NCBI GenBank assembly: GCA_964636045.1 | Contig: CAZWRH010000001.1 | Location: 1-48,248 of the forward strand | Origin: an uncultured Gammaproteobacteria bacterium | Lineage (GTDB): Bacteria; Patescibacteriota; Microgenomatia; UBA1406; HO2-37-13b | Length of the DNA stretch: 48,248 nt | Direction of reading: 5' to 3' | Shown: piece after piece, positions 1 through 48,248 of the stretch | How the letters are laid out: each line of letters begins with the position of its first letter | How positions within the stretch are numbered: position 1 is the first letter of the stretch | Program-made: the position numbers and the translations under genes | The notes under the pieces: generated by a model | The model's database searches: none | Told to the model about the DNA's origin: nothing | Seen by the model: the letters and a program-made list of their open reading frames with translations, nothing else

Positions 1-327
1 ACTTTCTTTAATAAAGTCGGTAATATTTCCTGCAAGATCAACTGATAGTTGGAATTGTTCATATGTTCTTTCATTCATGAAATATAAAAATTCATGATCT
101 TTATATAAGTATTGAAGTTCAACTGCTTCAATATCAACAGTTTCAACTTCTTCTTGAGATTTAAAAGTATACGAAAAACTTTTTCCAGATTTAATATTTT
201 TTAGATTCGTTCGCATTAAAGCAGATCCTTTTCCAGGAGAATAAAATTCTGTTTTTAAAACAGCAGTGATTTCTCCGTTATATAGGATAAATTCACCTTT
301 TTTTAAATTTCCGGCATTAGTTCTCAT
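1..327 (-). CDS. efp: Elongation factor P, N-terminal part (3' end runs off the window)
   Basis: Reverse-strand translation from the ATG at 327 gives MRTNAGNLKKGEFILYNGEITAVLKTEFYSPGKGSALMRTNLKNIKSGKSF... This has the EF-P domain I pattern, including the PGKG loop. Confidence 0.85.
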   Translation of the reverse strand, partial: MRTNAGNLKKGEFILYNGEITAVLKTEFYSPGKGSALMRTNLKNIKSGKSFSYTFKSQEEVETVDIEAVELQYLYKDHEFLYFMNERTYEQFQLSVDLAGNITDFIKES

Positions 328-335
328 GATGATAA

Positions 336-344
336 ATTATAGCA
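336..344 (-). promoter_or_regulatory. Extended -10 (TGcTATAAT) 8 nt upstream of the efp ATG
   Basis: The minus strand reads TGCTATAAT-ttatcatc-ATG(327). Confidence 0.45.
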
Positions 345-362
345 AAATATTTCAAAAAGTGA

Positions 363-391
363 TTGATTTTTTATTTTTTATTACTTATAAA
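363..391 (+). promoter_or_regulatory. Sigma-70-type promoter TTGATT-17-TATAAA, 6 nt before the ATG at 398
   Basis: TTGATT at 363-368, a 17-nt spacer, TATAAA at 386-391, then taacat and the ATG. Confidence 0.45.
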
Positions 392-397
392 TAACAT

Positions 398-2128
398 ATG
401 ACAGAAATAAATACAGAAACTTCTCAAAAAACTTCTTTAAATAATGGAATAGAAAAATCTCTTTCTTCAGTTATGAAAAGACTTCAAGAGCAAGCGGGTT
501 TAAAAGATATTAAGTTAGATGAGAATAATAATCCAGTGGTTCCATCAATCGATGAAATAATTAAAAAAGATATAGTAACGGCTGAATTATCAGAGCAAGA
601 TAAAGAATTAAAGCGTCAAAATGAACTTAGAGAAGAATTGCAGTCTTATGTTAAAGAGAGAGATATGTTATCTATTAAAGCTGATGAATTAATGCAAAAA
701 TATTTAGACATATCAAAAGTTCATGGAGATTTAAGAGATCACATTAGAGGATTACATCAACTTTTTGATGAGTATAAAATTAAAAATAAAATATTTTTTA
801 ATAATGCTGGTATTAATACAATTGAAGATTTTTTAGAAAAATTTAAAAATACCGCAGAAATTAGAGAGTATTTTTTAGTTAAACAAAAAATAAAAGATAG
901 TATTTATGGAACAGAAGATGGAAGATTGCCAAATGTTGTTGATGAAGCTCGAACTACAAAACAAGAAGTAACATCTTTAGTCAATATGCCTCAAGATTCT
1001 TTTAGGCCAGCAATTTTTGAAAAAGTTGAAGAGAGAAAGTCTGAACTTGATCAGCAGATTATAGAGAAAAGAATGGATATTCCAGACGAAAAAGAAAAAT
1101 TATTTAAAGAAACAGCACTAAAAATATACGATCTTCTTGATGCAGATTTTGGAAAATCTTTTTCATCAAGTGACATACAATCTTTAATTAAAGATTTTTT
1201 ACTAGATAAGGTTGACAATTATAGTTTTAAAAATAATTTTTATTTAGGTAACGATATTTTTGCTAAAAATGGAGAAAAACTCTTAGAACTTTCAGAAAAA
1301 TTTGGTAACGATTTTTTAATTGCTTCTGTAAAGAATTTTTATTTTTCAAAAATAGAACAATCTGCGTCGGAATTACTAAATGGCAATAATTTAACTAATA
1401 AAGTTACTTCGTTAAAAGAAAAAATAAACGAAAAAATAGACTTAAATTTTTCTAGTTTTCAGCTAAATAAATTTAGTAAGGAAAACCCTAAAGCTGAGGA
1501 TTTAGTTAGAGATTTTAATTATTATGACTTTAATAAAGAAAAGATCACTAATGGAATCTTTGAAATAAAAAAAATAGTTTCAGAACTTGGGTTAGTTGAT
1601 AGCGAAGTTGCAAAAGTCTCTCTTGAAAAAGGTATTTATCATAGTGATCCTGAATCATTTCATGTATCAATTCCAAGTTTAGAAGCAAAATGGGATGAAT
1701 CAATTAGTGAATATAAAAAAATAGTTAAAGAACTTGATGATACTGATATGACTTTGAGAAATGAAGAAAATAATCCTCCAGGATTATTGAGATTTTGGCA
1801 AAAAAAAGAATATGAACAAAAAATTGTTGATTTAAAAACAAAACTAGTTGGTTTAAAAACAGCTAAGATTGATAGGGAGGCTGTTAATAAAGAAACTGCA
1901 GATAATTATAGAGAAACAAATAGAGCAATTGATCGTGTTATTAACTTAATTAAACCATTGGGTTTTTCAATTGATGTTGGTAATATGACAATTTCAGAAA
2001 TTGTGACAAAGATTGATTTATTCGTTAATGACTTTAAATTTAGTGCAGAGGAAAGTTCTTTAATTGAAAAGTATAAAGCCTTAAAAGATGACCTTTTAAT
2101 AAAAAGAAAAAAACTTGGTTTTTATTAA
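398..2128 (+). CDS. Hypothetical protein, highly charged (K/E/D-rich), probably long coiled-coil; no TM segment or signal peptide
   Basis: 576-aa ORF with no competing frame. I recognise no catalytic motif. The composition is heptad-like and K/E-rich. Confidence 0.6.
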   Translation: MTEINTETSQKTSLNNGIEKSLSSVMKRLQEQAGLKDIKLDENNNPVVPSIDEIIKKDIVTAELSEQDKELKRQNELREELQSYVKERDMLSIKADELMQKYLDISKVHGDLRDHIRGLHQLFDEYKIKNKIFFNNAGINTIEDFLEKFKNTAEIREYFLVKQKIKDSIYGTEDGRLPNVVDEARTTKQEVTSLVNMPQDSFRPAIFEKVEERKSELDQQIIEKRMDIPDEKEKLFKETALKIYDLLDADFGKSFSSSDIQSLIKDFLLDKVDNYSFKNNFYLGNDIFAKNGEKLLELSEKFGNDFLIASVKNFYFSKIEQSASELLNGNNLTNKVTSLKEKINEKIDLNFSSFQLNKFSKENPKAEDLVRDFNYYDFNKEKITNGIFEIKKIVSELGLVDSEVAKVSLEKGIYHSDPESFHVSIPSLEAKWDESISEYKKIVKELDDTDMTLRNEENNPPGLLRFWQKKEYEQKIVDLKTKLVGLKTAKIDREAVNKETADNYRETNRAIDRVINLIKPLGFSIDVGNMTISEIVTKIDLFVNDFKFSAEESSLIEKYKALKDDLLIKRKKLGFY

Positions 2129-2145
2129 ATCAAGTTTAACTTCCT

Positions 2146-2154
2146 TGTTATAAT
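2146..2154 (+). promoter_or_regulatory. Extended -10 (TGtTATAAT) 6 nt upstream of the rarA ATG
   Basis: TGTTATAAT at 2146-2154, then atcttc and ATG(2161). Confidence 0.45.
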
Positions 2155-2160
2155 ATCTTC

Positions 2161-3390
2161 ATGAGTTTATTTTCAAATGACGATTCTACTTATATTCCAT
2201 TATCAGAAAAAGTTAGACCAAAAACATTTGAAGATTTTTTTGGACAATCAGAATTAGTTGGTAATAATAAAATTCTAAAAAAACTTATTGAGACTGACCA
2301 GATTCCTTCAATGATTTTTTGGGGTCCTCCAGGAGTTGGTAAAACTACCTTAGCTAAAATAATTGCTAAAAAAACTAATGGAAAGTTTGTACAATTTTCA
2401 GCAGTTGTAAATGGAATTAAAGAAGTCAAAGATGTTATTCAAGAAGCAAGTCAAAATAAAAAAATGTTTAGTCAAAAAACCATTTTATTTATTGATGAAA
2501 TACATAGATTTAACAAAGCTCAACAAGACGCGTTTTTGCCTCATATTGAAAATGGTTCAATAATTTTAATTGGTGCAACAACAGAAAATCCTTCTTTTTC
2601 AGTTAATGGAGCACTTCTTTCTCGTTGTAAAGTTTTTGTTTTTAAAGCGTTAGAAAAAAGCGATTTAGAAAAAATAATCATTAATGCTATTTCAAATTTT
2701 TATAAAGATAAAAAAATTAAAATTGAAAAAGATACGATTTCTTATCTTGCTAATATGGCAAATGGAGATGCTAGAGTAGTTTTAAATGCGCTTGAAATTG
2801 CAGTTAATTTATCAAAATCTAAAAATAAAATTGTAATTAATAATGAAAAAATTAAAGAAGCATTGCAAAAAACTCATCTTTTATATGATAAAAAAGGAGA
2901 AGAGCATTATAATTTAATTTCTGCACTCCATAAATCAATGCGTGGATCAGATGCGGATGCTAGTTTATATTGGTTGGTTAGAATGTTAGAAAGCGGAGAA
3001 GATCCTCTTTATATTGCCCGACGTATTGTTAGATTTGCAAGCGAAGATATTGGTATGGCAAATTCGCAAGCTTTGGTTCAGGCAGTTGCAGCTTATGATG
3101 CCTGTCGTTTTATCGGTATGCCGGAGTGTGGAGTAAATTTGGCTCAAGCTGTTGTTTATATGGCAATGTCAAAAAAAAGCAATTTACTTTACAAAGGTTA
3201 TAATAAAGTTAAAGAAGAAGTATTAAACAATCCAAACGATCCTGTTCCACTTCATTTGAGAAATGCTCCAACAAAACTGATGAAGCAATTAGATTATGGT
3301 AAAAATTATAAATATAATCCTGATTATAAAGAACCAGTTAATCAAGACTATCTACCTTCAAAACTAAAGAACAAAAAATTTCTATCTTGA
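2161..3390 (+). CDS. rarA: Replication-associated recombination protein A (RarA/MgsA AAA+ ATPase)
   Basis: Walker A GPPGVGKTTLA, Walker [17 protein letters not shown], and the MgsA C-terminal signature YHYNLISALHKSMRGSDADASLYWLVRMLESGEDPLYIARR. Confidence 0.9.
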   Translation: MSLFSNDDSTYIPLSEKVRPKTFEDFFGQSELVGNNKILKKLIETDQIPSMIFWGPPGVGKTTLAKIIAKKTNGKFVQFSAVVNGIKEVKDVIQEASQNKKMFSQKTILFIDEIHRFNKAQQDAFLPHIENGSIILIGATTENPSFSVNGALLSRCKVFVFKALEKSDLEKIIINAISNFYKDKKIKIEKDTISYLANMANGDARVVLNALEIAVNLSKSKNKIVINNEKIKEALQKTHLLYDKKGEEHYNLISALHKSMRGSDADASLYWLVRMLESGEDPLYIARRIVRFASEDIGMANSQALVQAVAAYDACRFIGMPECGVNLAQAVVYMAMSKKSNLLYKGYNKVKEEVLNNPNDPVPLHLRNAPTKLMKQLDYGKNYKYNPDYKEPVNQDYLPSKLKNKKFLS

Positions 3391-3396
3391 CAAAAA

Positions 3397-3423
3397 TTAG
3401 CACTTATGTTATTCTTTTGCTAA
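3397..3423 (+). promoter_or_regulatory. CIRCE-like HrcA operator (TTAGCACTT-N9-TTTTGCTAA) overlapping the putative hrcA promoter
   Basis: The inverted repeat TTAGCA...TGCTAA has the canonical 9-nt core spacing (consensus TTAGCACTC-N9-GAGTGCTAA). It ends 10 nt before the hrcA ATG. Confidence 0.65.
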
Positions 3424-3433
3424 CAGTAAAAAT

Positions 3434-4174
3434 ATGGATAATTTAACACCTAGACAAACCGAAATTTTAAAAACAATTATCAATGAATATACCTTAACCG
3501 GTGAGCCAGTTGGTAGTGAAATTTTGGATAAAAAATATAACCTTGGAGTGTCGCCAGCAACGGTTAGAAATGAAATGATGGAGCTTGCAAAAAAAGGCTA
3601 TATGAAAAAGGAGCATTTTTCATCAGGTAGAATTCCAACTCCAAAAGCATTTAGATTTTATATCAAAAATTTAATGAAAGAGAAAGAATTATCAACAGCT
3701 GATGAAGTTTCTTATAAAAATGATATTTGGGATTATCGAGATGAAACACATAAATTATTACAAAATGCTACTAAAATATTAGCAGAAAAAACCGATCTTT
3801 TAGCTGTTACAACAACAAATTTAGGTGATATCCATTATTTTGGAGTTGATAATATTTTAGGAACAAAAGAGTTTTTAGATGTAGAGCTAGCAAGACTTTT
3901 TTTTGGAAGACTTGATGAAACAAGATTTTGGAATGAAATTATGAATGATATAAAAAATTTTGAAAATGATATCGCATATTTACTTGGAGATGAAGGTGCT
4001 TCTTTTGAACCGCTTGATAAATGTGCTTATGTTTTTGGTGAATTTGAAGGTGAAAAAATAAAAGGAAAAATTGGAGTTTTAGGTCCACGTAGAATGAAAT
4101 ACGATTACGTTGTTCCAAACGTTAGATATTTCACAAATCTTATTGAAAAAATTATTAAAGAGCAAGGTCTTTAA
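3434..4174 (+). CDS. hrcA: Heat-inducible transcription repressor HrcA (short form, 246 aa)
   Basis: N-terminal winged-helix signature LTPRQTEILKTIINEYTLTGEPVGSEIL...GVSPATVRNEMMELAKKGYM. It sits first in the hrcA-grpE-dnaK-dnaJ gene order. Confidence 0.85.
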   Translation: MDNLTPRQTEILKTIINEYTLTGEPVGSEILDKKYNLGVSPATVRNEMMELAKKGYMKKEHFSSGRIPTPKAFRFYIKNLMKEKELSTADEVSYKNDIWDYRDETHKLLQNATKILAEKTDLLAVTTTNLGDIHYFGVDNILGTKEFLDVELARLFFGRLDETRFWNEIMNDIKNFENDIAYLLGDEGASFEPLDKCAYVFGEFEGEKIKGKIGVLGPRRMKYDYVVPNVRYFTNLIEKIIKEQGL

Positions 4175-4201
4175 ATTATTAAAAGTTAATCTTTAAAAAA
4201 T

Positions 4202-4738
4202 ATGACAGATAAGGCTGATGATAAACAAAAAAAAGATCAAAATAATAAAAATGAATCTGATTTTGAACAAAGAGATAAAAAAACCATAAATCAAAACGAA
4301 AATGAATGTAAATGTGGTGACGAATGTAAATGTAACAACAAAGAAACAGAGGAGTATAAAAATAAATATTTGAGAACTTTAGCCGATTATCACAATTTAG
4401 AAAAACGAATTTCTCAACAATTTGATGATATTCAAAAACGAGCTAATAAAAATTTGATTTTAAAATTTTTAGAAGTTTTGGATAATTTAGAAAAAGCAGA
4501 AATATTTGTAAAAGATGAAGGGTTAAAGATAATTAAAGACAGTTTTGTGAAGATTTTGAAAACAGAAGGCGTTGAAGAAATGGATTTAAAAAATAAAGAG
4601 TATGATCCATTTTTAGCAGAGTGCATTGAGGTTGTATCAGGAGAAGATGATAATAGAATTGTTGAAGTCTTGAAAAAAGGTTACAAAATTAAGGGTGATG
4701 TTTTAAGAATTGCCCAAGTAAAAGTTAGTCAAAAATAA
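4202..4738 (+). CDS. grpE: Nucleotide exchange factor GrpE, with a Cys-rich N-terminal tail
   Basis: YKNKYLRTLADYHNLEKR, then the C-terminal beta domain ...GYKIKGDVLRIAQVKV. It lies between hrcA and dnaK. Confidence 0.9.
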   Translation: MTDKADDKQKKDQNNKNESDFEQRDKKTINQNENECKCGDECKCNNKETEEYKNKYLRTLADYHNLEKRISQQFDDIQKRANKNLILKFLEVLDNLEKAEIFVKDEGLKIIKDSFVKILKTEGVEEMDLKNKEYDPFLAECIEVVSGEDDNRIVEVLKKGYKIKGDVLRIAQVKVSQK

Positions 4739-4747
4739 TTAATAGTT

Positions 4748-4770
4748 TCCGCGAAAAAATGCGGGTTTTT
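4748..4770 (+). terminator. Weak hairpin plus T-run between grpE and dnaK (possible partial terminator or processing site)
   Basis: ccgc-gaaaaaat-gcgg followed by gttttt. The stem is only 4-5 bp. Confidence 0.3.
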
Positions 4771-4780
4771 ATAAATAAAT

Positions 4781-6688
4781 ATGGCAAAAATAATAGGAAT
4801 AGATTTAGGAACAACTAATTCATGTGTTGCAGTTATGGAGGGAGGAAAACCAAAAGTTATTCACTCAAAAGAAGGAAGAAATGTTATTCCTTCAGTAGTT
4901 GATGTTGCAAAAAGAGTTGTTGGTGATGTTGCAAAAAGACAAATGATCATCAACCCAAAAAATGTTATTTTTTCAGTCAAAAGACTTATGGGTCGAAAAT
5001 TTTCAGATCCATCAGTTCAAAAAGACATGAAAGATTTCTTGCCTTATAAAGTAGTCGAAGGTAGAGATGGAATGGCAATGGTTGAAGTAAATGGAAAAAC
5101 TTACACACCACAAGAAATTTCTGCAATGGTTCTAACAAAAATTAAAGAAGATGCAGAAAGTTATTTAGGTGAAAAAGTTACTAAAGCAGTTATTACAGTT
5201 CCAGCATATTTTGACGATGCACAAAGACAAGCTACAAAACAAGCTGGTGAGATTGCAGGTTTGGAAGTTTTGAGAATTATTAATGAACCAACAGCCGCAT
5301 CTTTAGCTTATGGATTGGATAAAAAACAACTTCATAATATTGCGGTTTATGATATGGGTGGAGGAACATTTGATATTACAGTTTTAGAACTTGGAGAAGG
5401 AGTTTTTCAAGTTAAAGCAACAAATGGAGATACACATTTAGGAGGAGATGATTTTGATAAAGTAATTGTTGATTTTTTAGCTGAAGAGTTTAAAAAAGAA
5501 AATGCTGGAATTGATCTTAAAAAAGATCCTCAAGCACTTCAAAGACTTAGAGATGGAGCTGAAAAAGCCAAAATTGAACTTTCAACATCTCTTGAAGCTG
5601 AAATTAATTTGCCATTTGTTACAGTAAAAGATAATCAACCAATTCATTTTGTTTACAAATTAACGAGAGCAAAACTTGAATCTTTAGTTGATCCATTAAT
5701 TGAAAAATCTTTTACCCCAGTAAAAAATTGTTTAAAAGACTCAAAAATTGATGTAAAAGACATTAATGAAGTAATTTTAGTTGGAGGAATGACAAGAATG
5801 CCAAAAATCGTTGATAAAGTTAAATCATTCTTTTCAAAAGAACCAAATAAATCAGTTAATCCTGACGAAGCAGTTGCTGTTGGAGCAGCAATTCAAGCCG
5901 GTATTATTGGAGGAGAAGTTCATGATGTTGTTTTACTTGATGTCACTCCTTTAACATTAGGAGTTGAAACTTTAGGAGGAGTTGCTACTCCACTTATTAA
6001 CAGAAACACAACAGTTCCAACTGCTAAATCAGAAATATTTTCAACAGCAGCTGATAATCAAACTCAAGTTGAGATCAATATTGTTCAAGGAGAAAGACCT
6101 TTGGCAAAAGATAATAAATCTTTAGGAAGATTTATTCTTGATGGTATTCCACCAGCTCCAAGAGGAGTTCCTCAAGTTGAGGTTACTTTTGACCTTGATG
6201 CAAATGGAATCTTAACAGTCACAGCAAAAGATAAAGCATCAGGAAAAGTTCAAAGTATAAAGATTACTGGATCAACTGGTTTAACTAAAGAAGAAATTGA
6301 AAAAATGAAAGAAGAAGCTGAGAAACATGCTGAAGAAGATAAACAAGAAAAAGAAAAGATTGAGGTTAAAAACCATGCTGATACATTAATTTACACAGCT
6401 GAAAAATCTTTAAAAGACGCTGGAGACAAAGTTCCGGCTGATGTAAAAAAAGAGATTGAGGAAAAAACAAAAGCATTAAAGGATATATTACCAACTGGAA
6501 CAAAGGAAGAAGTTGAGGCAAAAACCAAAGACTTATCTGATTCTGTTTCAAAAATTGGTCAATATATGAATCAACAACCTCCTCAACCAGAAGGTGCTCA
6601 ACCATCTGGTGACGCAAAACCAAATGAGGAAGCTGCTTCAACTGATCCAAAAAATGGAAAGGTAGAAGAAGGCGAGGTTGTAAGCTAA
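4781..6688 (+). CDS. dnaK: Molecular chaperone DnaK (Hsp70)
   Basis: [22 protein letters not shown]-type motif ([13 protein letters not shown]), [13 protein letters not shown], and a C-terminal EEVD-like acidic tail. Confidence 0.98.
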
Positions 6689-6708
6689 ACAAGAAAAAGT
6701 TATAATTA

Positions 6709-6747
6709 GACCCGTCTACTAAAAAAGTAGACGGGCTAGTTTTTTTT
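6709..6747 (+). terminator. Rho-independent terminator after dnaK
   Basis: 9-bp GC-rich stem cccgtctac/gtagacggg (6711-6719 / 6727-6735), a 7-nt loop, then ctag plus T8. Confidence 0.8.
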
Positions 6748-6753
6748 AAAAAT

Positions 6754-7614
6754 ATGGCAAAAGATTATTATTCAATACTAGGAGTTTCAAAAACTGCAAG
6801 TGAATCAGAAATAAAAGCAGCTTATAGAAAGGCTGCTTTAAAATGGCATCCTGATAAAAATAAAACAGCAGAAGCTTCTAGTAAATTTAAAGAAATAAAT
6901 AAAGCCTTTGAGGTTTTATCAGATCCGAAAAAGAAACAAATATATGACCAAGTAGGTGCAGAAGCTTACGAGAGAAATGGTTATGGTAGTGCTTCTTCAG
7001 GACAAAATCCATATGGAGCAGGTGGTCCATTCTCATATACATATTCTTCTTCAGGTGGAAATCCTTTTGAGGGTTTTGATATGGGAGGTTTTTCTGATCC
7101 ATTTGATATATTTGAACAATTTTTTGGTGGAGGTAGTGGAGGAAGATCAAGAAGACAACGTAGAATGGTCTACCAAATAGACATTTCTTTTAAAGAAGCA
7201 GTTTTAGGAGTTACAAAAGAAGTTTCTATTGAAGGGCAAAGGAAAACTATAAAGATACCAGCAGGAGTTGATAGTGGAAATAGAATTAGATTTTCTGATT
7301 TTGACATTGTAGTTTCAGTTCGATCTGATTCAAAATTTAAAAGAAATGGCCAGGATATTTATATAGAAACTCCAATTTCATTAACTCAAGCAATTTTAGG
7401 ATCGGAAGTTGAAGTAGTAACGGTTACAGAAAAAATTAAAGTAAAAGTAAAATCAGGCACACAACCTAATACAATGCTTAGAGTTAAAGGCAAAGGAATT
7501 CCATTTCCAAATTCATCACGAGTTGGAGATTTATATTTAGTTTTTAAAATAACTATTCCAGAAAAAATTTCTTCAAAACAAAAAAAACTAATTGAAGAAT
7601 TTGAAAGGAGCTAA
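6754..7614 (+). CDS. dnaJ: J-domain co-chaperone (DnaJ/CbpA-like, class II: J domain + G/F region + C-terminal substrate domains, no zinc-finger domain)
   Basis: DYYSILGV...AYRKAALKWHPDKN (HPD motif) and a G/F-rich linker. There are no CxxCxGxG repeats, and no Cys anywhere in the protein. Confidence 0.85.
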   Translation: MAKDYYSILGVSKTASESEIKAAYRKAALKWHPDKNKTAEASSKFKEINKAFEVLSDPKKKQIYDQVGAEAYERNGYGSASSGQNPYGAGGPFSYTYSSSGGNPFEGFDMGGFSDPFDIFEQFFGGGSGGRSRRQRRMVYQIDISFKEAVLGVTKEVSIEGQRKTIKIPAGVDSGNRIRFSDFDIVVSVRSDSKFKRNGQDIYIETPISLTQAILGSEVEVVTVTEKIKVKVKSGTQPNTMLRVKGKGIPFPNSSRVGDLYLVFKITIPEKISSKQKKLIEEFERS

Positions 7615-7620
7615 TGGGTG

Positions 7621-7649
7621 TTGCATAAAACCAGTTTTTAAAGTATAAT
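7621..7649 (+). promoter_or_regulatory. Sigma-70-type promoter TTGCAT-17-TATAAT, 9 nt before the rpsO ATG
   Basis: TTGCAT at 7621-7626, a 17-nt spacer, TATAAT at 7644-7649, ATG at 7659. Confidence 0.6.
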
Positions 7650-7658
7650 TTTGAAATT

Positions 7659-8075
7659 ATGAAAACAAAAAAAACCGAAAAAACAAAGAAAGAAGTAGTT
7701 AAAAAAACTTCTAAAACAACAGTAAAAAAAGCTGAAAAAGTAATTTCTCCAAAAGTAGAAGTAAAAAAAGAGATTAAAGCCGAAAAAGAAGTAAAAACAA
7801 AAGTCGGTGAATTATCTAATGAAGATAAACAAGCTATTATTAACCAATTCGCTATCAAAGAAGGCGATACTGGTTCTCCTGAAGTACAAGTCGCAATTTT
7901 AACTCAAAAAATTAATAATTTAGTTGAACATTTAGATCAAAACCCAAAAGATAATCACTCAAGACGTGGACTTTTGAAAGTAGTTGCAAAAAGAAGAAGA
8001 ATCTTAAACTACTTAAAAACAAAGTCTGAAGATAGATACAAACTTCTTATCAAGAAACTTGATCTAAAGAAATAA
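7659..8075 (+). CDS. rpsO: 30S ribosomal protein S15 with a ~50-aa Lys-rich N-terminal extension
   Basis: The C-terminal ~88 aa match S15 ([24 protein letters not shown]...[20 protein letters not shown]). The N-terminal part is a KKE-rich tail. Confidence 0.9.
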
Positions 8076-8089
8076 CTTCAAAACATTTT

Positions 8090-10186
8090 ATGAAAATAAT
8101 CAATGAATCCATGCAAATTGGAGACAAGACTTTATCATTTGAACTTGGTAGACTTGCAACCGCAACTGATGTATCAATTTTAGGAAGAATGGGTGATACT
8201 TGTGTTTTAGTTACAGTTGTTGTTGGAAAAGAAAATCCTGATATTGATTATTTTCCACTAACTATTGAATATGTTGAAAAGTTATATGCTGGAGGAAGGA
8301 TTAAAGGTTCAAGATGGGTAAAAAGAGAAGGAAGACCATCTGATGAAGCTATTTTAATTGGTAGACTTATTGATAGATCAATAAGACCATTATTTCCAAA
8401 AGAATTTAAAAGACAAGTTCAAGTAATAATTACTTTATTATCTGTTGATGGAGAAAATTCTCCAGATATTTTATCAGCGATTACAACCTCTGCAGCAGTT
8501 CATTTATCAAGCATTCCATGGAATGGACCAATTTCAACTTTAAGAGTTGGATTCATAAAGTCAAATGGCGGAGAAGGTGATTTAATAATAAATCCTGATG
8601 AACATGATCAAAAATACTCACTTCTTGATCTTGTTGTTTCTTCTTCAGAAGAAAAAGTAGTCATGATTGAAACAAAAGCTGAGATTGTTAAAGATCAAAC
8701 AGTTATTGATGGTATAAAACTTGCCAAAGAAGAAAATAAAAAAATTATTAAATTTATTGAAGGTCTTAGAGAAAAAGCAGGAAGACCAAAACTTGAAGTA
8801 AAATCAGATAGCGATATTGCAAAAATTGTTGAAATTTTGAAAAAAGATTATTCAAAAGAAATTGATACTTATTTATCACATAAAGCTGATAGTGAAAAAA
8901 ATGATAATTCAATTTTGGACGAAGTTGCAAACAGCATTTTAATCAAATATCCAGAAGAATTTGATAGAAAAAAAATCAATGAAGCTTTAACTAAATATTC
9001 TTATAAAAAAGTTAGAGATGATATTTTAGAAAGACAAAAAAGAATTGATGGAAGAAAGATTGATGAAGTGCGAGAACTTTATATTGAATCTTCAATTTTA
9101 CCAAGAACTCATGGAAGTGCTATTTTTCAAAGAGGTCAAACTCAAGTATTATCAATCGCAACTTTAGGTTCTCCAACTTTAGAGCAATTAATTGAGGGAC
9201 CGGAGGGAGAAGAATCAAAAAGATATATTCACCACTATTACATGCCTCCATATTCAGTTGGAGAATGTGGAAGAATGGGATCAACATCAAGACGTGAAAT
9301 TGGACATGGTGCATTAGCTGAAAAAGCTCTTGAACCAGTGCTTCCAACTCAAACAGAATTTCCATACGCAATTAGAGTAGTTTCAGAAGTTTTATCTTCA
9401 AACGGATCAACTTCAATGGCATCAACTTGTGGATCATCTCTTGCCTTAATGGATGCAGGAGTTCCAATAAAAGATGCTGTTGCTGGAATTTCAGTTGGAC
9501 TTGTTTCAAAAACTGATGATGATTATGTTTTATTAACTGACATTATTGGTTATGAAGATTTTGCTGGAGAAATGGATTTTAAAATTGCTGGAACTAAAGA
9601 TGGTATCACAGCAATTCAACTTGATGTTAAAAATAAAGGTTTAACAGAAAAAATGATCGATGAAACTTTTAAAAGAGCAAATACAGCCAGAATGATGATT
9701 CTTGAAAAAATGAATAAAGTTATTTCAGCTCCTAGAAAAGAAGTTTCAAATTATGCACCAAAAGTAGTTATTTTAACTCCTCCTGCTGATAAAATTGGAG
9801 AAATAATTGGACCAGGTGGAAAAAATATTAAACATATAATTGCTCAAACTCAAACAGACATTAATATTTCAGATGATGGAAAAGTAAGTATTTCTGGAAT
9901 TGATATGGAAATGGTTAATAAAGCAGTTGAACTTATTAATAATGTTTATAGAATGGTTGAGGTTGGAGAAGAATTTGATGGAGAAGTAAAAAGAATCTTG
10001 CAATTTGGAGCTTTTGTTGCATTTTTACCAGGAAAAGAAGGTTTGGTTCATGTTTCAAAAATGGGCAAAGGTTTTGTAAAAGATCCACATGACGTTGTCC
10101 AAATTGGAGATAAAGTAAGAGTAAGAGTAAATCAAATTGACAATCAAGGAAGAATCAATTTAGAGATGATTTCTGATAAAAAATAA
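8090..10186 (+). CDS. pnp: Polyribonucleotide nucleotidyltransferase (PNPase)
   Basis: Two RNase PH domains (...RIDGR..., ...GSTSMASTCGSSLALMDAGVP...), a KH domain (GPGGKNIKHI) and a C-terminal S1 domain. rpsO-pnp synteny is preserved. Confidence 0.97.
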   Translation: MKIINESMQIGDKTLSFELGRLATATDVSILGRMGDTCVLVTVVVGKENPDIDYFPLTIEYVEKLYAGGRIKGSRWVKREGRPSDEAILIGRLIDRSIRPLFPKEFKRQVQVIITLLSVDGENSPDILSAITTSAAVHLSSIPWNGPISTLRVGFIKSNGGEGDLIINPDEHDQKYSLLDLVVSSSEEKVVMIETKAEIVKDQTVIDGIKLAKEENKKIIKFIEGLREKAGRPKLEVKSDSDIAKIVEILKKDYSKEIDTYLSHKADSEKNDNSILDEVANSILIKYPEEFDRKKINEALTKYSYKKVRDDILERQKRIDGRKIDEVRELYIESSILPRTHGSAIFQRGQTQVLSIATLGSPTLEQLIEGPEGEESKRYIHHYYMPPYSVGECGRMGSTSRREIGHGALAEKALEPVLPTQTEFPYAIRVVSEVLSSNGSTSMASTCGSSLALMDAGVPIKDAVAGISVGLVSKTDDDYVLLTDIIGYEDFAGEMDFKIAGTKDGITAIQLDVKNKGLTEKMIDETFKRANTARMMILEKMNKVISAPRKEVSNYAPKVVILTPPADKIGEIIGPGGKNIKHIIAQTQTDINISDDGKVSISGIDMEMVNKAVELINNVYRMVEVGEEFDGEVKRILQFGAFVAFLPGKEGLVHVSKMGKGFVKDPHDVVQIGDKVRVRVNQIDNQGRINLEMISDKK

Positions 10187-10201
10187 TCTACAATCATCTA
10201 T

Positions 10202-12361
10202 ATGGCAAGAAGAAAGAGCATTCTTAAGATTCCTTTTATTAAATTTAAAATTAATAAAAATACTTTTTTTAATTCTATTGGTTTTGTTATTTTTGGTTTT
10301 GCAGTTATTTTAATGATGTCATTTCTTCAAAATGGAGATGTATTAACTCTTATTAATGTTTCCTTAGTTGAAAAATTAGGCGGTATGGCTTTTTTCTCAA
10401 CTTTTTTAATTATTCTTTTTTCTACTCATTTTTTTAATTCTAAAAAATTAAAAATTATTAGATTTAATATTACTTTAGGATTAACACTAATGTTTATTGC
10501 ATTACTTGGACTTTTAAAATCAGGTCAATATGGTGAATTTATTTTTTCTAATTTAGAGTTAGATTTTTCTGTTTATGGAGCTTTGTTGGTTTTGTCTTTA
10601 GTTTTTATTATTGGATTAATTCTTTTTTTAGACACTTCAATTGATGTATTTATTTTATTTATTTTTAGTATTTTAAAAAAAATATTTTTTGTTTTTAAAA
10701 ATTACGTTTTTAGATCTTTTTTTGAAAAAAAGAAAAGTAGTATTCAAGATAAAAAATTTCTTTCAGACGATAAAGAGTATTTAAAAGAAGAGCAAAGAAT
10801 AGAGATGGAAGATAAAAAACAACAAGCAACAAACGTATCTGCAAAACCACAAGTAGATCAAAAACAACCAGGAGAATTTAGAGTAACAATTGCTCCAAAA
10901 GATCTTCAATACAACTATAAACTACCATCGCTTGATGTTTTAACTGAGTCTGTAAGTCGCGAAGCAGATAGGGGAGACACAAAATTTAATGCACACAAAA
11001 TTGAAACTACTTTAGAGAGTTTTGGAATAGGCGCAGAAGTTGTTGATTTTAAAAAAGGTCCAACTGTTAGTCAATATGCGTTAAAACTTGATATTGGTAC
11101 AAAGCTTTCAAAAATTACAACATTATCAAATGATTTAGCATTAGCTCTTGCTGCAAAAGGAGGACAAATTAGAATAGAAGCTCCAATACCTGGAAAATCA
11201 CTAGTTGGAATTGAAGTTCCAAATATTAGACCAGAGATAGTTACTTTAAAGAAACTTTTAAGTTCAAAAATATTTCAAGAAAACGATAGTCCACTTTTTG
11301 TACCTATGGGACTTGATGTCTCTGGTGAATCTATAGCCGCCTCAATTAATAAATTTCCTCATGCTTTAATTGCTGGAACTACTGGATCTGGAAAATCCGT
11401 TATGTTAAATGTTTGGATTTGTTCATTTTTATTTAGAGCAAGACCAGAAGAACTTAAATTAATTTTAGTTGATCCAAAAAGAGTGGAATTAACTGTTTAT
11501 AATGGTATTCCACATTTATTGTCACCTGTTATTGTTGATCCAAAAGAGATTATTTCTGCATTAAAATGGACGGTTGGAGAAATGGAATCTCGTTATAAAA
11601 TTTTTGCAGGACATGGAGTAAAAAGTTTAGAAAGTTACAATTCTTTAGAAGGTGTAGAAAAAAAACCATATATTGTTTTTGTAATTGATGAATTAGCTGA
11701 TTTAATGATGTTTGCTTCAAATGAAGCTGAAGGACTAATCACAAGAATTGCACAAATGGCACGTGCAACAGGAATTCATTTAATTTTAGCAACTCAAAGA
11801 CCTTCTGTTGATGTTATTACAGGACTTATGAAGGCAAATATTCCAACTAGAATTGCATTTAATGTTGCGTCCATGATGGACTCAAGAGTTGTTCTTGATT
11901 CCCCAGGTGCAGAAAAATTACTTGGAAAAGGAGATATGTTATTTCAACCTCCAGATCAACCTAAACCTTCAAGAATACAAGCTCCATATATCTCTGAAAA
12001 AGAAGTAGCTCAGGTAGTAAAAATGATTAAGGATCAAGTTCCGGTAGTTCATTATACTGAGGAAGTTGTTAATCAAGATGTTAGTATAAAAGGAATGCCA
12101 GGAATGTCTTCAACATCATCTCAAGATTCATCAGAAAGAGATACTTTATATAAAGATATTTTAGGATTTATTTTTGAAACTGGAAAAGTTTCAACTTCTT
12201 TAATTCAAAGGAAATTTAAAATTGGATTTAACAGAGCAGCAAGAATTATGGAACAACTTGAGGCTGATGGATATGTTGGTCCAGCAACTGGAACAAAAGC
12301 TAGAGATGTTATAAGAAGATCAGATTCTACATCAACAATACAAACAGAAGAAATAGTTTAA
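10202..12361 (+). CDS. ftsK: DNA translocase FtsK/SpoIIIE
   Basis: N-terminal TM helices, motor domain with Walker A GTTGSGKS and Walker B FVIDELADLM, and a C-terminal gamma winged-helix domain (LIQRKFKIGFNRAARIMEQLE). Confidence 0.95.
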   Translation: MARRKSILKIPFIKFKINKNTFFNSIGFVIFGFAVILMMSFLQNGDVLTLINVSLVEKLGGMAFFSTFLIILFSTHFFNSKKLKIIRFNITLGLTLMFIALLGLLKSGQYGEFIFSNLELDFSVYGALLVLSLVFIIGLILFLDTSIDVFILFIFSILKKIFFVFKNYVFRSFFEKKKSSIQDKKFLSDDKEYLKEEQRIEMEDKKQQATNVSAKPQVDQKQPGEFRVTIAPKDLQYNYKLPSLDVLTESVSREADRGDTKFNAHKIETTLESFGIGAEVVDFKKGPTVSQYALKLDIGTKLSKITTLSNDLALALAAKGGQIRIEAPIPGKSLVGIEVPNIRPEIVTLKKLLSSKIFQENDSPLFVPMGLDVSGESIAASINKFPHALIAGTTGSGKSVMLNVWICSFLFRARPEELKLILVDPKRVELTVYNGIPHLLSPVIVDPKEIISALKWTVGEMESRYKIFAGHGVKSLESYNSLEGVEKKPYIVFVIDELADLMMFASNEAEGLITRIAQMARATGIHLILATQRPSVDVITGLMKANIPTRIAFNVASMMDSRVVLDSPGAEKLLGKGDMLFQPPDQPKPSRIQAPYISEKEVAQVVKMIKDQVPVVHYTEEVVNQDVSIKGMPGMSSTSSQDSSERDTLYKDILGFIFETGKVSTSLIQRKFKIGFNRAARIMEQLEADGYVGPATGTKARDVIRRSDSTSTIQTEEIV

Positions 12362-13320
12362 TTTAAATATTTTTCAATATTCGCATTATGTTCTTCATCA
12401 GTTATAGCATAATGCATATTTCCATTTCTATCAGTAATATAGTACCAATATGGTGTATTTTCATTGGCATTAACAACAGCCATTATTGATGAAATTCCGG
12501 GATTACAGATTGGTCCAGGAGGTAATCCTTCATATTTATAAGTATTATATTTTGAAGCAATTTGTAAATCATCATATGTGAGATTTGTTTTCCACCAAGT
12601 TTTTTCATTGGATTGATATCCTAAAGCATATTGAACAGTAGCATCAATTTGTAATTTCCAATCATTTTTATATCTTTTTAAAATAATAGATGCAACTTCA
12701 AGACGTGCTTTTTCGGATCTTGCTTCTCTTTCAACTAATGACGCAATTGTTAGAACTTTTTGTAAAGACAAACCTTTTTGAGTAGCTTTGTTTTTTAGTT
12801 CAGTTGTGTATTTTTGATTGAAATTATTTTCAAAAATTTTAATAATAGTTTCAGGTGTTGCGTCTTTTGGTACAAGGTACGTGTCAGGAAATAAGAAACC
12901 TTCACTAGCTACTTTAATAAATTCATTTTCAGGAATACTAAGCTCTTTTGAAATGATTTGTGCAATCTCTTCTTTTCTAAGTCCTTCAATTACTGTTACC
13001 CAAGTATCCAAACTTCCTTTTGTTAAGCTTTTTGCAATTTCATAAATATTCATAGAAGGAGAAAGTCGGAAATCACCAGCTTGAATTTTTGTATCTATTC
13101 CAAGCTGTTTAACAACAAAATAAAAAACAAGTTTGCTTCTTATAAAACCATTTTTTTCTAATTTTTTTGCAATTTCATTAACATTATCACCTTTATTAAT
13201 GACAAATATGCTTGTGTTTTTGTTTTTTTCTGCAACAGGCATTGTTCCTTCTTTATAGTAGAAAAAACAAGAAACTATTATTAATAAAACTAAAATTAAT
13301 AGAATAAATATTTTTTTCAT
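12358..13320 (-). CDS. mltG: Endolytic murein transglycosylase MltG (YceG-like)
   Basis: N-terminal TM anchor and YceG signatures (...TVIEGLRKEEIA..., ...ASLVEREA..., ...YNTYKYEGLPPGPICNPG...). Confidence 0.9.
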   Translation of the reverse strand: MKKIFILLILVLLIIVSCFFYYKEGTMPVAEKNKNTSIFVINKGDNVNEIAKKLEKNGFIRSKLVFYFVVKQLGIDTKIQAGDFRLSPSMNIYEIAKSLTKGSLDTWVTVIEGLRKEEIAQIISKELSIPENEFIKVASEGFLFPDTYLVPKDATPETIIKIFENNFNQKYTTELKNKATQKGLSLQKVLTIASLVEREARSEKARLEVASIILKRYKNDWKLQIDATVQYALGYQSNEKTWWKTNLTYDDLQIASKYNTYKYEGLPPGPICNPGISSIMAVVNANENTPYWYYITDRNGNMHYAITDEEHNANIEKYLN

Positions 13321-13330
13321 ATATTATATT

Positions 13331-14584
13331 TTACAAAATTTCATAAATTGGAAAATTTTTATTAGTATCAAGAGCTTCTTTAAGTTTTATTTTTTCAGTT
13401 GAATATAAAGTACAAATTACTTCATGTTTATCAACTTTATTATCAATTTTTTTATTTAAAAATAAACCGCTAAACTTGTCATCAGGGGCACCAAGTATCT
13501 TTGCTATGCTATTTAGGTTGAAATTATTTATATCTTTTATAGTACCGGACTTATTGGCTAATAATTCATATTGGAAAAGTCTTTTTTTATTTAATATTTT
13601 TTCTGAAGTAACATTTTCATCTCCACCTTGTTCTTTGATTATTTCCAAAAACTTTTTAAGTGCAGTTTTTTCATTTAATATTTTTTCAGCTTCTTCATAT
13701 CCATTTTTATTAATTTTTGCTGTTTTATAGCAAATATCAAGAAGCATACCTGCAAGTTTTAAAGATCTTTTTTCAAGATCTAATGGTCTTTTTTCGTTTC
13801 TTTCTAATACATATAAAACATCACGTGCCTCAAGTGCTGGTCCAATTCCGTTACCTGCTGGCTCATGGGTTCCTGAAATATTTGCAACTATATTAATGTC
13901 AAATTTTTTTCCGAGCGCAATAAATTTATCAACTGTAGTTTTTGCATCTTTAAAGTGAGTTATTTTCATTGTTTTTCCAACAGGAATATCTAAAACTAAA
14001 TGATTAGTTCCTGCAGCAATTTTTTTAGCCATTATTGAAACAATAACTTTATCAAAAGATTCAAAAGATAAAGGTTTTTCTACTCTAATAATTACATCAT
14101 CGGCAGGTGCTATTCCTAAGTGTCCTCCCCATATAATACAACCACCAACTTTTTCAACGATTTTAGTAATTTTTTTTGTATCAAAAGTTACTGGAGCAAA
14201 TATTTCCATAACATCAGCAGTTCCTGCAGGGGAGGTTATGGCGCGAGACGAGGTTTTTGGAATTGTAAAACCTGCAGCGGCGATTATTGGGACTATTATC
14301 ATTGTGGCGCGAGTACCAGCAACTCCACCAATAGAATGTTTATCAGCAACAATTCCAGGAAATTTTAATTGTGTTCCAGTCTCTACCATTGCTTTTGTTA
14401 TATAGAAAAGCTCATTATCAGAAAAACCTTCTTTAAAACCTGCGGCAACAAAATAAGTTGTTAAAATATCACCCATTCGCCCACTCGATATCTCATCCAT
14501 TAACGCAAATATTTCTTTATAGTTTAATTTTTTTCCAAGTAACTTTTTTTTAATTGTTTCAAGTGCTTCAAGGTTATTATTCAT
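13331..14584 (-). CDS. deoA: Archaeal-type nucleoside/AMP phosphorylase (thymidine phosphorylase family, DeoA-like)
   Basis: ADKHSIGGVAGTRATMIIVPIIAAAG and KTSSRAITSPAGTADVME. These are the HSIGG / TSSRAITS variants I associate with archaeal AMP phosphorylase-type enzymes, not the bacterial HSTGGVGD form. Confidence 0.7.
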   Translation of the reverse strand: MNNNLEALETIKKKLLGKKLNYKEIFALMDEISSGRMGDILTTYFVAAGFKEGFSDNELFYITKAMVETGTQLKFPGIVADKHSIGGVAGTRATMIIVPIIAAAGFTIPKTSSRAITSPAGTADVMEIFAPVTFDTKKITKIVEKVGGCIIWGGHLGIAPADDVIIRVEKPLSFESFDKVIVSIMAKKIAAGTNHLVLDIPVGKTMKITHFKDAKTTVDKFIALGKKFDINIVANISGTHEPAGNGIGPALEARDVLYVLERNEKRPLDLEKRSLKLAGMLLDICYKTAKINKNGYEEAEKILNEKTALKKFLEIIKEQGGDENVTSEKILNKKRLFQYELLANKSGTIKDINNFNLNSIAKILGAPDDKFSGLFLNKKIDNKVDKHEVICTLYSTEKIKLKEALDTNKNFPIYEIL

Positions 14585-14585
14585 A

Positions 14586-16214
14586 TTATCCTGTGTCAGT
14601 ATAAATTTCTGTAATTTTATTTTTCATTTGCTTAATTTTTGTAAATAGTTGTTTTAAGATATAAATTTCTTCAATAGAAAGTAACCAACTTAAAAATAAG
14701 TAAATTAAAAGAAAAATAATAAAAGTAATTAATAATAAGAAAAAAATATTAATAGTTCTTGTTGTATCGAGTATTAACTTGTCCATTATTTTCATAATTT
14801 CATAGGAGAAAAAGGCAGCAATAGTTGATATTGCATATATTTTAATTGTGTTTTTAATAAGTTTTAATGATTCAAACCCGTTCATTTTTTTATAGAAAAA
14901 TATTAATAAAATAATTACGTTTAACACTATTGCAATAGAAAATGAAATGGCTAAAGACCAAACTGGAAGTTTAAAAATAAAAATAAACAAAACACTAAAA
15001 AAAGTATTAACAAAAACAGAAAATAAATTAATAAAAAATGGAGTTTTGGTATCAAAAGTTGCGTAAAAGGCTCTGTTTATGAAATAAAAAATTGTATGGA
15101 ATGGGATTGATAATGCAAAATAGGACATTGTTAAGGCTGTTTTTGTTGTACCATCCCAGTCAAACTTCTCACCTCCAAAAAATATTCTTACCATTGGGGT
15201 TCTTGCAAATATCAAAAATAAAGAGATTGGTATGGAAATATAAAGTAATTGTAAAATAGAATTAATAAATATTTTTTTCATTTCATCAAGTCTTTTTTCT
15301 TTATAAAGATCTGAAAGGTAAGGCAGAGATGCTTGTCCAAACGACATACCGATAAAAGAAACAGGAAATAGTTGTAAATGTTGTGCAAAAAAGAAGATTG
15401 TATAGCTACCTGGCCCTAACATTGTAGATAGTATTAGATCTATGGTTAGATCTATCTGATTAGTCAAAATTGTAAAAACACGTGGTAGAAATAACGTAAA
15501 AAATTCTTTAAAAGTACTTTTGTTAAAACTAAAAAGACTATATTTAAAATTAGTAACGAAAATTATTGGACATTGAATAATAAAGAATAAAAATCCTCCA
15601 ATAATAGTTCCTATAACTGGTCCATAAATCCAAATATTCGCAGAAAAAAACATTGTTCCAATGATTATTCCAAGATTATATAAGATTGGAGCAATGGCAG
15701 TTATTATAAATATTTTATTAGCTTGTGCTATTCCAGAAAATATATTTCCTAAAACAAGAAATGGTACTTGGGTCAAAAGTAATATTTTTGATAGATTAAT
15801 TACAACTTTTATTTGTTCATTGGTAAAGCCAGGAGTTAGCATTGGAATAATAAAATCAGCCGCAAAAAACATTATAAATATAAAAATAAGTAAACCTAAT
15901 ACTATAAAGTTAATAATTGAGGAAATTTTTTGGTTTAACTCTTCTTTGTTTTTTTCATATTTTATAAATAAAGGAATAAGTGCGGAGGTCAAAGCTCCTG
16001 AGATAAGTATTTCGAATACAAAATCAGGAATTCTGAATGAGGCTAAAAAAAGATCAAGTTCTTCTTTTGAAAAAAAAGTCGCAAGAGTTCTGTATCTTAT
16101 AAATCCAAAAATTCTTGATGCAACTATCATTATGGCAAGAATTAAAGCAGAAGAAACAATGTCTTTCTGTCTATAAAAGATCATTTTCTGCGTATTTTTA
16201 AAGAATTTCTCCAT
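14586..16214 (-). CDS. murJ: Lipid II flippase MurJ (MviN family)
   Basis: 542 aa, about 14 TM segments, and the N-terminal RIFGFIRYRTLATFF signature typical of MurJ. Confidence 0.85.
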   Translation of the reverse strand: MEKFFKNTQKMIFYRQKDIVSSALILAIMIVASRIFGFIRYRTLATFFSKEELDLFLASFRIPDFVFEILISGALTSALIPLFIKYEKNKEELNQKISSIINFIVLGLLIFIFIMFFAADFIIPMLTPGFTNEQIKVVINLSKILLLTQVPFLVLGNIFSGIAQANKIFIITAIAPILYNLGIIIGTMFFSANIWIYGPVIGTIIGGFLFFIIQCPIIFVTNFKYSLFSFNKSTFKEFFTLFLPRVFTILTNQIDLTIDLILSTMLGPGSYTIFFFAQHLQLFPVSFIGMSFGQASLPYLSDLYKEKRLDEMKKIFINSILQLLYISIPISLFLIFARTPMVRIFFGGEKFDWDGTTKTALTMSYFALSIPFHTIFYFINRAFYATFDTKTPFFINLFSVFVNTFFSVLFIFIFKLPVWSLAISFSIAIVLNVIILLIFFYKKMNGFESLKLIKNTIKIYAISTIAAFFSYEIMKIMDKLILDTTRTINIFFLLLITFIIFLLIYLFLSWLLSIEEIYILKQLFTKIKQMKNKITEIYTDTG

Positions 16215-16305
16215 AATTTAAAGTATATAAATTATAACAATAAAATCTTAGATAAAAGTATTGTATATTTTAAAATTTTAATCTACACTTAAATTATTGT
16301 TTGTG

Positions 16306-16333
16306 TTGAAATATAGATGTAATCAATTACAAT
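16306..16333 (+). promoter_or_regulatory. Sigma-70-type promoter TTGAAA-16-TACAAT for rpsT (predicted ~60-nt leader)
   Basis: TTGAAA at 16306-16311, TACAAT at 16328-16333, and a downstream leader ending in a strong SD. Confidence 0.5.
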
Positions 16334-16381
16334 ATACAGGTCTATGAGGACAGTTTTTAATAAAACTTCTCAACTAGACAA

Positions 16382-16387
16382 AGGAGG
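16382..16387 (+). promoter_or_regulatory. Shine-Dalgarno AGGAGG, 12 nt upstream of the rpsT ATG
   Basis: aaAGGAGGtgaaaataacatATG. This is the only clean canonical SD I could find before any gene in the window. Confidence 0.7.
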
Positions 16388-16399
16388 TGAAAATAACAT

Positions 16400-16624
16400 A
16401 TGCCAATAATAAAATCAGCAATAAAAAAAATGAAACAGGACAAGAAAAAAACAAAGTTGAATTTTTCATATAAAAAAGCTTATAAAGAAAGTATAAAAGG
16501 AAAAAAAGATATAAAAGAAGTGTATTCAAAAATTGATAAAGCAACTAAAAAAGGAGTTTTACATAAAAACAAAGCCGCAAGACTTAAGTCACAATATGCA
16601 AAATTATCAAAAGCTAAGAAATGA
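16400..16624 (+). CDS. rpsT: 30S ribosomal protein S20
   Basis: MPIIKSAIKKMKQDKKKTKLN...KGVLHKNKAARLKSQ. The size and basic composition are typical of S20. Confidence 0.85.
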   Translation: MPIIKSAIKKMKQDKKKTKLNFSYKKAYKESIKGKKDIKEVYSKIDKATKKGVLHKNKAARLKSQYAKLSKAKK

Positions 16625-17139
16625 AAAAATACAAAATAAATTTACTTAAGAAAAATCAAGAAGATGTTAATAAAAAATTAACATTCTTTTTATTACATTA
16701 TTTAAGGTATATTGTCGTGGTTACTGCAACTATAACTCTTGGTGTATTTTTTTATCGCCTACTTGTTGATACAGAAATCGCAGATTTAAAAGAAAGAATT
16801 CCTGAGAAAGCAGAAATAATAAAAGTAACAAATCCGATCGTTGTTAAAACTGATGAAATTAACTATAAATTAAAGACTATTAAAAAAATAGTTGATGAAC
16901 AGTCTGGTTTTTTAAAACAAGTAGATTATGTTTTTAAAAACGTTCCGCAAAGATTAGTTTTAGATAATTTTGCGTACGAAAATAAAAGAATATCAATTTC
17001 TGGTAATTCAATGGATGTTTATACTATTAAGCAATTTGCTGAAAGGTTAAAAAAATCTAAAATTTTTAAAAACGTTGCAATTGATAGTGTTGTAAAAAGT
17101 AATTTTGGATTTACTTTTGCAATTTCAATTTTGATTTAA
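16621..17139 (+). CDS. pilN: Type IV pilus assembly protein PilN-like
   Basis: N-terminal INLL motif (MKKYKINLLKK), a single TM helix and a C-terminal ferredoxin-like region (...RISISGNSMDVYTIKQFAERLKKSKIFKNV...). The start overlaps the rpsT stop (ATGA). Confidence 0.6.
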   Translation: MKKYKINLLKKNQEDVNKKLTFFLLHYLRYIVVVTATITLGVFFYRLLVDTEIADLKERIPEKAEIIKVTNPIVVKTDEINYKLKTIKKIVDEQSGFLKQVDYVFKNVPQRLVLDNFAYENKRISISGNSMDVYTIKQFAERLKKSKIFKNVAIDSVVKSNFGFTFAISILI

Positions 17140-17145
17140 TTTTTT

Positions 17146-17733
17146 ATGGATAAAGAATTTATTTTAAATAGTATTAGCAAAAAAAAAGAAGTAAAGGATT
17201 ATTTTTATATAATTTTATTTTTACTTACTTCTTCTTTTTTTATAATTTACATTATTAAACCTTCATTAATTACTGCTTTTAGCCTCCAGGAAGAAATTTC
17301 TAACTTGAAAGTAGTTAGCGAAATGTATGATAGAAATATTGAAGAGATTCAAAAAGCAGGGAATTTTTTAGAAAAAATAAGAGACAAAGTTGATTTAGTT
17401 GATGAATCTATTCCGGAAATGCCTGACACAAAAACTCTTATTGATGATATTAAAAAAACAGCAAGTAATGAAGGGATCGTTATTAAAAACTTGAGTCTTT
17501 CGAGTGTTGATATAAAAAGTGAGGATGAGAAATCAAAAGACGTAAAAACGATTTTAGTTAATATGGAAGTTAAATCAGACTATTTTCAATTATACAATCT
17601 TGTAAAAGGATTAACAGATCAAAGAAGGTTAAAAACTATAAAAAGATTGCAGATCTCAAAAACAGATAAAAATATTTCATCAGATGAATCAAGTTTAAAG
17701 CTATATTTAGAAGTTTTTGGTTATTATTTATGA
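17146..17733 (+). CDS. pilO: Type IV pilus assembly protein PilO-like
   Basis: A TM helix, a coiled-coil, then IPEMPDTKTLIDDIKKTASNEGIVIKNLSL...MEVKSDYFQLYNLVKGLTDQRRLKTIKRLQI, which follows the PilO core pattern. Confidence 0.6.
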   Translation: MDKEFILNSISKKKEVKDYFYIILFLLTSSFFIIYIIKPSLITAFSLQEEISNLKVVSEMYDRNIEEIQKAGNFLEKIRDKVDLVDESIPEMPDTKTLIDDIKKTASNEGIVIKNLSLSSVDIKSEDEKSKDVKTILVNMEVKSDYFQLYNLVKGLTDQRRLKTIKRLQISKTDKNISSDESSLKLYLEVFGYYL

Positions 17734-17915
17734 AACAAAGAGAGATATTTATCATTTCAATAGTTATTTTTTTAACAATTTTATCTTGGCTATTAATTGA
17801 TATTGCTCATATAAAAACACTTAAAAATGATGAAAAAATTAATTACCAAATTCCTAAAAGACTAAACTTAAACATTGATTCAAAATTATTTGAGATTTTA
17901 GAAAGTAAAAAATAA
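17730..17915 (+). CDS. Small single-pass membrane protein
   Basis: 61 aa with an N-terminal TM helix. It is translationally coupled to pilO (ATGA overlap). Confidence 0.5.
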   Translation: MKQREIFIISIVIFLTILSWLLIDIAHIKTLKNDEKINYQIPKRLNLNIDSKLFEILESKK

Positions 17916-17917
17916 TT

Positions 17918-19240
17918 ATGTATTATTCTCCTTATCAATCTCAAAAAAAAATTCCTGTTGTGCTTGCTGTTTTTTTGATCGTATTGATGGTTTTTTTGAC
18001 AAATATTATTTTTACTCAAAAGCCAAAGAATTTAAAAATTCAAGCAGACGAGAATTTGTTAAAAAAAATTGAAATCACAAATATAAGCTATAATTCTGCG
18101 TCTATTTTATATAGAACTAAAGATAAAACAGTTTCCTCAATTTTGTATTCAACTGATCCTCAAAAAATAGAAAGCGTAGCTTATGACGATAGAGATATGG
18201 ATAAGGAACAAAAACAATATTTTAATCACTATGTAACTCTAAAAAATCTAAAAGATAATACAAAATATTATTTTTACATTGTTTATGATAAAAAAATTAT
18301 TAAAAAAAATAATCTACAAGCTTTTGATTTTTCAACTAAATTAAAGTTAAATTCTTTGAATAATTTAAAACCAGTTTTTGGAAAAGTAATTAAAAAAACA
18401 ACCAATCCTTTAGTTGATGGATTAATTACTCTAAAAATAGATGATAGTAATATTTTATCTACAAGAACTAAAGAGACAGGTGAATGGTTAATACCTTTAT
18501 ATTATTTAACAAAAAATAATACAAATGAATTTTTTATACCAAAAGACAATTCTCTTGCTTTAATTGAAATATTGGATGAAGATGGTGGTTTATCAACAAT
18601 AAAAGCAGATTTTTCTAGTATTAGCCCAATAAAAGAACAGATAGTAGTTGGTGAAAATTATGATTTGAGAATTAAAGTTGAAGATAAAGTTTTAGGAGAA
18701 AAGACAAAGGATATTATGTCAGAAGAAGTTCTTCTTGAAGATGGTCAAAAAAACGAACCTCTTAATAAATCAGCTGTTAAGATTATATTGCCAAAAGAAA
18801 ATGCTTCTCTTCAAACAAGAAAACCATTATTTAAGGGAACTTCATATCCTGGAAGTAAAAATAAAATTATTATTAATAAAAATGATAAAAAAACTAATAT
18901 GGAGATTGTAAATTATGAGATGTATTCGGACAACAAAGGAAATTGGTCTTATTCGCCTTTTTTTGATTTAAATCCTGATAACTATACATTTATAATTTTT
19001 ACTAAAGATGAGAATAACAAAGCGATAAAATTAGAAAGAAATTTTACAGTGTCAAAAAGCGGTGAATCAGTTTTAGGGTCAGCAACAGGATCTGCTGTTA
19101 TTAGCCCAACAAGAATAATATCACCAACTAAAATTATTAAGCCAAGTGGTCCTCCTGCTACAGGAGCAAATATGACTGTCATTTCAACCTTAAGTGTTGC
19201 TTTTATGATTATGGGGATAGGTCTCGTAATCCTTTTTTAA
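17918..19240 (+). CDS. Cell-surface protein: N-terminal anchor, FN3-like and Ig/carboxypeptidase-regulatory-like beta domains, C-terminal PATG + hydrophobic sorting-like tail
   Basis: ITNISYNSASILYRT...YFNHYVTLKNLKDNTKYYFYIV (FN3-like); VFGKVIK...DGLITLKI...TGEWLIPL (CarboxypepD_reg-like). The C-terminus is GPPATGANMTVISTLSVAFMIMGIGLVILF. Confidence 0.6.
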   Translation: MYYSPYQSQKKIPVVLAVFLIVLMVFLTNIIFTQKPKNLKIQADENLLKKIEITNISYNSASILYRTKDKTVSSILYSTDPQKIESVAYDDRDMDKEQKQYFNHYVTLKNLKDNTKYYFYIVYDKKIIKKNNLQAFDFSTKLKLNSLNNLKPVFGKVIKKTTNPLVDGLITLKIDDSNILSTRTKETGEWLIPLYYLTKNNTNEFFIPKDNSLALIEILDEDGGLSTIKADFSSISPIKEQIVVGENYDLRIKVEDKVLGEKTKDIMSEEVLLEDGQKNEPLNKSAVKIILPKENASLQTRKPLFKGTSYPGSKNKIIINKNDKKTNMEIVNYEMYSDNKGNWSYSPFFDLNPDNYTFIIFTKDENNKAIKLERNFTVSKSGESVLGSATGSAVISPTRIISPTKIIKPSGPPATGANMTVISTLSVAFMIMGIGLVILF

Positions 19241-19252
19241 TTTCTGTTTTTT

Positions 19253-19261
19253 TGATATAAA
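19253..19261 (+). promoter_or_regulatory. Extended -10 (TGaTATAAA) 6 nt upstream of the ATG at 19268
   Basis: tttTGaTATAAAtaaattATG. Confidence 0.35.
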
Positions 19262-19267
19262 TAAATT

Positions 19268-19951
19268 ATGGATATATTTGAACTTATTCAATCAGTAAAT
19301 TTTATAGCAATAATTGCTTTTTTTGTTACTACAGGTGGTGTTGGATATGAGGTTTATTTACTCATGAAGCAAAAGAAACAATCAACAACACCTAATGTTC
19401 CTGATTTTAATAAAACCAAAACTTATGGTGAGTTGAGAGTAAATTCTTTAGTTATGTCAAATAAACCAGAAGATGACGCTATTTTTAAAAAACCTAATAG
19501 TAAAGTTTTAATAGGACTTATGGTTACGATGATTTTTTTTGGAGTAATTTCTTTTATAGGCTTATTTGTAAAAAATGAAAATAGTGACCAGGAGTTTTAT
19601 AAAAATAATAATCAAGTTGTAACAAATATGATTGCATCTGATGGTATAAAGATCTATAGTAAAGATTGGACAGAATTAAACGATTTACTTTTAAAAAAGG
19701 CTAAAATTGGAGATTTGTTGTATGTTGGGATTTTATCAATTCCTAAAACTGATATTGATGGAGCAAGAATTAAAATTAATCAAGAAAATTGGGATGAAAA
19801 AAGTAAAGAAGTCCTTTATAATGAAAAAAAGAGGTTATTTTATAAAAAATATATAGTAGCATCTGGTGAGTCAAAATTAAAAATTGAAGCTCAGTTGCAT
19901 TCAAAGAAAAATGGTTGGTTAATAGATAATAATCAATATGAAGAAAAATAA
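19268..19951 (+). CDS. Hypothetical two-TM membrane protein with a C-terminal extracytoplasmic domain
   Basis: 227-aa ORF. TM helices lie at about aa 10-32 and 80-102. No motif recognised. Confidence 0.55.
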   Translation: MDIFELIQSVNFIAIIAFFVTTGGVGYEVYLLMKQKKQSTTPNVPDFNKTKTYGELRVNSLVMSNKPEDDAIFKKPNSKVLIGLMVTMIFFGVISFIGLFVKNENSDQEFYKNNNQVVTNMIASDGIKIYSKDWTELNDLLLKKAKIGDLLYVGILSIPKTDIDGARIKINQENWDEKSKEVLYNEKKRLFYKKYIVASGESKLKIEAQLHSKKNGWLIDNNQYEEK

Positions 19952-20447
19952 TTTAATTACAATCTTTTTAATTGTTATTATTTTTGTATTAATAGGTTTA
20001 TCTTTTTTTATTGTTTCAGAAATTCAAAAAACTGATACTGCAATCAAACCAACAATTCAAACAAAAGCTGCAGCAGTGACTTATAAAAAAGAATTAGCTT
20101 TAAATACAATAACTTCAACACCAATTCCAACAGTTTCTTTAAGTGTTACAAAAGAACCAACTGTTAAATTATTAGCGCAAGGAGGGTCAACAGGATATTC
20201 AGTTACACCTACTCCAACTGGGATTCAATTGTTAACAACCCCAATAGTAACACAAGAATCTTCAAGAAAACTATTAGTTGAAAACATTTCACCAACATCA
20301 ACTGCTTCAAGTTATGTTACGAAAACCGCTTCTCAAACAGCAACAAAAGTACCTGTTAAAACATTGCCTTCAGCAGGAATTTATAACATGACATTGGTTA
20401 TGTTTTTTGCAGCTATTACTTTAATTTTCTTCTCCTTTATTTTATAA
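19938..20447 (+). CDS. Ser/Thr/Pro-rich surface protein with an N-terminal anchor and a C-terminal LPSAG + hydrophobic sorting-like tail
   Basis: N-terminal TM/signal anchor, a T/S/P-rich low-complexity middle, and the C-terminus KTLPSAGIYNMTLVMFFAAITLIFFSFIL. Confidence 0.55.
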   Translation: MKKNNLITIFLIVIIFVLIGLSFFIVSEIQKTDTAIKPTIQTKAAAVTYKKELALNTITSTPIPTVSLSVTKEPTVKLLAQGGSTGYSVTPTPTGIQLLTTPIVTQESSRKLLVENISPTSTASSYVTKTASQTATKVPVKTLPSAGIYNMTLVMFFAAITLIFFSFIL

Positions 20448-21092
20448 AGAACTTACTATTTTAAAGAATTTTTTTGGATCAAGTGAAGCGGTGCCAACAA
20501 GAACTCCATCAATTTCATTACTTTTTATATATTGATTAACATTGTCTTCATTTACTGATCCTCCATAAATAAATTTAGTTTCAGGATGAAGTCTAGTTCT
20601 TTTTTTAACTTCTAAAACTTTACTTATTTCTTCATTATTATTAGTACCAATTGCAGATATAGGTTCATAAGCTAAAAAATCAATTCTGCTAGGTAAAATA
20701 TCACTTTCATTTCTGATACAGAATATTGTTTTTATTCCATTTTCTATTGCTAAACTATTTTTTTGAAAAAGAATCCTATCGGTTTCTCCAAAATAATATC
20801 TTCTTTCACTATGACCAATTAAAACATATGATACAAGTTCTTTTAATATTTCAGCGCTAATTTCTCCAGTAGTTGAGCCTTCTTCAAAAAATGATATATC
20901 TTGACTACCAAGTTTAATAAAAGGAAAATTAATAATTCTTTTTTTGATTTCAATAAGATATTGATACGGTGGAAGGATAATTATTTCTACATCTTTTAAA
21001 AATGAAAAATCATTTTTTAAAAAATCATCTAGCCAAAGATTAACGTCATCGATGCTTTTGTGATTTTTCCAGTTTGCGATAAAATATTTCAT
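20442..21092 (-). CDS. tpiA: Triosephosphate isomerase (short, 216 aa)
   Basis: MKYFIANWKNHKS (NWK motif), IGHSERR, AYEPISAIGT, and IYGGSV in the phosphate-binding loop. Confidence 0.9.
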   Translation of the reverse strand: MKYFIANWKNHKSIDDVNLWLDDFLKNDFSFLKDVEIIILPPYQYLIEIKKRIINFPFIKLGSQDISFFEEGSTTGEISAEILKELVSYVLIGHSERRYYFGETDRILFQKNSLAIENGIKTIFCIRNESDILPSRIDFLAYEPISAIGTNNNEEISKVLEVKKRTRLHPETKFIYGGSVNEDNVNQYIKSNEIDGVLVGTASLDPKKFFKIVSSL

Positions 21093-21110
21093 TTGCTACC
21101 ATTATACTTT

Positions 21111-22889
21111 ATGGAATCTGCGACATTCAACAATTTAAATCATAATCAAAAAGAAGCGGTAAAACAAGCCAAAGGCCCATCATTAATTTTGGCAGGTGCA
21201 GGGTCTGGAAAGACAAGAGTTTTAACTAATAAAGTATTTTTTTTGACAAAAAAACACAAGATAAACCCAAGCAATATTTTAATGATTACTTTTACTAATA
21301 AAGCAGCAGAAGAGATGAAAAATAGAGTTTTTGAAAAGCTAGGATTTATTGGTACATTTCATTCATTATGTGTAAAAATACTGAGGATTGATGGAAATAA
21401 AATTGGAATAAAAAATAATTTTTTAATTTATGATAGTAATGATCAGCAAGATTTAATAAAAGAAATAATTAAGAAAATGGATTTGCCAAAAAAATATTCA
21501 CCATCTTTTGTTATTTCTAGAATTTCTTCTGCAAAAAACCAGTTAGTTGATGCAAAAAGTTACAAAGAAATAGCTGGAAACGATTATTTATACGAAAAGT
21601 TACCCGACATTTATGAAGAGTATGAGAAAAAACTTATTAAAAGCAATGCTCTGGATTTTGATGATCTATTATTTAAAACTGTTAGTTTATTTAAAAAAAA
21701 TAAATTAATACTTGAAAAATATCACAATATTTATAAATACATTTTAGTTGATGAATTTCAAGATACTAATTTTGCTCAATATCAATTAACTAAAATTTTG
21801 GCTCAAAAAAATAAGAATTTGACTGTTGTTGGAGATTTTTCTCAAAGTATTTATTCATGGAGAGGTGCAGAGATAAAAAATCTTGAAAAATTAAAAGATG
21901 ACTTTCCTGATATAAAAACTTTTTACTTAGAAGAAAATTATAGATCAACTCAAAATATTTTAGATTTTGCTTTTTCTGTTATTTCTAAAAATGCTTCTCA
22001 TCCAGTTTTAAAACTTTATACAAAAAATAAAAAAGGAGAAGATGTAGAAATAAAAAATTTAAGCACAGAACAATATGAGGGGTTATATGTTGCAGAAAAA
22101 ATTGATACTATTTTTTCGCAAAACTATTTAAAAGAAGTTTCTATTGGAGTGTTATATAGAATTAATGCTCAATCAAGAGTGATTGAGGAGTCATTGTTAC
22201 ATTTAGGTATTCCGTATGTACTGGTTGGCGGAACTAGATTTTATGAAAGAAAAGAAGTGAAGGATGTTTTGTCATATATTAGATTAATAGTTAGTCCAGA
22301 TGATGAAATTTCTTTGAAAAGAGTACTGAAAATTGGTAAAAAAAGATTTCAACAATTTCAAAAGTTTTATGAAAACGAAAAAAACAATTTTGTAAATTTA
22401 AAAACAATAGAAATCATAGATCAAATTTTAGAAAAAACAAAGTATTTGGATTTATATAATGAAGAAAATATTGAGGATTATTCAAGAATTGAAAATATAA
22501 AAGAGTTAAGATCTGTTGCTTTAAATTTTCCAAAAGTTTCTGATTTTTTAGATCAAGTTGCATTAGTTGAGTCTGAGTATTCACAAAACGAAAAAAATAA
22601 AAAAGACTCAACAAAAGGAGTGAAATTAATGACTCTTCATCAGGCTAAAGGATTAGAATTTGACTATGTTTTTATAGTAGGTGTAGAAGAAGGTATACTA
22701 CCACACGCAAGATCTTTTTATGATGTTTTAGAAATGGAAGAAGAAAGAAGATTGTTTTATGTTGGTATTACTCGTGCCAGAGTTAAATTATTTATCACAC
22801 ATACAAGAAATAGATTTTTTTTCGGCAAAAGAATAGAGGGGGTAATTTCTAGATTTTTAGAAGAAAAAGAGGAAGGATATGATTTTTAG
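21111..22889 (+). CDS. uvrD: UvrD/PcrA/Rep-family DNA helicase (compact, ~592 aa)
   Basis: LNHNQKEAV...ILAGAGSGKTRVL (motif I), ILVDEFQDTN (motif II), VGDFSQSIYSWRGA, ENYRST, TLHQAKGLEFDYVFIVG, FYVGITRA. I prefer the ATG at 21111 over 21060 because 21060 overlaps the tpiA start. Confidence 0.9.
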   Translation: MESATFNNLNHNQKEAVKQAKGPSLILAGAGSGKTRVLTNKVFFLTKKHKINPSNILMITFTNKAAEEMKNRVFEKLGFIGTFHSLCVKILRIDGNKIGIKNNFLIYDSNDQQDLIKEIIKKMDLPKKYSPSFVISRISSAKNQLVDAKSYKEIAGNDYLYEKLPDIYEEYEKKLIKSNALDFDDLLFKTVSLFKKNKLILEKYHNIYKYILVDEFQDTNFAQYQLTKILAQKNKNLTVVGDFSQSIYSWRGAEIKNLEKLKDDFPDIKTFYLEENYRSTQNILDFAFSVISKNASHPVLKLYTKNKKGEDVEIKNLSTEQYEGLYVAEKIDTIFSQNYLKEVSIGVLYRINAQSRVIEESLLHLGIPYVLVGGTRFYERKEVKDVLSYIRLIVSPDDEISLKRVLKIGKKRFQQFQKFYENEKNNFVNLKTIEIIDQILEKTKYLDLYNEENIEDYSRIENIKELRSVALNFPKVSDFLDQVALVESEYSQNEKNKKDSTKGVKLMTLHQAKGLEFDYVFIVGVEEGILPHARSFYDVLEMEEERRLFYVGITRARVKLFITHTRNRFFFGKRIEGVISRFLEEKEEGYDF

Positions 22890-22891
22890 GT

Positions 22892-22897
22892 TATAAT
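22892..22897 (+). promoter_or_regulatory. -10 box TATAAT 7 nt upstream of the ATG at 22905
   Basis: ggtTATAATtatttttATG. I found no convincing -35. Confidence 0.3.
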
Positions 22898-22904
22898 TAT
22901 TTTT

Positions 22905-23891
22905 ATGATTAAAACAATTGATGATAATTTTGATAAAGAAAAATATAACTCTTTTGCAAATAATCCTATGCAATCTTGGGAATGGGGAGATGCTAGAAAA
23001 GAAACAGGAATTAATGTTATCAGGTTAGGAGAATATAGTAATAATTTATTAATTAATGTCTTTCAGTTAACAATTCATAAACTTCCATTTTTAAATTACA
23101 AGATTGGATATATTCCTAGATCTAGTTTTCCATCAAAAGAAGTAATTGATTATCTTTATAACTATGCAAAACAAAACAATTTTTTATTTATTAAATTAGA
23201 ACCATACGAAAATAAAGAAAAAAATTTCTCAATAGATAAAAGATTAATTTCTTCAGAAAACTATTTATTTCCAAAATGGTCAATGTTTTTAAATTTGGAA
23301 AAAAGTGAAGATGAGTTATTTAAAGAACTTAAAAGTAAAACAAGATACAATATTAGATTGGCGCAAAAAAAAGAAGTCATTGTTAAAGAAATGACAAATG
23401 AAAAAGGTTTTGAAATTTTTGCCAAACTATATTTTGATACGTGTAAAAGACAAAAATTCCATGGTCATGACATTAAATATCATCAAACTATTTTTAATAG
23501 ACTAAAAAATAATATTGCGCATATATTAATAGCTTTTTATAAAGATGTGCCTCTTGCAGCATATGAATTATTTATTTTTAAAGATACTTTATATTATCCA
23601 TATGGTGGTTCATCTAGTATGTATAGAAATTTTATGGGAGCAAATTTATTAATGTGGGAAGCTATTAAATTTGGTAAAGAAAATAATTTGAAAAAGTTTG
23701 ATATGTGGGGTTCTTTATCTCCAAACTATGATCCTAATGACTCATGGTCAGGTTTTACAAAGTTCAAGGAAGGGTACAATGCTAAATTTATTGAATTTGC
23801 TGGAAGCTTTGATATTGTAACTAATGTTTTTTTGTATTCCTTATTTAATATTTCTTTTAAAATAAGAAATATTTTACTTGGAATATTTTAA
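22905..23891 (+). CDS. FemAB-family peptidoglycan interpeptide-bridge aminoacyltransferase (FemX/MurM-like)
   Basis: QSWEWGD..., ...KSKTRYNIRLAQKKEV..., ...YPYGGSS...GANLLMWEAIKFGKENNLKKFDMWG. This follows the FemAB family pattern. Confidence 0.75.
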   Translation: MIKTIDDNFDKEKYNSFANNPMQSWEWGDARKETGINVIRLGEYSNNLLINVFQLTIHKLPFLNYKIGYIPRSSFPSKEVIDYLYNYAKQNNFLFIKLEPYENKEKNFSIDKRLISSENYLFPKWSMFLNLEKSEDELFKELKSKTRYNIRLAQKKEVIVKEMTNEKGFEIFAKLYFDTCKRQKFHGHDIKYHQTIFNRLKNNIAHILIAFYKDVPLAAYELFIFKDTLYYPYGGSSSMYRNFMGANLLMWEAIKFGKENNLKKFDMWGSLSPNYDPNDSWSGFTKFKEGYNAKFIEFAGSFDIVTNVFLYSLFNISFKIRNILLGIF

Positions 23892-26825
23892 TTACCACGC
23901 TTCGCAGTTAATTTTGTAAGGACAAAAATCACATTTAATGCTTTTTTTTGGAAGAAATTTACTTTCATTTATTTCTTTAGTAATATTTAAAATTTCTTCT
24001 TTTGCCTTAGTTATATCTTCATCGTTTTTTAATACTGAAATTTTTTTATTTTCCTGAAGGTAGTATAAAGTTAATAAAATATTGTTTAATTTTTTATCAT
24101 ACAATCCTTTGTCAGTAGAAGCAATTGCATATATTGCCATTTGTAGATTTTTATCAATATCTTTTTTATCGGGTAGTTTACCTGTTTTATAATCAATTAC
24201 CTCAATAGTATTTTTATCAACATAATCAACTCTGTCAATTATTCCGTTTATAAAAATATTTCCAATTTTAATTTTAAAATTTTTTTCTAGATCTAAAACA
24301 AATAAATTATTATTATGAAAATTTTCATAATAATTTTTCAAAATTTCTTCTCCTTCTTTTTTCATTTTATTTTCATAAGACCTACTTGAATATCCAATTG
24401 GAATCCAACATATTTTCAGATATGAAATTAAATCTTTTAGAGAAATGTCTTTATTTTCCTTAAAGTTTTTATAAAATATCTGAAGTGTTTTATGGATGCT
24501 TTGTCCAAAAGAAGCTGCTGTATTTAAAGAGGTTGGTATTTTAATTACATACTGATATTTATATCTTAATGGACAGCTTTTAAATGTATCAAGCTGAGTA
24601 TATGAAAAAGTATTTATATTTTTAAAATCAGAAGGAATATTTTCATTTACAATATTTTTTTTAAAATCAAAAATTGAAAGCTGTTTTTTTTGAGTTAGCT
24701 TTATATTTTTTATTTTTTCATATTCTTTAACTCCTATTGTTTCTATTACAAATGGTGATATTTTTTTCTCTCTTTTATTATCTGGATAAAAAGAAGAAGA
24801 AGTAAGATATACTTTTTCTTTAGCTCGAGTAATACCAACATAAAACAATCTTCTTTCTTCTTGAATGTGAAAATCTCCCGAAGGAAGTATTTCATTTAAT
24901 AGTTCATTAGAAATAGGGATTTGTTCTTTTTTATTTCTTGTTGGAAAGCGATCGGCAGTTAAATTAACTAAGAAAACTACAGGAAACTCTAGTCCTTTTG
25001 ATGAATGTACTGTTAAAATGTTTACTGCGTTAGTCTCTTTAAAATCGTCATCAAAAATCATTGGAGATTCATTCAACTCTAAACTAATTTCTAAAAAATC
25101 TACGAATGCAATTACAGATACATCTTCATTTTCATTTTCAAATGATTTAATTCTTGAAAAGAATCTTGTAATATTTTCAGCAATTTTTTGCTCTTTCTCA
25201 GTTTCAACTTTTATTATTTTATTTATATAGCCAGTTTTTTCTAAAAATTCAAAAACAATTTGCCCAACAGACTCATTTTTTAAATTATTAAGTGAATTCT
25301 TAATAATTTGATATACATTCTCAATTTTATTTTTTGTTTCATCATTAATAGCAAATATGTTTTTATTATAATTTTCAAATTCAGCTTTATAATATTTTTT
25401 ATCAAAAAAACCTAGGTAAACTTCAATAGTTTCATATAAAGATAGACTTGTGATTTTAGTTAAAGAAACTATTTTTGCAAGATCATTTTTATCTATATTA
25501 AATATATCCATACATAAAACTCTATACAAAGAGCTTGAATCGGTAATGTTATATAGAAATTTTAAGTATGCAATTAAATCTTTTATTTCGGGTTGTTTAA
25601 ATAATATATTAGGTCCAAGAAATTGATATGGTATTCCTTTTCTAGAAAGTGTTTGGGTAAATAAATTAACATGACTATTTGATCTAATTAAAATTGCAAA
25701 ATCCTTAAATTGAAATTTTTCTTTTAATAATAATATTTGTTCTGTAATATAATCAGCTTCTTCTGGCCCAGTTTCAGTAGACGAAAAAATAACGCTTTTT
25801 TCATTTCCTTTACCAACTTTACTAATTAAATTTTTTGAAATATTTAGTTTTGTTTCAAGAGTATCTGGGTTATTGTGTTGAATTAATTTATAGGCGCTAT
25901 TTAAAATTGCTTGATTTGATCTATAATTTTCAAGAAGAATAACTTTATTAGCATTTTTATAATCATCTAAAAATTGCATTATGTTTGAGATGGAAGCACC
26001 TCTAAATTTATAGATACTTTGATTATCGTCTCCAATAACAGCGAGATTTGGGTTTTCATTACTTGGTGCAAGTTTTTTTATTAATTCGTATTGGGCAAGA
26101 TTAGTATCCTGAAATTCATCAACTAAAATATACTTAAATTTTTTCTTATATTTAGCTAATAAATTCTTTCTTTCATTAAAAATTTTAAGTGTATAGTAAA
26201 TTAAATCTGAAAAATCTAAAATATTTTCTTTAGCTTTTAGATCCTGAAATTTTTTAAAGGCTAACGCAAGTTCTAAATTTTTTTCATTTTCAAGTTGTTC
26301 TTCTTCAGTTGTATTTTGATTCTTTTTGCTATTTTTATTTGCCCAGTCAAGATATTTTTCTGGAGTAATATTTTCATCGTGAAGTCTTGAAAAATGTTGT
26401 AACATTCCCTCAATAAATTTATTTGGATTTCCAAGTGGTCGAAAATATTTTAGATCAAACAAAAATAAATTTTTTCTAAAAAAATTTATAATTCCAGCTG
26501 CAGTTTGTAATTTATAATTTGGAGAAAGTCCGATATGGTGAATTTCATCTCTTAAAATTGAATCACAAAAAGAATGAAACGTTGTAATTGACATTTGAAA
26601 ATATCCATAAGGCATTGCTTTATCAACTCTTTCTTCCATTTCATGGGCTGCTTTTTCAGTAAAAGTTAATGCCAAAATTTCGTCTGTTTTACATATGTTT
26701 TCATTAATAAGGTATTTGATTTTTTCAACAAGAACTGTAGTTTTTCCTGTTCCTGCACCGGCAATAATAAGAACAGGCCCTTTGATTATTTCAACTGCTT
26801 TTTTTTGCGTTGATGTAAGTTCCAT
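23892..26825 (-). CDS. UvrD-type helicase fused to a C-terminal Cas4/AddB-like PD-(D/E)XK nuclease with a 4-Cys Fe-S motif
   Basis: Helicase motifs: AGAGTGKTTVL, ILVDEFQDTN, IGDDNQSIYKFRGA, ENYRSN, TVHSSKGLEFPVVFLV, FYVGITRA. Nuclease motifs: SCPLRYKY, GIIDRVDY...EVIDYKTGK, QMAIYA, and terminal CDFCPYKINC. The ATG at 26825 lies 1 nt after the rpoD stop; the track start at 26834 is a TTG. Confidence 0.85.
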   Translation of the reverse strand: MELTSTQKKAVEIIKGPVLIIAGAGTGKTTVLVEKIKYLINENICKTDEILALTFTEKAAHEMEERVDKAMPYGYFQMSITTFHSFCDSILRDEIHHIGLSPNYKLQTAAGIINFFRKNLFLFDLKYFRPLGNPNKFIEGMLQHFSRLHDENITPEKYLDWANKNSKKNQNTTEEEQLENEKNLELALAFKKFQDLKAKENILDFSDLIYYTLKIFNERKNLLAKYKKKFKYILVDEFQDTNLAQYELIKKLAPSNENPNLAVIGDDNQSIYKFRGASISNIMQFLDDYKNANKVILLENYRSNQAILNSAYKLIQHNNPDTLETKLNISKNLISKVGKGNEKSVIFSSTETGPEEADYITEQILLLKEKFQFKDFAILIRSNSHVNLFTQTLSRKGIPYQFLGPNILFKQPEIKDLIAYLKFLYNITDSSSLYRVLCMDIFNIDKNDLAKIVSLTKITSLSLYETIEVYLGFFDKKYYKAEFENYNKNIFAINDETKNKIENVYQIIKNSLNNLKNESVGQIVFEFLEKTGYINKIIKVETEKEQKIAENITRFFSRIKSFENENEDVSVIAFVDFLEISLELNESPMIFDDDFKETNAVNILTVHSSKGLEFPVVFLVNLTADRFPTRNKKEQIPISNELLNEILPSGDFHIQEERRLFYVGITRAKEKVYLTSSSFYPDNKREKKISPFVIETIGVKEYEKIKNIKLTQKKQLSIFDFKKNIVNENIPSDFKNINTFSYTQLDTFKSCPLRYKYQYVIKIPTSLNTAASFGQSIHKTLQIFYKNFKENKDISLKDLISYLKICWIPIGYSSRSYENKMKKEGEEILKNYYENFHNNNLFVLDLEKNFKIKIGNIFINGIIDRVDYVDKNTIEVIDYKTGKLPDKKDIDKNLQMAIYAIASTDKGLYDKKLNNILLTLYYLQENKKISVLKNDEDITKAKEEILNITKEINESKFLPKKSIKCDFCPYKINCEAW

Positions 26826-26826
26826 T

Positions 26827-27918
26827 TTAGTCAATAAAGTCTTTAAGTTTTTTTGCGCGTGATGGATGTCGAAGTTTTCTAATTGCTTTAGCTTCTATTT
26901 GTCTAATTCTTTCTCTAGTAACATTAAATTCTTTTCCTACATCTTCAAGAGTTTTGCTTTTACCATCATCAAGACCAAATCTCATAATTAAAACTTTTTT
27001 CTCTCTTTCAGACAAAGTATCAAGAACTTCAGATAAATAATCTTTTAAAAATTCTTTAGCAACATTGTCATATAGTGTAGGTTGACTAGAATCAGAAACA
27101 AATTGTTCAAGAGTTGTTTCTTTATCATCTCCAATAGGAGTTGAAAGTGATTTTGGATGTTGAGAGATTTTGATTAAATTTTCAACTTCAGGAATTGTTA
27201 TTTCCATTTCCTTTGCAATTTCTTTATTGGATGGTTCTTTGCCAAGTTTTTGTGCAAGCTTTCTTTGAGTTTTATAAAATCTATTAATATGATCAACCAT
27301 GTGAACTGGAATTCTAATTGTTCTAGATTGATCAGCGATTGCACGAGTTATGGCTTGTCTAATCCACCAAGTTGCATAGGTGGAAAATTTAAATCCTCTT
27401 CTCCAGTCATATTTTTCTACTCCCTTAATAAGTCCTTGATTTCCTTCTTGGATTAAATCTAAAAAAGAAAGTCTTCTTCCTAAATATTTTTTTGCGATAG
27501 AAACAACAAGTCTAAGATTTGATTTGATAAGTTTTTCTCTTGCTTTAATATCACCTTTTTCGTATTTTTTTGCTAGGTCTATTTCTTGTTCAAATTTTAA
27601 CAGAGGATATTGTCCAATTTCTTTTAAATACATTTTTATTGGGTCAAGCGATTCTCCATGTTTTAAAGCAATAATTTGCTTAAGTTCTTTTTCAAGCTCT
27701 TCAACAGATTTTTTTGCATCTTCTTCTTCTCTGGTTGAAACGTTTTCAAATATATCAATATTTTTTTCCATCGCTTTATCATATATATCATCTATTTCAC
27801 CAATGTGATGCTCTGGATCTGGATAAACGAACAAGATATCATCCTGAATTAAGAATCCATTATCTTCTCCTTGTCGGAGTAAATCCTTTACTGATTTTGG
27901 AATTTTTTGAATAGTCAT
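26827..27918 (-). CDS. rpoD: RNA polymerase primary sigma factor (sigma-70 family)
   Basis: Region 2 ([41 protein letters not shown]), region 3, and region 4 ([28 protein letters not shown]). It sits downstream of dnaG. Confidence 0.95.
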
Positions 27919-27933
27919 TGTTGAATATATATT

Positions 27934-29709
27934 CTATAAAATATTTAATTTTTTTTCTACCCCAGATAATTGTTGGGATAAATCTTGTATCATTTTAATT
28001 TCATCATCATTTTGATCATTTTTTTTAGCAATTTCATTAATTTTTTTCTTTAAGGTATTTTTTTTTATTTCAAAAATAATTTTTTCAAAATTAAGATTCT
28101 TTAAATCTCCCTCAAAGTATTCAATATCAAAAAGAATTATTTTATCAAAAGTATCTACTAATTCTTTTGGTAAAAAATTAATAAATTGATTTGAATCAAA
28201 TTTATTTTTTTCTATTTTTTGATATTCAATAAAATTTTCAAAAAGCTTTTGATGATTTAAATAATAAAAATCCTGATCTGATAAATAATTTTTATATTTA
28301 TCAAAAAAAGAAAAAGGATTTTCATTTAAAAAAATGCTATTTAACATAAACTTTTCTAGCATTTCTTGACGCTCCATTTTATCATTACTTTTTTTAAATG
28401 CAACATATTTTTTTTCGTATGAAAAAATCTTTTTATTTTTTTCATAAATCAATCTCTCAACATCTTTATTTTCAACTTCAAGTAAATCGGCAATTTTTTT
28501 TACATAGTAAGATTTTACGATTGGATTTTTTATATAGTTTAAGAAAGGAACAACTTCATCTGCAATTTTCTTTTTTGCAAAAGCATTGTTGTCTTGATTT
28601 TTTTCTATTGCACTATTAATGATAAAATCATAAATCGGAATTGCTTTTTTGATTTGTTGTTTAAATTTAATTGGATCTTTTTTAAGCGCTTCGTCTGGAT
28701 CTTTTGCAAAATCAATTCTCAAAACCGTAATTTCAAATTCAAGCTCTTCAGCGTCGATAATAGCTCGCTTTGTTGTTTCATTTCCTGATACATCTGCGTC
28801 AAGACATAAAATCAATCGATTTGTATATCTTTTAATAAGTCTAAGCTGTTCTTTGGTAACAGCAGCTCCTTTGACTGCAACTACATTGTCAATTCCGTGC
28901 ATAAAACAGGAAATCATATCAAATTCTCCTTCAGTAATAATTACGCTATTGCTTTTTCTAATGTTGTCTTTTGTTAAATTTATTCCAAAAAGAGTCTCTC
29001 TCTTATGATAAATTTCTGTTTCTGGGGTATTTATATATTTGGCTTCTTTTGGGTCATTTTCTATGATTCGTCCAGAAAAGCCAAGGATATTATTGTTAAT
29101 ATCTTTTAATGGAAACATTAATCTTTTTCGAAATCTATCAAAATATTTCCCTTTTTCTGACTTAACAATTAATCCAGTTTTTAAAATATCTTGTTCATTA
29201 AATCCTTTTTTTTTAAGAAAATTTAATAGAGAGTCCCATGAAGAGGGTGAATACCCAAGTGAAAAAGTATCAATAATTTTATTATTAATTTTTCTTTCAT
29301 CTAAATATTTTTTTGAAGTTTTTCCTATTTCGTGTTTAGTTAATATATAGTGGTAATAATCATTAGCAAGGTTATTGATTTTATAAAGTTTTTCTTTTTC
29401 AGTCCATTGCTTATCTTTAAATTCATTATTATCAAGCTTTACTCCAGCTTTTTCAGCTAGAATTTTAAGAGCTTCATAAAAAGTTAATCCATCAAGTTTC
29501 ATTAAAAACTTAACAATATCTCCTCCATCATTACAAGCGCCAAAACAATGCCAAATTTGTCTGTCGGGTGATATCACAAAAGATGGAGTTTTTTCGCTAT
29601 GAAAAGGACAACAGGCTTTGTAGTTTCTTCCTGCTTTTTTTACAGATACGTAACTTCCAATAAAGTCAACAATATCAATTTTCTTTTTTATTTCATCTAT
29701 CGCGGTCAT
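27934..29709 (-). CDS. dnaG: DNA primase DnaG
   Basis: Zinc-binding domain CPFHSEKTPSF...WHCFGCNDGG-like (CCPFHSEKTPSFVISPDRQIWHCFGACNDGGD) and a TOPRIM domain (ITEGEFDMIS...LCLDADVSG). Confidence 0.95.
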   Translation of the reverse strand: MTAIDEIKKKIDIVDFIGSYVSVKKAGRNYKACCPFHSEKTPSFVISPDRQIWHCFGACNDGGDIVKFLMKLDGLTFYEALKILAEKAGVKLDNNEFKDKQWTEKEKLYKINNLANDYYHYILTKHEIGKTSKKYLDERKINNKIIDTFSLGYSPSSWDSLLNFLKKKGFNEQDILKTGLIVKSEKGKYFDRFRKRLMFPLKDINNNILGFSGRIIENDPKEAKYINTPETEIYHKRETLFGINLTKDNIRKSNSVIITEGEFDMISCFMHGIDNVVAVKGAAVTKEQLRLIKRYTNRLILCLDADVSGNETTKRAIIDAEELEFEITVLRIDFAKDPDEALKKDPIKFKQQIKKAIPIYDFIINSAIEKNQDNNAFAKKKIADEVVPFLNYIKNPIVKSYYVKKIADLLEVENKDVERLIYEKNKKIFSYEKKYVAFKKSNDKMERQEMLEKFMLNSIFLNENPFSFFDKYKNYLSDQDFYYLNHQKLFENFIEYQKIEKNKFDSNQFINFLPKELVDTFDKIILFDIEYFEGDLKNLNFEKIIFEIKKNTLKKKINEIAKKNDQNDDEIKMIQDLSQQLSGVEKKLNIL

Positions 29710-29746
29710 AATTCTTTATCCTATTGTATCTGATTTTTTCAAAAAA

Positions 29747-29995
29747 TTATTTCTTTTTATTTTTTACTGTGACTTTCTTTTTTTCTGGTAAAGCAACAAC
29801 CTTTCTTTCTTTTACATAATTAAAAATTATGTATGAAAGAGGAAGTATTCCAACAGAATTTATTATCAAGAGAAAAACAAACATTATTTTATGATTGCGT
29901 TTAGAAGCTTGCCATAATGCAAATCCTTTTAATAATAATTCCCAAACAGCTAAAAAATAAAAAAACTCTACTGGTAGATTGTATAAATTTGGCAT
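29747..29995 (-). CDS. Small two/three-TM membrane protein (resembles the CPR-common DUF5652-type family, from memory)
   Basis: 82 aa: ...LLKGFALWQASKRNHKIMFVFLLIINSVGILPLSYIIF..., with a basic C-terminal tail. Confidence 0.5.
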   Translation of the reverse strand: MPNLYNLPVEFFYFLAVWELLLKGFALWQASKRNHKIMFVFLLIINSVGILPLSYIIFNYVKERKVVALPEKKKVTVKNKKK

Positions 29996-30026
29996 ATTTA
30001 TTAAATTTTTAAATAATAATATTGTA

Positions 30027-30437
30027 TCAAATAATATAGTTATTTTCTTTTAACCAAGGAAAAATTTGTCTTTGGCCGATTTCTGATATATGTTTCTTAT
30101 CAGTATTGCTATCAAAAAAATTTATTTCGGCAATTTCTGATGATGCAATAGGTTGTCCAATAATATTTGCTTTATACAATTTTAAATTTAAAAAAGTATT
30201 TTCTTTTCCATGAGCAATATCTTCAAATTCTTTTAAAAATTTAATTGAGCTTTTATCGATATCGCAATTAATTTCCTCTTTTACTTCGCGTACTAACGCA
30301 TCAATATCACTTTCGCCTTTTTCTATTTTTCCTCCTAACATATAAAAAACTTCTTTCTGTTTTTTGCTTCTAACCATTATTATTTTTTTATCAATAAAAA
30401 AAGCTAATGCAATTTTTTTTATTAATATTTTTTTCAT
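30027..30437 (-). CDS. NUDIX hydrolase
   Basis: Nudix box GGKIEKGESDIDALVREVKEEINCDI (Gx5Ex7REUxEExGU). Confidence 0.85.
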   Translation of the reverse strand: MKKILIKKIALAFFIDKKIIMVRSKKQKEVFYMLGGKIEKGESDIDALVREVKEEINCDIDKSSIKFLKEFEDIAHGKENTFLNLKLYKANIIGQPIASSEIAEINFFDSNTDKKHISEIGQRQIFPWLKENNYII

Positions 30438-30460
30438 AATTATTTATTTTATAATAAATC

Positions 30461-31144
30461 ATGACAGAATTTTCAGACTATATTAATAGTCAAGAAACTC
30501 AAAAAGCTAATAAAGTTAATTTGCTAAATTCTTTTGAAAGAAAAGTATTTCCACATTCAATATCTGTTGACTCAAAGTTAATAGGTCAGGAAAAGTGGAA
30601 TAAAATGCTTGAAGAAACAGAAAAAGACGGTATAGAAAGGGGAATTTTTATTTCGTCAGATGAAAAAGGTAGATCTTATTTAAGTAAAATATTTAAAGGA
30701 ACCTCTGAAATTATAAAGAATGGAGAAGTTGTTGAAAGACCATCTTTTAATTTAAGAGCAAAGGAAGAATCTATTATTGATTTATTTTTTTCACCGATTA
30801 GTTTTTTAAATCAGCAAGATATTGTGGTAGTACATACTCACCCAAAAAAATATTTAATATTTTCCGAATATGATATTTGTGCTTTTGCGCAGTCAGAATA
30901 TAATGCTTTAGTTATGTTAAATAACCTGGGAGTGCATTTATTAATTGGACAACATAGTCAGCTTAATTTAGATGAGGTTGCAGAAAAATATCAAGAGTTA
31001 AAAAATAAAAATATTTCAGATTTGTCAAAGGTAAAGGAAATGGGAGAATATATTTCTAAATTTAATTTAGGTTATTATTTTTCTAATGACTTAAAAAAAG
31101 TTGATTTAGAAAAAAATTTCATTCATACTTCAAGGCTCGAATAA
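30461..31144 (+). CDS. Hypothetical protein with a complete JAMM/MPN+ metalloprotease motif
   Basis: H-x-H-x7-S-x2-D is present as HTHPKKYLIFSEYD (30833-30874), with an upstream Glu in GIERGIFIS. I recognise no other domain. Confidence 0.55.
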   Translation: MTEFSDYINSQETQKANKVNLLNSFERKVFPHSISVDSKLIGQEKWNKMLEETEKDGIERGIFISSDEKGRSYLSKIFKGTSEIIKNGEVVERPSFNLRAKEESIIDLFFSPISFLNQQDIVVVHTHPKKYLIFSEYDICAFAQSEYNALVMLNNLGVHLLIGQHSQLNLDEVAEKYQELKNKNISDLSKVKEMGEYISKFNLGYYFSNDLKKVDLEKNFIHTSRLE

Positions 31145-31196
31145 AATTCAATCCTACTTTTAGATGTTAATTTTCTTAATATTAGATATATCAATG

Positions 31197-31283
31197 CGGA
31201 AAGGGAGGGATTTGAACCCCCGATGACCTTTCGGTCATACCGTTTTTCGAGAACGGCCCGTTCAACCACTCCGGCACCTTTCC
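31197..31283 (-). tRNA. tRNA-Ser (anticodon CGA), class II with long variable arm; CCA not encoded
   Basis: Folds by hand into a cloverleaf. Acceptor GGAAAGG/CCTTTCC, 3-bp D stem, anticodon stem CCGTT/AACGG with loop CTCGAAA, variable arm TGACC-GAAA-GGTCA, T arm GGGGG-TTCAAAT-CCCTC, discriminator G. Length 87 nt. Confidence 0.92.
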
Positions 31284-31298
31284 AGTATCCATATTGTA

Positions 31299-32351
31299 TC
31301 AAAGCTTGATTATTTCAAAATCACATTCAATTTCTTTTACAATTTCTTTTTCAGTTGTCGTCATTATTGTTTGATGATTTTTAATAAGAGATAAAATAAC
31401 TTTTTTATTGTTTATATCGAGTTCTGAAAAAATATCATCAAGTAATATTAATGGTTTAATGTTTAATTTTTCTTCATATAGTTTTATTTCATTTAAAATA
31501 ATCCAAAATAATGCTAGTCTTTGTTCACTTCTTGATCCAAATTTATGTACATTTTTGTCATTTAAAAAAATTTCAAAGTTATCTCTTTGTGGACCCACTA
31601 AAGTTCTTTTTATTAAAAATTGTTTTTCAAAAGTATCAGCAAGTGTAATGTGTGATAATATTTTTGGCTCATAAATTATCTTCATGTTTTTAGAGTCTAC
31701 TTTTGGGTTGCTGTTTAAAAATTCACAAAAATCTTGTCTTTTTGAAACTAAATAATCAGCCTGTTCAATTAAATAATTATCCCAAAACTTTAAGTTTTCT
31801 TTTAATTTATTTTTATCAATTTCTTTTTCAATTATTTTATTTCTTTTCCTAAGTCCTGTTTCATAATTTGACAGTCTTTTTTTATATTCATTATCAAAAC
31901 TGCCAATTATTGAATCAAAATATTCTCTTCTTTCTGAAGGATCACCATCTATTACAAACATTAAGTTTGGTGAAAATATAACTGCAGGAAAACTATTTTT
32001 TTGATATTCTCGAGAAATTTTTTTTACTTTATTTATAAAATATACTTTGACAATTTTATTTGATTCATAAGACTGAGAATTGCTTTTTTGCATTACAATT
32101 CTTAATTCTTTTTTTTCCAAACTATCTTTTAAAGTTGCTGTTGAATAAAGCTCATTACATTTTTCACATATTAGTTCTTCTTCTTTTTTTTCTCTAAATC
32201 CATTACCTCTCAAAGTAAAATAAATGGATTCTAAAAGATTGGTTTTTCCTATAGAATTTTTACCAAGAATAATGGTTAAACAATCACTAAAATTAAAAGT
32301 ATTTTTTTGGAAGTTGCGAAAATTATTTATTTCAATTTTTGCTAGTTTCAT
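31299..32351 (-). CDS. recF: DNA replication and repair protein RecF
   Basis: MKLAKIEINNFRNF...ILGKNSIGKTNLLESIYF (Walker A), the signature GSRSEQRLALF-like motif, and Walker B ILLDDIFSELD. Confidence 0.88.
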   Translation of the reverse strand: MKLAKIEINNFRNFQKNTFNFSDCLTIILGKNSIGKTNLLESIYFTLRGNGFREKKEEELICEKCNELYSTATLKDSLEKKELRIVMQKSNSQSYESNKIVKVYFINKVKKISREYQKNSFPAVIFSPNLMFVIDGDPSERREYFDSIIGSFDNEYKKRLSNYETGLRKRNKIIEKEIDKNKLKENLKFWDNYLIEQADYLVSKRQDFCEFLNSNPKVDSKNMKIIYEPKILSHITLADTFEKQFLIKRTLVGPQRDNFEIFLNDKNVHKFGSRSEQRLALFWIILNEIKLYEEKLNIKPLILLDDIFSELDINNKKVILSLIKNHQTIMTTTEKEIVKEIECDFEIIKL

Positions 32352-32368
32352 GGTAAATATTTTACCTT

Positions 32369-33703
32369 TTATTCACTCTTTTTTTTTAGCAAAAATAATG
32401 ATTCAAAAAAACTTGGAAGTTTAAAAAATTTTCTAACGATAATTACGTTTTCAAATACTCTAAACATATGATTCCAAAAGCTTTGTCTAAAAACTGAAAT
32501 ATGAGAAAAGTCATCTCCATGAGTTATATTTACCCAATGGTTTTCTTTAGTATAAATTTTATGAAGTATCCATTTTTTTGAAACCCTAATACTTTCCTCA
32601 AGTGATTTTTTTAACTTAGATCTTTCTATGTGTTCTAAAACATCAAATGATAATACCAAATCAAAAGATTCGTCTTTATAAGGAATTTTGGTGATATCTC
32701 CATATTTTATGTATGGTTTTAATTCTTTATCCGCTACTTCAAGTGCATATTTAGAAATTTCAATTCCATATGCTTCAATATCAAGTTTTCTTAAATACTT
32801 AATTAAACTTCCATTACCACAACCAATATCTAAACAATTTTTAGGATTAATAAATGTTTTTATCCAAAAAGCTCTATACATGTTAGCCAAATTTTGAAGA
32901 GTTTTTCCTAAAAATGATTCTGTATATGCGAGTGGATATTCTCCTTTTTTTCCTTCAAAATATTCTCTGTCGTAAAAGGAATTATCAACTTTAAATGGAG
33001 TAATAACAGTTCCAATAAATGGTTCCCCATTTAATACATTTTCTAAATTTCTAAATTTTTTTCCATGAGCAACGATAACGGTAAGTCTTTGTTTTTTTGC
33101 AAGTTGAGACGCGATAGGATCAAATGGTGCGTTTACTCCAGGAACCCATTCATCACCAACAATTTTTTCAAAAAAATCCCAAGTAGTTTTTTTTATTGGT
33201 TGTGCATCTTTAAAAACTCTTGGATCTTTGTCAAAAACATAATCAATATTTGACATGTTTATAATTACTGAAGCATGATAGTTTATGGCTAAAACTGTTG
33301 CACAATAATCAGTAGATCTTCCTGGTTTCCAGCCAGAACCAATAATAACTGGTTCTTTCCAATTTTTTATTTTTTTTGCGTAGTCTTTAATAATTACTGG
33401 ATGTGCGATATCTTGAAAAATAGTTCTTACAAGATGAGCATTTAGTCGAGTACTATGAATTCCTAGCCAATCCAAATCGTCATTAGTCAATTCTCCAATA
33501 ACACTTTTTCCAGCTCCAATATAACGCCTTGCAATTGATCCACCTCCAGTTACGATGATAAATCTTTTTCCTTTTTTAATTTGATCCCTAACAAAAGAAT
33601 TGAGTTTTTTTAGAAAATCAATATCAACTTCATCTCCAGGAACAATTAAACTTCCACCAACTGACAAAATTATTGTTTCTTGGTTTTTTTTATGAAATGA
33701 CAT
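32369..33703 (-). CDS. Fusion protein: archaeal-type UMP kinase / amino-acid-kinase-fold domain (N-terminal, ~aa 1-235) + class I SAM-dependent methyltransferase (C-terminal, ~aa 270-444)
   Basis: N-terminal part: ILSVGGSLIVP...FIIVTGGGSIARRY...GSGWKPGRSTD. C-terminal part: CLDIGCGNGSLIKYL (motif I) and FDLVLSFDVLEHI (motif II/III region). Confidence 0.7.
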   Translation of the reverse strand: MSFHKKNQETIILSVGGSLIVPGDEVDIDFLKKLNSFVRDQIKKGKRFIIVTGGGSIARRYIGAGKSVIGELTNDDLDWLGIHSTRLNAHLVRTIFQDIAHPVIIKDYAKKIKNWKEPVIIGSGWKPGRSTDYCATVLAINYHASVIINMSNIDYVFDKDPRVFKDAQPIKKTTWDFFEKIVGDEWVPGVNAPFDPIASQLAKKQRLTVIVAHGKKFRNLENVLNGEPFIGTVITPFKVDNSFYDREYFEGKKGEYPLAYTESFLGKTLQNLANMYRAFWIKTFINPKNCLDIGCGNGSLIKYLRKLDIEAYGIEISKYALEVADKELKPYIKYGDITKIPYKDESFDLVLSFDVLEHIERSKLKKSLEESIRVSKKWILHKIYTKENHWVNITHGDDFSHISVFRQSFWNHMFRVFENVIIVRKFFKLPSFFESLFLLKKKSE

Positions 33704-33717
33704 TTTTTTATTGGCGT

Positions 33718-33744
33718 AAAAAAACCCCCTTTTGTTTGGGGGTT
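33718..33744 (-). terminator. Intrinsic-terminator-like hairpin in the 5' leader of the UMPK::MTase gene (candidate attenuator)
   Basis: The minus strand reads AACCCCC-AAACAAAA-GGGGGTT followed by a U-run (7 U in total after GGGGG). It ends 14 nt upstream of the ATG at 33703. Confidence 0.6.
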
Positions 33745-33754
33745 ATTAATTTAC

Positions 33755-33829
33755 TTAAATTAAATAAATAATTTTTAAATCAGATTGTTTAGGGAAAAAT
33801 TTCATCCATTTGGCGAAATTTGATTGCAT
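33755..33829 (-). CDS. Candidate leaderless 24-codon leader peptide (MQSNFAKWMKFFPKQSDLKIIYLI)
   Basis: The ATG lies 10 nt downstream of the extended -10 at 33840-33848. The stop TAA lies 10 nt upstream of the terminator stem. This is speculative, because short ORFs arise easily in AT-rich DNA. Confidence 0.3.
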   Translation of the reverse strand: MQSNFAKWMKFFPKQSDLKIIYLI

Positions 33830-33839
33830 ACAAATTTAA

Positions 33840-33848
33840 ATTATAGCA
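33840..33848 (-). promoter_or_regulatory. Extended -10 (TGcTATAAT) on the minus strand driving the leader / UMPK::MTase-recF-tRNA-Ser operon
   Basis: The minus strand reads acTGCTATAATttaaatttgtATG. Confidence 0.5.
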
Positions 33849-33853
33849 GTTTT

Positions 33854-33882
33854 TTGACAAAAAACAACGCTTATAGTACAAT
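33854..33882 (+). promoter_or_regulatory. Near-consensus sigma-70 promoter TTGACA-17-TACAAT, 9 nt before the ATG at 33892
   Basis: TTGACA at 33854-33859, a 17-nt spacer, TACAAT at 33877-33882. There is no SD, so a leaderless or ~2-nt-leader mRNA is predicted. Confidence 0.65.
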
Positions 33883-33891
33883 TTTGTTGTA

Positions 33892-34746
33892 ATGAGGCGC
33901 TTAAGACTAACTATAACCCTAAAAGAATCTACAGTTTTAGATGTTGATAAATTAATCGATGGACAAAAACTTAGAAATAGATCTCATGCTATTGAGTATA
34001 TTCTTAACCAAAATTTAAACCAAAAAGTATATAAAGCAATAATTCTTGCTGGAGGTCGAGGAACAAAACTTAGACCATACACTTTAGAAACTCCAAAATC
34101 TCTTCTTTTAATCAAAGGACAACCTATTATTAAATATTTAATTGAGAATTTAAAAAAATCTGGAGTAACTGATATTATGATCTGCGTTGGCCATTTGGGA
34201 AATAAAATAAAGGATTATTTAAAAGATGGAAAAGAATTTGGAGTAAAAATTTCTTATTCAGAAGAAAAAAAACCACTTGGAACTGGTGGTGCAATTTCTA
34301 AGATAAAAGATTTTATTGATGATAAGCCATTTTTAGTTTTACATGGAGATATTCTTATTGATTTAAATTTAAAAGATTTGCTTGAATATCATAGCGAACA
34401 GGGTGGCTCAATTATAGGAACAATTGCATTATCTCAAGTCAATAATTCTTCAATGTGGGGACAGTTTAGAATGCATGGTACAAAAATAGTTAATTTTATT
34501 GATAAAACAAAAAAAGGAGAAGAAGAGAGTCATTTAATTAATACTGGAGTTTATGTTTTTGAAAAGAAAATATTTGATTATTTTCCAACTGGCCAAAAAA
34601 CTTTTTTACTTGAAGATATTATAAAAAATTTAATTAAAGATAGAAAAATTACTGGCTTTGTTTTTGAAGGTCAATGGTTTGATGTTGGAACGCCAGAAAC
34701 TTACGAAGAAGCGATAAAATCTTTTTTATTAAAATCCTCCACCTGA
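33892..34746 (+). CDS. Fusion protein: N-terminal ribbon-helix-helix (CopG/Arc/MetJ-like) domain + sugar-1-phosphate nucleotidyltransferase
   Basis: aa 1-45 read MRRLRLTITLKESTVLDVDKLIDG...NRSHAIEYILNQNL (beta-alpha-alpha RHH pattern). This is followed by ILAGGRGTKLRPYTLETPKSLL (the NTP_transferase G-loop) and ...LGTGGAI...VLHGDIL.... Confidence 0.7.
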   Translation: MRRLRLTITLKESTVLDVDKLIDGQKLRNRSHAIEYILNQNLNQKVYKAIILAGGRGTKLRPYTLETPKSLLLIKGQPIIKYLIENLKKSGVTDIMICVGHLGNKIKDYLKDGKEFGVKISYSEEKKPLGTGGAISKIKDFIDDKPFLVLHGDILIDLNLKDLLEYHSEQGGSIIGTIALSQVNNSSMWGQFRMHGTKIVNFIDKTKKGEEESHLINTGVYVFEKKIFDYFPTGQKTFLLEDIIKNLIKDRKITGFVFEGQWFDVGTPETYEEAIKSFLLKSST

Positions 34747-35049
34747 TAATCCAAAAATTGTTGCAATAATTTTTGTTAAAACATAAGAACTAATCAGTAA
34801 TATAAATCCAATTAATGCAGCTGTAATTTTTGCTTTTCCGTTTTCAATTTTTTTAGCATCACCAAAAGACAATAAATAATTGTATCCACCCCAAATTAAA
34901 TATAAAAAAAGCAATATTCCTCCAAGTGGAAAAAGAAAGGTTAGAGTTTTGGTTATGACTGATCCAATATTGTTAAAGCTACTATCAAGAGGTCCTTGAA
35001 TGGTTTGACTTCCAACTGTGATACTTTGAGCTAAGATTTTATTTTCCAT
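34729..35049 (-). CDS. Small two-TM protein resembling VirB2/TrbC-type 'T4SS pilin' proteins common in CPR genomes
   Basis: LFPLGGILLFLYLIWGGYNYLLSFGDAKKIENGKAKITAALIGFILLISSYVL: two hydrophobic helices around a short G-D-x-K-K loop. The family assignment is from memory, not a search. Confidence 0.5.
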   Translation of the reverse strand: MENKILAQSITVGSQTIQGPLDSSFNNIGSVITKTLTFLFPLGGILLFLYLIWGGYNYLLSFGDAKKIENGKAKITAALIGFILLISSYVLTKIIATIFGLSGGGF

Positions 35050-35690
35050 ATTGTATTAACTTTAATAATTATATAAAAAAATAAATTAATTATTATTGAT
35101 ATTAAAAAGTATTTATTTATGTCTATTAAAAAATTTGTAAAAGTGTTTATTTTAAAAATAGATCTTATATCTATGTTTAAAATATAAAAAATACAACCCA
35201 ATATCAATATAAACCCAATAAAATAATATAAATCTTTTAAATCTTCTTTAGAAGAAAACATGGATGAAGATATTGAAAAAAATAAATAGCAAAATAATAG
35301 GTTTGTTATTAAAGAGTTTGATGGAAAAAAATTAAAATGGAATATATAATAAAAAAATCCAATCCCAAAAAGTAGGGGAGATATTCCAATAACAAATCCT
35401 CTTAAAAAATCAGTTTTTTCAATTGAAACAGATCCAAGAGTTACTTCTTTATTTCCAATTTTTGGAATTAAATCAATTTTGTTTATCTTTGTTAACAGAA
35501 ATAATGCACTAAATAGATGAGATAATTCATGAAAAACGGTACCAGGTAAATATAAAATCGATATTAAATAATAGCTAATTTTTGAATTTTTAAAACTTTT
35601 ATAAAATAAATAGAAGATTTTTTTTTGAATATAAATTGAAAAAAAATAAATTACAAGTATTTGCAGAATAAGTAAAAAAAAATATTCCAT
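35031..35690 (-). CDS. Polytopic membrane protein with an HExxH motif (M50B/site-2-protease-like putative zinc metalloprotease)
   Basis: GTVFHELSHLFSALFL, with HExxH at 35517-35531 at the edge of a TM helix, followed by a ...KEVTLGSVS... loop and 4-5 further TM helices. Confidence 0.45.
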   Translation of the reverse strand: MEYFFLLILQILVIYFFSIYIQKKIFYLFYKSFKNSKISYYLISILYLPGTVFHELSHLFSALFLLTKINKIDLIPKIGNKEVTLGSVSIEKTDFLRGFVIGISPLLFGIGFFYYIFHFNFFPSNSLITNLLFCYLFFSISSSMFSSKEDLKDLYYFIGFILILGCIFYILNIDIRSIFKINTFTNFLIDINKYFLISIIINLFFYIIIKVNTIWKIKS

Positions 35691-36049
35691 TATTTAGCTT
35701 CAGATGTGGCAGTTTTTGCCTCACTTGTTGCTTTTTTGATTGGGGTTACTATTATCGTTGGAGAAGGTGACGCGATCTTTGCTTCTGGGGTAGATTTTTT
35801 TATTGTGCTTGGTGTTGGTGTAGATAAAACTTCTTCCTCTTCGGTTGTATTTGGGATAATAACCTCTTCATTTTGAGGTTCTTCAATAATAGGTGGTTGA
35901 TTCTTTTTTTGAATATAAATAAATAAAATTACTGAAAAAATAGCTGCAACTATTGTTAAAGCAACTAACAAATAATAATTCATATTAGAAGAATTCTTAT
36001 TTGGATTTTTTATCTTTTCTAAATCAATTGGTGTAAAATTTTTTTCCAT
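35690..36049 (-). CDS. Single-pass membrane protein with a Pro/Thr/Glu-rich extracytoplasmic tail (tandem ATSEAK)
   Basis: 119 aa with a TM helix at about aa 25-47. Its start is 1 nt after the AAA+ gene's stop, and its own stop overlaps the next start (TAATG). Confidence 0.5.
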   Translation of the reverse strand: MEKNFTPIDLEKIKNPNKNSSNMNYYLLVALTIVAAIFSVILFIYIQKKNQPPIIEEPQNEEVIIPNTTEEEEVLSTPTPSTIKKSTPEAKIASPSPTIIVTPIKKATSEAKTATSEAK

Positions 36050-36050
36050 A

Positions 36051-39000
36051 TTATATTTCTTTATTATTAGTGCTTAAACATTTAGGACAAATAATCGTTG
36101 AATTTTTTACTATTTCAGTTTCAAAGTTGTTTTGACATTTTTCACATTGAAATTTCTTTATAATTTTATTTTGCATTTTTTTATCAGAAAATTCAAGCTT
36201 TTCAATATTAAATATAAAATGTTCTCCTTCAAAATCTAAATTTATCTGATCTGATTCTTCAAGTTTTTTTTCAATGATTAGAGTTGATATTGGGTTTTCA
36301 ATCAAATTTTGGATAGTTCTTTTTAGTGGTCTAGCACCATAAATTGGATCAAATCCAACCCTAACAACCTCTTTAATTGCATTCTCTTTATAGTTGAATC
36401 CGATATTTTGTTCTTCAAGTAATTTTTTTAAGCCTTTTAATTGAAGATCAACAATCTTTGTCATGTGTTGATATTTTAATGGTTCAAAAATAATTACTTC
36501 ATCAAATCTATTAATAAGTTCTGGTTTAAAAAATTTTCTAAGTTCCAACATTACTTTGCTTTTCATATTTGAATAAGTATTATTTTCAAGTTCGACTTCT
36601 TTTTTCTTTTTTTGTTCAAGTTCTTTTTCAAGAGGAAAATCTTTTCCAAAATATTCTTTAAGTAAACTCATTTTGAAGTTTTCTTCATTAATTTTTCTTA
36701 TCCAAATCTTTTCTCCTGCGATTATATATTCATTTCCAGATGGATCAAAGGTGTGAATGTCCCAATAATTAAATGGTAAATTCAAATCTTCTTTATTTTT
36801 AAAATAATTTTTTAAAGTACCAGTTTCCCAATCATTTTGACCTTCTTTTCTTTTCCAATATCTATCTTTAAAAGTGATAATTTCATATTCATCCGCAGTA
36901 AATGTATGGGTTTTTAGTTTTGCAGTTGGTAGCTGTTCATCAGGTGAGTCTGGCATAGCATTAACTACAACAGAATCTTTAAAATATTCAATTAGATTAA
37001 TAGTTTTCCATATTTTTGAAGTGGTAGACGATCTTATATATGCAATTTCTTTTAATGTAATTATTTCAATTCCTTTTTGAGAAATTGCGTGAGTGTCAAA
37101 ACCAGAAATTGGAAAGCTATAATTTGAATCTTCAATTTTTTCTCCAGCAAAATAATCATAAAGCATTTTACTTTGCCATGTTGTTGTTTTTGTTGAATCT
37201 AAATTTGGTTGTTTTTCAAAAATTTTATTTATGATTGTTAACATTTCTCTTCCTCGAGGTGAGAAAGTATATGTTGATAAGATAGTTGGTTCTTCAATTT
37301 CAACTTTCCCAGTTTTTAAAATTTCATCTTGAATAAGTGTACTTCCTATATTTGAAGTACAAATAATTACTGTATTTTTAAAAGAAATAGTTCTTCCTTT
37401 ATTATCTGTTAGTCGTCCATCATCAAGTATTTGAAGAAGGATATTAAAAATATCTGGATGAGCTTTTTCTACCTCGTCAAATAAAACAACAGAGTAAGGT
37501 TTTCTTCTAACTGATTCGGTAAGTTTTCCACCTTCATCATATCCAACATATCCAGGAGGTGCACCAAGTAATTTAGCAACTTCATGTTTTTCCATGTATT
37601 CAGTCATATCAAGCCTTACAATAGCTTCTTCCTGGCCAAATAATATTTCTGCTAAGGTTTTAGCAAGTTCTGTTTTACCAACTCCAGTAGGTCCCATGAA
37701 AACAAAACTTCCGATTGGTTTTTGAGTATTTTTAAGTCCAGCACGTCCTCTTCTAACAGCTTGTGCTACTGCTGAAACTGCAACTTCTTGATTAATAAGT
37801 CTTTCATGCATAATATCTTCAAGCTTTGCAAGTTTTTCAGTTTCTGAATCAGAAATTTTTGTGACTGGTATACCAGTCCAACGACTAACAATATCTTTAA
37901 TAATCTCAACACTAACAGATGAAGTTGTCTGACCTTTTTTTATTTTAAATTCTTCTTGTTTTTGATTTAACACTACTTGTAAATCGTCGATTTTTGGTTG
38001 AAGAATTCCAATTTTAACTTTATTTAGTGCTTTTTGAGCTTCTTGAAGTTCTTGTTTATATTCAGAAAGTCTTTCTTCAGTACTTCTTATTTCTTCAGGT
38101 AAAGAAATAAGTGGCAATCTAACAGCTGCTGCAGATTCATCAATTAAATCAACTGCTTTATCAGGTAAAAACCTATCTCCAACATACCTTTTTGATAATT
38201 TGACAGCTGCTTCAAGGGTATCATCAGGAATTTTTACCCGATGATATGATTCGTATTTGTCTCTTGTTGCTTTAAGCATTTTTATTGCTTGCTCTTCGGT
38301 AGGTTCAGGAACTAAAACTGGTTGGAATCGTCTCTCTAATGCTGCATCTTTTTCAATATATTTTCTATATTCTGTTAAAGTTGTTGCTCCAATTATTTGA
38401 AGTTCTCCTCTAGCGAGTGAAGGTTTTAAAAAATTTGAAGCATCAAGCGTTCCTTCAGCACCTGCTCCAGCTCCTACTAAATTATGAATTTCATCTATAA
38501 ATAAAATTATTTTTCCTTTTGCATTTTTAACTTCTTCGATTAATGACTTCATTCTTTCTTCAAATTCACCTCGATGAGAAGTACCGGCTAAAACGCTCAT
38601 TAAATCAAGTTGTAATATTTTTTTATCAAGCAATGATTCTGGAACTTCTTTTTTTACAATTTTTTGAGCTAATCCTTCAACTATAGCTGTTTTTCCAACT
38701 CCAGCTTCTCCAACTAAGACAGGATTATTCTTAGTTCTTCTTGATAGATTGTGAATAACTCTTTCAATAACATCCGATCTTTCAACAACAGGATCAAGAA
38801 GTCCTTGTTGAGCCTTTTGAGTTAAGTCGTTTGTAAATAATTCTAAAACACTTTTTTTCTTTTCTTTTTCTTCACCATTTACTCCTTCTTTTTTACCTGT
38901 AATTTTTTTATTTAATTCTTCTTTTTTTATACCGAGTTTAACCAAGATGTTAGCGGCAACACCTTCTTGTTCTTCAAAAAGTGACAATAAAATATGTTCT

Positions 39001-39569
39001 GGAGAAATAAATTCAAAACCCATTTTTCTAGCAGTAACAAGTGCTTTATCTAAAATTCTTTTAACTCTTGGTGATGGCTGTGGGTTGGTTGGTGCGGTTC
39101 CTTTTTTATAAATTTTATCTAGTTCTTGATCAATTATTTGAGGTTGTATTTTAATATCAACAAAAAATTTATATATTTCTGGATCAGTTAATAGTCCATG
39201 AAGCAAATGCTCAGTATCAACAAAATCATTTTGAAGATCTTTAGCTTTATTTTGAGCTATAACAAATACTTTATTGGATCGTTGTGTAAAATGAGTCATT
39301 AGATCAAGATCTGGTGCTTGAGGTGTTTTTTGAACAGGAGTCTCTTTTTTTTCTGTAGCAACAATTGGAGTCTCTTTTTTTTCTTCTTCTTCAATAAAAT
39401 GTGCTGTATTCAAATTGTTAGTTGATTTTTGAGTTACCTCAGCAACTTCTTCTTTAATAACAACTTTTTCATCTTGTTTGATGTCTGGCGGATTATTAGA
39501 AACAGCTGTTACTGGTTGATTTGGAGATGGGTTTTTAGAATTTGAAAACATATCAAAAATACCTGCCAT
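36051..39569 (-). CDS. Atypical ClpB/ClpC-family double-ring AAA+ unfoldase: disordered N-tail, Clp_N repeats, D1, short M-domain, D2 with a ~240-aa four-repeat insertion, C-terminal zinc ribbon
   Basis: Clp_N repeats are present (...TEHLLHGLL..., ...[10 protein letters not shown]...). D1 has Walker A GEAGVGKT and Walker [10 protein letters not shown]2 has [37 protein letters not shown] and the pore loop GYVGY, plus GARPLKR sensor-2. The preferred start is ATG 39569 (MAGIFDMF...). The track start at 39605 is a TTG that coincides with a TTGACA -35 box. Confidence 0.9.
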
Positions 39570-39576
39570 AATTTTC

Positions 39577-39605
39577 ATTATTAAAAAAATAAAAACATTT
39601 GTCAA
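39577..39605 (-). promoter_or_regulatory. Promoter TTGACA-17-AATAAT, 7 nt before the AAA+ gene ATG (39569)
   Basis: On the minus strand, TTGACA lies at 39605..39600, followed by a 17-nt spacer. AATAAT lies at 39582..39577, followed by gaaaatt and the ATG. Confidence 0.55.
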
Positions 39606-39627
39606 TTAAGTAGTTTTTATTTATTAT
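39599..39627 (+). promoter_or_regulatory. Promoter TTGTCA-17-TATTAT, 7 nt before the ATG at 39635
   Basis: On the plus strand, TTGTCA lies at 39599-39604, followed by a 17-nt spacer. TATTAT lies at 39622-39627, followed by tagtaat and the ATG. Confidence 0.55.
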
Positions 39628-39634
39628 TAGTAAT

Positions 39635-40375
39635 ATGAAATTTAGTAGGGGAATAATAATTTTTATATTTGTTTTTTTATTTTTAACTAAAATTTCAAAT
39701 CCAGTTTTTGCAGAAACTTCTTCTTTGCAAAACTCAAATTCTGCAAGTTATTTTGATATTTTTTATGATTTAATAAAAAAACTTTTAACTTTTTCTACAG
39801 ATGACTTAAATAGCGAAACTACCACGTCAAGTTCTGTGGGAGGTGGTGGAGCAGGAGCTTCTCGAAGCTGGGATCCATTACCAAATATTGATGGAAATAC
39901 TTTGGAGCAAAACAAAGCATTAGCTGAACAAATTTTGGCAAATTCTAATATAGATTTAAATTGTTATACTGATAGTTGTGGTCATAGTTCAGCTGAAGTA
40001 ATTTCTTCTTTAAAAAATGGTCAAGCACCTGTTATTTGTTCTGGGGGTTGTTCAAATTGTGCTGCTGGAGGACCTTCTGGATCAACAACAATGAATCCAA
40101 AAGTTTTGCAAGGAATTTTAGAAGTTGGTAAAACTGATTCTATTTGTATAACTGCTTTATCTAATGGAGTTCATAGTGTTGGAAGTACTCATTATGATGG
40201 AAATGCAGTTGATATTGATGCAGGAGGAAAAAGCGCTGGAGATTTGCAAAGAATTAGAAATCAATTACAAAGTTATTGTGGTTGGGCTATTTGTGAGCCT
40301 CCAGGAGGAGGATCTGATCCAAGTTGTTCAACTGCAAGTCATATTCATTGGACTTGTGCACCTGGTGGTGATTAA
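39635..40375 (+). CDS. Secreted Cys-rich LAS/M15-type peptidoglycan peptidase (VanY/D-Ala-D-Ala carboxypeptidase-like fold)
   Basis: Signal peptide ending ...NPVFA|ET, the S-x-H-x-x-G-x-A-x-D motif as STHYDGNAVD, a downstream H-x-H (SHIHW), and 10 Cys. Confidence 0.6.
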   Translation: MKFSRGIIIFIFVFLFLTKISNPVFAETSSLQNSNSASYFDIFYDLIKKLLTFSTDDLNSETTTSSSVGGGGAGASRSWDPLPNIDGNTLEQNKALAEQILANSNIDLNCYTDSCGHSSAEVISSLKNGQAPVICSGGCSNCAAGGPSGSTTMNPKVLQGILEVGKTDSICITALSNGVHSVGSTHYDGNAVDIDAGGKSAGDLQRIRNQLQSYCGWAICEPPGGGSDPSCSTASHIHWTCAPGGD

Positions 40376-40380
40376 TTTTT

Positions 40381-41223
40381 ATGAGAAAAATTTTGTTTAT
40401 TTTAATTATATTTGCTTCAATTTTGGGAAATTCTGTTTTTGCTGTAGAAACAAGCAATGGTCAAGTGAATCAAAATGCTGTTGGAGTTTTTATAGATTTT
40501 TTAAATAAATTTCTAAATGCTCCTGCTGAAAATGATGATGTTGGTTCAAATTCACAAAATAAAACAAATGGATTGTCTCCTTTTGCAGGATCTGTTACTG
40601 ATATTAATCAATTAATATCTCCAGACACAATGTCTCCTGAGGCGGCAAATATGATGGGTGCAGTTGCAGGGTGTATTAATAATAGAGCCGCTTATGAAGA
40701 GGCAAGTAGATATACAGGGGCACCTTGGCAAGTTTTAGCAGGTATTCACTATCGAGAAGGAAATTGTAATCCAAATGCTTCTTTAGTATCAGGGCGGCCA
40801 ATCGGAGAAGCGGAGCCTGACATGGAGTATAACTGTTCGTCTGCAATTGAAAATGGTTTAGCTATTCCAGTTAATGGTGGTTGTGGCTTTGCCACTTTAA
40901 CACAAAGTGCAATTTATGCGGCTAGACATTTAATTGATAAGATTGGTAAAGTTCCTCAATCTTTTGAAGAGTTAGGAACTGCATTATCAAGATATAATGG
41001 AGGAGGAAATTCTAATTGTGGGAAGACGCCTTATCCATATTGTCCTCCAGCTTTTTCTGGTGATGACGATCCATATCCAATGGCGCTTTTGGATGAAAAA
41101 CACAAAACAATGTACGTTATATATTGTGAAGATGGGGTAGCAAATACTGCCGGATGTCCAAGAGTTGATCAAAATCCTGGAGTATTAACAGCTATTTCTC
41201 TTATATCATTTGCAACAAAATAA
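40381..41223 (+). CDS. Secreted Cys-rich lysozyme-like / SLT-like lytic transglycosylase candidate
   Basis: Signal peptide ending ...NSVFA|VE; WQVLAGIHYREGNCNPNAS (an SLT-like catalytic-Glu context) and ...AARHLIDKIG...LGTALSRYNGGG (an SLT-like AYNAG region). Confidence 0.45.
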   Translation: MRKILFILIIFASILGNSVFAVETSNGQVNQNAVGVFIDFLNKFLNAPAENDDVGSNSQNKTNGLSPFAGSVTDINQLISPDTMSPEAANMMGAVAGCINNRAAYEEASRYTGAPWQVLAGIHYREGNCNPNASLVSGRPIGEAEPDMEYNCSSAIENGLAIPVNGGCGFATLTQSAIYAARHLIDKIGKVPQSFEELGTALSRYNGGGNSNCGKTPYPYCPPAFSGDDDPYPMALLDEKHKTMYVIYCEDGVANTAGCPRVDQNPGVLTAISLISFATK

Positions 41224-41224
41224 A

Positions 41225-41830
41225 ATGGAAAAACTAGATGATAAAAAAGTTTTTATAATCTTTTCAGTATCAATTGTTTTAATGATGCTTTTAATTCTAT
41301 TTTTTTCTATTAATACTAAAAAAATAAATGTTGCTAACAATGAAGAGTCTCAATCTGAATCAAATGTAAAAAAAGACTATTTAGCCGAACAAAGAAATAA
41401 AAACGCTAATTTACCAATGCCTATAAAAAATATTCCTACACTTTCAGTAAGTGAAGGAAAAGGAGTTGATATAGCCTCAGATGAAGTTGTTTCTTCGAAA
41501 ACAGAAATTTCTAAATTATCAGAAAAATTACCTTTTAATAAAAAAATTACTACTTCTAAAGGATTATCTATTGAGATTATGATTCCAGAACAAAAGCTTC
41601 AAGATAATGATTTTTCATTGACAGTTTATATATTTGGTATTAATTATGAGGTTGAAAATGATTCTCGAGATTACCTTATTCAAAAAGTTTCTTTTCAAGA
41701 AGGAGCAAAAGAAGTGTTTAGTTTTTTAAAGCAAAATAATATTGACGTTACAAACTTAATAGTAAGATGGGGAGATAGAAAAAAAATTCGGGATAAAGCA
41801 GAGAATTGGCTTTTAGAGAGCGTAATGTAA
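41225..41830 (+). CDS. Membrane-anchored hypothetical protein (N-terminal TM, extracytoplasmic domain)
   Basis: ORF with an ATG at 41225 (MEKLDDKKVFIIFSVSIVLMMLLILFF...). The track start at 41210 is a TTG inside the previous gene. Confidence 0.55.
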   Translation: MEKLDDKKVFIIFSVSIVLMMLLILFFSINTKKINVANNEESQSESNVKKDYLAEQRNKNANLPMPIKNIPTLSVSEGKGVDIASDEVVSSKTEISKLSEKLPFNKKITTSKGLSIEIMIPEQKLQDNDFSLTVYIFGINYEVENDSRDYLIQKVSFQEGAKEVFSFLKQNNIDVTNLIVRWGDRKKIRDKAENWLLESVM

Positions 41831-41870
41831 AATTGAGAATTAATTAAAAATTTGTTATATTTATAAAACT

Positions 41871-42335
41871 ATGGAACAAATAAATGGAGTAATGATAAAA
41901 AAACTTGTAAGAAACAAAGATGAAAGAGGTTTCTTTGAAGAGATAATTAGAGTTACTGATGATTTTTTTAAAGAAGGTTTTGGACAATTCGCATACTCTC
42001 ATATGCATCAAGGCGTTATAAAAGCATGGCATGTTCACAAAACTCAAATAGATTGGTGGTATGTTGCTGAAGGTACATGTAAAGTTGCGTTATACGATAC
42101 TAGAGAAGATTCTTCAACAAAAGAGATATTAAATGAATTTATTATTGGAGAGCATGGGGAGGATATTGTTATTAAAATACCAGCTGGAGTAGCTCATGGT
42201 ATAAAAGCAATTGGAGGACCAGCTAAACTATTTTATATAACTTCAGGAGTTTATAATCCAGATGAGGAAGGAAGAATTGTTTATAACGATCCAAAAATTA
42301 ATTACGATTGGTTAAAATTACCTCCAATAAAATAA
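41871..42335 (+). CDS. Cupin-fold sugar-nucleotide epimerase/isomerase (dTDP-4-dehydrorhamnose 3,5-epimerase-related, short form)
   Basis: DERGFFEEI..., ...KAWHVHKTQIDWWYVAEGTCKVALYD..., ...IPAGVAHG.... It lies immediately upstream of rmlB. Confidence 0.6.
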   Translation: MEQINGVMIKKLVRNKDERGFFEEIIRVTDDFFKEGFGQFAYSHMHQGVIKAWHVHKTQIDWWYVAEGTCKVALYDTREDSSTKEILNEFIIGEHGEDIVIKIPAGVAHGIKAIGGPAKLFYITSGVYNPDEEGRIVYNDPKINYDWLKLPPIK

Positions 42336-42337
42336 TT

Positions 42338-43309
42338 ATGAGAATATTAGTAACAGGAGGAGCAGGTTTTATCGGATCAAATTTTATTCTATATTGGTTA
42401 AAAAATAATCCAAATGATCAGATAGTAAATCTTGATAAACTGACCTATTGTGGTAATCTTGAAAATTTACAATCAATTGAAAATAATCCAAACTATCGAT
42501 TTGTAAAAGGAGATATTTGTGACAGAGGTTTAGTTGATTCATTAATTAAAGAGACGGATTTGGTAGTTCATTTTGCTGCAGAAAGTCATGTTGATAGGTC
42601 AATCTCTGATCCTTCTCCATTTATTAATACTAATATTCTAGGAACCTATACTTTACTTGAATCTGCAGTTAAGAATAATTTAAAAAGATTTCATCATATT
42701 TCAACTGATGAAGTTTTCGGTGCACTAGATATTAATTCTAAAGAAAAATTTACTGAAAATACAAAATATGATCCACACAGCCCATACTCTGCTTCAAAAG
42801 CCTCATCAGACCATTTAGTTAGGGCTTATTTTGATACATATAAACTTCCTGTTACAATATCAAATTGTTCAAATAATTTTGGACCATATCAATTTCCAGA
42901 AAAGCTTATTCCACTTGCAATAACAAACTTAATAGAAGGTAAAAAAATTCCAGTTTATGGAGATGGATTATATGTTAGAGATTGGCTTTATGTTGAAGAT
43001 CATGTTAAAGCCGTTGAGATTATCTTAAAAAAAGGAACAGTTGGAGAAACTTATTTAATTGGTGGATTAACAGAAGACATTCCAAATATTGAGATTGCAA
43101 AAAGGATTTTAAAAATAATGGGTAAAGGAGAGGATTTTATTGAATACGTAACTGATCGTCCAGGACATGATAGGAGATATAGTGTTGATTGGAGCAATAT
43201 AAATAAAAAATTTGGATGGTCTCCTGAATTTGATTTTGATACTTATCTTGAAAAAACAATTGAGTGGTATAAAAACAATGAAAGTTGGTGGAAAAAACTT
43301 AAAAAATAA
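42338..43309 (+). CDS. rfbB: dTDP-glucose 4,6-dehydratase
   Basis: MRILVTGGAGFIGSNF (Rossmann fold), HFAAESHVDRS, STDEVFG, and the catalytic YSASKASSDHLV (YxxxK) motif. The ATG at 42338 is preferred. Confidence 0.92.
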   Translation: MRILVTGGAGFIGSNFILYWLKNNPNDQIVNLDKLTYCGNLENLQSIENNPNYRFVKGDICDRGLVDSLIKETDLVVHFAAESHVDRSISDPSPFINTNILGTYTLLESAVKNNLKRFHHISTDEVFGALDINSKEKFTENTKYDPHSPYSASKASSDHLVRAYFDTYKLPVTISNCSNNFGPYQFPEKLIPLAITNLIEGKKIPVYGDGLYVRDWLYVEDHVKAVEIILKKGTVGETYLIGGLTEDIPNIEIAKRILKIMGKGEDFIEYVTDRPGHDRRYSVDWSNINKKFGWSPEFDFDTYLEKTIEWYKNNESWWKKLKK

Positions 43310-43314
43310 ATATT

Positions 43315-43950
43315 TTAAGGAATAGAAATTATTTTTTTTATATAAACTTTACTTATTGTCGTTTTTTTTCCATTAGCTCCAACAGCTTCAATGATTACTG
43401 GGTTTTTTTCGTTATATAAAGATATTGTTGTCTCAAAAGTATTATCATTTTTTAGATATACTCTTTCATTATTTACATTAATTATTGTTTCTTTATCAGT
43501 TTTTCCAATAAGTGTTATTTTATCTTGGTTTTTAAATAACGTTTCTTTTGGCTGAATTATTTCTAAATTTGGTGGAGTAAGATAAAGTTTTATTTGATAA
43601 AAAAAGAATAAAACAAAAATAATAAAAATTAATGAAATAGTTTTCTGAAAAAACTTTCTAATTTGAGGAATTAAATAATTGTTTTTTATTCCTTCATTAA
43701 ATTTTAAATCTTCTTTTTTTTCATATTCTCTTCTAAAAAAAGCGACTAATTTATCTTCTTTGAGATTTAAAAACTTTGCATAAGTTTTAATTATGCCAAT
43801 AATGTAAGTCTTTGATGAAAAAACTTTCCAATCTTCGTTTTCAACAGCTTCTAAATTTTTTTTCCTAATTTTAGTTGCTTTTTCAATATCGACTATTGTT
43901 AGTTTTTTATTTAATCTTTCTCTTTTTAAAATTTCTCCAACTGTAAGCAT
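43315..43950 (-). CDS. rodZ: RodZ-like cytoskeleton-associated protein (HTH + TM + C-terminal beta domain)
   Basis: N-terminal Xre-type HTH GEILKRERLNKKLTIVDIEKATKIRKKNLEAVENEDW, a central TM helix, and a C-terminal beta-rich domain. Confidence 0.65.
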   Translation of the reverse strand: MLTVGEILKRERLNKKLTIVDIEKATKIRKKNLEAVENEDWKVFSSKTYIIGIIKTYAKFLNLKEDKLVAFFRREYEKKEDLKFNEGIKNNYLIPQIRKFFQKTISLIFIIFVLFFFYQIKLYLTPPNLEIIQPKETLFKNQDKITLIGKTDKETIINVNNERVYLKNDNTFETTISLYNEKNPVIIEAVGANGKKTTISKVYIKKIISIP

Positions 43951-43974
43951 AATATTATAGTGATTTAGTATATC

Positions 43975-44005
43975 AAAAAAAGCGCTCTCTTATTTAGAGA
44001 GCGCT
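43975..44005 (-). terminator. Rho-independent terminator after groEL
   Basis: 9-bp stem agcgctctc/gagagcgct with a 7-nt loop. On the minus strand it is followed by a T-run (plus-strand A6 at 43975-43980). Confidence 0.8.
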
Positions 44006-44023
44006 TTTAAATAATTCTTTTTT

Positions 44024-45694
<1,671 letters not shown>

Positions 45695-45704
45695 TTAATA
45701 AAAT

Positions 45705-46001
45705 TTAACTAATAATTGCTAATACGTCTTTTTGTTGGATAAGCATTAATTCTTGACCTTCAGCTTTAACTTCATTTCCTCCCCATTTTTTATACATAAT
45801 TTTTTGACCAACTTTTAAGATCATTTTTACAATTTTTCCATCTTCATCAAATCCTCCGTCACCAACAGCTAAAATTTCTCCCATTTGAGGTTTTTCTTTT
45901 ACTGTGTCTGGTAATATTATTCCAGATGGGGTTGTAGTTTCTGAGTCAAGCGGTTTAACTAATAAATAATCAAACAAAGGTTTTATATTTTTTGCCTTCA
46001 T
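45705..46001 (-). CDS. groS: Co-chaperonin GroES (Cpn10)
   Basis: IKPLFDYLLVKP...SGIILPDT...GEILAVG... It lies upstream of groEL. Confidence 0.95.
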   Translation of the reverse strand: MKAKNIKPLFDYLLVKPLDSETTTPSGIILPDTVKEKPQMGEILAVGDGGFDEDGKIVKMILKVGQKIMYKKWGGNEVKAEGQELMLIQQKDVLAIIS

Positions 46002-46026
46002 ATTTTTAAAAAGAAACTTGTAATAA

Positions 46027-46035
46027 TTTATAACA
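46027..46035 (-). promoter_or_regulatory. Extended -10 (TGtTATAAA) for groES-groEL, ~25 nt upstream of the ATG
   Basis: The minus strand reads caaTGTTATAAAttattacaag.... Confidence 0.4.
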
Positions 46036-46075
46036 TTGAAAGTAAGTAATTTTATATCAAATAGTTAATAACTTG

Positions 46076-46103
46076 TCAAGCACTTAAATGAATTGTCTGC
46101 TAA
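46076..46103. promoter_or_regulatory. CIRCE-like operator in the groES / lon-like divergent intergenic region
   Basis: tCAAGCACTT-aaatgaatt-GTCTGCTAA. The AGCACTT...TGCTAA half-sites have the same spacing as the hrcA element at 3397-3423. Confidence 0.6.
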
Positions 46104-46123
46104 TTTGTATTTTTTATTCTTTT

Positions 46124-46132
46124 TGTTATTCT
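46124..46132 (+). promoter_or_regulatory. Extended -10 (TGtTATTCT) 6 nt upstream of the lon-like ATG
   Basis: ttTGtTATTCTtaaattATG. The putative -35 (TTTGTA at 46104-46109) abuts the CIRCE element. Confidence 0.4.
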
Positions 46133-46138
46133 TAAATT

Positions 46139-47185
46139 ATGGATCAAAATATTGCTTTGGGAGAAATACAAAAACTTGTTGATAAAATTAAATCTGTAAA
46201 TTTACCACCAGACTTATTAGAAAAATCAAAAACGCAAATAGAGAGGATTGCTTTATCTTTAAAATTTGGGGGAAATTTAAATCAACTTGAATTAGTTTCT
46301 AAATATTTTGATTGGATAATAAATATTCCTTGGGATAAAAAAACTCAAGATATGTTAGATATAAAACAAGCAATTGAAATAATGAATAAAAATCATTATG
46401 GTCTTGAAGGGATAAAAAAAAGACTTCTTGAATATTTGTCAGTATTGATTTTGCAAACAAAACAATCAGGTTTTACTGGATATCATGCTCCAATTTTATT
46501 TTTTGTTGGACTTGCAGGAACCGGTAAAACTACTTTTGCAAAGTCAATTGCAGAAACTTTAGGAAGAAAATTTATCCGTATTCCTTTTGGAGGATTGTCA
46601 TCACCACTTGACCTTAGAGGTTTATCAAAAATTCAACCTGAAGCAGAGCCAGGTCAAATTATTAAATCAATATGTAGGTGTGGTGTTAAAAATCCAGTGA
46701 TTTTACTTGATGAACTTGATAGAATCGCGCCTGAAGCAAGGGGAGCTGTAATGGGTGTTTTACTTGAGCTTTTAGATCCTGAACAAAACAATCATTTTAC
46801 AGATCACTATATAGATTATCCACTTGATTTGTCTCAAGTGGTTTTTGTTGCAACCGCAAATAATACTTCAAATATCTCAACTGCTGTTATGGATCGTTTA
46901 GAAGTTATTCAAATGCCATCTTATTCAGATACAGAGAAAGTTGTTATTGCAAAGAGTTATATTCTACCTCACTTATCACAAGAATCAGGATTGCCTCAAG
47001 GAGTACTAAACGTTGATGACGTAGTATGGCAAAAAATCGCAAGACTTTCTGGATATGATCCAGGAATTAGAAGTGTTGAAAGATATGTTGAAACAATTGT
47101 TAGAAAAGTTGCTTTTAAATTTGTAAACGGAGAGGGAAGTAATTTTTTGATTAATGAAAATAATATTAAAGACTATATTGAATAA
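46139..47185 (+). CDS. Stand-alone LonA-type AAA+ module (no N-terminal LON/PUA domain, no S16 protease domain)
   Basis: ...YFDWIINIPWDKKTQD...NKNHYGLEGIKKRLLEYLSV (pre-AAA Lon helix); Walker A GLAGTGKTTFAKSIA; Walker B VILLDELDRI; ...FVATANNTSNISTAVMDRLEVIQMPSY. The ORF stops where the protease domain would begin. Confidence 0.75.
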   Translation: MDQNIALGEIQKLVDKIKSVNLPPDLLEKSKTQIERIALSLKFGGNLNQLELVSKYFDWIINIPWDKKTQDMLDIKQAIEIMNKNHYGLEGIKKRLLEYLSVLILQTKQSGFTGYHAPILFFVGLAGTGKTTFAKSIAETLGRKFIRIPFGGLSSPLDLRGLSKIQPEAEPGQIIKSICRCGVKNPVILLDELDRIAPEARGAVMGVLLELLDPEQNNHFTDHYIDYPLDLSQVVFVATANNTSNISTAVMDRLEVIQMPSYSDTEKVVIAKSYILPHLSQESGLPQGVLNVDDVVWQKIARLSGYDPGIRSVERYVETIVRKVAFKFVNGEGSNFLINENNIKDYIE

Positions 47186-47208
47186 TTTTTTGGTAAAATA
47201 TTCTTAAA

Positions 47209-47376
47209 ATGATTTCAAGAGTCGAAGGGATTACCACAACAGTCCAAACATTTTTAGATAAAAATGCAAAACCTGATATTAGATTGAAAAAAAGTAAAAA
47301 ATTAGTTGACTTAGAAAGTTTTGCATCTATCTTAAAAACAGAGATGTCAAAAACCAAAGAACAAAGAACAAATTGA
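47209..47376 (+). CDS. Possible small ORF (55 aa), hypothetical
   Basis: MISRVEGITTTVQTFLDKNAKPDIRLKKSKKLVDLESFASILKTEMSKTKEQRTN. It fills the gap between the lon-like and bpsA-like genes but has no supporting motif. Confidence 0.25.
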   Translation: MISRVEGITTTVQTFLDKNAKPDIRLKKSKKLVDLESFASILKTEMSKTKEQRTN

Positions 47377-47387
47377 AAAGTGATTAT

Positions 47388-48248
47388 ATGAATAATATTT
47401 CTTCTAATTTTTTTAAAAAAATATCTAGCAATCTAGATATTCCAGTTTCAGAAATCTATCGAGTTTTAAAGATTATCTTAGACAATAAAGTAATTGAAAA
47501 TAATTTATTTGTCAGAAAGGCTGGTATTCCAAAAACTCAAGTTGGTAGAATATTAACTGAGATTGGATTTTTACTTAAACCTCCATCAGTAAACATTGTT
47601 TTAAAAGATGAATTTATTGATTCTCTTAATATTTTTTTGAAAGAAAACTTTCCAAGTTTTAATGAGGTTTTTACAGAAGAATCTGTTAATTTTTTAAATA
47701 AAATTGTAGAAAATAGGCAAATTCCAAAAAGAGAGTTAGATCAATTTTTAGCAACAAAAGAAACTCTTTTAAAAAGAGCTAAATATTTATTTGAAAATGG
47801 TGATTTAATAGAAAGAAATATTTTATTTTTGGGAGATGATGATCACACTTCATGTATTGCAGCAGATATTTCTAAAAATTCAAAAATTAATGTATTAGAC
47901 ATTGATCGTGATGTATTAGATTCTGTTAAGAATAGCAATTCTAAATTATCTATAAATACTACTTACTACGATGTGAGAGAAAAATTGGATCAAAATTTAA
48001 AACAGAAATTTGATGTAGTTTTTACTGATCCACCATATTCATCTGCAGGGATTTCTTTATTTTTAAATAGATCTATTGAGCTGCTTAAACCAAAAATATC
48101 TTCAAGAATTTATTTATGCTATGGAAATAGTGAAAGAGCAAGAGAGAGAGAATTAGAAATTCAAATCATAATTAGTAATTTCGGATTAAGAATTAGAGAT
48201 AAAATTTCTCATTTTAATGAATATTTAAAAGCAGAAAGTATTGGTAGT
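47388..48248 (+). CDS. DUF43 / BpsA-like aminopropyltransferase (branched-chain polyamine synthase family), 3' end off the window
   Basis: The open frame runs from ATG 47388 to the window end. It contains ...ILFLGDDDHTSCIAA...INVLDIDRDVL...FDVVFTDPPYSSAGISLFLNRSIELLK. These are the GDDD / DID / TDPP motifs I associate with PF01861. Confidence 0.6.
   Translation, partial: MNNISSNFFKKISSNLDIPVSEIYRVLKIILDNKVIENNLFVRKAGIPKTQVGRILTEIGFLLKPPSVNIVLKDEFIDSLNIFLKENFPSFNEVFTEESVNFLNKIVENRQIPKRELDQFLATKETLLKRAKYLFENGDLIERNILFLGDDDHTSCIAADISKNSKINVLDIDRDVLDSVKNSNSKLSINTTYYDVREKLDQNLKQKFDVVFTDPPYSSAGISLFLNRSIELLKPKISSRIYLCYGNSERARERELEIQIIISNFGLRIRDKISHFNEYLKAESIGS

Follow-up and report, generated by a model that had tools for sequence, protein, structure and literature searches.

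A candidate ribosome-controlled attenuator with a near-leaderless upstream ORF precedes the UMP kinase gene of a Candidatus Roizmanbacteria genome

The window analysed here, a single stretch of 48,248 nucleotides with a G+C content of ~27%, belongs to a genome of Candidatus Roizmanbacteria (CPR); public records label the homologues of its proteins as Candidatus Roizmanbacteria, Microgenomates or Patescibacteria. On the minus strand, positions 32369..33703 encode a 444-residue protein in which an archaeal-type UMP kinase (pyrH) is joined to a SAM-dependent methyltransferase. Pfam assigns it an N-terminal AA_kinase and a C-terminal Methyltransf_11 domain, and the N-terminal domain scored 182 bits against TIGR02076 (pyrH_arch), for which the cutoff is 158. 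A total of 756 homologues of this kinase::methyltransferase fusion were identified; the fusion is kept in hundreds of Microgenomates proteins, and the kinase occurs alone (about 235 residues) in other lineages. The intergenic region 33704..33891 separates the fusion gene from a divergent plus-strand gene, an NTP_transferase, whose promoter (TTGACA-17-TACAAT, 33854..33882) ends 9 nt before its ATG at 33892. The -35 box of this promoter adjoins that of the promoter serving the kinase leader, so that the 14 nucleotides 33854..33867 (TTGTTTTTTGTCAA) are made up of two back-to-back -35 boxes, and relatives carry a conserved near-palindrome here (TTGAYTTTTGTCAA). This element could render the two promoters mutually exclusive, or could be an operator. 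On the other side of the kinase gene, the preliminary description of this DNA had drawn a single operon running on through a recF-like gene and a tRNA-Ser gene; the extent of this operon is uncertain because the recF-like gene has a promoter-like site of its own, TAAAAT-N7-ATG, in the 17-nt gap 32352..32368 (minus strand) behind the kinase gene. The regulation discussed below may thus concern the kinase gene only, with recF and tRNA-Ser independent of the leader promoter.

Reading the minus strand towards the kinase gene, we recognized a sigma-70-type promoter at 33840..33867, composed of a -35-like TTGTTT (33867..33862), a 16-nt spacer and an extended -10 box, TGCTATAAT (TGcTATAAT, 33848..33840). 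Only 10 nt downstream of the -10 box, at 33829, lies the ATG of a near-leaderless upstream ORF (uORF) of 24 codons plus stop, MQSNFAKWMKFFPKQSDLKIIYLI (33755..33829, stop codon 33757..33755), which a 10-nt spacer (33745..33754) separates from the base of a hairpin. The hairpin and a run of seven U form a predicted intrinsic terminator (33718..33744), called by a terminator scan and by folding; its 7-bp stem (33744..33723, AACCCCC/GGGGGTT, five G-C pairs) closes an 8-nt loop, AAACAAAA, and the seven T occupy 33724..33718. When the whole leader was folded, the MFE and centroid structures each retained this hairpin, whose predicted energy is -12.3 kcal/mol. From the end of the T-run to the UMP kinase ATG at 33703 there are 14 nt (ACGCCAATAAAAAA); this A-rich stretch (33704..33717), which we read as the pyrH translation initiation region (ACGCCAAUAAAAAA), showed on inspection no Shine-Dalgarno sequence and no -10 box. 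The coordinates that the preliminary description had given for promoter, uORF, hairpin, U-run and ATG were each found to be correct on re-reading. The number of terminator-like hairpins across the region is by itself at chance level (4, versus 3.1 +/- 1.8 in shuffles), and it is conservation in relatives, rather than this count, that places the terminator beyond chance.

A leader of this kind stands beside a different habit of gene starts in the window. Most unit-leading genes there have a TATAAT-like box 5–13 nt before the ATG, a position so near the start codon that leaderless mRNAs are implied, and the earlier remark that operon-leading genes carry a -10 box 5–10 nt before their ATG held when the window was re-checked. 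The leadered genes grpE, dnaK, groES and groEL have an AAAAAT-ATG start context, and the pyrH start resembles them in this. A short gene at 16400..16624 (plus strand), which falls under the 80-residue cutoff of the ORF list and which, by its KNKAAR motif, appears to resemble the gene for ribosomal protein S20, has a strong Shine-Dalgarno sequence upstream (AAAGGAGGTGA); this genome therefore uses Shine-Dalgarno-led initiation alongside leaderless and A-rich starts.

The comparison drew on 160 further loci taken from GTDB genomes and from metagenomes, to which exact protein look-up added three closer relatives; in the contig scan a single-protein query found no relatives, and an alignment query did. 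Contigs encoding an identical protein also had an identical leader and were set aside as uninformative. A terminator lies at most 70 nt upstream of the start codon at 53 of 83 fusion-type UMP kinase loci, as against 2 of the 334 remaining ORFs in the same loci that reach 150 residues, so that the terminator is specific to pyrH within these loci. The full layout, with uORF frame, hairpin and spacing, is kept upstream of pyrH at 48 of 76 non-identical fusion-type loci; these leaders are related by descent, and locus counts overstate the number of independent observations. The shared order is a strong TATAAT promoter, a start codon 10–22 nt further on, a short ORF, a GC-rich hairpin, U6-9 and the pyrH ATG. 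A TATAAT-type box occurs at the matching place in 51 related leaders, and at hairpin loci the end of the stem lies a median of 17 nt from the pyrH ATG. The hairpins themselves are diverse, with 32 different versions of the 5' arm in 44 leaders (median energy -11.2 kcal/mol). RNAalifold returned no structure from a MAFFT alignment of 34 hairpins because their variable loops misalign the 5' arms, and hairpins were hence counted per sequence. The layout was found in two gene contexts, in one of which a T4SS-pilin-like gene on the same strand precedes it and in the other of which the NTP_transferase gene points away from it; this indicates that the leader travels with pyrH and not with its neighbour.

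The distribution of -10 boxes shows how the kinase gene is reached by RNA polymerase. A perfect TATAAT 3–16 nt from the pyrH ATG was found at none of 48 hairpin-bearing loci, and a 5/6 match at one of them, versus 19 of 28 hairpin-free loci with a perfect box and 21 of 28 with at least a 5/6 match, there located 9–14 nt from the ATG. These counts uphold the earlier contention that hairpin and ATG leave no room for a promoter between them, and a promoter at that place was rejected. With a promoter only upstream of the hairpin, the kinase gene must be transcribed through the terminator. The A content of positions -8..-1 of pyrH is 52% at hairpin-bearing versus 28% at leaderless loci (p = 2.6e-5), which makes the start context at hairpin loci one of the leadered type. 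Two further candidates were dismissed. The AAAAAT that abuts the ATG, if taken as a -10 box, would start transcription inside the gene, which has no conserved downstream start codon and an invariant M1; a uORF-kinase fusion or programmed bypass was rejected as well, the kinase N-terminus being the same whether or not a leader is present.

The closest relative, L165 (76% protein identity; logan:SRR28423913, positions 2462..2500 compared with 33704..33839 of the window), has the homologous promoter, ttgtcaaagaaactggTATAAT, followed after 11 nt by the pyrH ATG, and the leader is absent; the window has an extra 126 nt exactly between promoter and gene. A gap of only 63 nt, likewise without a leader, is found in the next relative (73% identity); relatives of 69% identity have a leader. 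The leader is a clearly delimited element of ~125 nt. Dozens of Roizmanbacteria genomes conserve it, yet close relatives can differ in whether they carry it, a pattern that points to repeated loss or gain of the whole module. That the closest relative does without it indicates that the device is dispensable, not essential. Taken together, the comparative data strongly support the core of what had been proposed for this locus, namely a transcription attenuator built from a near-leaderless uORF and a terminator that the kinase gene has to be read through.

We then considered what is conserved in the uORF, taking as its start, in each of 44 non-identical leaders, the ATG that comes first behind the best -10 box. 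In all 44 the first in-frame stop lies at most 23 nt ahead of the hairpin base or else past it; the same holds for 17 and 16 of the 44 in frames +1 and +2, and for a mean of 21.9 (sd 2.9, maximum 33) in 5000 shuffles of the leader bodies, the distance from ATG to hairpin ranging from 5 to 128 nt across leaders. Stops within -3..+20 nt of the hairpin were found in 37 of 44 (4 and 10 in the other frames; 9.2 +/- 2.5 in shuffles), and the 36 uORFs that end before the hairpin leave a median gap of 15 nt (quartiles 12–18). Leaders that the automatic procedure had mis-called or left without a uORF, and those with a uORF ending past the hairpin base, were inspected individually: four (L006, L014, L026 and L041) fit the layout if GTG is accepted as start or if another -10 box or ATG close by is taken, and in six (L010, L018, L022, L023, L031 and L102) the ORF enters or crosses the hairpin. 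The encoded peptides differ from leader to leader, both in sequence and in size (3–44 codons). In the pairs L013/L015 and L040/L042 and the group L012/L056 the position of the stop is kept and the peptide has diverged, and the uORFs of the 69%-identity relatives start MQK, that of the window MQS. By this comparative evidence the uORF is selected as an open frame and not as a peptide, and a frame kept open up to a terminator offers a comparative signature for regulatory uORFs with unconserved peptides.

The spacing between stop codon and hairpin calls for a caveat, as gaps of 9–22 nt are also found behind ordinary genes of the window (grpE, 9 nt; groEL, ~15 nt; dnaK) and spacing alone is therefore not diagnostic of an attenuator; the case rests on the conserved open frame, the position of the promoter, and the mutual exclusion of hairpin and gene-proximal promoter. 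The terminator-like hairpins at those genes lie at 4748..4765 (plus strand, between grpE and dnaK), about 6711..6745 (plus strand, between dnaK and the next gene) and 44008..43978 (minus strand, after groEL). The first follows the grpE stop by 9 nt and leaves ~10 nt to the dnaK ATG. The ATGs following these hairpins have an AAAAAT/AAATAAAT context, except that after groEL, which is preceded by TATAAT-ATT. Partial terminators between cistrons may be a general device for tuning expression in this genome.

Hairpins of like spacing at grpE-dnaK and behind dnaK are also what one would cite for reading the pyrH hairpin as a constitutive leaky terminator or insulator, which would hold UMP kinase at a low fixed level and block incoming transcripts, the uORF being a by-product of a promoter of the leaderless-RNA type. 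Such transcripts could come from the pilin operon or be antisense RNA across the NTP_transferase gene: the T4SS-pilin-like gene lacks its own terminator and extends into the 3' end of NTP_transferase, and in relatives a pilin gene lies directly upstream. An insulator, however, would be expected upstream of the promoter and not between promoter and gene, and the leader is present in both genomic contexts. A by-product uORF should moreover show early stops as the other frames do, yet none of the 44 uORFs stops more than 23 nt before the hairpin, whereas 27 and 28 of 44 do so in the other two frames. We consider this explanation unlikely. As to the neighbouring genes themselves, the 3' ends of NTP_transferase (plus strand) and the T4SS-pilin-like gene (minus strand) overlap by 18 nt (34729..34746), and no terminator was found between them in the window. 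Minus-strand transcripts of the pilin operon could therefore run antisense through NTP_transferase up to the hairpin at 33744, and the hairpin may also stop these transcripts.

A further explanation is that the short transcript is itself the product, a micro-protein or small RNA, and that the kinase is expressed by leakage only. Promoter, ORF and terminator do together make a complete unit, in which the distance from stop to terminator resembles that at ordinary genes of this genome. The peptide, though, is conserved in neither sequence nor length, the leader body has no conserved nucleotide motif and no Rfam match, and the unit occurs only before pyrH, where it replaces the gene's own promoter, all of which leaves this explanation with very little probability.

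Other modes of regulation would be expected to leave traces in the leader, and we looked for these. Pairing of the leader with either arm of the hairpin was indistinguishable from that in shuffled leaders (mean z +0.04 and -0.07 across 37 leaders). No 5-7-mer in the leader bodies was common beyond shuffle expectation, and the uORFs contained no codon runs, with only Lys, Ile and Gln diffusely enriched. A search of the whole window against Rfam 15 brought only tRNA to its gathering threshold, so the leader contains no known riboswitch family at threshold, as the preliminary description would have it; at a permissive E-value the best match in the leader was Phe_leader (25.4 bits, threshold 55), which spans the terminator only, with 59 model positions deleted, and was discarded as an artefact. 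These searches weigh on the idea that the terminator is regulated without direct action of a ribosome upon it, through a leader peptide acting on an antiterminator, a small riboswitch, or a PyrR/TRAP-like protein. The combination of leader peptide and terminator agrees with it, as do the modest enrichment of Lys, Ile and Gln in the uORFs and, at face value, the weak Phe_leader match of 25 bits. Against an antiterminator, arm pairing is no better than in shuffled leaders and the terminator is intact in the MFE and centroid folds. A riboswitch sits poorly with the lack of any k-mer common beyond chance or Rfam family at threshold and with an ATG-to-hairpin length of 5 to 128 nt, amino acid sensing with the lack of single-codon runs, and an RNA-binding protein with loops and arms so variable that they offer no fixed site; the Phe_leader match covers the terminator alone, with its 59 deleted positions. 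We regard indirect regulation of this sort as quite improbable.

Base composition bears on the nature of any signal. The leader had been described as rich in U-tracts, which is not the case: from uORF ATG to hairpin base the window leader has 35 A versus 33 T in 85 nt, the pooled leaders of relatives have 37% A versus 35% T, and neither shows a U bias or an obvious pause signal. The lack of a detectable antiterminator fits the proposed pyrBI/pyrE-type geometry; the accompanying proposal of UTP sensing finds no support in leaders that are not U-rich, so that UTP as the signal remains a guess. It is plausible in that the product is a UMP kinase, and no sequence feature points to it specifically. 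A related thought is that the attenuator might sense nucleotides through polymerase alone, with translation irrelevant; precedents are pyrG, pyrC, upp and codBA, which use reiterative transcription or a switch of start site. That the regulated gene acts on pyrimidine nucleotides would suit this, as would the tACATAt motif near the presumed start in ~14 leaders. The presumed start site in the window, TTAAATTTGTATG, nevertheless has no homopolymer run, no segment could pair with a hairpin arm after slippage, and selection for an open frame is left unexplained; we give this mechanism hardly any credence.

Based on these comparisons, we consider it probable that the element is an attenuator of the pyrBI/pyrE type acting on pyrH::methyltransferase, in which the lead ribosome would directly suppress the terminator. 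RNA polymerase would start from the extended -10 promoter 2–4 nt upstream of the uORF AUG, and a ribosome would load at this near-leaderless AUG and translate a short uORF of arbitrary sequence that ends ~10–20 nt ahead of a strong intrinsic terminator, itself 14 nt upstream of the kinase AUG. Without an antiterminator, the outcome would be decided by a kinetic race between ribosome and polymerase. If the lead ribosome is close as the 3' arm emerges, folding of the hairpin would be hindered, polymerase would read through, and the kinase would be translated from its A-rich leadered start; if the ribosome lags or has never loaded, the hairpin would form and a transcript of ~115 nt would be released. 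Slow transcription relative to translation, for instance at low NTP or UTP, would accordingly raise expression, and slow translation or a shortage of ribosomes would lower it. A general read-out of translation versus transcription speed fits equally well as UTP sensing. The original suggestion that a ribosome finishing the uORF would overlap the 5' arm needs adjusting, as the 10-nt gap would let the ribosome abut the hairpin but gives no clear overlap.

Such a mechanism would presuppose coupling of transcription and translation in this phylum, which is not known from CPR bacteria. The distances involved can be compared with those in E. coli, where repression of terminators by the lead ribosome is graded: a terminator a few nucleotides behind a translated ORF is nearly fully repressed, termination efficiency climbs gradually to a maximum beyond ~27–30 nt from the stop codon, and values at 17–18 nt lie between 0.12 and 0.8, according to sequence (PMC4824070). 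By analogy, the 9–19 nt gaps of the leaders described here fit the ribosome-sensitive range of E. coli. One argument against an attenuator is that the leader is so short that polymerase, unless it pauses, may reach the terminator before any ribosome does. A more specific version of the mechanism, which we put forward tentatively and as the less probable form, would turn this brevity to use: a minimal attenuator without antiterminator, in which loading of a 70S ribosome on a 5'-terminal AUG races polymerase over 50–120 nt, and which would gauge free-ribosome or initiation capacity against transcription speed.

The attenuator proposed here resembles several known systems in part. As in the pyrBI operon of E. 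coli and Salmonella, a pyrimidine-nucleotide gene is separated from its promoter by an intrinsic terminator. The pyrL ORF of pyrBI has 44 codons; it is Shine-Dalgarno-led and runs through the terminator, whereas in these leaders the AUG lies at the 5' end or close to it and the ORF usually stops 9–19 nt before the hairpin, with ~6–8 of 44 running into or through it. Suppression of the pyrL terminator by the ribosome is established (PMC5021804, citing Roland et al. 1988), and the likeness would extend to a leader-ORF ribosome that suppresses termination directly, without an antiterminator (PMC5021804; PMC4824070). The pyrL leader also differs in having UTP-sensing U-rich pause sites, the leaders here being without U bias, and in sharing no sequence homology with them. 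At E. coli rph-pyrE an upstream ORF ends shortly before the terminator hairpin with the pyrimidine gene immediately after, and read-through needs translation to the end of that ORF. The locus here is alike in having an ORF that ends near the hairpin and a pyrimidine gene directly after; the difference is that the upstream ORF of rph-pyrE is a real gene (RNase PH), and here it is an unconserved mini-ORF of 3–44 codons with its own promoter. The trp, his, leu, phe and thr attenuators share the order of short leader peptide ORF, intrinsic terminator and regulated gene, but they need mutually exclusive antiterminator and terminator folds and a regulatory codon run, neither of which was found in these leaders. 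In the mycobacterial polycysteine attenuators, too, a leaderless short ORF comes first and the position of the ribosome controls downstream genes; those short ORFs sense cysteine via tracts of Cys codons, and their effect is translational, a ribosome-binding site being unmasked (Canestrari et al., bioRxiv 10.1101/834739). The present leader differs in having no codon tract and, as its predicted output, an intrinsic transcription terminator. Set against what direct ribosome occlusion entails, the leader has a terminator following the gene's only promoter, a presumably translated ORF running up to the hairpin, and no antiterminator.

In the searchable literature we found no description of a pyrH attenuator, nor of leader peptides in CPR, and as far as its sequence and conservation allow us to judge, the pyrH leader is most likely a real, undescribed ribosome-controlled switch. 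It is best classed as a member of the already known pyrBI/pyrE kind, the new aspects being its near-leaderless uORF, its position upstream of pyrH and its occurrence in CPR. We know of almost nothing on gene regulation in CPR/Patescibacteria, because these organisms are uncultured; they have reduced genomes and mostly leaderless mRNAs, and in organisms without de novo nucleotide synthesis UMP kinase is the gateway from salvaged UMP to UTP and CTP. If the attenuator is what it appears to be, ribosome-mediated attenuation would exist beyond the classical model phyla, would work with a leaderless uORF and without an antiterminator, and would make UMP kinase a regulated step. If, in addition, expression is set by a race between ribosome and polymerase, pyrimidine nucleotide phosphorylation would be tied to translational capacity, and the leader would be the first evidence of transcription-translation coupling serving gene control in CPR/Patescibacteria.

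Two minor observations were made along the way. In the window, a ClpB-like ORF of 1184 residues (36051..39605, minus strand) has a long N-terminus and ~280 residues without matches between its second AAA domain (629-763) and its D2-small domain (1043-1122); this stretch may be an insertion, and the ORF measures 854 to 1296 residues in relatives. Among the pyrH leaders, ~14 with a -10-to-ATG spacing of 16–22 nt (including L013, L015, L019-L022, L030, L040, L042, L095, L098 and L107) share the motif tACAYAt at the presumed transcription start, which could mark a sequence favoured for initiation or a pause site close to the promoter.

Follow-up and report, generated by a model that had tools for sequence, protein, structure and literature searches.

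The conserved unit at this locus is a translationally coupled cassette of three genes for membrane proteins, namely a small single-pass protein, a predicted site-2-protease-like HExxH protein and a VirB2-like pilin, and these genes and the adjoining ClpC gene are not one indivisible four-gene system. We consider it plausible, with a probability of about 0.5, that the three genes form a pilin-linked intramembrane-protease cassette that serves the Patescibacteria type IV secretion system (T4SS), and that ClpC, although often next to them, is dispensable. The genes are located in the window, that is, the whole 48,248-nucleotide stretch of DNA that was analysed (Table 1). A preliminary description had presented the four genes as a new composition and hypothesized that they form one machine. 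As to the first point, no paper describing such a gene set was found in our literature search. The second was not supported: at least four lineages have the three membrane genes as a unit but no ClpC beside them, the protease is also found with pilin arrays or T4SS core genes where ClpC is absent, and the synteny runs on into plainly unrelated genes.

Table 1. Positions of the genes and of putative transcription signals in the window
Feature	Position	Strand	Basis
ClpC-type class I Hsp100 unfoldase, 1172 aa	36051..39569	-	Pfam and NCBIfam domains, alignment with relatives
Small single-pass membrane protein, 119 aa	35690..36049	-	Head and TM helix conserved in relatives
Minimal site-2-protease-like intramembrane zinc protease (predicted), 219 aa	35031..35690	-	Alignments, AF2 model, profile match
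VirB2-like T4SS pilin (PF18895), 106 aa	34729..35049	-	Pfam, orthologue alignment, AF2 model
Promoter-like element TTGACA-17-AATAAT	39605-39577	-	Motif scan, 11/12 matches, best of the strand in the region
Terminator-like hairpin	33723..33744	-	7-bp GC-rich stem followed by TTTTT, first downstream on the minus strand

The four open reading frames occupy the minus strand between 34729 and 39605, and their coordinates agreed with those described before except for the start of the AAA+ gene. This start had been placed at the TTG at 39605. The true start is the ATG at 39569, because the conserved N-terminus of the relatives is MAGFFDFIKK, and an independent gene call likewise gave a protein of 1172 aa. 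The ClpC stop codon TAA (36053-36051) is followed, after one base, by the ATG at 36049 (a +1 nt gap), the small TM gene and the HExxH gene share TAATG at 35690 (1-nt overlap), and the HExxH and pilin genes overlap by 19 nt (35031-35049). At its 3' end the pilin gene runs 18 nt into a convergent NTP-transferase gene (33892-34746). Two other samples gave an identical assembly of the locus. The four reading frames are real, and they are very probably co-transcribed in the source genome. The junctions are as tight as had been described, but such spacing is usual for this genome: neighbouring genes on one strand of the window are separated by a median of about 15 nt, and overlaps also occur between unrelated genes, such as those for sigma-70 and a UvrD-type helicase (8 nt). 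What goes beyond chance is not the spacing but the conservation of the arrangement in other genomes.

Conservation of gene order in relatives, which had been proposed as a check, was borne out. The order ClpC, (small TM protein), protease, pilin was found in 13 species-level Microgenomates genomes, five of which lack the small protein (L002, L013, L018, L023, L025), and in 16 of the 36 metagenome clusters that were informative on both sides; the metagenome sample consisted of the best 80 matches to the window protease and is biased to close relatives. Because the loci share ancestry, these counts are not independent events. ClpC of the relatives shares 58-77% identity with the window protein, the protease 28-40% and the pilin 40-58%. 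The protease and pilin genes overlap by 4 nt in 36 of 44 loci, and the small TM and protease genes do so in 26 of 43. In most Roizmanbacteria-type Microgenomates the cassette lies directly behind ClpC. ClpC, the HExxH protein and the pilin do cluster in relatives, and the cassette is found behind ClpC versions both with and without the repeat insertion.

The small TM, protease and pilin genes were found without ClpC, behind a divergent upstream region, in L100, L103, L106 and L111. In six loci (L088, L134, L138, L140, L142, L154) the protease gene faces an array of 2-4 pilin genes in convergent orientation. It is also near PrgI, TraC-like and VirB4 genes in L085, L088 and Gottesmanbacteria-type loci; in L085 and L088 T4SS core genes adjoin the protease or pilins without ClpC. 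The ClpC and protease genes run in the same direction in loci of the Roizmanbacteria type but are convergent in those of the Gottesmanbacteria type, and in seven loci of the latter type ClpC is divergent from PrgI-TraC-like-VirB4. ClpC and pilin are adjacent without the protease in four loci: the pilin gene is directly behind ClpC in L010, L014 (with a 4-nt overlap) and L016, and divergent from it in L006. Each of the pairwise adjacencies (ClpC-pilin in these four loci, ClpC-protease in the Gottesmanbacteria type and protease-pilin elsewhere) recurs without the third partner, which leaves room for a real link of ClpC. In 15 of the 36 informative metagenome clusters (about 40%), and in four other clades (L090-L093), neither a pilin nor a T4SS gene nor ClpC lies within about 8 kb of the protease gene.

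These rearrangements also bear on the idea that there is no functional link at all, and that four unrelated genes were packed by genome compaction and are held together by shared ancestry. Junctions as tight as those of the cassette join unrelated genes in the window, and the synteny of the relatives runs through genes for an NTP-transferase, a UMP kinase-methyltransferase and RecF. However, the 4-nt overlaps of the cassette persist across protein divergence down to about 30% identity, rearrangements in the sampled loci split ClpC from the cassette and never the co-directional cassette itself, and the protease pairs with different pilin paralogues in another orientation. We regard the absence of any link as improbable.

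The HExxH protein belongs to a large, uncharacterised and previously undescribed family, with at least 950 clusters or representatives at 50% identity (E<1e-30). Its invariant motifs are PGTxxH54E55xxH58 and MFSSxxD150; H54, E55 and H58 were invariant in two alignments, of 23 and 67 family members. In the AF2 model (pLDDT 93.7), HExxH lies in helix 48-64, which is followed by a beta-hairpin, and the invariant D150 is at the start of helix 148-170. The family profile matched M. jannaschii S2P (MJ0392, 3b4r) with E=2.5e-4, a weak and partial match over profile positions 28-110 that spans the HExxH helix and the beta-hairpin, and Aquifex aq_1964 with E=0.023. In Pfam, the window protease scored 11.4 bits against M50B, below the cutoff of 26; matches to M50B were found in 6 of 23 family members (best E 1.4e-4) and to M50 in 7 of 23 (best E 0.0092). 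Foldseek gave no match to the model at E<=0.001. SpoIVFB ranked first in one library (the viral one, a SpoIVFB-like protein, E=0.096) and second in the other (8vjl, E=0.17, TM 0.25), neither being significant. The protein is polytopic and M50/M50B-like, as had been described, but only remotely so, and its membership of the site-2 proteases is marginal.

The resemblance to site-2 proteases (MEROPS M50, such as M. jannaschii S2P, RseP and SpoIVFB) and to Pfam Peptidase_M50B consists of an HExxH in a membrane helix followed by a beta-hairpin, and of an invariant Asp about 90 residues after HExxH. The zinc ligands of the M. jannaschii enzyme are H54, H58 and D148, close to H54, H58 and D150 here, and its core (a 224-aa chain in the PDB) is similar in size to the protein of about 220 aa in the window. 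However, the canonical LDG motif is absent, the motif of the candidate third ligand being MFSSxxD and not (N)xxPxxxLDG, and the window protease has no PDZ or CBS domain. It also differs from site-2 proteases in its translational coupling to a pilin gene; no site-2 protease coupled in this way was found described in a literature search.

The last gene had been described as a pilin gene of the VirB2/T4SS type, and Pfam agrees: the protein matched PF18895 with 38.2 bits (cutoff 26.6, E=1.5e-9), and PF18895 is present in 35 of the 36 sequences from its homologue search, the window protein counted. Two long helices (28-59 and 65-99 in the AF2 model) are joined by a Lys-rich loop. Among 52 unique orthologues, the loop SQGxPEKxKSAxAKIT is conserved, and so are both termini, a short N-terminus with ..LAQ..GPL and a C-terminus with IFGxGxG(I/F). 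No Sec-type signal peptide as in VirB2/TrbC was seen by inspection; residues 1-27 are hydrophilic (MENKILAQSITVGSQTIQGPLDSSFNN), likewise in the 52 orthologues. In a structure search the best pilin match was the A. pernix conjugation pilus 8dfu (E=1.9, TMq 0.54, TMt 0.66), and many unrelated helical hairpins scored alike.

In Quinonero-Coronel et al. 2025 (doi 10.1101/2025.01.22.634366), PF18895 is the family used to detect Patescibacteria pilins, and VirB2-like pilins and pilin arrays are described there as components of the T4SS in Patescibacteria that are especially abundant in Microgenomates. Neither the genomic-context section of that paper nor its passages with the terms 'Clp' and 'peptidase' name a membrane protease, a small TM partner or a Clp ATPase as a neighbour. 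The locus resembles the MPF-FATA-like T4SS of Patescibacteria in that its pilin has PF18895 and that the protease and ClpC of sister lineages adjoin PrgI/TraC-like/VirB4. It differs in that its pilin lacks the N-terminal Sec-type signal peptide, and is single and far from any T4SS core gene; VirB4 and PrgI were not found in the 48-kb window.

The small protein starts with a head that carries a conserved N(F/Y)TP(L/I)(D/N) motif, followed by a single TM helix that ends in ..LIQKK; its Pro/Thr/Ser-rich tail is variable and has about 15 to about 90 aa among relatives. It matched no family in Pfam, NCBIfam, PHROG or PADLOC. An HMM detected it in 30 of 53 informative metagenome clusters, and there its gene always immediately precedes that of the protease. 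Another explanation is a module of regulated intramembrane proteolysis in which the small protein is the substrate of the protease and the pilin is a sensed or regulated cargo. Cleavage would free the N-terminal NFTPLD peptide as a signal or remove an inhibitor, with the N-terminus of the small protein in the cytoplasm and the Pro/Thr-rich tail outside. Site-2 proteases prefer type-II single-pass substrates (RseA, RsiW, FtsL), and the small protein would fit this preference; its head and TM helix are conserved whereas its tail is variable, and it is translationally coupled to the protease gene, which it nearly always precedes. On the other hand, it is missing from five of the 13 genome cassettes, its cytoplasmic part is just about 25-30 aa, its topology is deduced from composition only, and no candidate for a site-1 protease was found. 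Such a module is doubtful.

We prefer the pilin-linked cassette, which may work as follows. The H54/E55/H58/D150 site would lie near the cytoplasmic leaflet beside the beta-hairpin, as in site-2 proteases, and the protease may cleave or cull a co-translated membrane partner. This partner would be the pilin or the small single-pass protein in its putative type-II orientation. Cleavage may control how much assembly-competent pilin is available to a T4SS whose genes lie elsewhere in the genome. ClpC would be a co-expressed neighbour that, at most, handles cytoplasmic products or extracts fragments of membrane proteins. Since the protease often stands alone, the family may have a general role in the membrane, with the pilin as one client or none.

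Dedicated peptidases for pilin maturation are known, such as PilD for type IV pilins and TraF, which acts on TrbC of RP4. The cassette is similar in that a membrane peptidase gene is linked to the gene of a pilin, its candidate substrate, and the short conserved N- and C-terminal motifs of the pilin could be processing sites. However, PilD is an aspartyl protease and TraF a LepB-like serine peptidase, so the catalytic class of the window protease differs, and cleavage here is only putative. The conserved LAQ motif is also some distance from the edge of the first TM helix, which begins about 20 residues after it.

The unfoldase was correctly recognized before as an atypical Clp/Hsp100 with a remodelled ClpP-docking site. 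From the N-terminus it consists of the peptide MAGIFDMF, a low-complexity linker of about 90 aa (likely disordered, judging from composition), Clp_N, AAA+ D1, a short M-domain, AAA+ D2, D2-small and a C-terminal CxxC...CPxC zinc ribbon. Clp_N, the two AAA+ modules, the D2-small domain and the short M-domain are those of ClpC, and the protein is 43-53% identical to Firmicutes ClpC. It differs from ClpC/ClpB in its zinc ribbon, in the Phe-rich N-terminal peptide on a long linker (conserved in relatives as MAGFFDFIKK), and in the loss of the (L/I/V)GF loop, at whose place an alignment with relatives and Firmicutes ClpC puts a repeat insertion of about 230 aa in D2 in the source genome. The (L/I/V)-G-(F/L) ClpP-docking loop was absent from 10 of 10 aligned Microgenomates homologues, most of which have the zinc ribbon, whereas the Firmicutes ClpC in the same alignment carry it (LGF, IGF). 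The scores were under the NCBIfam cutoffs for ClpB and ClpA. A ClpB disaggregase was considered and rejected (TIGR03346 score 937.7, cutoff 1232.1; the M-domain is about 60 aa shorter than that of a Chloroflexota ClpB in the alignment). The N-terminal peptide and the loop loss are also seen where the cassette is missing from the surroundings of ClpC (L006, L012). They look like general traits of the Hsp100 of this lineage.

These features are relevant to the earlier proposal of a split FtsH-like machine, in which a ClpC hexamer would dock on the HExxH protease via its D2 face, formed by the repeat insertion and the zinc ribbon, and feed it substrates that are unfolded or extracted. The loop loss and the zinc ribbon on the same face would suit such docking, the Phe-rich MAGFFDFIKK on its long low-complexity linker could bind the membrane or a partner, and the adjacency of ClpC and protease is kept in two different orientations. 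However, the cassette is also found where ClpC is absent, most loci of the protease family outside the Roizmanbacteria and Gottesmanbacteria types have no ClpC, the cassette stands behind ClpC versions with and without the insertion that would form the docking face, the peptide and loop loss are shared by the cassette-free ClpC proteins, and the synteny reaches unrelated genes. This proposal is unsupported and we consider it improbable.

Proteolysis cascades that end in a Clp machine include RseP then ClpXP, and RasP then ClpXP. They likewise combine a protease of the site-2 type with a Clp unfoldase, and the known cascades act on the same membrane-anchored substrate. To our knowledge, they are not encoded by a single operon, and their unfoldase acts together with ClpP; the window ClpC differs in having no ClpP-docking loop.

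ClpC might instead drive the pilin itself, as had been suggested for an unfoldase-driven device, extracting or recycling it for assembly or disassembly of the T4SS pilus, either in place of the VirB11-type ATPase that is missing from the monoderm-type T4SS or in the manner of the type VI ClpV. The seven loci with ClpC divergent from PrgI-TraC-like-VirB4, and the four in which no protease stands between pilin and ClpC, are consistent with such a device. However, simple loss of the middle genes could explain the latter, T4SS core genes accompany the protease or pilins without ClpC in two loci, the window has no T4SS core genes, and its ClpC looks like the general Hsp100 of the lineage. The device seems very unlikely.

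A wider version of these ideas is that in Microgenomates the loop-less ClpC, the protease, the small TM protein and the pilin are physically joined in a single machine at the membrane, in which the unfoldase would power extraction and processing of pilin subunits for the T4SS of Patescibacteria. If true, a class I Hsp100 would here be coupled in a new way both to an intramembrane protease and to a secretion system. Such a machine is compatible with the pairwise adjacencies and with the sister lineage in which ClpC is divergent from T4SS core genes, but we think it unlikely.

As for transcription, the best promoter-like site has its -35 hexamer at the former TTG start, beginning with the base at 39605. 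Only 7 nt separate the end of its -10 hexamer from the ClpC ATG, and therefore the mRNA would be leaderless or nearly so. This site may be a working promoter, although the motif is equally common in shuffled sequence. An element upstream of the AAA+ gene had been called the only promoter-like one of the cluster, a claim that is not supported: the scan gave 36 sites, compared with 35.7 ± 5.2 in shuffles, and there are several 9-10/12 matches within the cluster on the minus strand, one of them (36090-36063) just upstream of the small TM gene. In line with what had been reported, scanning 34729-39605 found no terminator-like hairpin inside the cluster. The hairpin listed in Table 1 is a candidate transcript end. 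To end there, a transcript would have to continue for about 1 kb, antisense to the NTP-transferase gene.

The smallest unit that stays together at this locus is a cassette of three genes, encoding a small TM protein, an HExxH site-2-protease-like (S2P-like) protein and a VirB2-like pilin. Judging from sequence, the locus would best be filed as a cassette that serves T4SS pilins with an S2P-like protease as accessory, and which usually lies behind an atypical ClpC. The components belong to known superfamilies: the S2P clan, VirB2-like pilins and class I Hsp100. In the preliminary description the cassette and the unfoldase gene were presented together as a four-gene operon; the finding is real and conserved, only partly as first described.

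The gene junctions reported earlier were found again in the sequence, namely TAA, one base and ATG between genes 1 and 2, a TAATG at 35690 common to genes 2 and 3, and a 19-nt overlap (35031-35049) between genes 3 and 4. The identical locus was recovered by independent assembly in two further sequencing runs. The Clp start, formerly put at TTG 39605, is wrong; the N-terminus MAGFFDFIKK common to relatives sets it at ATG 39569, and an independent gene call of 1172 aa agrees with this start. Position 39605 is the first base of a promoter-like site on the minus strand (TTGACA-17-AATAAT), the TTG lying in its -35 hexamer. The -10 hexamer ends 7 nt ahead of ATG 39569, and therefore the mRNA would have little or no leader; a Shine-Dalgarno sequence is not seen before this ATG. 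The site had been described as the only promoter-like element, which is not claimable since such sites are at shuffle level in the scan (36 sites versus 35.7 in shuffled sequence) and several of them fall within the four-gene cluster. As described before, the cluster holds no terminator, and a hairpin scan of it likewise gave none. Because site counts equalled the shuffle expectation, promoter and terminator scans were dropped as evidence of a single transcript. Tight spacing alone is also background, since the median same-strand gap in the window is ~15 nt and unrelated genes overlap too.

The terminator-like hairpin downstream of the cluster sits between the UMP kinase-methyltransferase gene and the NTP-transferase gene, which are divergent; a transcript of the Clp cluster would reach it after running ~1 kb antisense to the latter. 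A convergent NTP-transferase gene follows the pilin gene in 14 related loci (e.g. L002, L123, L127, L131, L146 and L149); other related loci lack it, and the UMP kinase-methyltransferase gene then comes next on the same strand. Most relatives have kept the latter fusion gene downstream of their cassette.

Positions of the genes and other features in the window, and of larger pilin-like proteins in related loci
Feature	Position	Strand	Remark
tRNA-Ser	31197-31283		sole Rfam match in the window
UMP-kinase-like (amino-acid-kinase) + class I SAM methyltransferase fusion	32369-33703	-	444 aa; downstream of cassette
Terminator-like hairpin	33744-33723	-	GC-rich 7-bp stem, then TTTTT; scan; first one downstream of cluster
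NTP-transferase gene	33892-34746	+	convergent; 18-nt overlap with pilin gene 3' end
Gene 4, pilin	34729..35049	-	ORF, 106 aa
Gene 3, protease	35031..35690	-	ORF, 219 aa
Gene 2, small TM protein	35690..36049	-	ORF, 119 aa
Gene 1, Clp, as listed	36051..39605	-	ORF list, 1184 aa counted from TTG
C-terminal part of gene 1, with zinc ribbon	36051-36200		C-terminal
D2 repeat insertion of gene 1	about 36600-37320		~230 aa
Three tightly packed genes	39635-41830	+	246, 280 and 206 aa; hydrophobic N-termini; divergent from ClpC
Larger pilin-like protein	L003:1523-2488		relative
Larger pilin-like protein	L016:1670-2407		relative
Larger pilin-like protein	L023:2035-2796		relative
Larger pilin-like protein	L025:1589-2323		relative
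Larger pilin-like protein	L096:557-1369		relative
Larger pilin-like protein	L103:2646-3650		relative
Larger pilin-like protein	L111:3617-4606		relative

Gene 3 had been labelled an HExxH membrane protein, and this label holds. PGTxxHExxH and MFSSxxD are invariant in alignments of 23 and 67 homologues, and the AF2 model (pLDDT 93.7) contains the HExxH helix, a beta-hairpin and four further long helices. An exhaustive profile search found 950 representatives with E<1e-30, rising to 3550 with E<1e-3; clustered at 50% identity, the family numbers at least 950. Lengths are 201-265 aa among the 150 best representatives listed. No curated Pfam or NCBIfam model exists for it. Gene 3 matches Pfam M50B at E=0.25 only. 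With the family profile, the solved site-2 protease of M. jannaschii is matched over the HExxH helix and the hairpin (E=2.5e-4). In Foldseek searches with the protease model, SpoIVFB came second among PDB structures and a SpoIVFB-like protein first among viral ones, both with non-significant scores; nothing was found in either set at E<=0.001, and thus structure does not place the protease in M50. From the weak M50B score, the profile match and the non-significant Foldseek scores, gene 3 is a putative remote relative of the site-2-protease clan, not a demonstrated member. Lys/Arg-rich loops lie on both sides of the re-entrant HExxH segment, and the positive-inside rule applied to the predicted helices would place the active site, like that of site-2 proteases, at the cytoplasmic leaflet. 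Given such an active site, candidate substrates would be the pilin, or the small TM protein if its N-terminus is cytoplasmic.

The most distant match to the protease profile was P0101, a 324-aa protein of locus L089 with a weak M50B match, whose neighbours are NFACT, an XPB-type helicase and a SpoIIM-like protein. This context looks archaeal, and P0101 was set aside as not belonging to the family; the family may thus have a distant branch beyond Patescibacteria.

Gene 4 matches PF18895 with a score above threshold, in agreement with its earlier labelling as VirB2/T4SS-pilin-like. Its model is a two-helix hairpin, its conserved motifs are LAQ and GPL in the N-terminal region and, C-terminally, IFGxGxG(I/F), and by inspection it has no Sec-type signal peptide. 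A Foldseek search of the model against PDB gave nothing at E<=0.001, so the VirB2 fold is unconfirmed beyond the helical hairpin. Gene 2 matched no Pfam or NCBIfam family. Its aligned relatives share a conserved head, N(F/Y)TP(L/I)(D/N), and one TM helix ending in LIQKK, followed by a variable tail of ~15 aa up to a long Pro/Thr/Ser-rich stretch. According to a survey of T4SS in Patescibacteria, VirB2-like pilins are widespread, in arrays, in Microgenomates (10.1101/2025.01.22.634366). Larger proteins of 245-334 aa are encoded ~3-4 kb upstream of ClpC or the cassette in relatives. Besides a signal peptide and a Cys-rich domain, these carry at the C-terminus a two-helix domain that is T4SS_pilin-like and ends in RIPGF(S/G); the window has no counterpart of them.

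Gene order was compared around ClpC in 25 Microgenomates loci, taken from a scan of one genome per species. The same-strand order ClpC, (small TM), protease, pilin is conserved in 13 of the 25. The pilin gene follows ClpC directly in L010, L014 and L016 and is divergent from it in L006, whereas L012 has no cassette gene. Four loci (L008, L009, L011 and L019) are of the Gottesmanbacteria type, in which the protease gene is convergent and immediately after ClpC and the pilin is absent; contigs of the remainder were too short to tell. PrgI (VirB3-like), TraC-like and VirB4 genes are divergent from ClpC in these four loci and in L083, L086 and L087, with two more genes in between in L086. In five of these seven Gottesmanbacteria-type loci a convergent operon ends with the S2P-like gene, which is preceded by a gene for a 512-594-aa unannotated protein.

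When the look-up was anchored on the protease, the Roizmanbacteria-type order appeared once and the Gottesmanbacteria-type order three times. Other arrangements were VirB4-TraC-like-PrgI, protease and two convergent pilin genes, with ClpC absent; and protease followed by a 1104-aa protein (L085), then PrgI and a TraC-like gene. In four clades the protease had neither ClpC nor any pilin or T4SS gene in its vicinity. Operon partners of the protease in these other arrangements, among them the upstream protein of roughly 520-590 aa and the 1104-aa protein, matched nothing in Pfam. A metagenome scan with a 12-sequence protease sub-alignment gave 80 loci in 60 clusters, 36 of them informative on both sides. 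The loci compared, here and around ClpC, are phylogenetically related, and the metagenome sample is biased towards close relatives. In this sample the full four-gene order was found in 16/36 clusters, the small TM-protease-pilin order without ClpC in 3/36, a protease convergent with a four-pilin array in 2/36, and none of these in 15/36. Neighbours in these 15 stand-alone clusters were varied housekeeping genes, with no recurring partner. Where ClpC is missing, the three cassette genes start a separate unit next to divergently oriented genes that encode single-TM proteins; RecF or UMP kinase still comes after the cassette.

The protease-pilin junction is a 4-nt overlap in 36/44 loci and the small TM-protease junction in 26/43, and the cassette is translationally coupled at ~30-40% protein identity. 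Rearrangement breaks in this sample fall between ClpC and the cassette, none within the cassette. Elsewhere the protease is found paired with T4SS core genes or, in a different orientation, with further pilin paralogues. The coupling, the positions of the breaks and these other pairings support the idea that the protease family is functionally tied to Patescibacteria T4SS pilins.

Gene 1 has Clp_N, two AAA+ modules, AAA_lid_9 and ClpB_D2-small (Pfam) and falls below every NCBIfam equivalog cutoff. In an alignment of its relatives with Firmicutes ClpC and one Chloroflexota ClpB, its M-domain is short and ClpC-like. The ClpP-docking loop, LGF or IGF, is present in Firmicutes ClpC and in no Microgenomates homologue of the alignment. 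The protease-docking face is indeed remodelled, as first proposed, with the repeat insertion where this loop belongs. A structured insertion occurs in some Microgenomates homologues only, several others having a short charged or low-complexity linker. The CxxC...CPxC zinc ribbon is found in most aligned relatives and is kept in Roizmanbacteria-type ClpC and L087, but not in L008. All Microgenomates homologues examined (L001-L025, L081-L087 and L094-L162) have in common a Phe-rich peptide at the N-terminus (Roizmanbacteria type, MAGFFDFIKK; Gottesmanbacteria type, MPxxLFNFxRYFKK), then a long low-complexity linker, with (S/A)Y(N/S)GIGxPP repeats in many relatives. The peptide might serve to bind a membrane or a partner.

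Whether ClpC and the cassette work as a single machine, either split and FtsH-like or for pilin assembly, can be weighed on these arrangements. ClpC adjoins the cassette in most cassette-bearing loci, its adjacency to the protease is kept in a second orientation and that to the pilin even without the protease, and T4SS core genes lie beside it in the sister lineage. However, cassette and protease often occur without ClpC, and the synteny runs past the cassette into UMP kinase-methyltransferase and RecF. The insertion-bearing Clp does co-occur with the cassette, a check that had been proposed earlier, but ClpC without the insertion precedes it too, so that the linkage does not depend on the insertion; likewise, ClpC shows its derived features with or without a cassette alongside. 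On this mixed evidence the single-machine readings are rated improbable, and ClpC is therefore treated as a co-expressed, possibly auxiliary neighbour of the cassette.

In function, the closest parallels would be dedicated pilin peptidases and the RIP cascades that hand their products to Clp machines; catalytic class, gene organisation and the absence of ClpP docking set the locus apart from both. Patescibacteria depend on host cells, and T4SS genes and pilin arrays are essential in the one lineage that has been studied genetically. To our knowledge, no maturation route is known for VirB2-like pilins of monoderm-type T4SS. The locus offers a concrete candidate for pilin handling in a large, unannotated, minimal S2P-like family, which adjoins pilin or T4SS core genes in several independent arrangements. 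Loss of the ClpP-docking loop with gain of the zinc ribbon and N-terminal peptide in the Microgenomates ClpC homologues examined raises the question of where substrates of this unfoldase go; if the ClpC link is physical, it would be a new membrane-proteolysis architecture. In the literature searched, we found no paper combining a site-2 protease with VirB2 and none linking Patescibacteria ClpC with pilins. The earlier statement that no system of such composition is described thus holds there for the protease-pilin-small TM coupling, and the T4SS survey, as searched, mentions neither Clp nor a membrane protease among neighbours (10.1101/2025.01.22.634366).

The other genes of the window are chromosomal housekeeping genes (DnaK, PNPase, FtsK, MurJ, DnaG, sigma-70 and UvrD-type helicases); neither VirB4 nor PrgI is encoded in its 48,248 nt. 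Relatives point to Microgenomates, near Roizmanbacteria, for the organism. PADLOC and PHROGs gave generic AAA+ similarity for ClpC and no match for the three membrane proteins, and a defence-system or prophage reading was rejected for want of a specific match. None of the three proteins encoded divergently from ClpC matched Pfam, and a PDB sequence search with two secreted proteins upstream of ClpC gave nothing significant. The 246-aa protein contains GSTHYDGNAVDI ... SHIHW, which we take to resemble the SxHxxGxAxD / HxH signature of LAS-type (M15-like) peptidoglycan peptidases. L002, L022 and L127 encode homologues of the other two proteins (280 aa and 206 aa) upstream of ClpC.

Follow-up and report, generated by a model that had tools for sequence, protein, structure and literature searches.

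The window analysed here, the whole stretch of 48,248 nt at positions 1 to 48,248 of contig CAZWRH010000001.1 (assembly GCA_964636045.1, forward strand), belongs to an uncultured ultra-small bacterium of the Roizmanbacteria group (GTDB Patescibacteriota; Microgenomatia; UBA1406; HO2-37-13b) and carries on its reverse strand the gene of a Clp/Hsp100 ATPase (Table 1). The mechanical open reading frame reaches 39605 with a TTG start, but M13 is the likely true start, favoured because an identical 1172-aa product was called in an independent assembly and because homologues begin with MAGFFDFIK. Pfam places Clp_N (a double repeat), AAA, AAA_lid_9, AAA_2 and ClpB_D2-small along the protein, all above gathering cut-offs, and this full set in the correct order bears out the initial annotation of a class-I protein with two AAA+ rings. 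Walker A and B motifs, as read from the sequence, are intact in both rings. Those of D2 (GPTGVGKT and VVLFDE) are accompanied by an aromatic pore loop, GAPPGYVGY, whose general form GAPPGY[VI]GY is kept in 59 of 59 family sequences. In the D1 pore loop, SHR stands in place of the KYR of ClpC, a change from Tyr to His.

Table 1. Features of the Clp ATPase gene and of its D2 insertion (positions in the window).
Feature	Residues	Positions	Strand	Basis
Clp/Hsp100 class-I ATPase gene	1172 aa from M13 (MAGIFDMF)	36051..39569	-	Pfam, PDB match
D2 AAA+ large domain to sensor-1	629-763	37317..37721	-	Pfam AAA_2 positions 1-135 of 166
Entire insertion, sensor-1 strand to PELINRF	756-1027 (272 aa)	36525..37340	-	Motif positions; alignments
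Blade 1	777-820	37146..37277	-	HMM E = 1e-17; AF2 model, four strands and a short helix
Blade 2	837-876	36978..37097	-	HMM E = 1e-16; AF2 model
Blade 2-3 linker	877-897	36915..36977	-	Conservation; model pLDDT above 90
Blade 3	898-936	36798..36914	-	HMM E = 5e-18; AF2 model
Blade 4, begins YWDIHTF	949-987	36645..36761	-	HMM E = 1e-16; AF2 model
Long return helix, blade 4 to D2	about 992-1025	36531..36632	-	AF2 positions 250-283, pLDDT 75-85
ClpB_D2-small domain	1043-1122	36240..36479	-	Pfam PF10431, 79 bits
C-terminal CxxC...CxxC zinc ribbon	1154-1176	36078..36146	-	Weak Zn_ribbon_8 match, below gathering cut-off

The best PDB sequence match is ClpC of B. subtilis (797 bits), and with ClpC (B. 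subtilis, S. aureus and M. tuberculosis ClpC1) the protein shares the domain order Clp_N, D1, short single-wing M-domain, D2 and D2-small. Taking one coiled-coil wing of about 55-70 aa as the ClpC criterion and about 120 aa as that of ClpB, the M-domain is short: residues 4-665 of B. subtilis ClpC align unbroken across it, whereas the alignments of ClpB and Hsp104 break there, ClpB aligning in two stretches because the M-domain of the present protein is about half as long as its own. None of the NCBIfam equivalog cut-offs was reached; the top-scoring models were those of ClpB (TIGR03346, 937.7 bits against a cut-off of 1232.1; NF008118, 780 against 1417), ClpK and ClpG (759 and 746 bits; NF033606/NF033607, cut-off 1900). 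Relative to ClpC, the protein adds a disordered N-terminal extension of ~90 aa with the MAGFFDFIK tip and a C-terminal zinc ribbon, which is folded in the AF2 model and occurs in most homologues, insertion-bearing or not.

The D2 ring itself is interrupted, its match to AAA_2 being broken by the insertion and the remainder resuming beyond it. Between the sensor-1 strand motif (residues 743-755, ending at 37341) and the conserved 10-residue motif of the PELINRF region (residues 1028-1037, starting at 36524) lie 272 residues, compared with about 35 in E. coli ClpB, and both the coordinates and the motifs are as initially annotated. The same annotation had proposed four tandem repeats within this segment, with the starts listed in Table 1 and LLKEYF ending at 36648, and these gain clear statistical support: all six pairwise Smith-Waterman comparisons are collinear and score 4.2-9.1 SD above 500 shuffles, and a repeat HMM recovers each of the four copies of the window at E = 1e-16 to 1e-18.

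An AF2 model of residues 743-1043 (pLDDT 86.2, pTM 0.80) predicts four units, each of four strands and a short helix, and a larger model of D2, the insertion and the zinc ribbon reaches a pTM of 0.76 over 625 aa, so that the placement of the inserted domain on D2 is defined in the prediction; the two runs used alignments of 33 and 39 database fragments. In Foldseek searches of the PDB the best matches were nearly all hemopexin-like four-bladed propellers (E = 4e-8 to 1e-6; TM normalised to the target 0.60-0.73; 208-249 alignment columns, spanning all four blades), among them the PEX domains of MMP-1/2/9/12/13/14, hemopexin, vitronectin and plant LS24/CP4. The repeat had at first been taken for no known domain; the models instead point to a divergent hemopexin-type blade, four copies of which would build a single four-bladed β-propeller, and the identification of the insertion as such a hemopexin-like domain is well supported in the predicted structure. 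This propeller of about 220 aa is tethered to D2 by a 12-residue linker on one side and by the long return helix on the other, where the N-terminal ~17 residues prolong a helix conserved in ClpB and the ClpB alignment resumes at the PELINRF-region motif.

With PEX propellers (hemopexin, MMP, vitronectin and plant PA2/LS24; PF00045) the insertion shares four repeats of about 40-50 aa, the predicted fold and a common motif logic, namely an inner strand with [IV]-D-[AS]-[AH], a G-x-x-[YV]-W-x-R motif and blades that end in an aromatic residue. It differs from them in being cytoplasmic, in lying inside another domain rather than being appended to one, and in its highly conserved linker between blades 2 and 3. 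Cysteine is absent from the insertion, which rules out a disulfide between blades 1 and 4 as in animal PEX domains, an absence to be expected because the ATPase is cytoplasmic. At the level of sequence, Pfam returned no match to PF00045 for the window insertion (E <= 10) or for 69 homologous insertions (E <= 1), of which three gave weak matches to PSII_BNR/Ycf48, and a blade profile found no hemopexin among PDB sequences. Searched against 1.84 billion representative proteins, the blade profile yielded just 242 matches. The best of these outside Clp fragments were secreted proteins with exactly four blades, whose blades align with those of the Clp protein in hhalign at 99% (E = 4e-18) and 97% (E = 1e-10). 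Weaker matches covered only profile positions 4-17, an FSPDG-like hairpin, in many-repeat proteins; we read these as a generic β-propeller signal and set them aside as specific relatives. Of two secreted four-blade proteins compared with Pfam Hemopexin (gathering cut-off 21.3 bits), P0125 passes with 24.0 bits and P0124 stays below with 18.3. The 97% match is to the Patescibacteria IDAAY...YTVIKGDRYWYR blades, and the link to Hemopexin members is transitive. As neither Pfam Hemopexin nor a PDB hemopexin is matched directly in sequence, we treat homology to canonical hemopexin as transitive and fold-based.

The secreted carriers are themselves Patescibacteria (DUF2961 proteins of Beckwithbacteria, GH39 proteins of Dojkabacteria). 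In sequence they are the nearest relatives that the Clp blades have; they belong to the same bacterial radiation as the present protein, and their blades always number four. They differ in being extracellular, with a signal peptide or N-terminal TM segment, and in being fused to hydrolase domains, the repeats of the DUF2961 proteins preceding the C-terminal part of the DUF2961 match. Secreted Patescibacteria enzymes of this kind (DUF2961, GH39-like, C39-like) are the likely source of the domain. We set aside an origin as an intein or mobile element: the insertion is in frame, it is conserved across at least 88 species genomes, and its blades were found in no other ORF of the window or the flanking loci.

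In the alignments the insertion replaces only four residues of E. coli ClpB (729-732), within the tip of the D2 helix-loop-helix, the site of the docking tripeptide (IGL, VGF and IGF in ClpA, ClpC and ClpX, respectively). The alignment to ClpA ends at residue 609 and that to B. subtilis ClpC omits residues 666-674, so the limits in all three proteins uphold the original placement of the insertion at the ClpP-docking position; where ClpC has its VGF loop, the present protein has the propeller. In relatives that do not bear the insertion, the same segment is a low-complexity loop of 35-143 aa in which [LIV]G[FL] is absent but for a single chance VGL. The propeller would therefore have displaced no working ClpP loop and, judged from these sequences, grown in a D2 loop already unoccupied and liable to expand. 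A tblastn search with E. coli ClpP as the query found no clpP in the 48-kb window or in the flanks of 87 loci (~1.2 Mb). With no docking tripeptide, and only a disordered, charged loop in the insertion-less relatives, ClpP-independent action is the most likely mode, and the clade as a whole looks independent of ClpP.

We think it probable that the protein is a ClpC-like Hsp100 that carries a propeller at the docking site, acts free of ClpP and uses its propellers as a protein-binding platform on the exit face. By analogy with ClpB, ClpG or ClpL, it would work as a stand-alone unfoldase or disaggregase. ClpB/Hsp104 and ClpG/ClpK/ClpL act without a peptidase, and they share with the present protein its two rings and the lack of a ClpP-docking tripeptide; stand-alone disaggregases of this group (ClpB/ClpG/ClpK/ClpL) are most likely its nearest functional class, although we know of no folded domain in the D2 helix-loop-helix of any of them. 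In a hexamer, the D2 ring would bear six propellers on its trans (exit) face, a placement that we infer from insertion-site homology; the 24 modules initially counted for the hexamer hold as four per chain and are better described as six four-bladed propellers. There, the propellers might capture the substrate as it emerges, or else a partner or regulator, by way of the invariant surface elements of the domain: the SPRGRE hairpin, the STTxK loop and, most of all, the NALPDxP[DE]EQLPT linker. Nowhere in the insertion is conservation higher than in the linker between blades 2 and 3, V-x-N-A-[ML]-P-D-x-P-[DE]-E-Q-L-P-T: across 69 sequences V, N, P, D, P, E, Q, L and P never change, and the mean majority fraction of the linker (0.85) equals that of the ATPase core flank.

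Docking at the same site, the trans-face helix-loop-helix that follows D2 sensor-1, is seen in the loops of ClpA, ClpX and ClpC and in BAP (PDB 5ofo), a ClpB-ClpA chimera reportedly made by swapping the D2 helix-loop-helix, from which this element is said to be exchangeable as a module and to decide what docks beneath the ring. BAP is an engineered swap of a flexible hydrophobic loop, whereas the present protein carries a folded β-propeller of natural origin. A precedent for partner docking is provided by Plasmodium HSP101 in PTEX, whose D2 exit face docks PTEX150/EXP2, a non-ClpP acceptor, and hands over unfolded protein to it. HSP101 has no propeller, however, and docks by its D2 surface and the 'claws' of its partner.

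The same domain could act on the unfoldase itself. By analogy with known PEX domains, the propellers may bind one another, stacking hexamers tail-to-tail or locking an inactive assembly whose release gates activity, a reading that we consider unlikely. The PEX domains of MMP-9 and MMP-14 are homodimerisation modules, and the dimeric haemopexin domain of MMP9 (PDB 1itv) is among the Foldseek matches; the M-domain-mediated resting state of ClpC and the ring dimers of ClpL are analogous forms of oligomer gating. Conserved patches, inferred for both propeller faces, and the failure to find an external partner in the loci are also compatible with self-association. Insertion-less relatives nevertheless cope without any such device, and the eight-blade variants described below fit a symmetric ring-ring interface less easily.

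We give rather less credence to a sensor role, in which a small ligand or ion, either metabolite or metal, would be bound by the propeller and the signal relayed to the D2 ATPase via the helices that flank sensor-1 and the sensor-2/D2-small module. Hemopexin binds heme, and plant hemopexin-fold albumins are reported to take up small ligands, polyamines and heme among them; the Foldseek matches include hemopexin (1qhu/1qjs), vitronectin with Ca/Na (7rj9/7u68) and plant albumins (3lp9, 3oyo, 6ix1). The insertion is flanked immediately by the sensor-1 strand and by the helix that runs into the PE[LF]xNR motif, and its inner strands carry conserved Asp and His residues (D-T-H, D-I-H, K-T-H). No ligand-binding residues could be mapped, however, heme binding by hemopexin requires two propellers, and the top-conserved element is a proline-rich surface linker, which is more typical of protein contacts.

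Propeller-bearing Clp proteins occur in at least 88 species genomes, mainly of Roizmanbacteria/Microgenomates, a count that is a lower bound. About 70 of 75 homologues, at 40-60% identity, retain four blades, and in essentially every four-blade homologue the repeat HMM counts four copies, a count of five arising where blade 1, with its invariant SPRGRE hairpin, is split by the variable loop ahead of its last strand. In one subclade the entire four-blade unit is duplicated to give eight blades. Length varies only in the inter-blade linkers, which keep gaining low-complexity inserts. A crude NJ tree built from the D2 flanks did not separate a single gain from repeated losses, and its outcome depended on the rooting. 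The architecture is absent from Pfam and literature searches found nothing on it, so it appears to be undescribed: the initial concern that the extra residues might be a common, already annotated Hsp100 feature holds as far as the insertion is lineage-wide in Roizmanbacteria/Microgenomates, but it carries no annotation. The distribution bears on whether the propeller does anything at all. An expansion-prone loop may have captured a stable, self-closing domain with adjacent N- and C-termini that is merely tolerated, and the loop is clearly permissive, given the low-complexity segments of its relatives and the inserts still accumulating between blades. We nonetheless attach only slight probability to a mere passenger: all four blades persist across these genomes at such divergence, the whole unit was duplicated in one subclade, and the retention of four blades, the invariant surface motifs and a linker as conserved as the ATPase core are counted as selection on the propeller.

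The insertion contains no clean [LIV]-G-[FL] tripeptide, as was first noted, and in the nearest candidate, 'ISGF', the first position is variable. This motif sits within the FP-x-x-GFDTH that precedes blade 2; in blade 4 the counterpart of FP-x-x-G-F-D-T-H is LP-x-x-Y-W-D-I-H, and the GF of 'ISGF' falls on the inner strand with which blade 2 opens rather than on a flexible loop, and on this ground we rejected 'ISGF' as a docking loop. That the propeller or the x-G-F motif still makes a non-canonical contact with ClpP or a peptidase resembling it, the protein being the unfoldase half of a protease, is the least probable reading of all, for although the site is the canonical docking position and the G-F dipeptide is nearly invariant (preceded by S, Q, L or F, and read as ILGF in L017), the residue ahead of G varies, GF is buried in an inner strand, the insertion-less relatives have no tripeptide, clpP was not found in the window or the flanks of 87 loci, and sterically a disc of 220 aa would take the place of the flexible loop received by the clefts of ClpP.

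The helix-loop-helix beneath D2 sets the recipient of unfolded substrate from Hsp100 or ClpX and, to our knowledge, has so far been seen only as a short flexible loop in ClpP-coupled proteins or as a stub in ClpB-type ones. If the preferred reading of a ClpP-free unfoldase with an exit-face binding platform is true, a conserved, naturally evolved folded binding domain at the D2 tip would mean that evolution can refit the exit face as a modular surface for docking, and would point to a new partner, or a new mode of regulation, in proteostasis among Patescibacteria, whose genomes are reduced and poorly understood. The predicted propeller also takes the four-bladed hemopexin fold, a rare one, into the cytoplasm and into the interior of another domain, and reveals in Patescibacteria a family of hemopexin-type repeats that Pfam barely detects. 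As the protein is a single chain that could be expressed recombinantly, the idea is directly testable.

On the hexamer of the preferred reading, attachment points would be about one propeller diameter apart, from which, as a matter of geometry, six discs could close a third tier under D2. In a bolder version, such a closed propeller ring could be the docking interface for a non-ClpP partner, e.g. a HExxH-type membrane peptidase or channel, or nearby envelope or pilus machinery, and would represent a new unfoldase-acceptor coupling evolved in ultra-small episymbiotic bacteria by capturing an extracellular-type hemopexin domain; we regard this as speculative and improbable as a whole. No partner of the propeller was identified among the neighbouring genes. 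A multi-TM protein with HExxH is encoded downstream of the Clp gene, co-directional with it. Of 56 informative loci with the propeller, 37 have this protein; tblastn did not detect it in the other 19, and it also adjoins the insertion-less relative L083, for which reasons we rejected it as a specific docking partner and retain it as a lead. The gene order around Clp, comprising a pilin-like gene, an amino-acid kinase and a recF-like gene, is conserved with or without the insertion.

Re-reading the clp open reading frame (ORF) returned every motif coordinate of the initial annotation, with 272 residues separating the sensor-1 motif of D2, the second ATPase ring, from the next ATPase motif (residue numbers follow the 1184-aa ORF). 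G+C content of the window is ~27%. M13 (MAGIFDMF, 39569) is almost certainly the true start, giving 1172 aa, because an independent public assembly calls the identical 1172-aa product and homologues begin MAGFFDFIK. Pfam matched Clp_N, AAA, AAA_lid_9, AAA_2 and ClpB_D2-small in the product; the AAA_2 match breaks off at residue 763 (position 135 of the 166-position profile) and picks up again past the insertion, within which Pfam found no match. The four tandem repeats aligned there by eye lie beyond chance: all six pairwise local alignments were collinear and scored 4.2–9.1 SD above 500 shuffles, and a repeat HMM iterated on homologues recovered each copy at E = 1e-16 to 1e-18.

Coordinates of the clp gene, its sequence features and its neighbouring genes
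Feature	Residues	Window position	Strand	Remarks
clp ORF	1-1184	36051..39605	-	1184 aa
N-terminal peptide region	13-100	39306-39569	-	
D1 pore-loop His	H344	38574-38576	-	
D2 sensor-1 strand motif	743-755	ends at 37341		
Repeat starts	777, 837, 898, 949			
Conserved D2 motif beyond insertion	1028-1037	starts at 36524		
C-terminal zinc ribbon	1154-1176	36078-36146	-	
Three small membrane-protein genes after clp		34729-36049	-	Starts/stops overlapping or 2 bp apart
119-aa protein gene, downstream			-	TM + low-complexity
219-aa protein gene, downstream			-	Multi-TM, HELSH; Peptidase_M50B-like match non-significant (E = 0.25)
106-aa T4SS_pilin gene, downstream			-	PF18895, 38 bits
Three divergently transcribed genes upstream of clp		39635-41830	+	246, 280, 206 aa

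The repeats had been described as no known domain; AlphaFold2, Foldseek and profile comparison instead identify them as predicted blades of a hemopexin-like propeller. The AlphaFold2 model of residues 743–1043, from a 33-sequence alignment, was confident and compact (pLDDT 86.2, pTM 0.80), comprising a short helix, four units of four β-strands plus a short helix, and a 34-residue helix back into D2. Top Foldseek matches in the PDB (E 4e-8 to 1e-6; target-normalised TM 0.60–0.73) were nearly all hemopexin-like four-bladed propellers aligned over all four blades, including the hemopexin (PEX) domains of MMP-1/2/9/12/13/14, hemopexin, vitronectin and the plant albumins LS24 and CP4. We consider the modelled propeller fold well supported. 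Clp blades had no direct match to Pfam Hemopexin or to PDB hemopexin sequences, and we therefore call the insertion a putative divergent hemopexin-like propeller, whose family membership would follow from a transitive link. A 39-position profile from 117 blades, searched exhaustively against 1.84 billion representative proteins, matched just 242 at E ≤ 1e-3. The best non-Clp matches have exactly four blades and an N-terminal signal or transmembrane (TM) segment, and are thus probably secreted. Represented among these best matches are DUF2961 proteins, hydrolases of GH39/GH42-like type and one C39-like peptidase, with the repeat sequence IDAAYFDxxGGYTVIKGDRYWYRxxxxxxWYTNTLxSAYY; one exceeds the Pfam Hemopexin gathering score (24.0 versus 21.3 bits) and another reaches 18.3 bits. 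With hhalign, Clp blades matched DUF2961-type blades at 99% (E = 4e-18) and IDAAY-type blades at 97% (E = 1e-10). Named members belong to two Patescibacteria groups, Candidatus Beckwithbacteria and Candidatus Dojkabacteria. Four-repeat carriers among the protein-database matches (P0089–P0092, P0096, P0097, P0102, P0106, P0120, P0124–P0126, P0129, P0143) are apparently secreted Patescibacteria enzymes of these same classes, some with dockerin. Their hemopexin-type repeats are mostly missed by Pfam, and the sequences suggest an under-annotated bacterial hemopexin-like family.

By sequence, the clp product is a class-I Clp/Hsp100 family member, falling below every NCBIfam equivalog cut-off. Its best PDB match, B. 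subtilis ClpC (797 bits), aligned as a single stretch from the N-domain via the M-domain to residue 665, just beyond sensor-1, whereas ClpB and Hsp104 alignments split in two at the M-domain; the architecture is therefore ClpC-type, with a short M-domain that does not reach the length of ClpB's. The insertion site was mapped by a PDB search with the repeats deleted from the query. The E. coli ClpB alignment ended at residue 728 (TSNLGSDLIQER) and restarted at 733 (DYAHMKELV), so that the entire insertion corresponds to four ClpB residues. ClpA aligned to residue 609 only, ClpC restarted at residue 675 with 666–674 left unaligned, and the ClpB–ClpA chimera BAP (5ofo) restarted four residues after wild-type ClpB's restart point. 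The D2 helix-loop-helix at this site, which in these families carries the IGL, VGF or IGF tripeptide, is reportedly what was transplanted to make BAP. Given these alignment limits and the known role of the helix-loop-helix, the insertion does occupy the position of the ClpP-docking loop, as originally proposed. No Hsp100 carrying a folded domain there is known to us, and a literature search for one found none.

Close relatives without the insertion have the same D2, in most cases the zinc ribbon, and no propeller. At the propeller site they carry a 35–143-aa loop with abundant K, E, D, Q and P residues, where no [LIV]-G-[FL] occurred, one chance VGL excepted. The 'ISGF' put forward as the nearest tripeptide match is present in the window's protein, but belongs to F-P-x-x-G-F-D-T-H, which we assign to the inner strand of blade 2 because it aligns with L-P-x-x-Y-W-D-I-H of blade 4 and x-I-D-A-A of hemopexin-type repeats; the residue preceding its G varies among propeller-bearing proteins, in keeping with the original view that there is no clean ClpP tripeptide. 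With none in either group, the clade lacks the docking feature that defines ClpC and ClpA, and the tripeptide-free loops of insertion-less relatives suggest that the propeller arose in a loop already free and expansion-prone. The D2 loops of five insertion-less proteins (P0052, P0057, P0060, P0063, P0066) and the blade 1–2 linker of a related locus (L003, about 10150–10200) share the motif P-[SA]-[FS]-A-K-A-S-x-G-K; the P0063 loop also has SHSERSEES. Such sequences look like short palindromic repeat elements translated in frame, and the D2 loop may be a landing site for them.

A scan in which a single genome represented each GTDB species found the insertion encoded at no fewer than 88 loci, 80 of which were kept. 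Sensibly named carriers were Roizmanbacteria, Woesebacteria, Microgenomates or 'Patescibacteria group'. Dozens of loci, including L001, L002 and L004, have gene and synteny of Microgenomates type but come from third-party MAG records under the title 'uncultured Gammaproteobacteria bacterium', and one record each is named Weeksellaceae and Limisphaerales; these titles look taxonomically wrong. The gene is full-length at most loci (1200–1650 codons), where it encodes two Walker A motifs and, at the C-terminus, a CxxC...CxxC ribbon. Protein-database matches of the family (P0001–P0080) are all fragments <750 aa, full-length genes being present in genomes, and database names were 'hypothetical protein' or 'AAA family ATPase'. 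At L017 (186–4045) a disrupted reading frame in D2 leaves the gene as two ORFs of 748 and 490 aa. The repeat HMM found four blades in ~70 of 75 insertions; five-blade counts reflect a blade 1 split by a variable loop, and eight blades occur in L069–L071, L073 and L076 of this set and in P0025, with insertions of similar length in L075 and L079. In the eight-blade subclade, the insertion is 532–567 aa long and has two four-blade sets in succession, both of which contain a NALPDAPDEQLP linker; the eight blades may form either two PEX discs, as in hemopexin, or a single eight-bladed propeller. Only the linkers between blades and the loop of blade 1 account for the length variation (260–395 aa). 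The blade 2–3 linker (V-x-N-A-L-P-D-x-P-[DE]-E-Q-L-P-T), with nine positions invariant in 69 sequences, equals the flanking ATPase core in conservation (mean majority fraction 0.85), and the blade 1 SPRGRE hairpin and blade 2 STTxK-x-W loop are near-invariant. Conservation this uneven argues for selection on a function with defined surfaces.

The propeller-bearing Clp is a real, conserved and structurally striking architecture, for which we infer the following function. The ATPase and D2 pore loop of a ClpC-like Hsp100 are intact, the tip of the D2 helix-loop-helix bears the predicted four-bladed propeller, and a hexamer would display six propellers on its trans face. A 625-aa model of D2, propeller and ribbon reached pTM 0.76, suggesting that propeller placement is defined, not floppy. 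A closed third tier of propellers under D2 is geometrically plausible, since by our own estimate of the dimensions the hexamer's attachment points lie about one propeller diameter apart. The enzyme would work without ClpP, most likely like the ClpP-independent Hsp100s (ClpB, ClpG, ClpL), and the propellers would be an extra module on its exit face, a platform to bind a partner, a regulator or the emerging substrate. Propellers so arranged might instead control ring stacking, which we think unlikely, and ligand sensing by the propeller is somewhat less likely again. The signs of selection on the insertion speak against the idea of a passenger domain, which we judge improbable. Least credible is non-canonical ClpP docking via the propeller; no clpP was found within the window or ~1.2 Mb of related loci.

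Other elements of the protein accompany this putative binding platform. The D1 pore loop reads [AT]-S-H-R, with His for the pore Tyr in 59 of 60 clp-family sequences and ASHR also in P0053 and P0066, two insertion-less relatives checked separately; the corresponding motif of ClpB, ClpC and ClpA is K-Y-R. D2 retains an intact pore loop, GAPPGYVGY, which suggests that it is the main translocating ring. A CxxC-x15-CxxC zinc ribbon following D2-small is kept in most homologues, with or without propeller, and is folded in the AlphaFold2 model; to our knowledge a zinc ribbon at the C-terminus is not a known feature of class-I Hsp100s, those of ClpX and ClpE being N-terminal. A conserved N-terminal peptide, M-[AS]-G-[FI]-F-D-F-I-K, and the probably disordered low-complexity stretch of ~90–150 aa between it and Clp_N could form a tether, degron-like or autoregulatory element.

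The genes directly downstream are co-directional with clp and tightly packed. Gene neighbourhood was rejected as a pointer to a propeller partner: the HExxH gene, present in 37 of 56 propeller-bearing loci and also found outside them, is neither universal nor exclusive, and pilin-like, amino-acid kinase and recF-like genes, which follow clp in insertion-less relatives as well, are independent of the insertion. The three upstream proteins gave no significant Pfam match; all have N-terminal hydrophobic segments, and cysteines are abundant in the first two. In 8–9 related loci, clp likewise has homologues of the 280-aa and 206-aa proteins upstream.

Follow-up and report, generated by a model that had tools for sequence, protein, structure and literature searches.

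A 65-bp spacer between a Clp unfoldase gene and a secreted-protein gene carries two predicted leaderless promoters with a putatively shared -35 box

Can one 7-bp palindrome provide the -35 box of two promoters that face in opposite directions? This question is raised by a spacer of 65 non-coding bases that separates a Clp-type unfoldase gene from a gene for a secreted protein. The spacer lies in a window of 48,248 nt, which is the whole stretch of DNA analysed here, from a genome that is closest, among named relatives, to MAGs of Candidatus Roizmanbacteria and Woesebacteria. A preliminary description had proposed mirrored divergent promoters at this site, and re-reading positions 39300-39900 confirmed all its coordinates to the base. 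On the minus strand, TTGACA (39605 to 39600) is followed by a 17-nt spacer, AATAAT (39582 to 39577), 7 nt and the ATG at 39569 (codon 39567-39569), which is also the predicted transcription start of the unfoldase gene (36051-39569, minus strand). On the plus strand, the proposed -35 TTGTCA (39599-39604) is followed by a 17-nt spacer, the proposed -10 TATTAT (39622-39627), 7 nt and the ATG at 39635, with which the first gene of the plus unit begins (39635-40375). The two -35 hexamers have 5 bp in common and lie within the palindrome TTGTCAA, read as TTGACAA on the minus strand (39599-39605). This palindrome is centred on 39602, and each of the two ATGs lies 33 nt from its centre. Both plus-strand hexamers agree with the consensus at five of six positions, with A2 and T6 of the -10 box present. 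They were recognized in the sequence and by a consensus scan, TTGTCA also by the same reverse reading in relatives, while the minus-strand hexamers were recognized in the sequence, by the scan and in orthologous loci.

The mirror symmetry that had been described holds for the -35 boxes, the -10 boxes and the start codons, and ends there. Two longer inverted repeats in the spacer, one of 25 nt at 72% and one of 13 nt at 92%, are centred on 39606.5 and 39604.5, respectively. These centres are 2.5-4.5 nt off 39602, and the repeats pair the plus ATG with the ATG at 39578, which is not a start codon. An extended mirror symmetry of the spacer was rejected on the basis of these centres, and the longer repeats are treated as AT-rich background.

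The DNA has a G+C content of 27-30%. A consensus promoter scan over 8 kb ranked the minus site first, with 11 of 12 positions matched, and placed the plus site (10/12) among those next after it. The scan returned 41 promoter-like sites in the 8 kb and 40.2 in shuffles; since the total equals that of shuffles in such AT-rich DNA, a promoter match alone is little evidence. The 65-nt spacer was also subjected to dinucleotide shuffling. A correctly spaced plus match of 10/12 or better turned up in 0.56% of trials and a correctly spaced minus match of 11/12 or better in 0.1%, and none of 20000 shuffles had both. The plus half is less striking once a real Clp promoter is given, because TTGTCA is then an automatic by-product of TTGACA followed by A, and because shuffling the 30 nt in between puts a -10-like hexamer at the correct place for the plus gene in 34% of cases. 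Given a real Clp promoter, the non-trivial feature of the plus half is the distance at which the plus ATG stands.

The minus half was examined through orthologous Clp loci, which were gathered in three sets comprising 24 genomes of the family or order, 13 named MAGs and 98 further genomes of the order. The gene codes for a ClpC/ClpB-type double-ring unfoldase with the Pfam domains Clp_N, AAA, AAA_2 and ClpB_D2-small. Upstream of its orthologues the pattern TTGAC[AT]/TTGCAA-17/18-[CTAG]ATAAT-5..10-ATG was found, and 93 of the 95 readable loci in the 98-genome set keep the complete promoter with its -35, spacer of 17 or 18 nt, -10, gap of 5-10 nt and ATG, followed by a conserved N-terminal peptide. 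Among these 93 loci, the -35 box is TTGACA in 68, TTGACT in 15 and TTGCAA in nine, and the spacer is 17 nt long in 84 and 18 nt in nine. The -10 box is CATAAT in 65 loci, TATAAT in ten, AATAAT in eight and GATAAT in six, and the gap to the ATG, which ranges from 5 to 10 nt, measures 6 nt at 66 loci and 7 nt at 15. The minus promoter is thus very well supported by these comparisons as genuine and conserved across the order. Conservation of the palindrome and its spacing in related genomes had been suggested as a check on the whole arrangement. The spacing of the Clp -35, -10 and ATG withstands this check in 93/95 loci, whereas the seventh base of the palindrome does not, as 53 of the 93 loci have A there, 37 have T and three have G or C.

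Both messages are predicted to be leaderless because each -10 box ends 7 nt before an ATG, and this prediction can be set against the initiation mode of the whole genome. The host genome comprises 935 kb in 97 contigs with 30% G+C; translation table 11 fits, and an alternative genetic code was rejected. A primary sigma factor with region 4 (PF04545, 70.9 bits) is encoded by a 368-aa open frame in the window. The 16S rRNA retains the CCUCC anti-Shine-Dalgarno (anti-SD) sequence. No G enrichment was found genome-wide 6-12 nt upstream of first ATGs, and a 5-mer SD core occurs in only 3.4% of the genes of this genome, compared with 0.9-1.6% in control windows. An exact TATAAT at gaps of 6, 7 and 8 nt before first ATGs was counted 32, 19 and 15 times, against a background of 1-2. 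Strict -35/-10 matches terminate 6-10 nt before the ATG, and 188 of 826 genes have a -10 box with at least five of six positions matched at a gap of 6-9 nt, a frequency roughly fourfold that of control positions. As -10 boxes peak 6-8 nt before the ATG and SD sequences are almost absent, predicted leaderless initiation is the rule at the heads of transcription units in this genome. The 7-nt gap found on both sides of the spacer is the second commonest class genome-wide, and the leaderless starts predicted for the two genes fit this general pattern as well as the order-wide Clp mode of 6 nt. The absence of an SD from both the Clp gene and the plus gene had been taken as a sign that these two are leaderless. 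This argument does not stand, because SD sequences are near-absent throughout the genome and their absence is not special to the two genes; the SD was rejected as a discriminator.

With regard to the plus unit, the ATG at 39635 is the only possible start of a 246-aa open reading frame, as an in-frame stop lies eight codons upstream with no other start codon. Unless it overlaps coding sequence, the plus promoter is therefore confined to the 65 bp that precede this ATG. The protein is Cys-rich and has a typical signal peptide, MKFSRGIIIFIFVFLFLTKISNPVFA. Genes two and three of the unit (40381-41223 and 41210-41830, plus strand) are tightly packed after the first. A search of 223 genomes of the order and of metagenome contigs found no homologue of the 246-aa protein, and neither this protein nor that of the 40381 gene was assigned to a Pfam family. 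The 40381 protein matches a partner protein of the large partner cluster (L194, E 1e-29). The plus gene is an orphan, and the plus half of the promoter pair is only moderately supported. Taken on its own, TATTAT is a weak candidate for a -10 box.

The layout with a shared -35 recurs in relatives with other partner genes. TTGTCAA shared in this manner was found with two other partners, one at locus L003, in another genus of the same family, and the other in all eight readable genomes of a sister family (f3). At L003, the divergent partner is a secreted protein of 273 aa; in f3 the partner has roughly 100 aa and resembles a T4SS pilin (its PF18895 score of 23.9 bits falls slightly short of the cut-off). 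The partner proteins of the window, L003 and f3 are unrelated to one another. The distance from ATG to ATG is 62-67 nt in the window, at L003 and in all eight f3 genomes, and the partner strand reads TTGTCA-16..18-TAnnnT-6..9-ATG in each case. Loci in which the reverse-read Clp -35 stands 16-18 nt from a TAnnnT hexamer are L003, L019-L025 and L206. Across the nine loci of class C, the invariant columns are the TA on the partner side, TTGACAA, one T of the spacer, ATAAT and the first base (A) of the Clp ATG, the last of which is out of register in the three longest rows of the alignment. The base that follows the Clp -35 is A at all nine class-C loci, compared with 53 of 93 others (Fisher 0.009, without correction for phylogeny). 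The partner-side -10 boxes arise in 8-34% of shuffles per locus, with a product of 1.4e-7, although the f3 loci are related by descent and the true significance is lower; the eight f3 genomes are not eight independent cases. Because the layout recurs with unrelated partner genes, confidence in the plus half is raised.

Across the order, the Clp promoter nearly always adjoins a divergent gene whose product is secreted or anchored in the membrane; these partners include Peptidase_C39_2-like, CHAP and pilin-like proteins. The distances between the two ATGs fall into discrete classes. At 9-13 nt, the start codon of the partner is the CAT of the Clp -10 box or adjoins it; the T-rich promoter spacer then encodes the Lys-rich beginning of a signal peptide, and the -35 box encodes 'VN' or 'IA'. 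At 34-47 nt, the partner ATG lies just upstream of the -35; at 62-67 nt, the -35 is common to both; above 70 nt, the promoters are separate. The divergent pairs of the window genome also cluster, at about 21-25, 38-41, 60-70 and 78-85 nt, the last group holding 13 of 93 pairs. Those with ATGs 21-25 nt apart have overlapping -10 boxes, for example ATTATATAAT. A geometry similar to that of the Clp spacer was found elsewhere in the window genome in only two divergent pairs, C12 (68 nt) and C15 (70 nt), both with weak -35 boxes. Because relatives retain the pairing with Clp under quite different overlaps (9-13, 34-47 and >70 nt), the putative shared -35 is one packing solution among several and not a required device.

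The strongest competing explanation, which we regard as unlikely but far from negligible, is that only the Clp promoter uses the -35 box and that the plus unit is driven by a -10-only promoter, with TATTAT and a message that is still leaderless, or from another start. TTGTCA would then be an accidental reverse reading, nothing would be functionally shared, and competition would amount to a general overlap of footprints. The plus promoter may indeed use no TTGTCA at all. A TTGACA peak is seen genome-wide 35-43 nt ahead of first ATGs, and TTGTCA contributes only three sites to the peak at -40 to -36, being barely enriched at the -35 position. The information in -35 boxes is weak throughout the genome: most leaderless promoters have a weak or no -35, only 16 of the 188 match it at five or more of six positions, and G stands at the -35 position in 27%. 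TTGACAA is found in 57% of the Clp promoters of the order, whatever the neighbour, and a -10-like hexamer arises on the plus side as often in shuffles as given above. On the other hand, the plus ATG stands exactly 36 nt from the TTG, partner ATGs lie at 34-39 nt in nine other loci, which have two different partner genes unrelated to that of the window, and the A on which the reverse TTG depends is present at every class-C locus. TATTAT also lacks the TG of an extended -10, which speaks against a promoter that is independent of a -35.

Two further explanations deny that the spacer works primarily as a promoter pair. The palindrome could be the operator of a dimeric regulator, such as a Clp or heat-shock repressor, that acts on both units, with the likeness to promoters being secondary. 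Its central position between two divergent units would agree with this, as would the flanking 13-nt inverted repeat, which is 92% complementary, and a 14-bp palindrome, TTGACAATTGTCAA, present in some relatives. However, the palindrome of the window has just 7 bp, the centre of the flanking repeat is displaced by 2.5 nt, the variable seventh base leaves TTGAC[AT], a -35 box, as the conserved unit, and the spacing to the -10 and the ATG follows promoter rules in 93/95 loci. A CtsR gene is absent, whereas an HrcA gene is present elsewhere in the window; inspection by eye of 39570-39634 revealed neither a CIRCE element (TTAGCACTC-N9-GAGTGCTAA) nor the GTCAAA direct repeat recognized by CtsR. A CtsR/CIRCE operator was rejected on these grounds, and the operator explanation as a whole is highly improbable. 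The remaining alternative, that translation of Clp begins further back, at ATG 39578 or TTG 39605, that its mRNA has a leader and comes from a more distant promoter, and that the promoter-like elements are coding sequence, is the least credible of all. The frame is open back to 39605 and the ATG at 39578 is in frame, but the N-terminus MAGIFDMF, counted from 39569, aligns with MAG[IFV]FDFIKK of relatives, whose conserved peptide is of the MxxFFDFIKK type (e.g. MAGFFDFIKK) and begins at the equivalent ATG. The ATG within the CATAATG of relatives is often out of frame with the Clp gene, and many of them have no open frame further upstream. Moreover, any promoter beyond 39605 would necessarily sit inside the plus gene. 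The Clp start is therefore assigned to the ATG at 39569. The earlier judgement that the TTG at 39605 belongs to the -35 box and is not a start codon is borne out, and the ATG at 39578, which had been named as a possible competing start, sits in the -10 box.

The most probable interpretation, which we favour with some reserve, is that the 65-bp spacer consists of two sigma-70-type promoters placed back to back, with their -35 boxes on the same 7 bp and both messages leaderless. Under this interpretation of two overlapping promoters, both mRNAs would begin at the A of the start codon or within one base of it and would be translated without a leader. The minus promoter would be ancient and almost unchanged throughout the order, and the plus promoter would be specific to the lineage, a newly placed secreted-protein unit being served by the reverse-read Clp -35 together with a local TATTAT. 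Judged from the geometry, the sigma region 4 domains of two polymerases facing opposite ways would be unable to occupy the shared 5 bp together. A distance of 39 bp separates the -10 hexamers and one of 66 bp the predicted starts, and the spacer and -10 of each promoter fall within the upstream zone of the other; from the known contacts of the sigma-70 holoenzyme, the upstream contact zone of each promoter would likewise span the spacer and -10 of its counterpart. Because the -35 is shared and the upstream zones overlap, only one polymerase would be expected to be bound at a time. Mutually exclusive or co-regulated expression of the two operons, as had been suggested, may be a consequence. Whether this leads to interference, a fixed ratio or a positive coupling through supercoiling would depend on promoter occupancy. 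Where two promoters have a common -10, competition between polymerases counts only if occupancy is high (PMC12825309), and back-to-back promoters can stimulate each other through supercoiling (PMC4469952).

A more ambitious claim would be that the shared -35 has been selected as a device that partitions one polymerase between two directions, and this we consider improbable. If it were true, the Clp operon would be kept promoter to promoter with a secreted wall-active enzyme or a T4SS-pilin-like gene, throughout the order. The overlap, whether it consists of a shared -35 or of partner coding sequence that covers the Clp core promoter, would then set a constant ratio between a cytoplasmic motor and its exported partners or enforce their anticorrelation. 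This would amount to a regulator-free control circuit in a lineage with very few transcription factors.

The locus has a wider bearing on gene control in its lineage. For ultra-small Patescibacteria, which possess few regulators and do not grow on their own, promoter architecture read from sequence is one of few handles on gene control. Here, a standard sigma-70 promoter with a predicted leaderless start is kept almost unchanged across a whole order, and neighbouring genes are packed on it in several discrete ways, one of which seems to reuse the -35 in reverse. The analysis also offers annotators of these genomes a rule for start codons, namely a -10 box 6-8 nt upstream and no SD. In addition, the locus provides a simple case for asking if polymerase competition at a shared -35 has a regulatory effect.

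Leaderless genes whose -10 box lies 6-9 nt ahead of the start codon are familiar from Actinobacteria, such as M. tuberculosis, and from Deinococcus-Thermus. The title of a 2013 paper by Cortes et al. reportedly names an extensive leaderless transcriptome in M. tuberculosis. As in those groups, TAnnnT in the window genome ends 6-8 nt before the ATG, with no SD, at the heads of units genome-wide; the lineage is a different one, Roizmanbacteria (Patescibacteria), and our literature search returned no paper on leaderless mRNAs in CPR/Patescibacteria.

With regard to promoter overlap, two known classes can be compared with the locus. In the bidirectional promoters described by Warman, Grainger and co-workers, the symmetry of an element serves both directions, as is proposed for the Clp spacer, and one polymerase binding event excludes the other; such promoters are common in compact AT-rich DNA (PMC12825309, PMC10268837). 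They share a pseudo-symmetric -10 flanked by closely spaced starts and have -35 hexamers on either side (PMC12825309), whereas in the window the putatively shared element is the -35, the -10 boxes are 39 bp apart and the predicted starts are 66 bp apart. The locus thus falls outside that class, in which separate divergent promoters are explicitly not counted as bidirectional (PMC12825309). The same genome also contains pairs of the Warman and Grainger type, among them the overlapping -10 boxes with ATGs 21-25 nt apart that were described above. The locus belongs instead with overlapping back-to-back divergent promoters, as its predicted transcripts are divergent and non-overlapping and its -35 boxes share 5 bp. 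Members of this class include mtrR/mtrCDE of Neisseria gonorrhoeae (bioRxiv 10.1101/448712) and fepA/fes and ilvY/ilvC of E. coli (PMC4469952), and in pairs of the mtrR/mtrCDE type the divergent -35 regions likewise lie on the same or neighbouring base pairs. Polymerase has been proposed to shift between such promoters upon a change of one -35. A pair with starts 64 bp apart has been termed 'partly overlapping', and supercoiling coupling of back-to-back promoters is documented (PMC4469952). These known pairs are leadered and asymmetric, and usually have a dedicated regulator bound between them. At the locus studied here, in contrast, both messages are predicted to be leaderless, the starts are equidistant from one palindrome and 66 bp apart, and no regulator is evident. 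The locus is most likely a compact variant of known promoter arrangements and not a new mechanism. It would differ from the known overlapping pairs in being leaderless on both sides, symmetric on a palindromic -35 and recurrent in an order of Patescibacteria.

Leaderless initiation appears, from sequence evidence, to be the genome-wide norm in G000, the Roizmanbacteria (Patescibacteria) genome from which the window is derived (e.g. window 33850-33895). Throughout this genome, TATAAT peaks at 6-8 nt upstream of first ATGs; in 188 of the 826 genes, a -10 matching 5/6 or better is found at a gap of 6-9. SD motifs are nearly missing (3.4%), yet CCUCC is retained in the 16S rRNA. No paper on such genome-wide leaderless initiation was found in the CPR/Patescibacteria literature. 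Divergent gene pairs in G000 have quantised ATG-ATG spacers, with examples at window 30438-30460 and at C2:22905-22925, C24:9955-9976 and C37:995-1075 on other contigs of the genome. In the class of about 21-25 nt, palindromic -10 boxes overlap (ATTATATAAT) and both sides are leaderless. Further classes are found at 38-41 nt, at 60-70 nt and at 78-85 nt, the last comprising 13 of 93 pairs, in which the -35 boxes are separate and lie about 6-12 bp apart (e.g. TGTCAAgtatatTTGACA).

With regard to the -35 palindrome shared by the Clp gene and the divergent plus unit (39599-39605), a 13-nt inverted repeat lies on both sides of it, with 92% complementary arms located 16 nt apart at window 39584-39596 and 39613-39625. 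Its centre is 2.5 nt off that of the palindrome and its arms correspond to the T-rich promoter spacers of the two strands; this repeat is probably AT-rich background. In some related genera, the Clp -35 is included in a perfect or near-perfect 14-bp palindrome, TTGACAATTGTCAA at the Clp loci L120, L146 and L155 and TTGACATTTGTCAA at L118 and L147, which results in a second TTGACA on the opposite strand within the Clp spacer. Such an arrangement may represent either an operator or a second promoter.

The partner gene, i.e. the divergent gene abutting the Clp promoter, has its start codon in many genomes of the order on, or beside, the CAT of the Clp -10 box (L111, L117, L123, L108, L128, L141 and about 20 more, directly upstream of the Clp ATG). 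This placement offers a possible reason for the unusual conserved C in CATAAT. At these loci, the Clp core promoter underlies the first ~10 codons of the partner, whose Lys-rich signal-peptide start (MKKK...) is encoded by the T-rich Clp promoter spacer, while the Clp -35 is read in the partner frame as Val-Asn (GTCAAC) or Ile-Ala (TTGCAA). In this arrangement, the Clp start codon would fall within the -10 of the partner itself.

In most relatives, the partner belongs to one large cluster of secreted/anchored proteins (C39_2-like), to which the second plus-unit gene of the window (40381-41223) is linked. The first plus-unit gene (39635-40375) is an orphan without a Pfam family; searches of 223 genomes from the order and of metagenome contigs yielded no homologue. 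The Clp protein itself opens with a strongly conserved decapeptide of the MAGFFDFIKK type (L107-L204; window 39270-39569), separated from the Clp_N domain by a linker that is low in complexity, poorly conserved and highly variable in length (42-279 residues).

Upstream of hrcA (window 3433-4174; upstream region 3380-3436), a TTGACA is located 47 nt before the ATG. The interval between them holds an inverted repeat that resembles CIRCE in degenerate form, TTAGCACTT-N9-TTTTGCTAA, suggesting that hrcA is autoregulated.

Follow-up and report, generated by a model that had tools for sequence, protein, structure and literature searches.

Predicted peptidase and glycosidase with a shared leader and a membrane partner: a probable modular wall-hydrolase cassette in Microgenomates Patescibacteria

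It is still a puzzle how host-dependent, ultra-small Patescibacteria breach the wall of another bacterium while keeping their own intact. The sole genetic hint in the literature consulted comes from Southlakia epibionticum, in which, according to the part of PMC12102498 that cites PMC10633639, homologues of a peptidase and a lysozyme encoded beside the T4SS are essential. Several described systems offer points of comparison. TraG (pIP501), PrgK (pCF10) and CwlT (ICEBs1) join glycan-cutting and peptide-cutting modules that act outside the membrane. Peptidoglycan-hydrolase effector/immunity pairs and polymorphic toxin loci, such as Tae/Tai and Tge/Tgi of the T6SS, X-Tfe/X-Tfi of Xanthomonas and the Bdellovibrio DD-endopeptidase with its self-protection protein Bd3460 (Zhang et al. 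2012, PMC3482391), keep a constant N-terminal trafficking part, exchange the enzymatic domains behind it, and have a small cognate gene just 3' of the enzyme gene and of a type that matches it. For the enzymes themselves, the relevant groups are the LAS/clan MD peptidases (the Hedgehog N-domain, the Streptomyces albus M15A enzyme 1lbu and the VanX/VanY-type M15 enzymes), with their Hx6D and HxH motifs, and the GH23 superfamily (goose-type lysozyme, SLT/MltE/MltC/MltF and the T6SS effector Tge2, 4kt3), in which a helix ahead of a beta hairpin ends in a glutamate.

Here we describe three genes, A, B and C, which lie on a 48,248-nucleotide stretch of DNA (the window) and are a new version of the already known hydrolase/partner cassettes. 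The locus probably serves to open a bacterial wall in a tightly controlled manner, and our best explanation, which we rate as a whole as reasonably likely, is that A-B-C is this lineage's form of a conserved modular wall-hydrolase cassette of Microgenomates/Roizmanbacteria-group Patescibacteria. All three ORFs reported by an earlier sequence-only reading were recovered in place. Gene A (39635-40375, + strand) encodes a predicted exported LAS/Hedgehog-fold Zn peptidase of 246 aa, gene B (40381-41223, + strand) a predicted exported lysozyme-superfamily glycosidase of 280 aa, and gene C, counted from the ATG at 41225 (41225-41830, + strand), a predicted single-pass membrane-anchored partner of B of 201 aa. 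The back-to-back arrangement with a divergent ClpC/ClpB-type unfoldase gene (36051-39605, - strand), also pointed out by that reading, is real and conserved in 14 loci; the unfoldase gene is given as context only, with no demonstrated part in the mechanism. A promoter-like site, TTGTCA-17-TATTAT (39599-39627, + strand; 10/12 matches in a consensus scan, and a consensus match only), ends 7 nt 5' of the gene A ATG, and its -35 hexamer overlaps the -35 hexamer of the divergent Clp gene.

Judged from the sequence, A and B each begin with what looks like a Sec signal peptide that ends in a V-F-A motif for cleavage. In A the putative signal peptide (39635-39712, + strand; aa 1-26, ending in NPVFA ahead of ETSS) follows the n-, h- and c-region pattern and contains a model helix at 4-20. 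Behind it lies the leader helix (39749-39793, + strand; aa 39-53, YFDIFYDLIKKLL), which is helical at 39-53 in the AF2 model, amphipathic (muH 0.53) and conserved in orthologues. A Ser/Thr/Gly-rich linker, disordered in the model (pLDDT <50), then runs to about aa 85, where the catalytic domain begins (39890-40372, + strand; aa 86-246), which is supported by invariant residues, a profile match and Foldseek. The model is confident over residues 86-240 (pLDDT >90). The cysteine-richness that had been claimed for both proteins holds fully for A, with 10 cysteines (98th percentile of the genome's ORFs); B has 8 cysteines, not 9 (95th percentile).

The LAS/M15 signature ascribed to A is present as S184-T-H186-Y-D-G189-N-A191-V-D193 together with H236-I-H238-W. 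Eight close orthologues were collected in all (six first, one more through the family profile) along with a remote relative of 312 aa, and the catalytic domain has 297 representative relatives. Over 134 representatives, H180, H186 and D193 are invariant and H236 and H238 at least 90% conserved; H186-x6-D193 is also invariant in sets of 30 and 22 relatives, and H236-I-H238 is invariant within these close sets (30, 22). We take H186, D193 and H238 as the putative Zn ligands, with H180, E221 and H236 conserved close by. The family profile matches Hedgehog N-domains (E 2e-4) exactly on the zinc motif (GHHSxxSLHYEGRAVDI), and the local sequence of A, HSxGSxHYxGxAxDI, resembles Hedgehog HSEESLHYEGRAVDI. 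Foldseek likewise matched the central sheet/helix fold: the top 30 PDB matches of the A model are all Hedgehog N-domains (prob <=0.98; rmsd 3.2 A over 92 residues), with the Streptomyces Zn DD-peptidase 1lbu at rank 31, the E-values being weak throughout (0.05-0.2). No Pfam or NCBIfam model matches A at threshold, and family members give weak Pfam matches to HH_signal (E 0.024), Peptidase_M15_3 (0.066) and Peptidase_M15_4 (0.13). Since the M15 and HH_signal thresholds are not reached, A is placed in LAS/clan MD by motif and fold, and in no described family. Unlike the known LAS peptidases, it has an extra N-terminal helical, Cys-rich subdomain (aa 86-150), with up to five possible disulfides.

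What A would cut is suggested by the company its domain keeps. Among the matches found, the A-domain family is essentially confined to Patescibacteria, and a VirB2-like pilin module is its typical fusion partner; pilin fusions make up half of its roughly 300 representative clusters, and T4SS_pilin occurs on 42 of 84 representative proteins with the domain. Others among these 84 carry SLT, Glucosaminidase, PG_binding_1/3, M23 or VanY. The A domain is fused to SLT in P0067 and P0074, and in L009 it is flanked by LysM and glucosaminidase. Such partners (SLT, glucosaminidase, PG-binding, LysM, M23) point to the peptide part of peptidoglycan as the substrate of A.

Gene B has the same layout. Its putative signal peptide (40381-40443, + strand; aa 1-21, ending in GNSVFA ahead of VETS; assigned by sequence, model helix 2-16) is followed by a leader helix (40471-40515, + strand; aa 31-45, AVGVFIDFLNKFL; model helix 31-45) that aligns with the orthologues' FKMVIDLFKSML, and by a catalytic domain (40663-41220, + strand; aa ~95-280) recognised from invariant columns and lysozyme-like fold matches. 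The stretches that had been picked out as SLT-like catalytic-glutamate and YNGGG regions are indeed there, as GIHYRE126G and Y205-NGGGNSNC. With 58 homologues aligned, E126, G207, G209, N210, N212 and C213 are invariant over the 59 sequences, as are E145 and D147. The candidate catalytic residue E126 (40756-40758, + strand) sits at the C-terminal end of model helix 116-127, directly ahead of the beta region (AF2, pLDDT 85.7), and the conserved YNGGGN motif (40993-41010, + strand) takes the position of the SLT AYNxG.

All PDB matches of the B model with prob above ~0.5 are to g-type lysozyme, Tge2 or MltF/C/E (best E 0.02, prob 0.97). Against BFVD, the top match reaches E 2.7e-4 and prob 1.0, and phage SLT/LT_GEWL proteins come next. 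At the sequence level B departs from GH23: none of the 59 family members matches Pfam SLT (PF01464), no Pfam or NCBIfam model matches B at threshold, and hhalign against the SLT domains of related CPR proteins returns a probability of 0.4%. The glutamate is followed by glycine, not by the serine of the SLT-type E-S dyad, and there is a Cys-rich C-terminal extension. From the predicted fold we infer that B is a divergent lysozyme/GEWL-like glycosidase that would cut the glycan strand with E126 as acid catalyst. E145 and D147 are reminiscent of g-type lysozymes, so the enzyme may act as a hydrolase and not as a lytic transglycosylase. Because no Pfam model reaches threshold, we assigned A and B to their enzyme classes by profiles, predicted folds and domain context; the zinc motif and Hedgehog fold of A and the lysozyme-superfamily fold of B nevertheless support the earlier proposal of a peptidase and glycosidase pair.

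Beyond the signal peptides, A and B had been said to share a leader, read as a common targeting or docking helix. The shared leader is real, and the similarity is conserved in orthologous loci. Within the window alone, mature A and mature B resemble each other modestly (local score 35; shuffled sequences 20.7 +/- 3.8; p ~0.006); in orthologous loci the leaders are almost identical, with EESVFKIVIDLFKSIL in A and EESTFKMVIDLFKSML in B. When an HMM of the helix is trained on A proteins only, it detects the B orthologues (E 5e-9 and 5e-8) and misses the window's own diverged B. For the whole N-terminal regions of A and B with their signal peptides, hhalign returns a probability of 98% (E 1e-13). 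Across loci the same leader is found on LAS, CHAP, Amidase_2, M14+C39_2, C39_2 and lysozyme-like domains. In a given genome as many as three different hydrolases of the operon carry it; it is alike within genomes and different between them, and in many cases it ends in FGG/GGG before a disordered linker. A search for the helix in other secreted proteins, which the sequence-only reading had recommended, found it in no other protein of its own genome or of two near-complete relatives, so that in these genomes it is restricted to the locus. Its sharing within operons, its tracking within genomes and this restriction strengthen the suggestion of a targeting or docking module. One leader pair, that of L038, has 86% identical codons and ~97% DNA identity over ~150 nt, and shows gene conversion; other pairs keep the protein sequence with only 36-58% identical codons, which points to selection. 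Selection, occasionally with gene conversion, probably keeps the leader alike on unrelated enzymes in each genome.

Gene C encodes one N-terminal hydrophobic anchor (~aa 9-29), a linker and a conserved domain of ~110 aa with the pattern PTLxPxEGxGxD ... LPY ... WGDR in the family alignment; it has no Pfam or PDB match. A membrane anchor and a partner role had been suggested for this third ORF and are supported, whereas its reported overlap with the end of B is not: it arose from taking TTG 41210 as the start. The ATG at 41225, one base past the B stop, matches the start of all orthologues and is most likely the true one, hence no overlap. Signal-anchor-like N-termini and Pro/Ser/Thr linkers suggest that the conserved domain is outside the cell, although the charges flanking the anchor are ambiguous. 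B lies directly upstream of C in all 16 genomes that have C. Most leader-carrying hydrolases in relatives are likewise followed by a small membrane protein specific to the enzyme type, so that partner types track enzyme types; the partner types are mutually unrelated in sequence. No partner gene of its own accompanies A in the window, L001, L003 or L040. This makes A a poor fit to an immunity model, unless C covers A as well or the producer's wall lacks the bond that A attacks.

In the 151 genomes of the order, B was found in 26 and C in 16, and the A domain is missing from the 25 other B-positive genomes. In relatives, the leader of B recurs on one or two further exported wall hydrolases (of the CHAP, Amidase_2, M14 or C39-like type); in 15 order-level loci plus L037 and L038, the proteins that precede B are of the CHAP, Amidase_2, M14+C39_2 or C39_2 type. 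The cassette resembles effector/immunity and polymorphic toxin loci in its constant N-terminal part and exchangeable enzymatic domains, and may resemble them in the small, enzyme-matched gene just 3' of the enzyme, which B has and A lacks. It differs from them in that export is apparently by plain Sec and not by a T6SS, T4SS or T7SS, that the B-C pair is stable and not polymorphic, and that the partners are single-pass membrane proteins. Like the bifunctional VirB1-like hydrolases, the pair combines a glycan-cutting with a peptide-cutting module, both predicted to act outside the membrane; relatives of either enzyme carry T4SS pilin modules or a domain of the other's functional class. Unlike TraG, PrgK and CwlT, A and B are two predicted Sec-exported proteins with a shared leader and not one membrane-anchored polypeptide, the peptidase is of the LAS type and not CHAP or M23, there is a dedicated membrane partner, and no virB4 neighbourhood surrounds the genes.

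Taken together, we favour, with somewhat better than even confidence, a Sec-exported peptidase and glycosidase toolkit with a common docking tag, in which C controls B. A and B would leave the cell via Sec and lose a classical signal peptide. The mature proteins, as models and conservation show, each consist of a short amphipathic helix, a flexible Ser/Gly-rich linker and a Cys-rich catalytic domain. A, with its LAS/Hedgehog/DD-peptidase fold and metal motif, may then cut peptidoglycan peptides, and B, as a lysozyme-superfamily enzyme, may cut the glycan strand. The leader would serve as a tag specific to the locus, by which every hydrolase of the cassette reaches the same site or partner at the cell surface. 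C would be anchored in the producer's membrane, expose its conserved domain on the outer face and act as the cognate controller of B, most likely as an immunity-like inhibitor or tether that protects the producer's own wall from B. As to whose wall is the target, we lean slightly to that of another cell, the host of the epibiont, over housekeeping remodelling. The locus offers handles on wall breaching, namely two catalytic families without Pfam models, a partner family always beside the glycosidase and a locus-specific leader, and the pair of tag and partner could reveal how Patescibacteria aim and restrain wall-degrading enzymes.

A and B could also be a housekeeping autolysin pair that remodels the cell's own wall in growth, separation or shape. 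The leader would then serve as a surface-retention helix, and C would activate or anchor in a way reminiscent of EnvC/FtsX-type control or of LytB, which modifies LytC in B. subtilis. We consider this unlikely but take it seriously. In the window's lineage the operon is single-copy and keeps its position by ClpC, GroEL/ES, a RodZ-like HTH_25 gene and rhamnose genes, a setting with which self-remodelling is equally compatible; the third-position GC content (GC3) is native, B is the sole lysozyme-like glycosidase detected in the genome, and the amphipathic leader helices could lie on the membrane surface. Yet the patchy occurrence of B and C in the order, and a first enzyme that varies over five or six hydrolase classes with partner types of their own, would be unusual for core growth enzymes; the genome has separate division hydrolases elsewhere (M23, and FtsEX with a coiled-coil C39-like protein), and half of the relatives have VirB2-like pilin modules joined to these catalytic domains. 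If these are ordinary autolysins after all, the result is still an annotation for two widespread families of hypothetical proteins. The claim that the DNA is locally GC-rich was correct, 40001-41000 being the most GC-rich kilobase of the window (36% against about 27%), and it might hint at recently acquired foreign or phage lysis genes. We give this next to no credence, as it is already contradicted: GC3 is 9% in A (2nd percentile) and 16% in B (57th percentile), native or lower, and the excess falls in codon positions 1 and 2, which reflects Gly/Ala/Cys/Pro-rich proteins and not foreign origin. Relatives keep the genes in the same position at ~50% protein identity, tblastn found no match in 50,697 phage records, and no integrase or repeat boundaries appear among the ORFs listed for the operon flanks (30000-45000).

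There is a slim chance that the pair acts like VirB1, opening the producer's wall locally for a T4SS/VirB2-type pilus or another trans-envelope machine. A glycosidase plus a peptidase is the canonical monoderm VirB1 combination (PMC12102498), relatives exist with both catalytic domains fused to T4SS_pilin, and the essential Southlakia homologues lie by virB4 according to the same cited part of PMC12102498 (from PMC10633639). The only pilin gene in the window (34729-35049) is 4.6 kb from the operon, and behind C, relatives encode a polytopic membrane protein and proteins with pilin domains. The machinery itself is on other contigs, however: the VirB4-like ORF of this genome on C3 (21.6-23.1 kb), a VirB6-like pilin fusion on C38 and pilin arrays on C16, C22 and C38. 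Moreover, the window proteins have apparently cleavable signal peptides and not membrane anchors (the family-level B relatives L048, L050 and L051 and half of the A-domain proteins carry a pilin-type anchor in that place), homology between the leader and the pilin domain is unsupported (hhalign 1-30%), and enzyme-specific partners and enzyme swapping are left unexplained. Slimmer still is the chance that the leader is a latency pro-peptide, with helix and linker holding the enzymes inactive until a protease cuts close to the Gly-rich stretch. The divergent operon encodes a candidate, an HExxH membrane protein (a putative metalloprotease), and both the FGG/GGG endings before the linker and the specificity of the leader for hydrolases of A-B-C-type loci would suit such a role. 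L001, L003 and L040, however, keep the leader without that protease gene, and divergence between genomes with a match within them is easier to reconcile with a common binding partner than with unrelated folds each being inhibited from within.

Finally, the conserved unit behind the favoured toolkit is perhaps larger than the operon. We see a small but real chance that it is an undescribed Microgenomates wall-breaching apparatus, whose members would be a ClpC-type unfoldase with a propeller insert, interchangeable leader-tagged hydrolases, their cognate membrane partners, the polytopic membrane protein (550-580 aa) and the VirB2-like pilin-domain proteins. Whichever hydrolases a genome carries would be loaded by the leader, or by a covalently fused pilin hairpin in sister lineages, onto a common membrane or pilus platform where the cell touches its host, with the partners protecting the wall of the producer.

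Three ORFs on the forward strand make up the hydrolase operon: A (39635-40375, 246 aa), predicted to be an exported zinc peptidase of LAS/Hedgehog fold; B (40381-41223, 280 aa), predicted to be an exported lysozyme-like glycosidase; and C, a membrane-anchored partner of B. A and B are separated by 5 nt, and C starts at ATG 41225, one base beyond the TAA of B. The sequence-only reading had let C overlap the end of B, which came from taking TTG 41210 as its start. ATG 41225 gives C the same N-terminus as all its orthologues (ME[KR]...), and C is therefore a protein of 201 aa that does not overlap B. A promoter-like site directly upstream of A has, by consensus match, its -35 region in common with the divergent Clp gene, while a sequence scan found no terminator-like site inside the A-B-C operon. 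Each of the three genes is single-copy in the genome bin (935 kb) to which the window belongs. Downstream of the operon, window positions 41871-43950 encode an RmlC-like cupin and a dTDP-glucose 4,6-dehydratase-type epimerase, and an HTH_25/RodZ-like membrane protein is encoded there on the minus strand; the same neighbourhood of these envelope-related genes is kept in three related loci (L001, L003 and L040).

Searches of A against curated family models (Pfam, NCBIfam and PHROGs) and against PDB sequences returned nothing usable, and A resolved only after its profile had been deepened with domains taken from genome and metagenome loci. Its close orthologues number eight in all, at ~50% identity: the first search gave six, the family profile added another, and there is a remote relative of 312 aa. 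When 1.8 billion representatives were searched with a profile, 297 proteins containing residues ~86-241 of A were retrieved at E ≤ 1e-3; in a set of 134 of them, H180, H186 and D193 never vary, and conservation of H236/H238 is 90% or more. The deepened profile matches Hedgehog N-terminal domains in the PDB (E 2e-4), with the alignment centred on GHHSxxSLHYEGRAVDI, the LAS zinc motif, and members of the family show sub-threshold matches to HH_signal, Peptidase_M15_3 and Peptidase_M15_4. In the AlphaFold model the catalytic domain has pLDDT > 90; its best structural matches (Foldseek) include Hedgehog N-domains (prob 0.98, rmsd ~3.2 Å over 92 residues, with weak PDB statistics) and the Streptomyces zinc DD-peptidase 1lbu. 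Since the zinc motif and the predicted fold agree and no curated family matches, A belongs to the LAS class (clan MD) by fold and motif, and to no described family. The A domain is accompanied by a T4SS_pilin (VirB2-like) module in 42 of 84 representative proteins, and some of the remainder carry SLT, Glucosaminidase, PG_binding_1/3, M23 or VanY modules. These partner domains point to peptidoglycan as the likely substrate context of A. Several architectures are more elaborate: a Saccharimonadales protein (L009:5338-6996) has LysM, a LAS-like domain and then a glucosaminidase; a protein in L015 (L015:2485-4335) has two tandem LAS-like domain copies after a pilin-like hairpin; one in L020 (L020:130-2211) has a LAS-like domain between a pilin-like hairpin and an SLT-like part, and then a second VanY-like motif.

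B likewise gave nothing usable in Pfam, NCBIfam, PHROGs and PDB sequence searches, and none of its 58 homologues has a Pfam catalytic-domain match, a few of them bearing the JGI label 'lysozyme family protein'. Invariant in the family are, among others, E126, S134, G138, G142, E145, D147 and a YNGGGNxNC block. In the structural model (pLDDT 85.7), E126 is placed at the end of helix 116-127. The top PDB neighbours of this model in Foldseek are g-type lysozymes, the T6SS effector Tge2 and MltF/C/E (E 0.02, which is weak; prob 0.97), with FlgJ- and chitinase-type lysozyme-like domains in the low-probability tail; in a viral structure library the best match reaches E 2.7e-4 (prob 1.0), followed by SLT/LT_GEWL proteins. 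The motifs of B align with SLT enzymes as had been proposed from the sequence, but comparing the profile of B with those of SLT domains gave no significant match, and a link at the sequence level was dropped. Because the fold matches are of lysozyme type and the SLT profile match is not significant, B is best modelled as a divergent lysozyme-like glycosidase, either a hydrolase or a lytic transglycosylase.

C has no match in Pfam or the PDB, and NCBIfam and PHROGs yielded nothing usable for it either. Among 151 genomes of the window's order, B occurs in 26 and C clearly in 16, and in 16/16 C-bearing genomes B lies directly upstream of C on the same strand; the A domain is absent from all of the other 25 B-positive genomes. 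A common plan is seen in 17 related loci: a ClpC-type gene runs divergently from the genes of one or two exported enzymes, which precede B and C, and beyond C there often come a polytopic membrane protein (550-580 aa) and pilin-domain proteins. The enzymes additional to B are, by Pfam, CHAP, Amidase_2, M14+C39_2 or C39_2 proteins, and the LAS peptidase A in the window's lineage; most of those in the 17 loci precede a small single-pass membrane protein. These small partners fall into at least three types, mutually unrelated in sequence, and the type tracks the enzyme: C follows B, a type of ~150 aa follows C39-like and M14 enzymes, and an Ig-like type follows CHAP. Uniting C and the other small partners, types X and Y, in one family was rejected (hhalign < 4%), the HMM matches to these types spanning the hydrophobic N-terminus only. 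The back-to-back arrangement of the hydrolases with a long ClpC/ClpB-type unfoldase gene (36051-39605, minus strand), already noticed in the sequence-only reading, proved to be kept across genera, in 14 loci including the window's lineage; among these 14 are L037, L038, L042-L044, L046, L047, L049, L054 and L055. In the window's own genome the polytopic-protein part of the locus is located away from A-B-C, on contig C11. There, a 551-aa polytopic membrane protein (C11:5624-7279, minus strand), homologues of which (phmmer E 8e-90) come directly after gene C in relatives, lies beside a Cys-rich exported protein with a T4SS_pilin module at its end (C11:4720-5523, plus strand).

A leader common to A and B, a short helix after the signal peptide, had also been proposed. 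Within the window their post-cleavage similarity is only moderately above chance (p ~0.006), and the question was settled in favour of the leader by within-genome matching across relatives: the enzymes that a given genome carries at the locus have one stretch in common after the signal peptide, and its versions differ between genomes. In locus L038 the leader DNA of a C39-like enzyme matches that of B at ~97% identity over ~150 nt, in contrast to the signal peptides and downstream parts, which differ; this is gene conversion. Most other leader pairs agree in amino acids at a codon identity of 36-58%, which is the background level and argues for selection acting on the leader peptide itself. 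The suggested search for the helix on other secreted proteins of the same genome found it on no other ORF among 2,516, and two near-complete relatives (G046 and G101) have it in no gene outside the locus; with the leader thus confined, a genome-wide sorting signal was rejected. One match in the window's own genome (E 1e-3, C10:16761-17342) is limited to 14 residues in the interior of a protein that does not look secreted. Also rejected was a remnant of a VirB2-like pilin hairpin, an idea that arose from MAFFT placement and a motif resemblance (IVNFLLKSL versus IVIDLFKSIL); its hhalign probability is 1-30% and driven by the signal peptide. B of sister genera within the same family has a pilin-type two-helix module in place of signal peptide and leader, and since this form of B still precedes C, the two N-terminal solutions look interchangeable. 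The B-type glycosidases of three loci in the window's family (L048, L050 and L051) begin with a VirB2-like two-helix module; a thioredoxin-reductase-like gene lies before them, and the C that comes after them is shortened to 160-166 aa. In L047 and L056, the N-terminal module that the CHAP enzyme has in common with B is not a short helix but a complete Ig-like domain of ~80 aa that contains Cys.

The operon DNA had appeared more GC-rich than its surroundings, and this local rise was confirmed; the foreign origin at which it hinted was not. GC3 is 9% in A and 16% in B, the genome median being 15%, and the GC excess of both genes lies in the first and second codon positions, owing to the high content of Gly, Ala, Cys and Pro in the two proteins. 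No phage match for the operon was obtained by tblastn against 50,697 phage records. Together with the conserved synteny, these results rule out a recent foreign or phage origin. Six other contigs of the bin (C30, C39, C42, C44, C58 and C59), with ORFs of 65-70% GC and GC3 ~0.8 against a genome median ORF GC of 28%, look like contaminants by composition.

Judging from signal peptides read by eye, A and B would leave the cell via Sec as a peptide-cutting and glycan-cutting pair, both carrying a presumed common docking tag, and C, with its topology also read by eye, would act at the producer's membrane as the cognate controller of B. The evidence leans towards a role of the cassette that is accessory and directed outward, because its distribution is patchy, its enzyme classes are exchanged and its partners are enzyme-specific, and because pilin-fused relatives and separate division hydrolases exist, the latter being represented in this genome by M23 and by FtsEX with a coiled-coil C39-like protein. 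According to PMC12102498 and PMC10633639, growth as an epibiont can depend on wall hydrolases encoded close to the Patescibacterial T4SS, which may be essential for it, and work cited in PMC8080830 describes predators that pair wall hydrolases with self-protection proteins. Two observations speak against this reading: the operon is set among housekeeping genes in the window's lineage, and no partner gene accompanies A at the locus. With the VirB4-like gene of this genome on another contig, the operon does not qualify as a classical VirB1 locus. At C11:10706-13590 (minus strand), FtsE-like and FtsX-like genes precede that of an exported protein of 413 aa, which combines a long coiled coil with a C39_2-like domain, a predicted PcsB/EnvC-style division hydrolase on a C39-like fold. 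The window itself has a sub-threshold match to AAA_10 (VirB4/TraG-type P-loop) at 11330-11482 (plus strand), inside an ORF of 724 aa.
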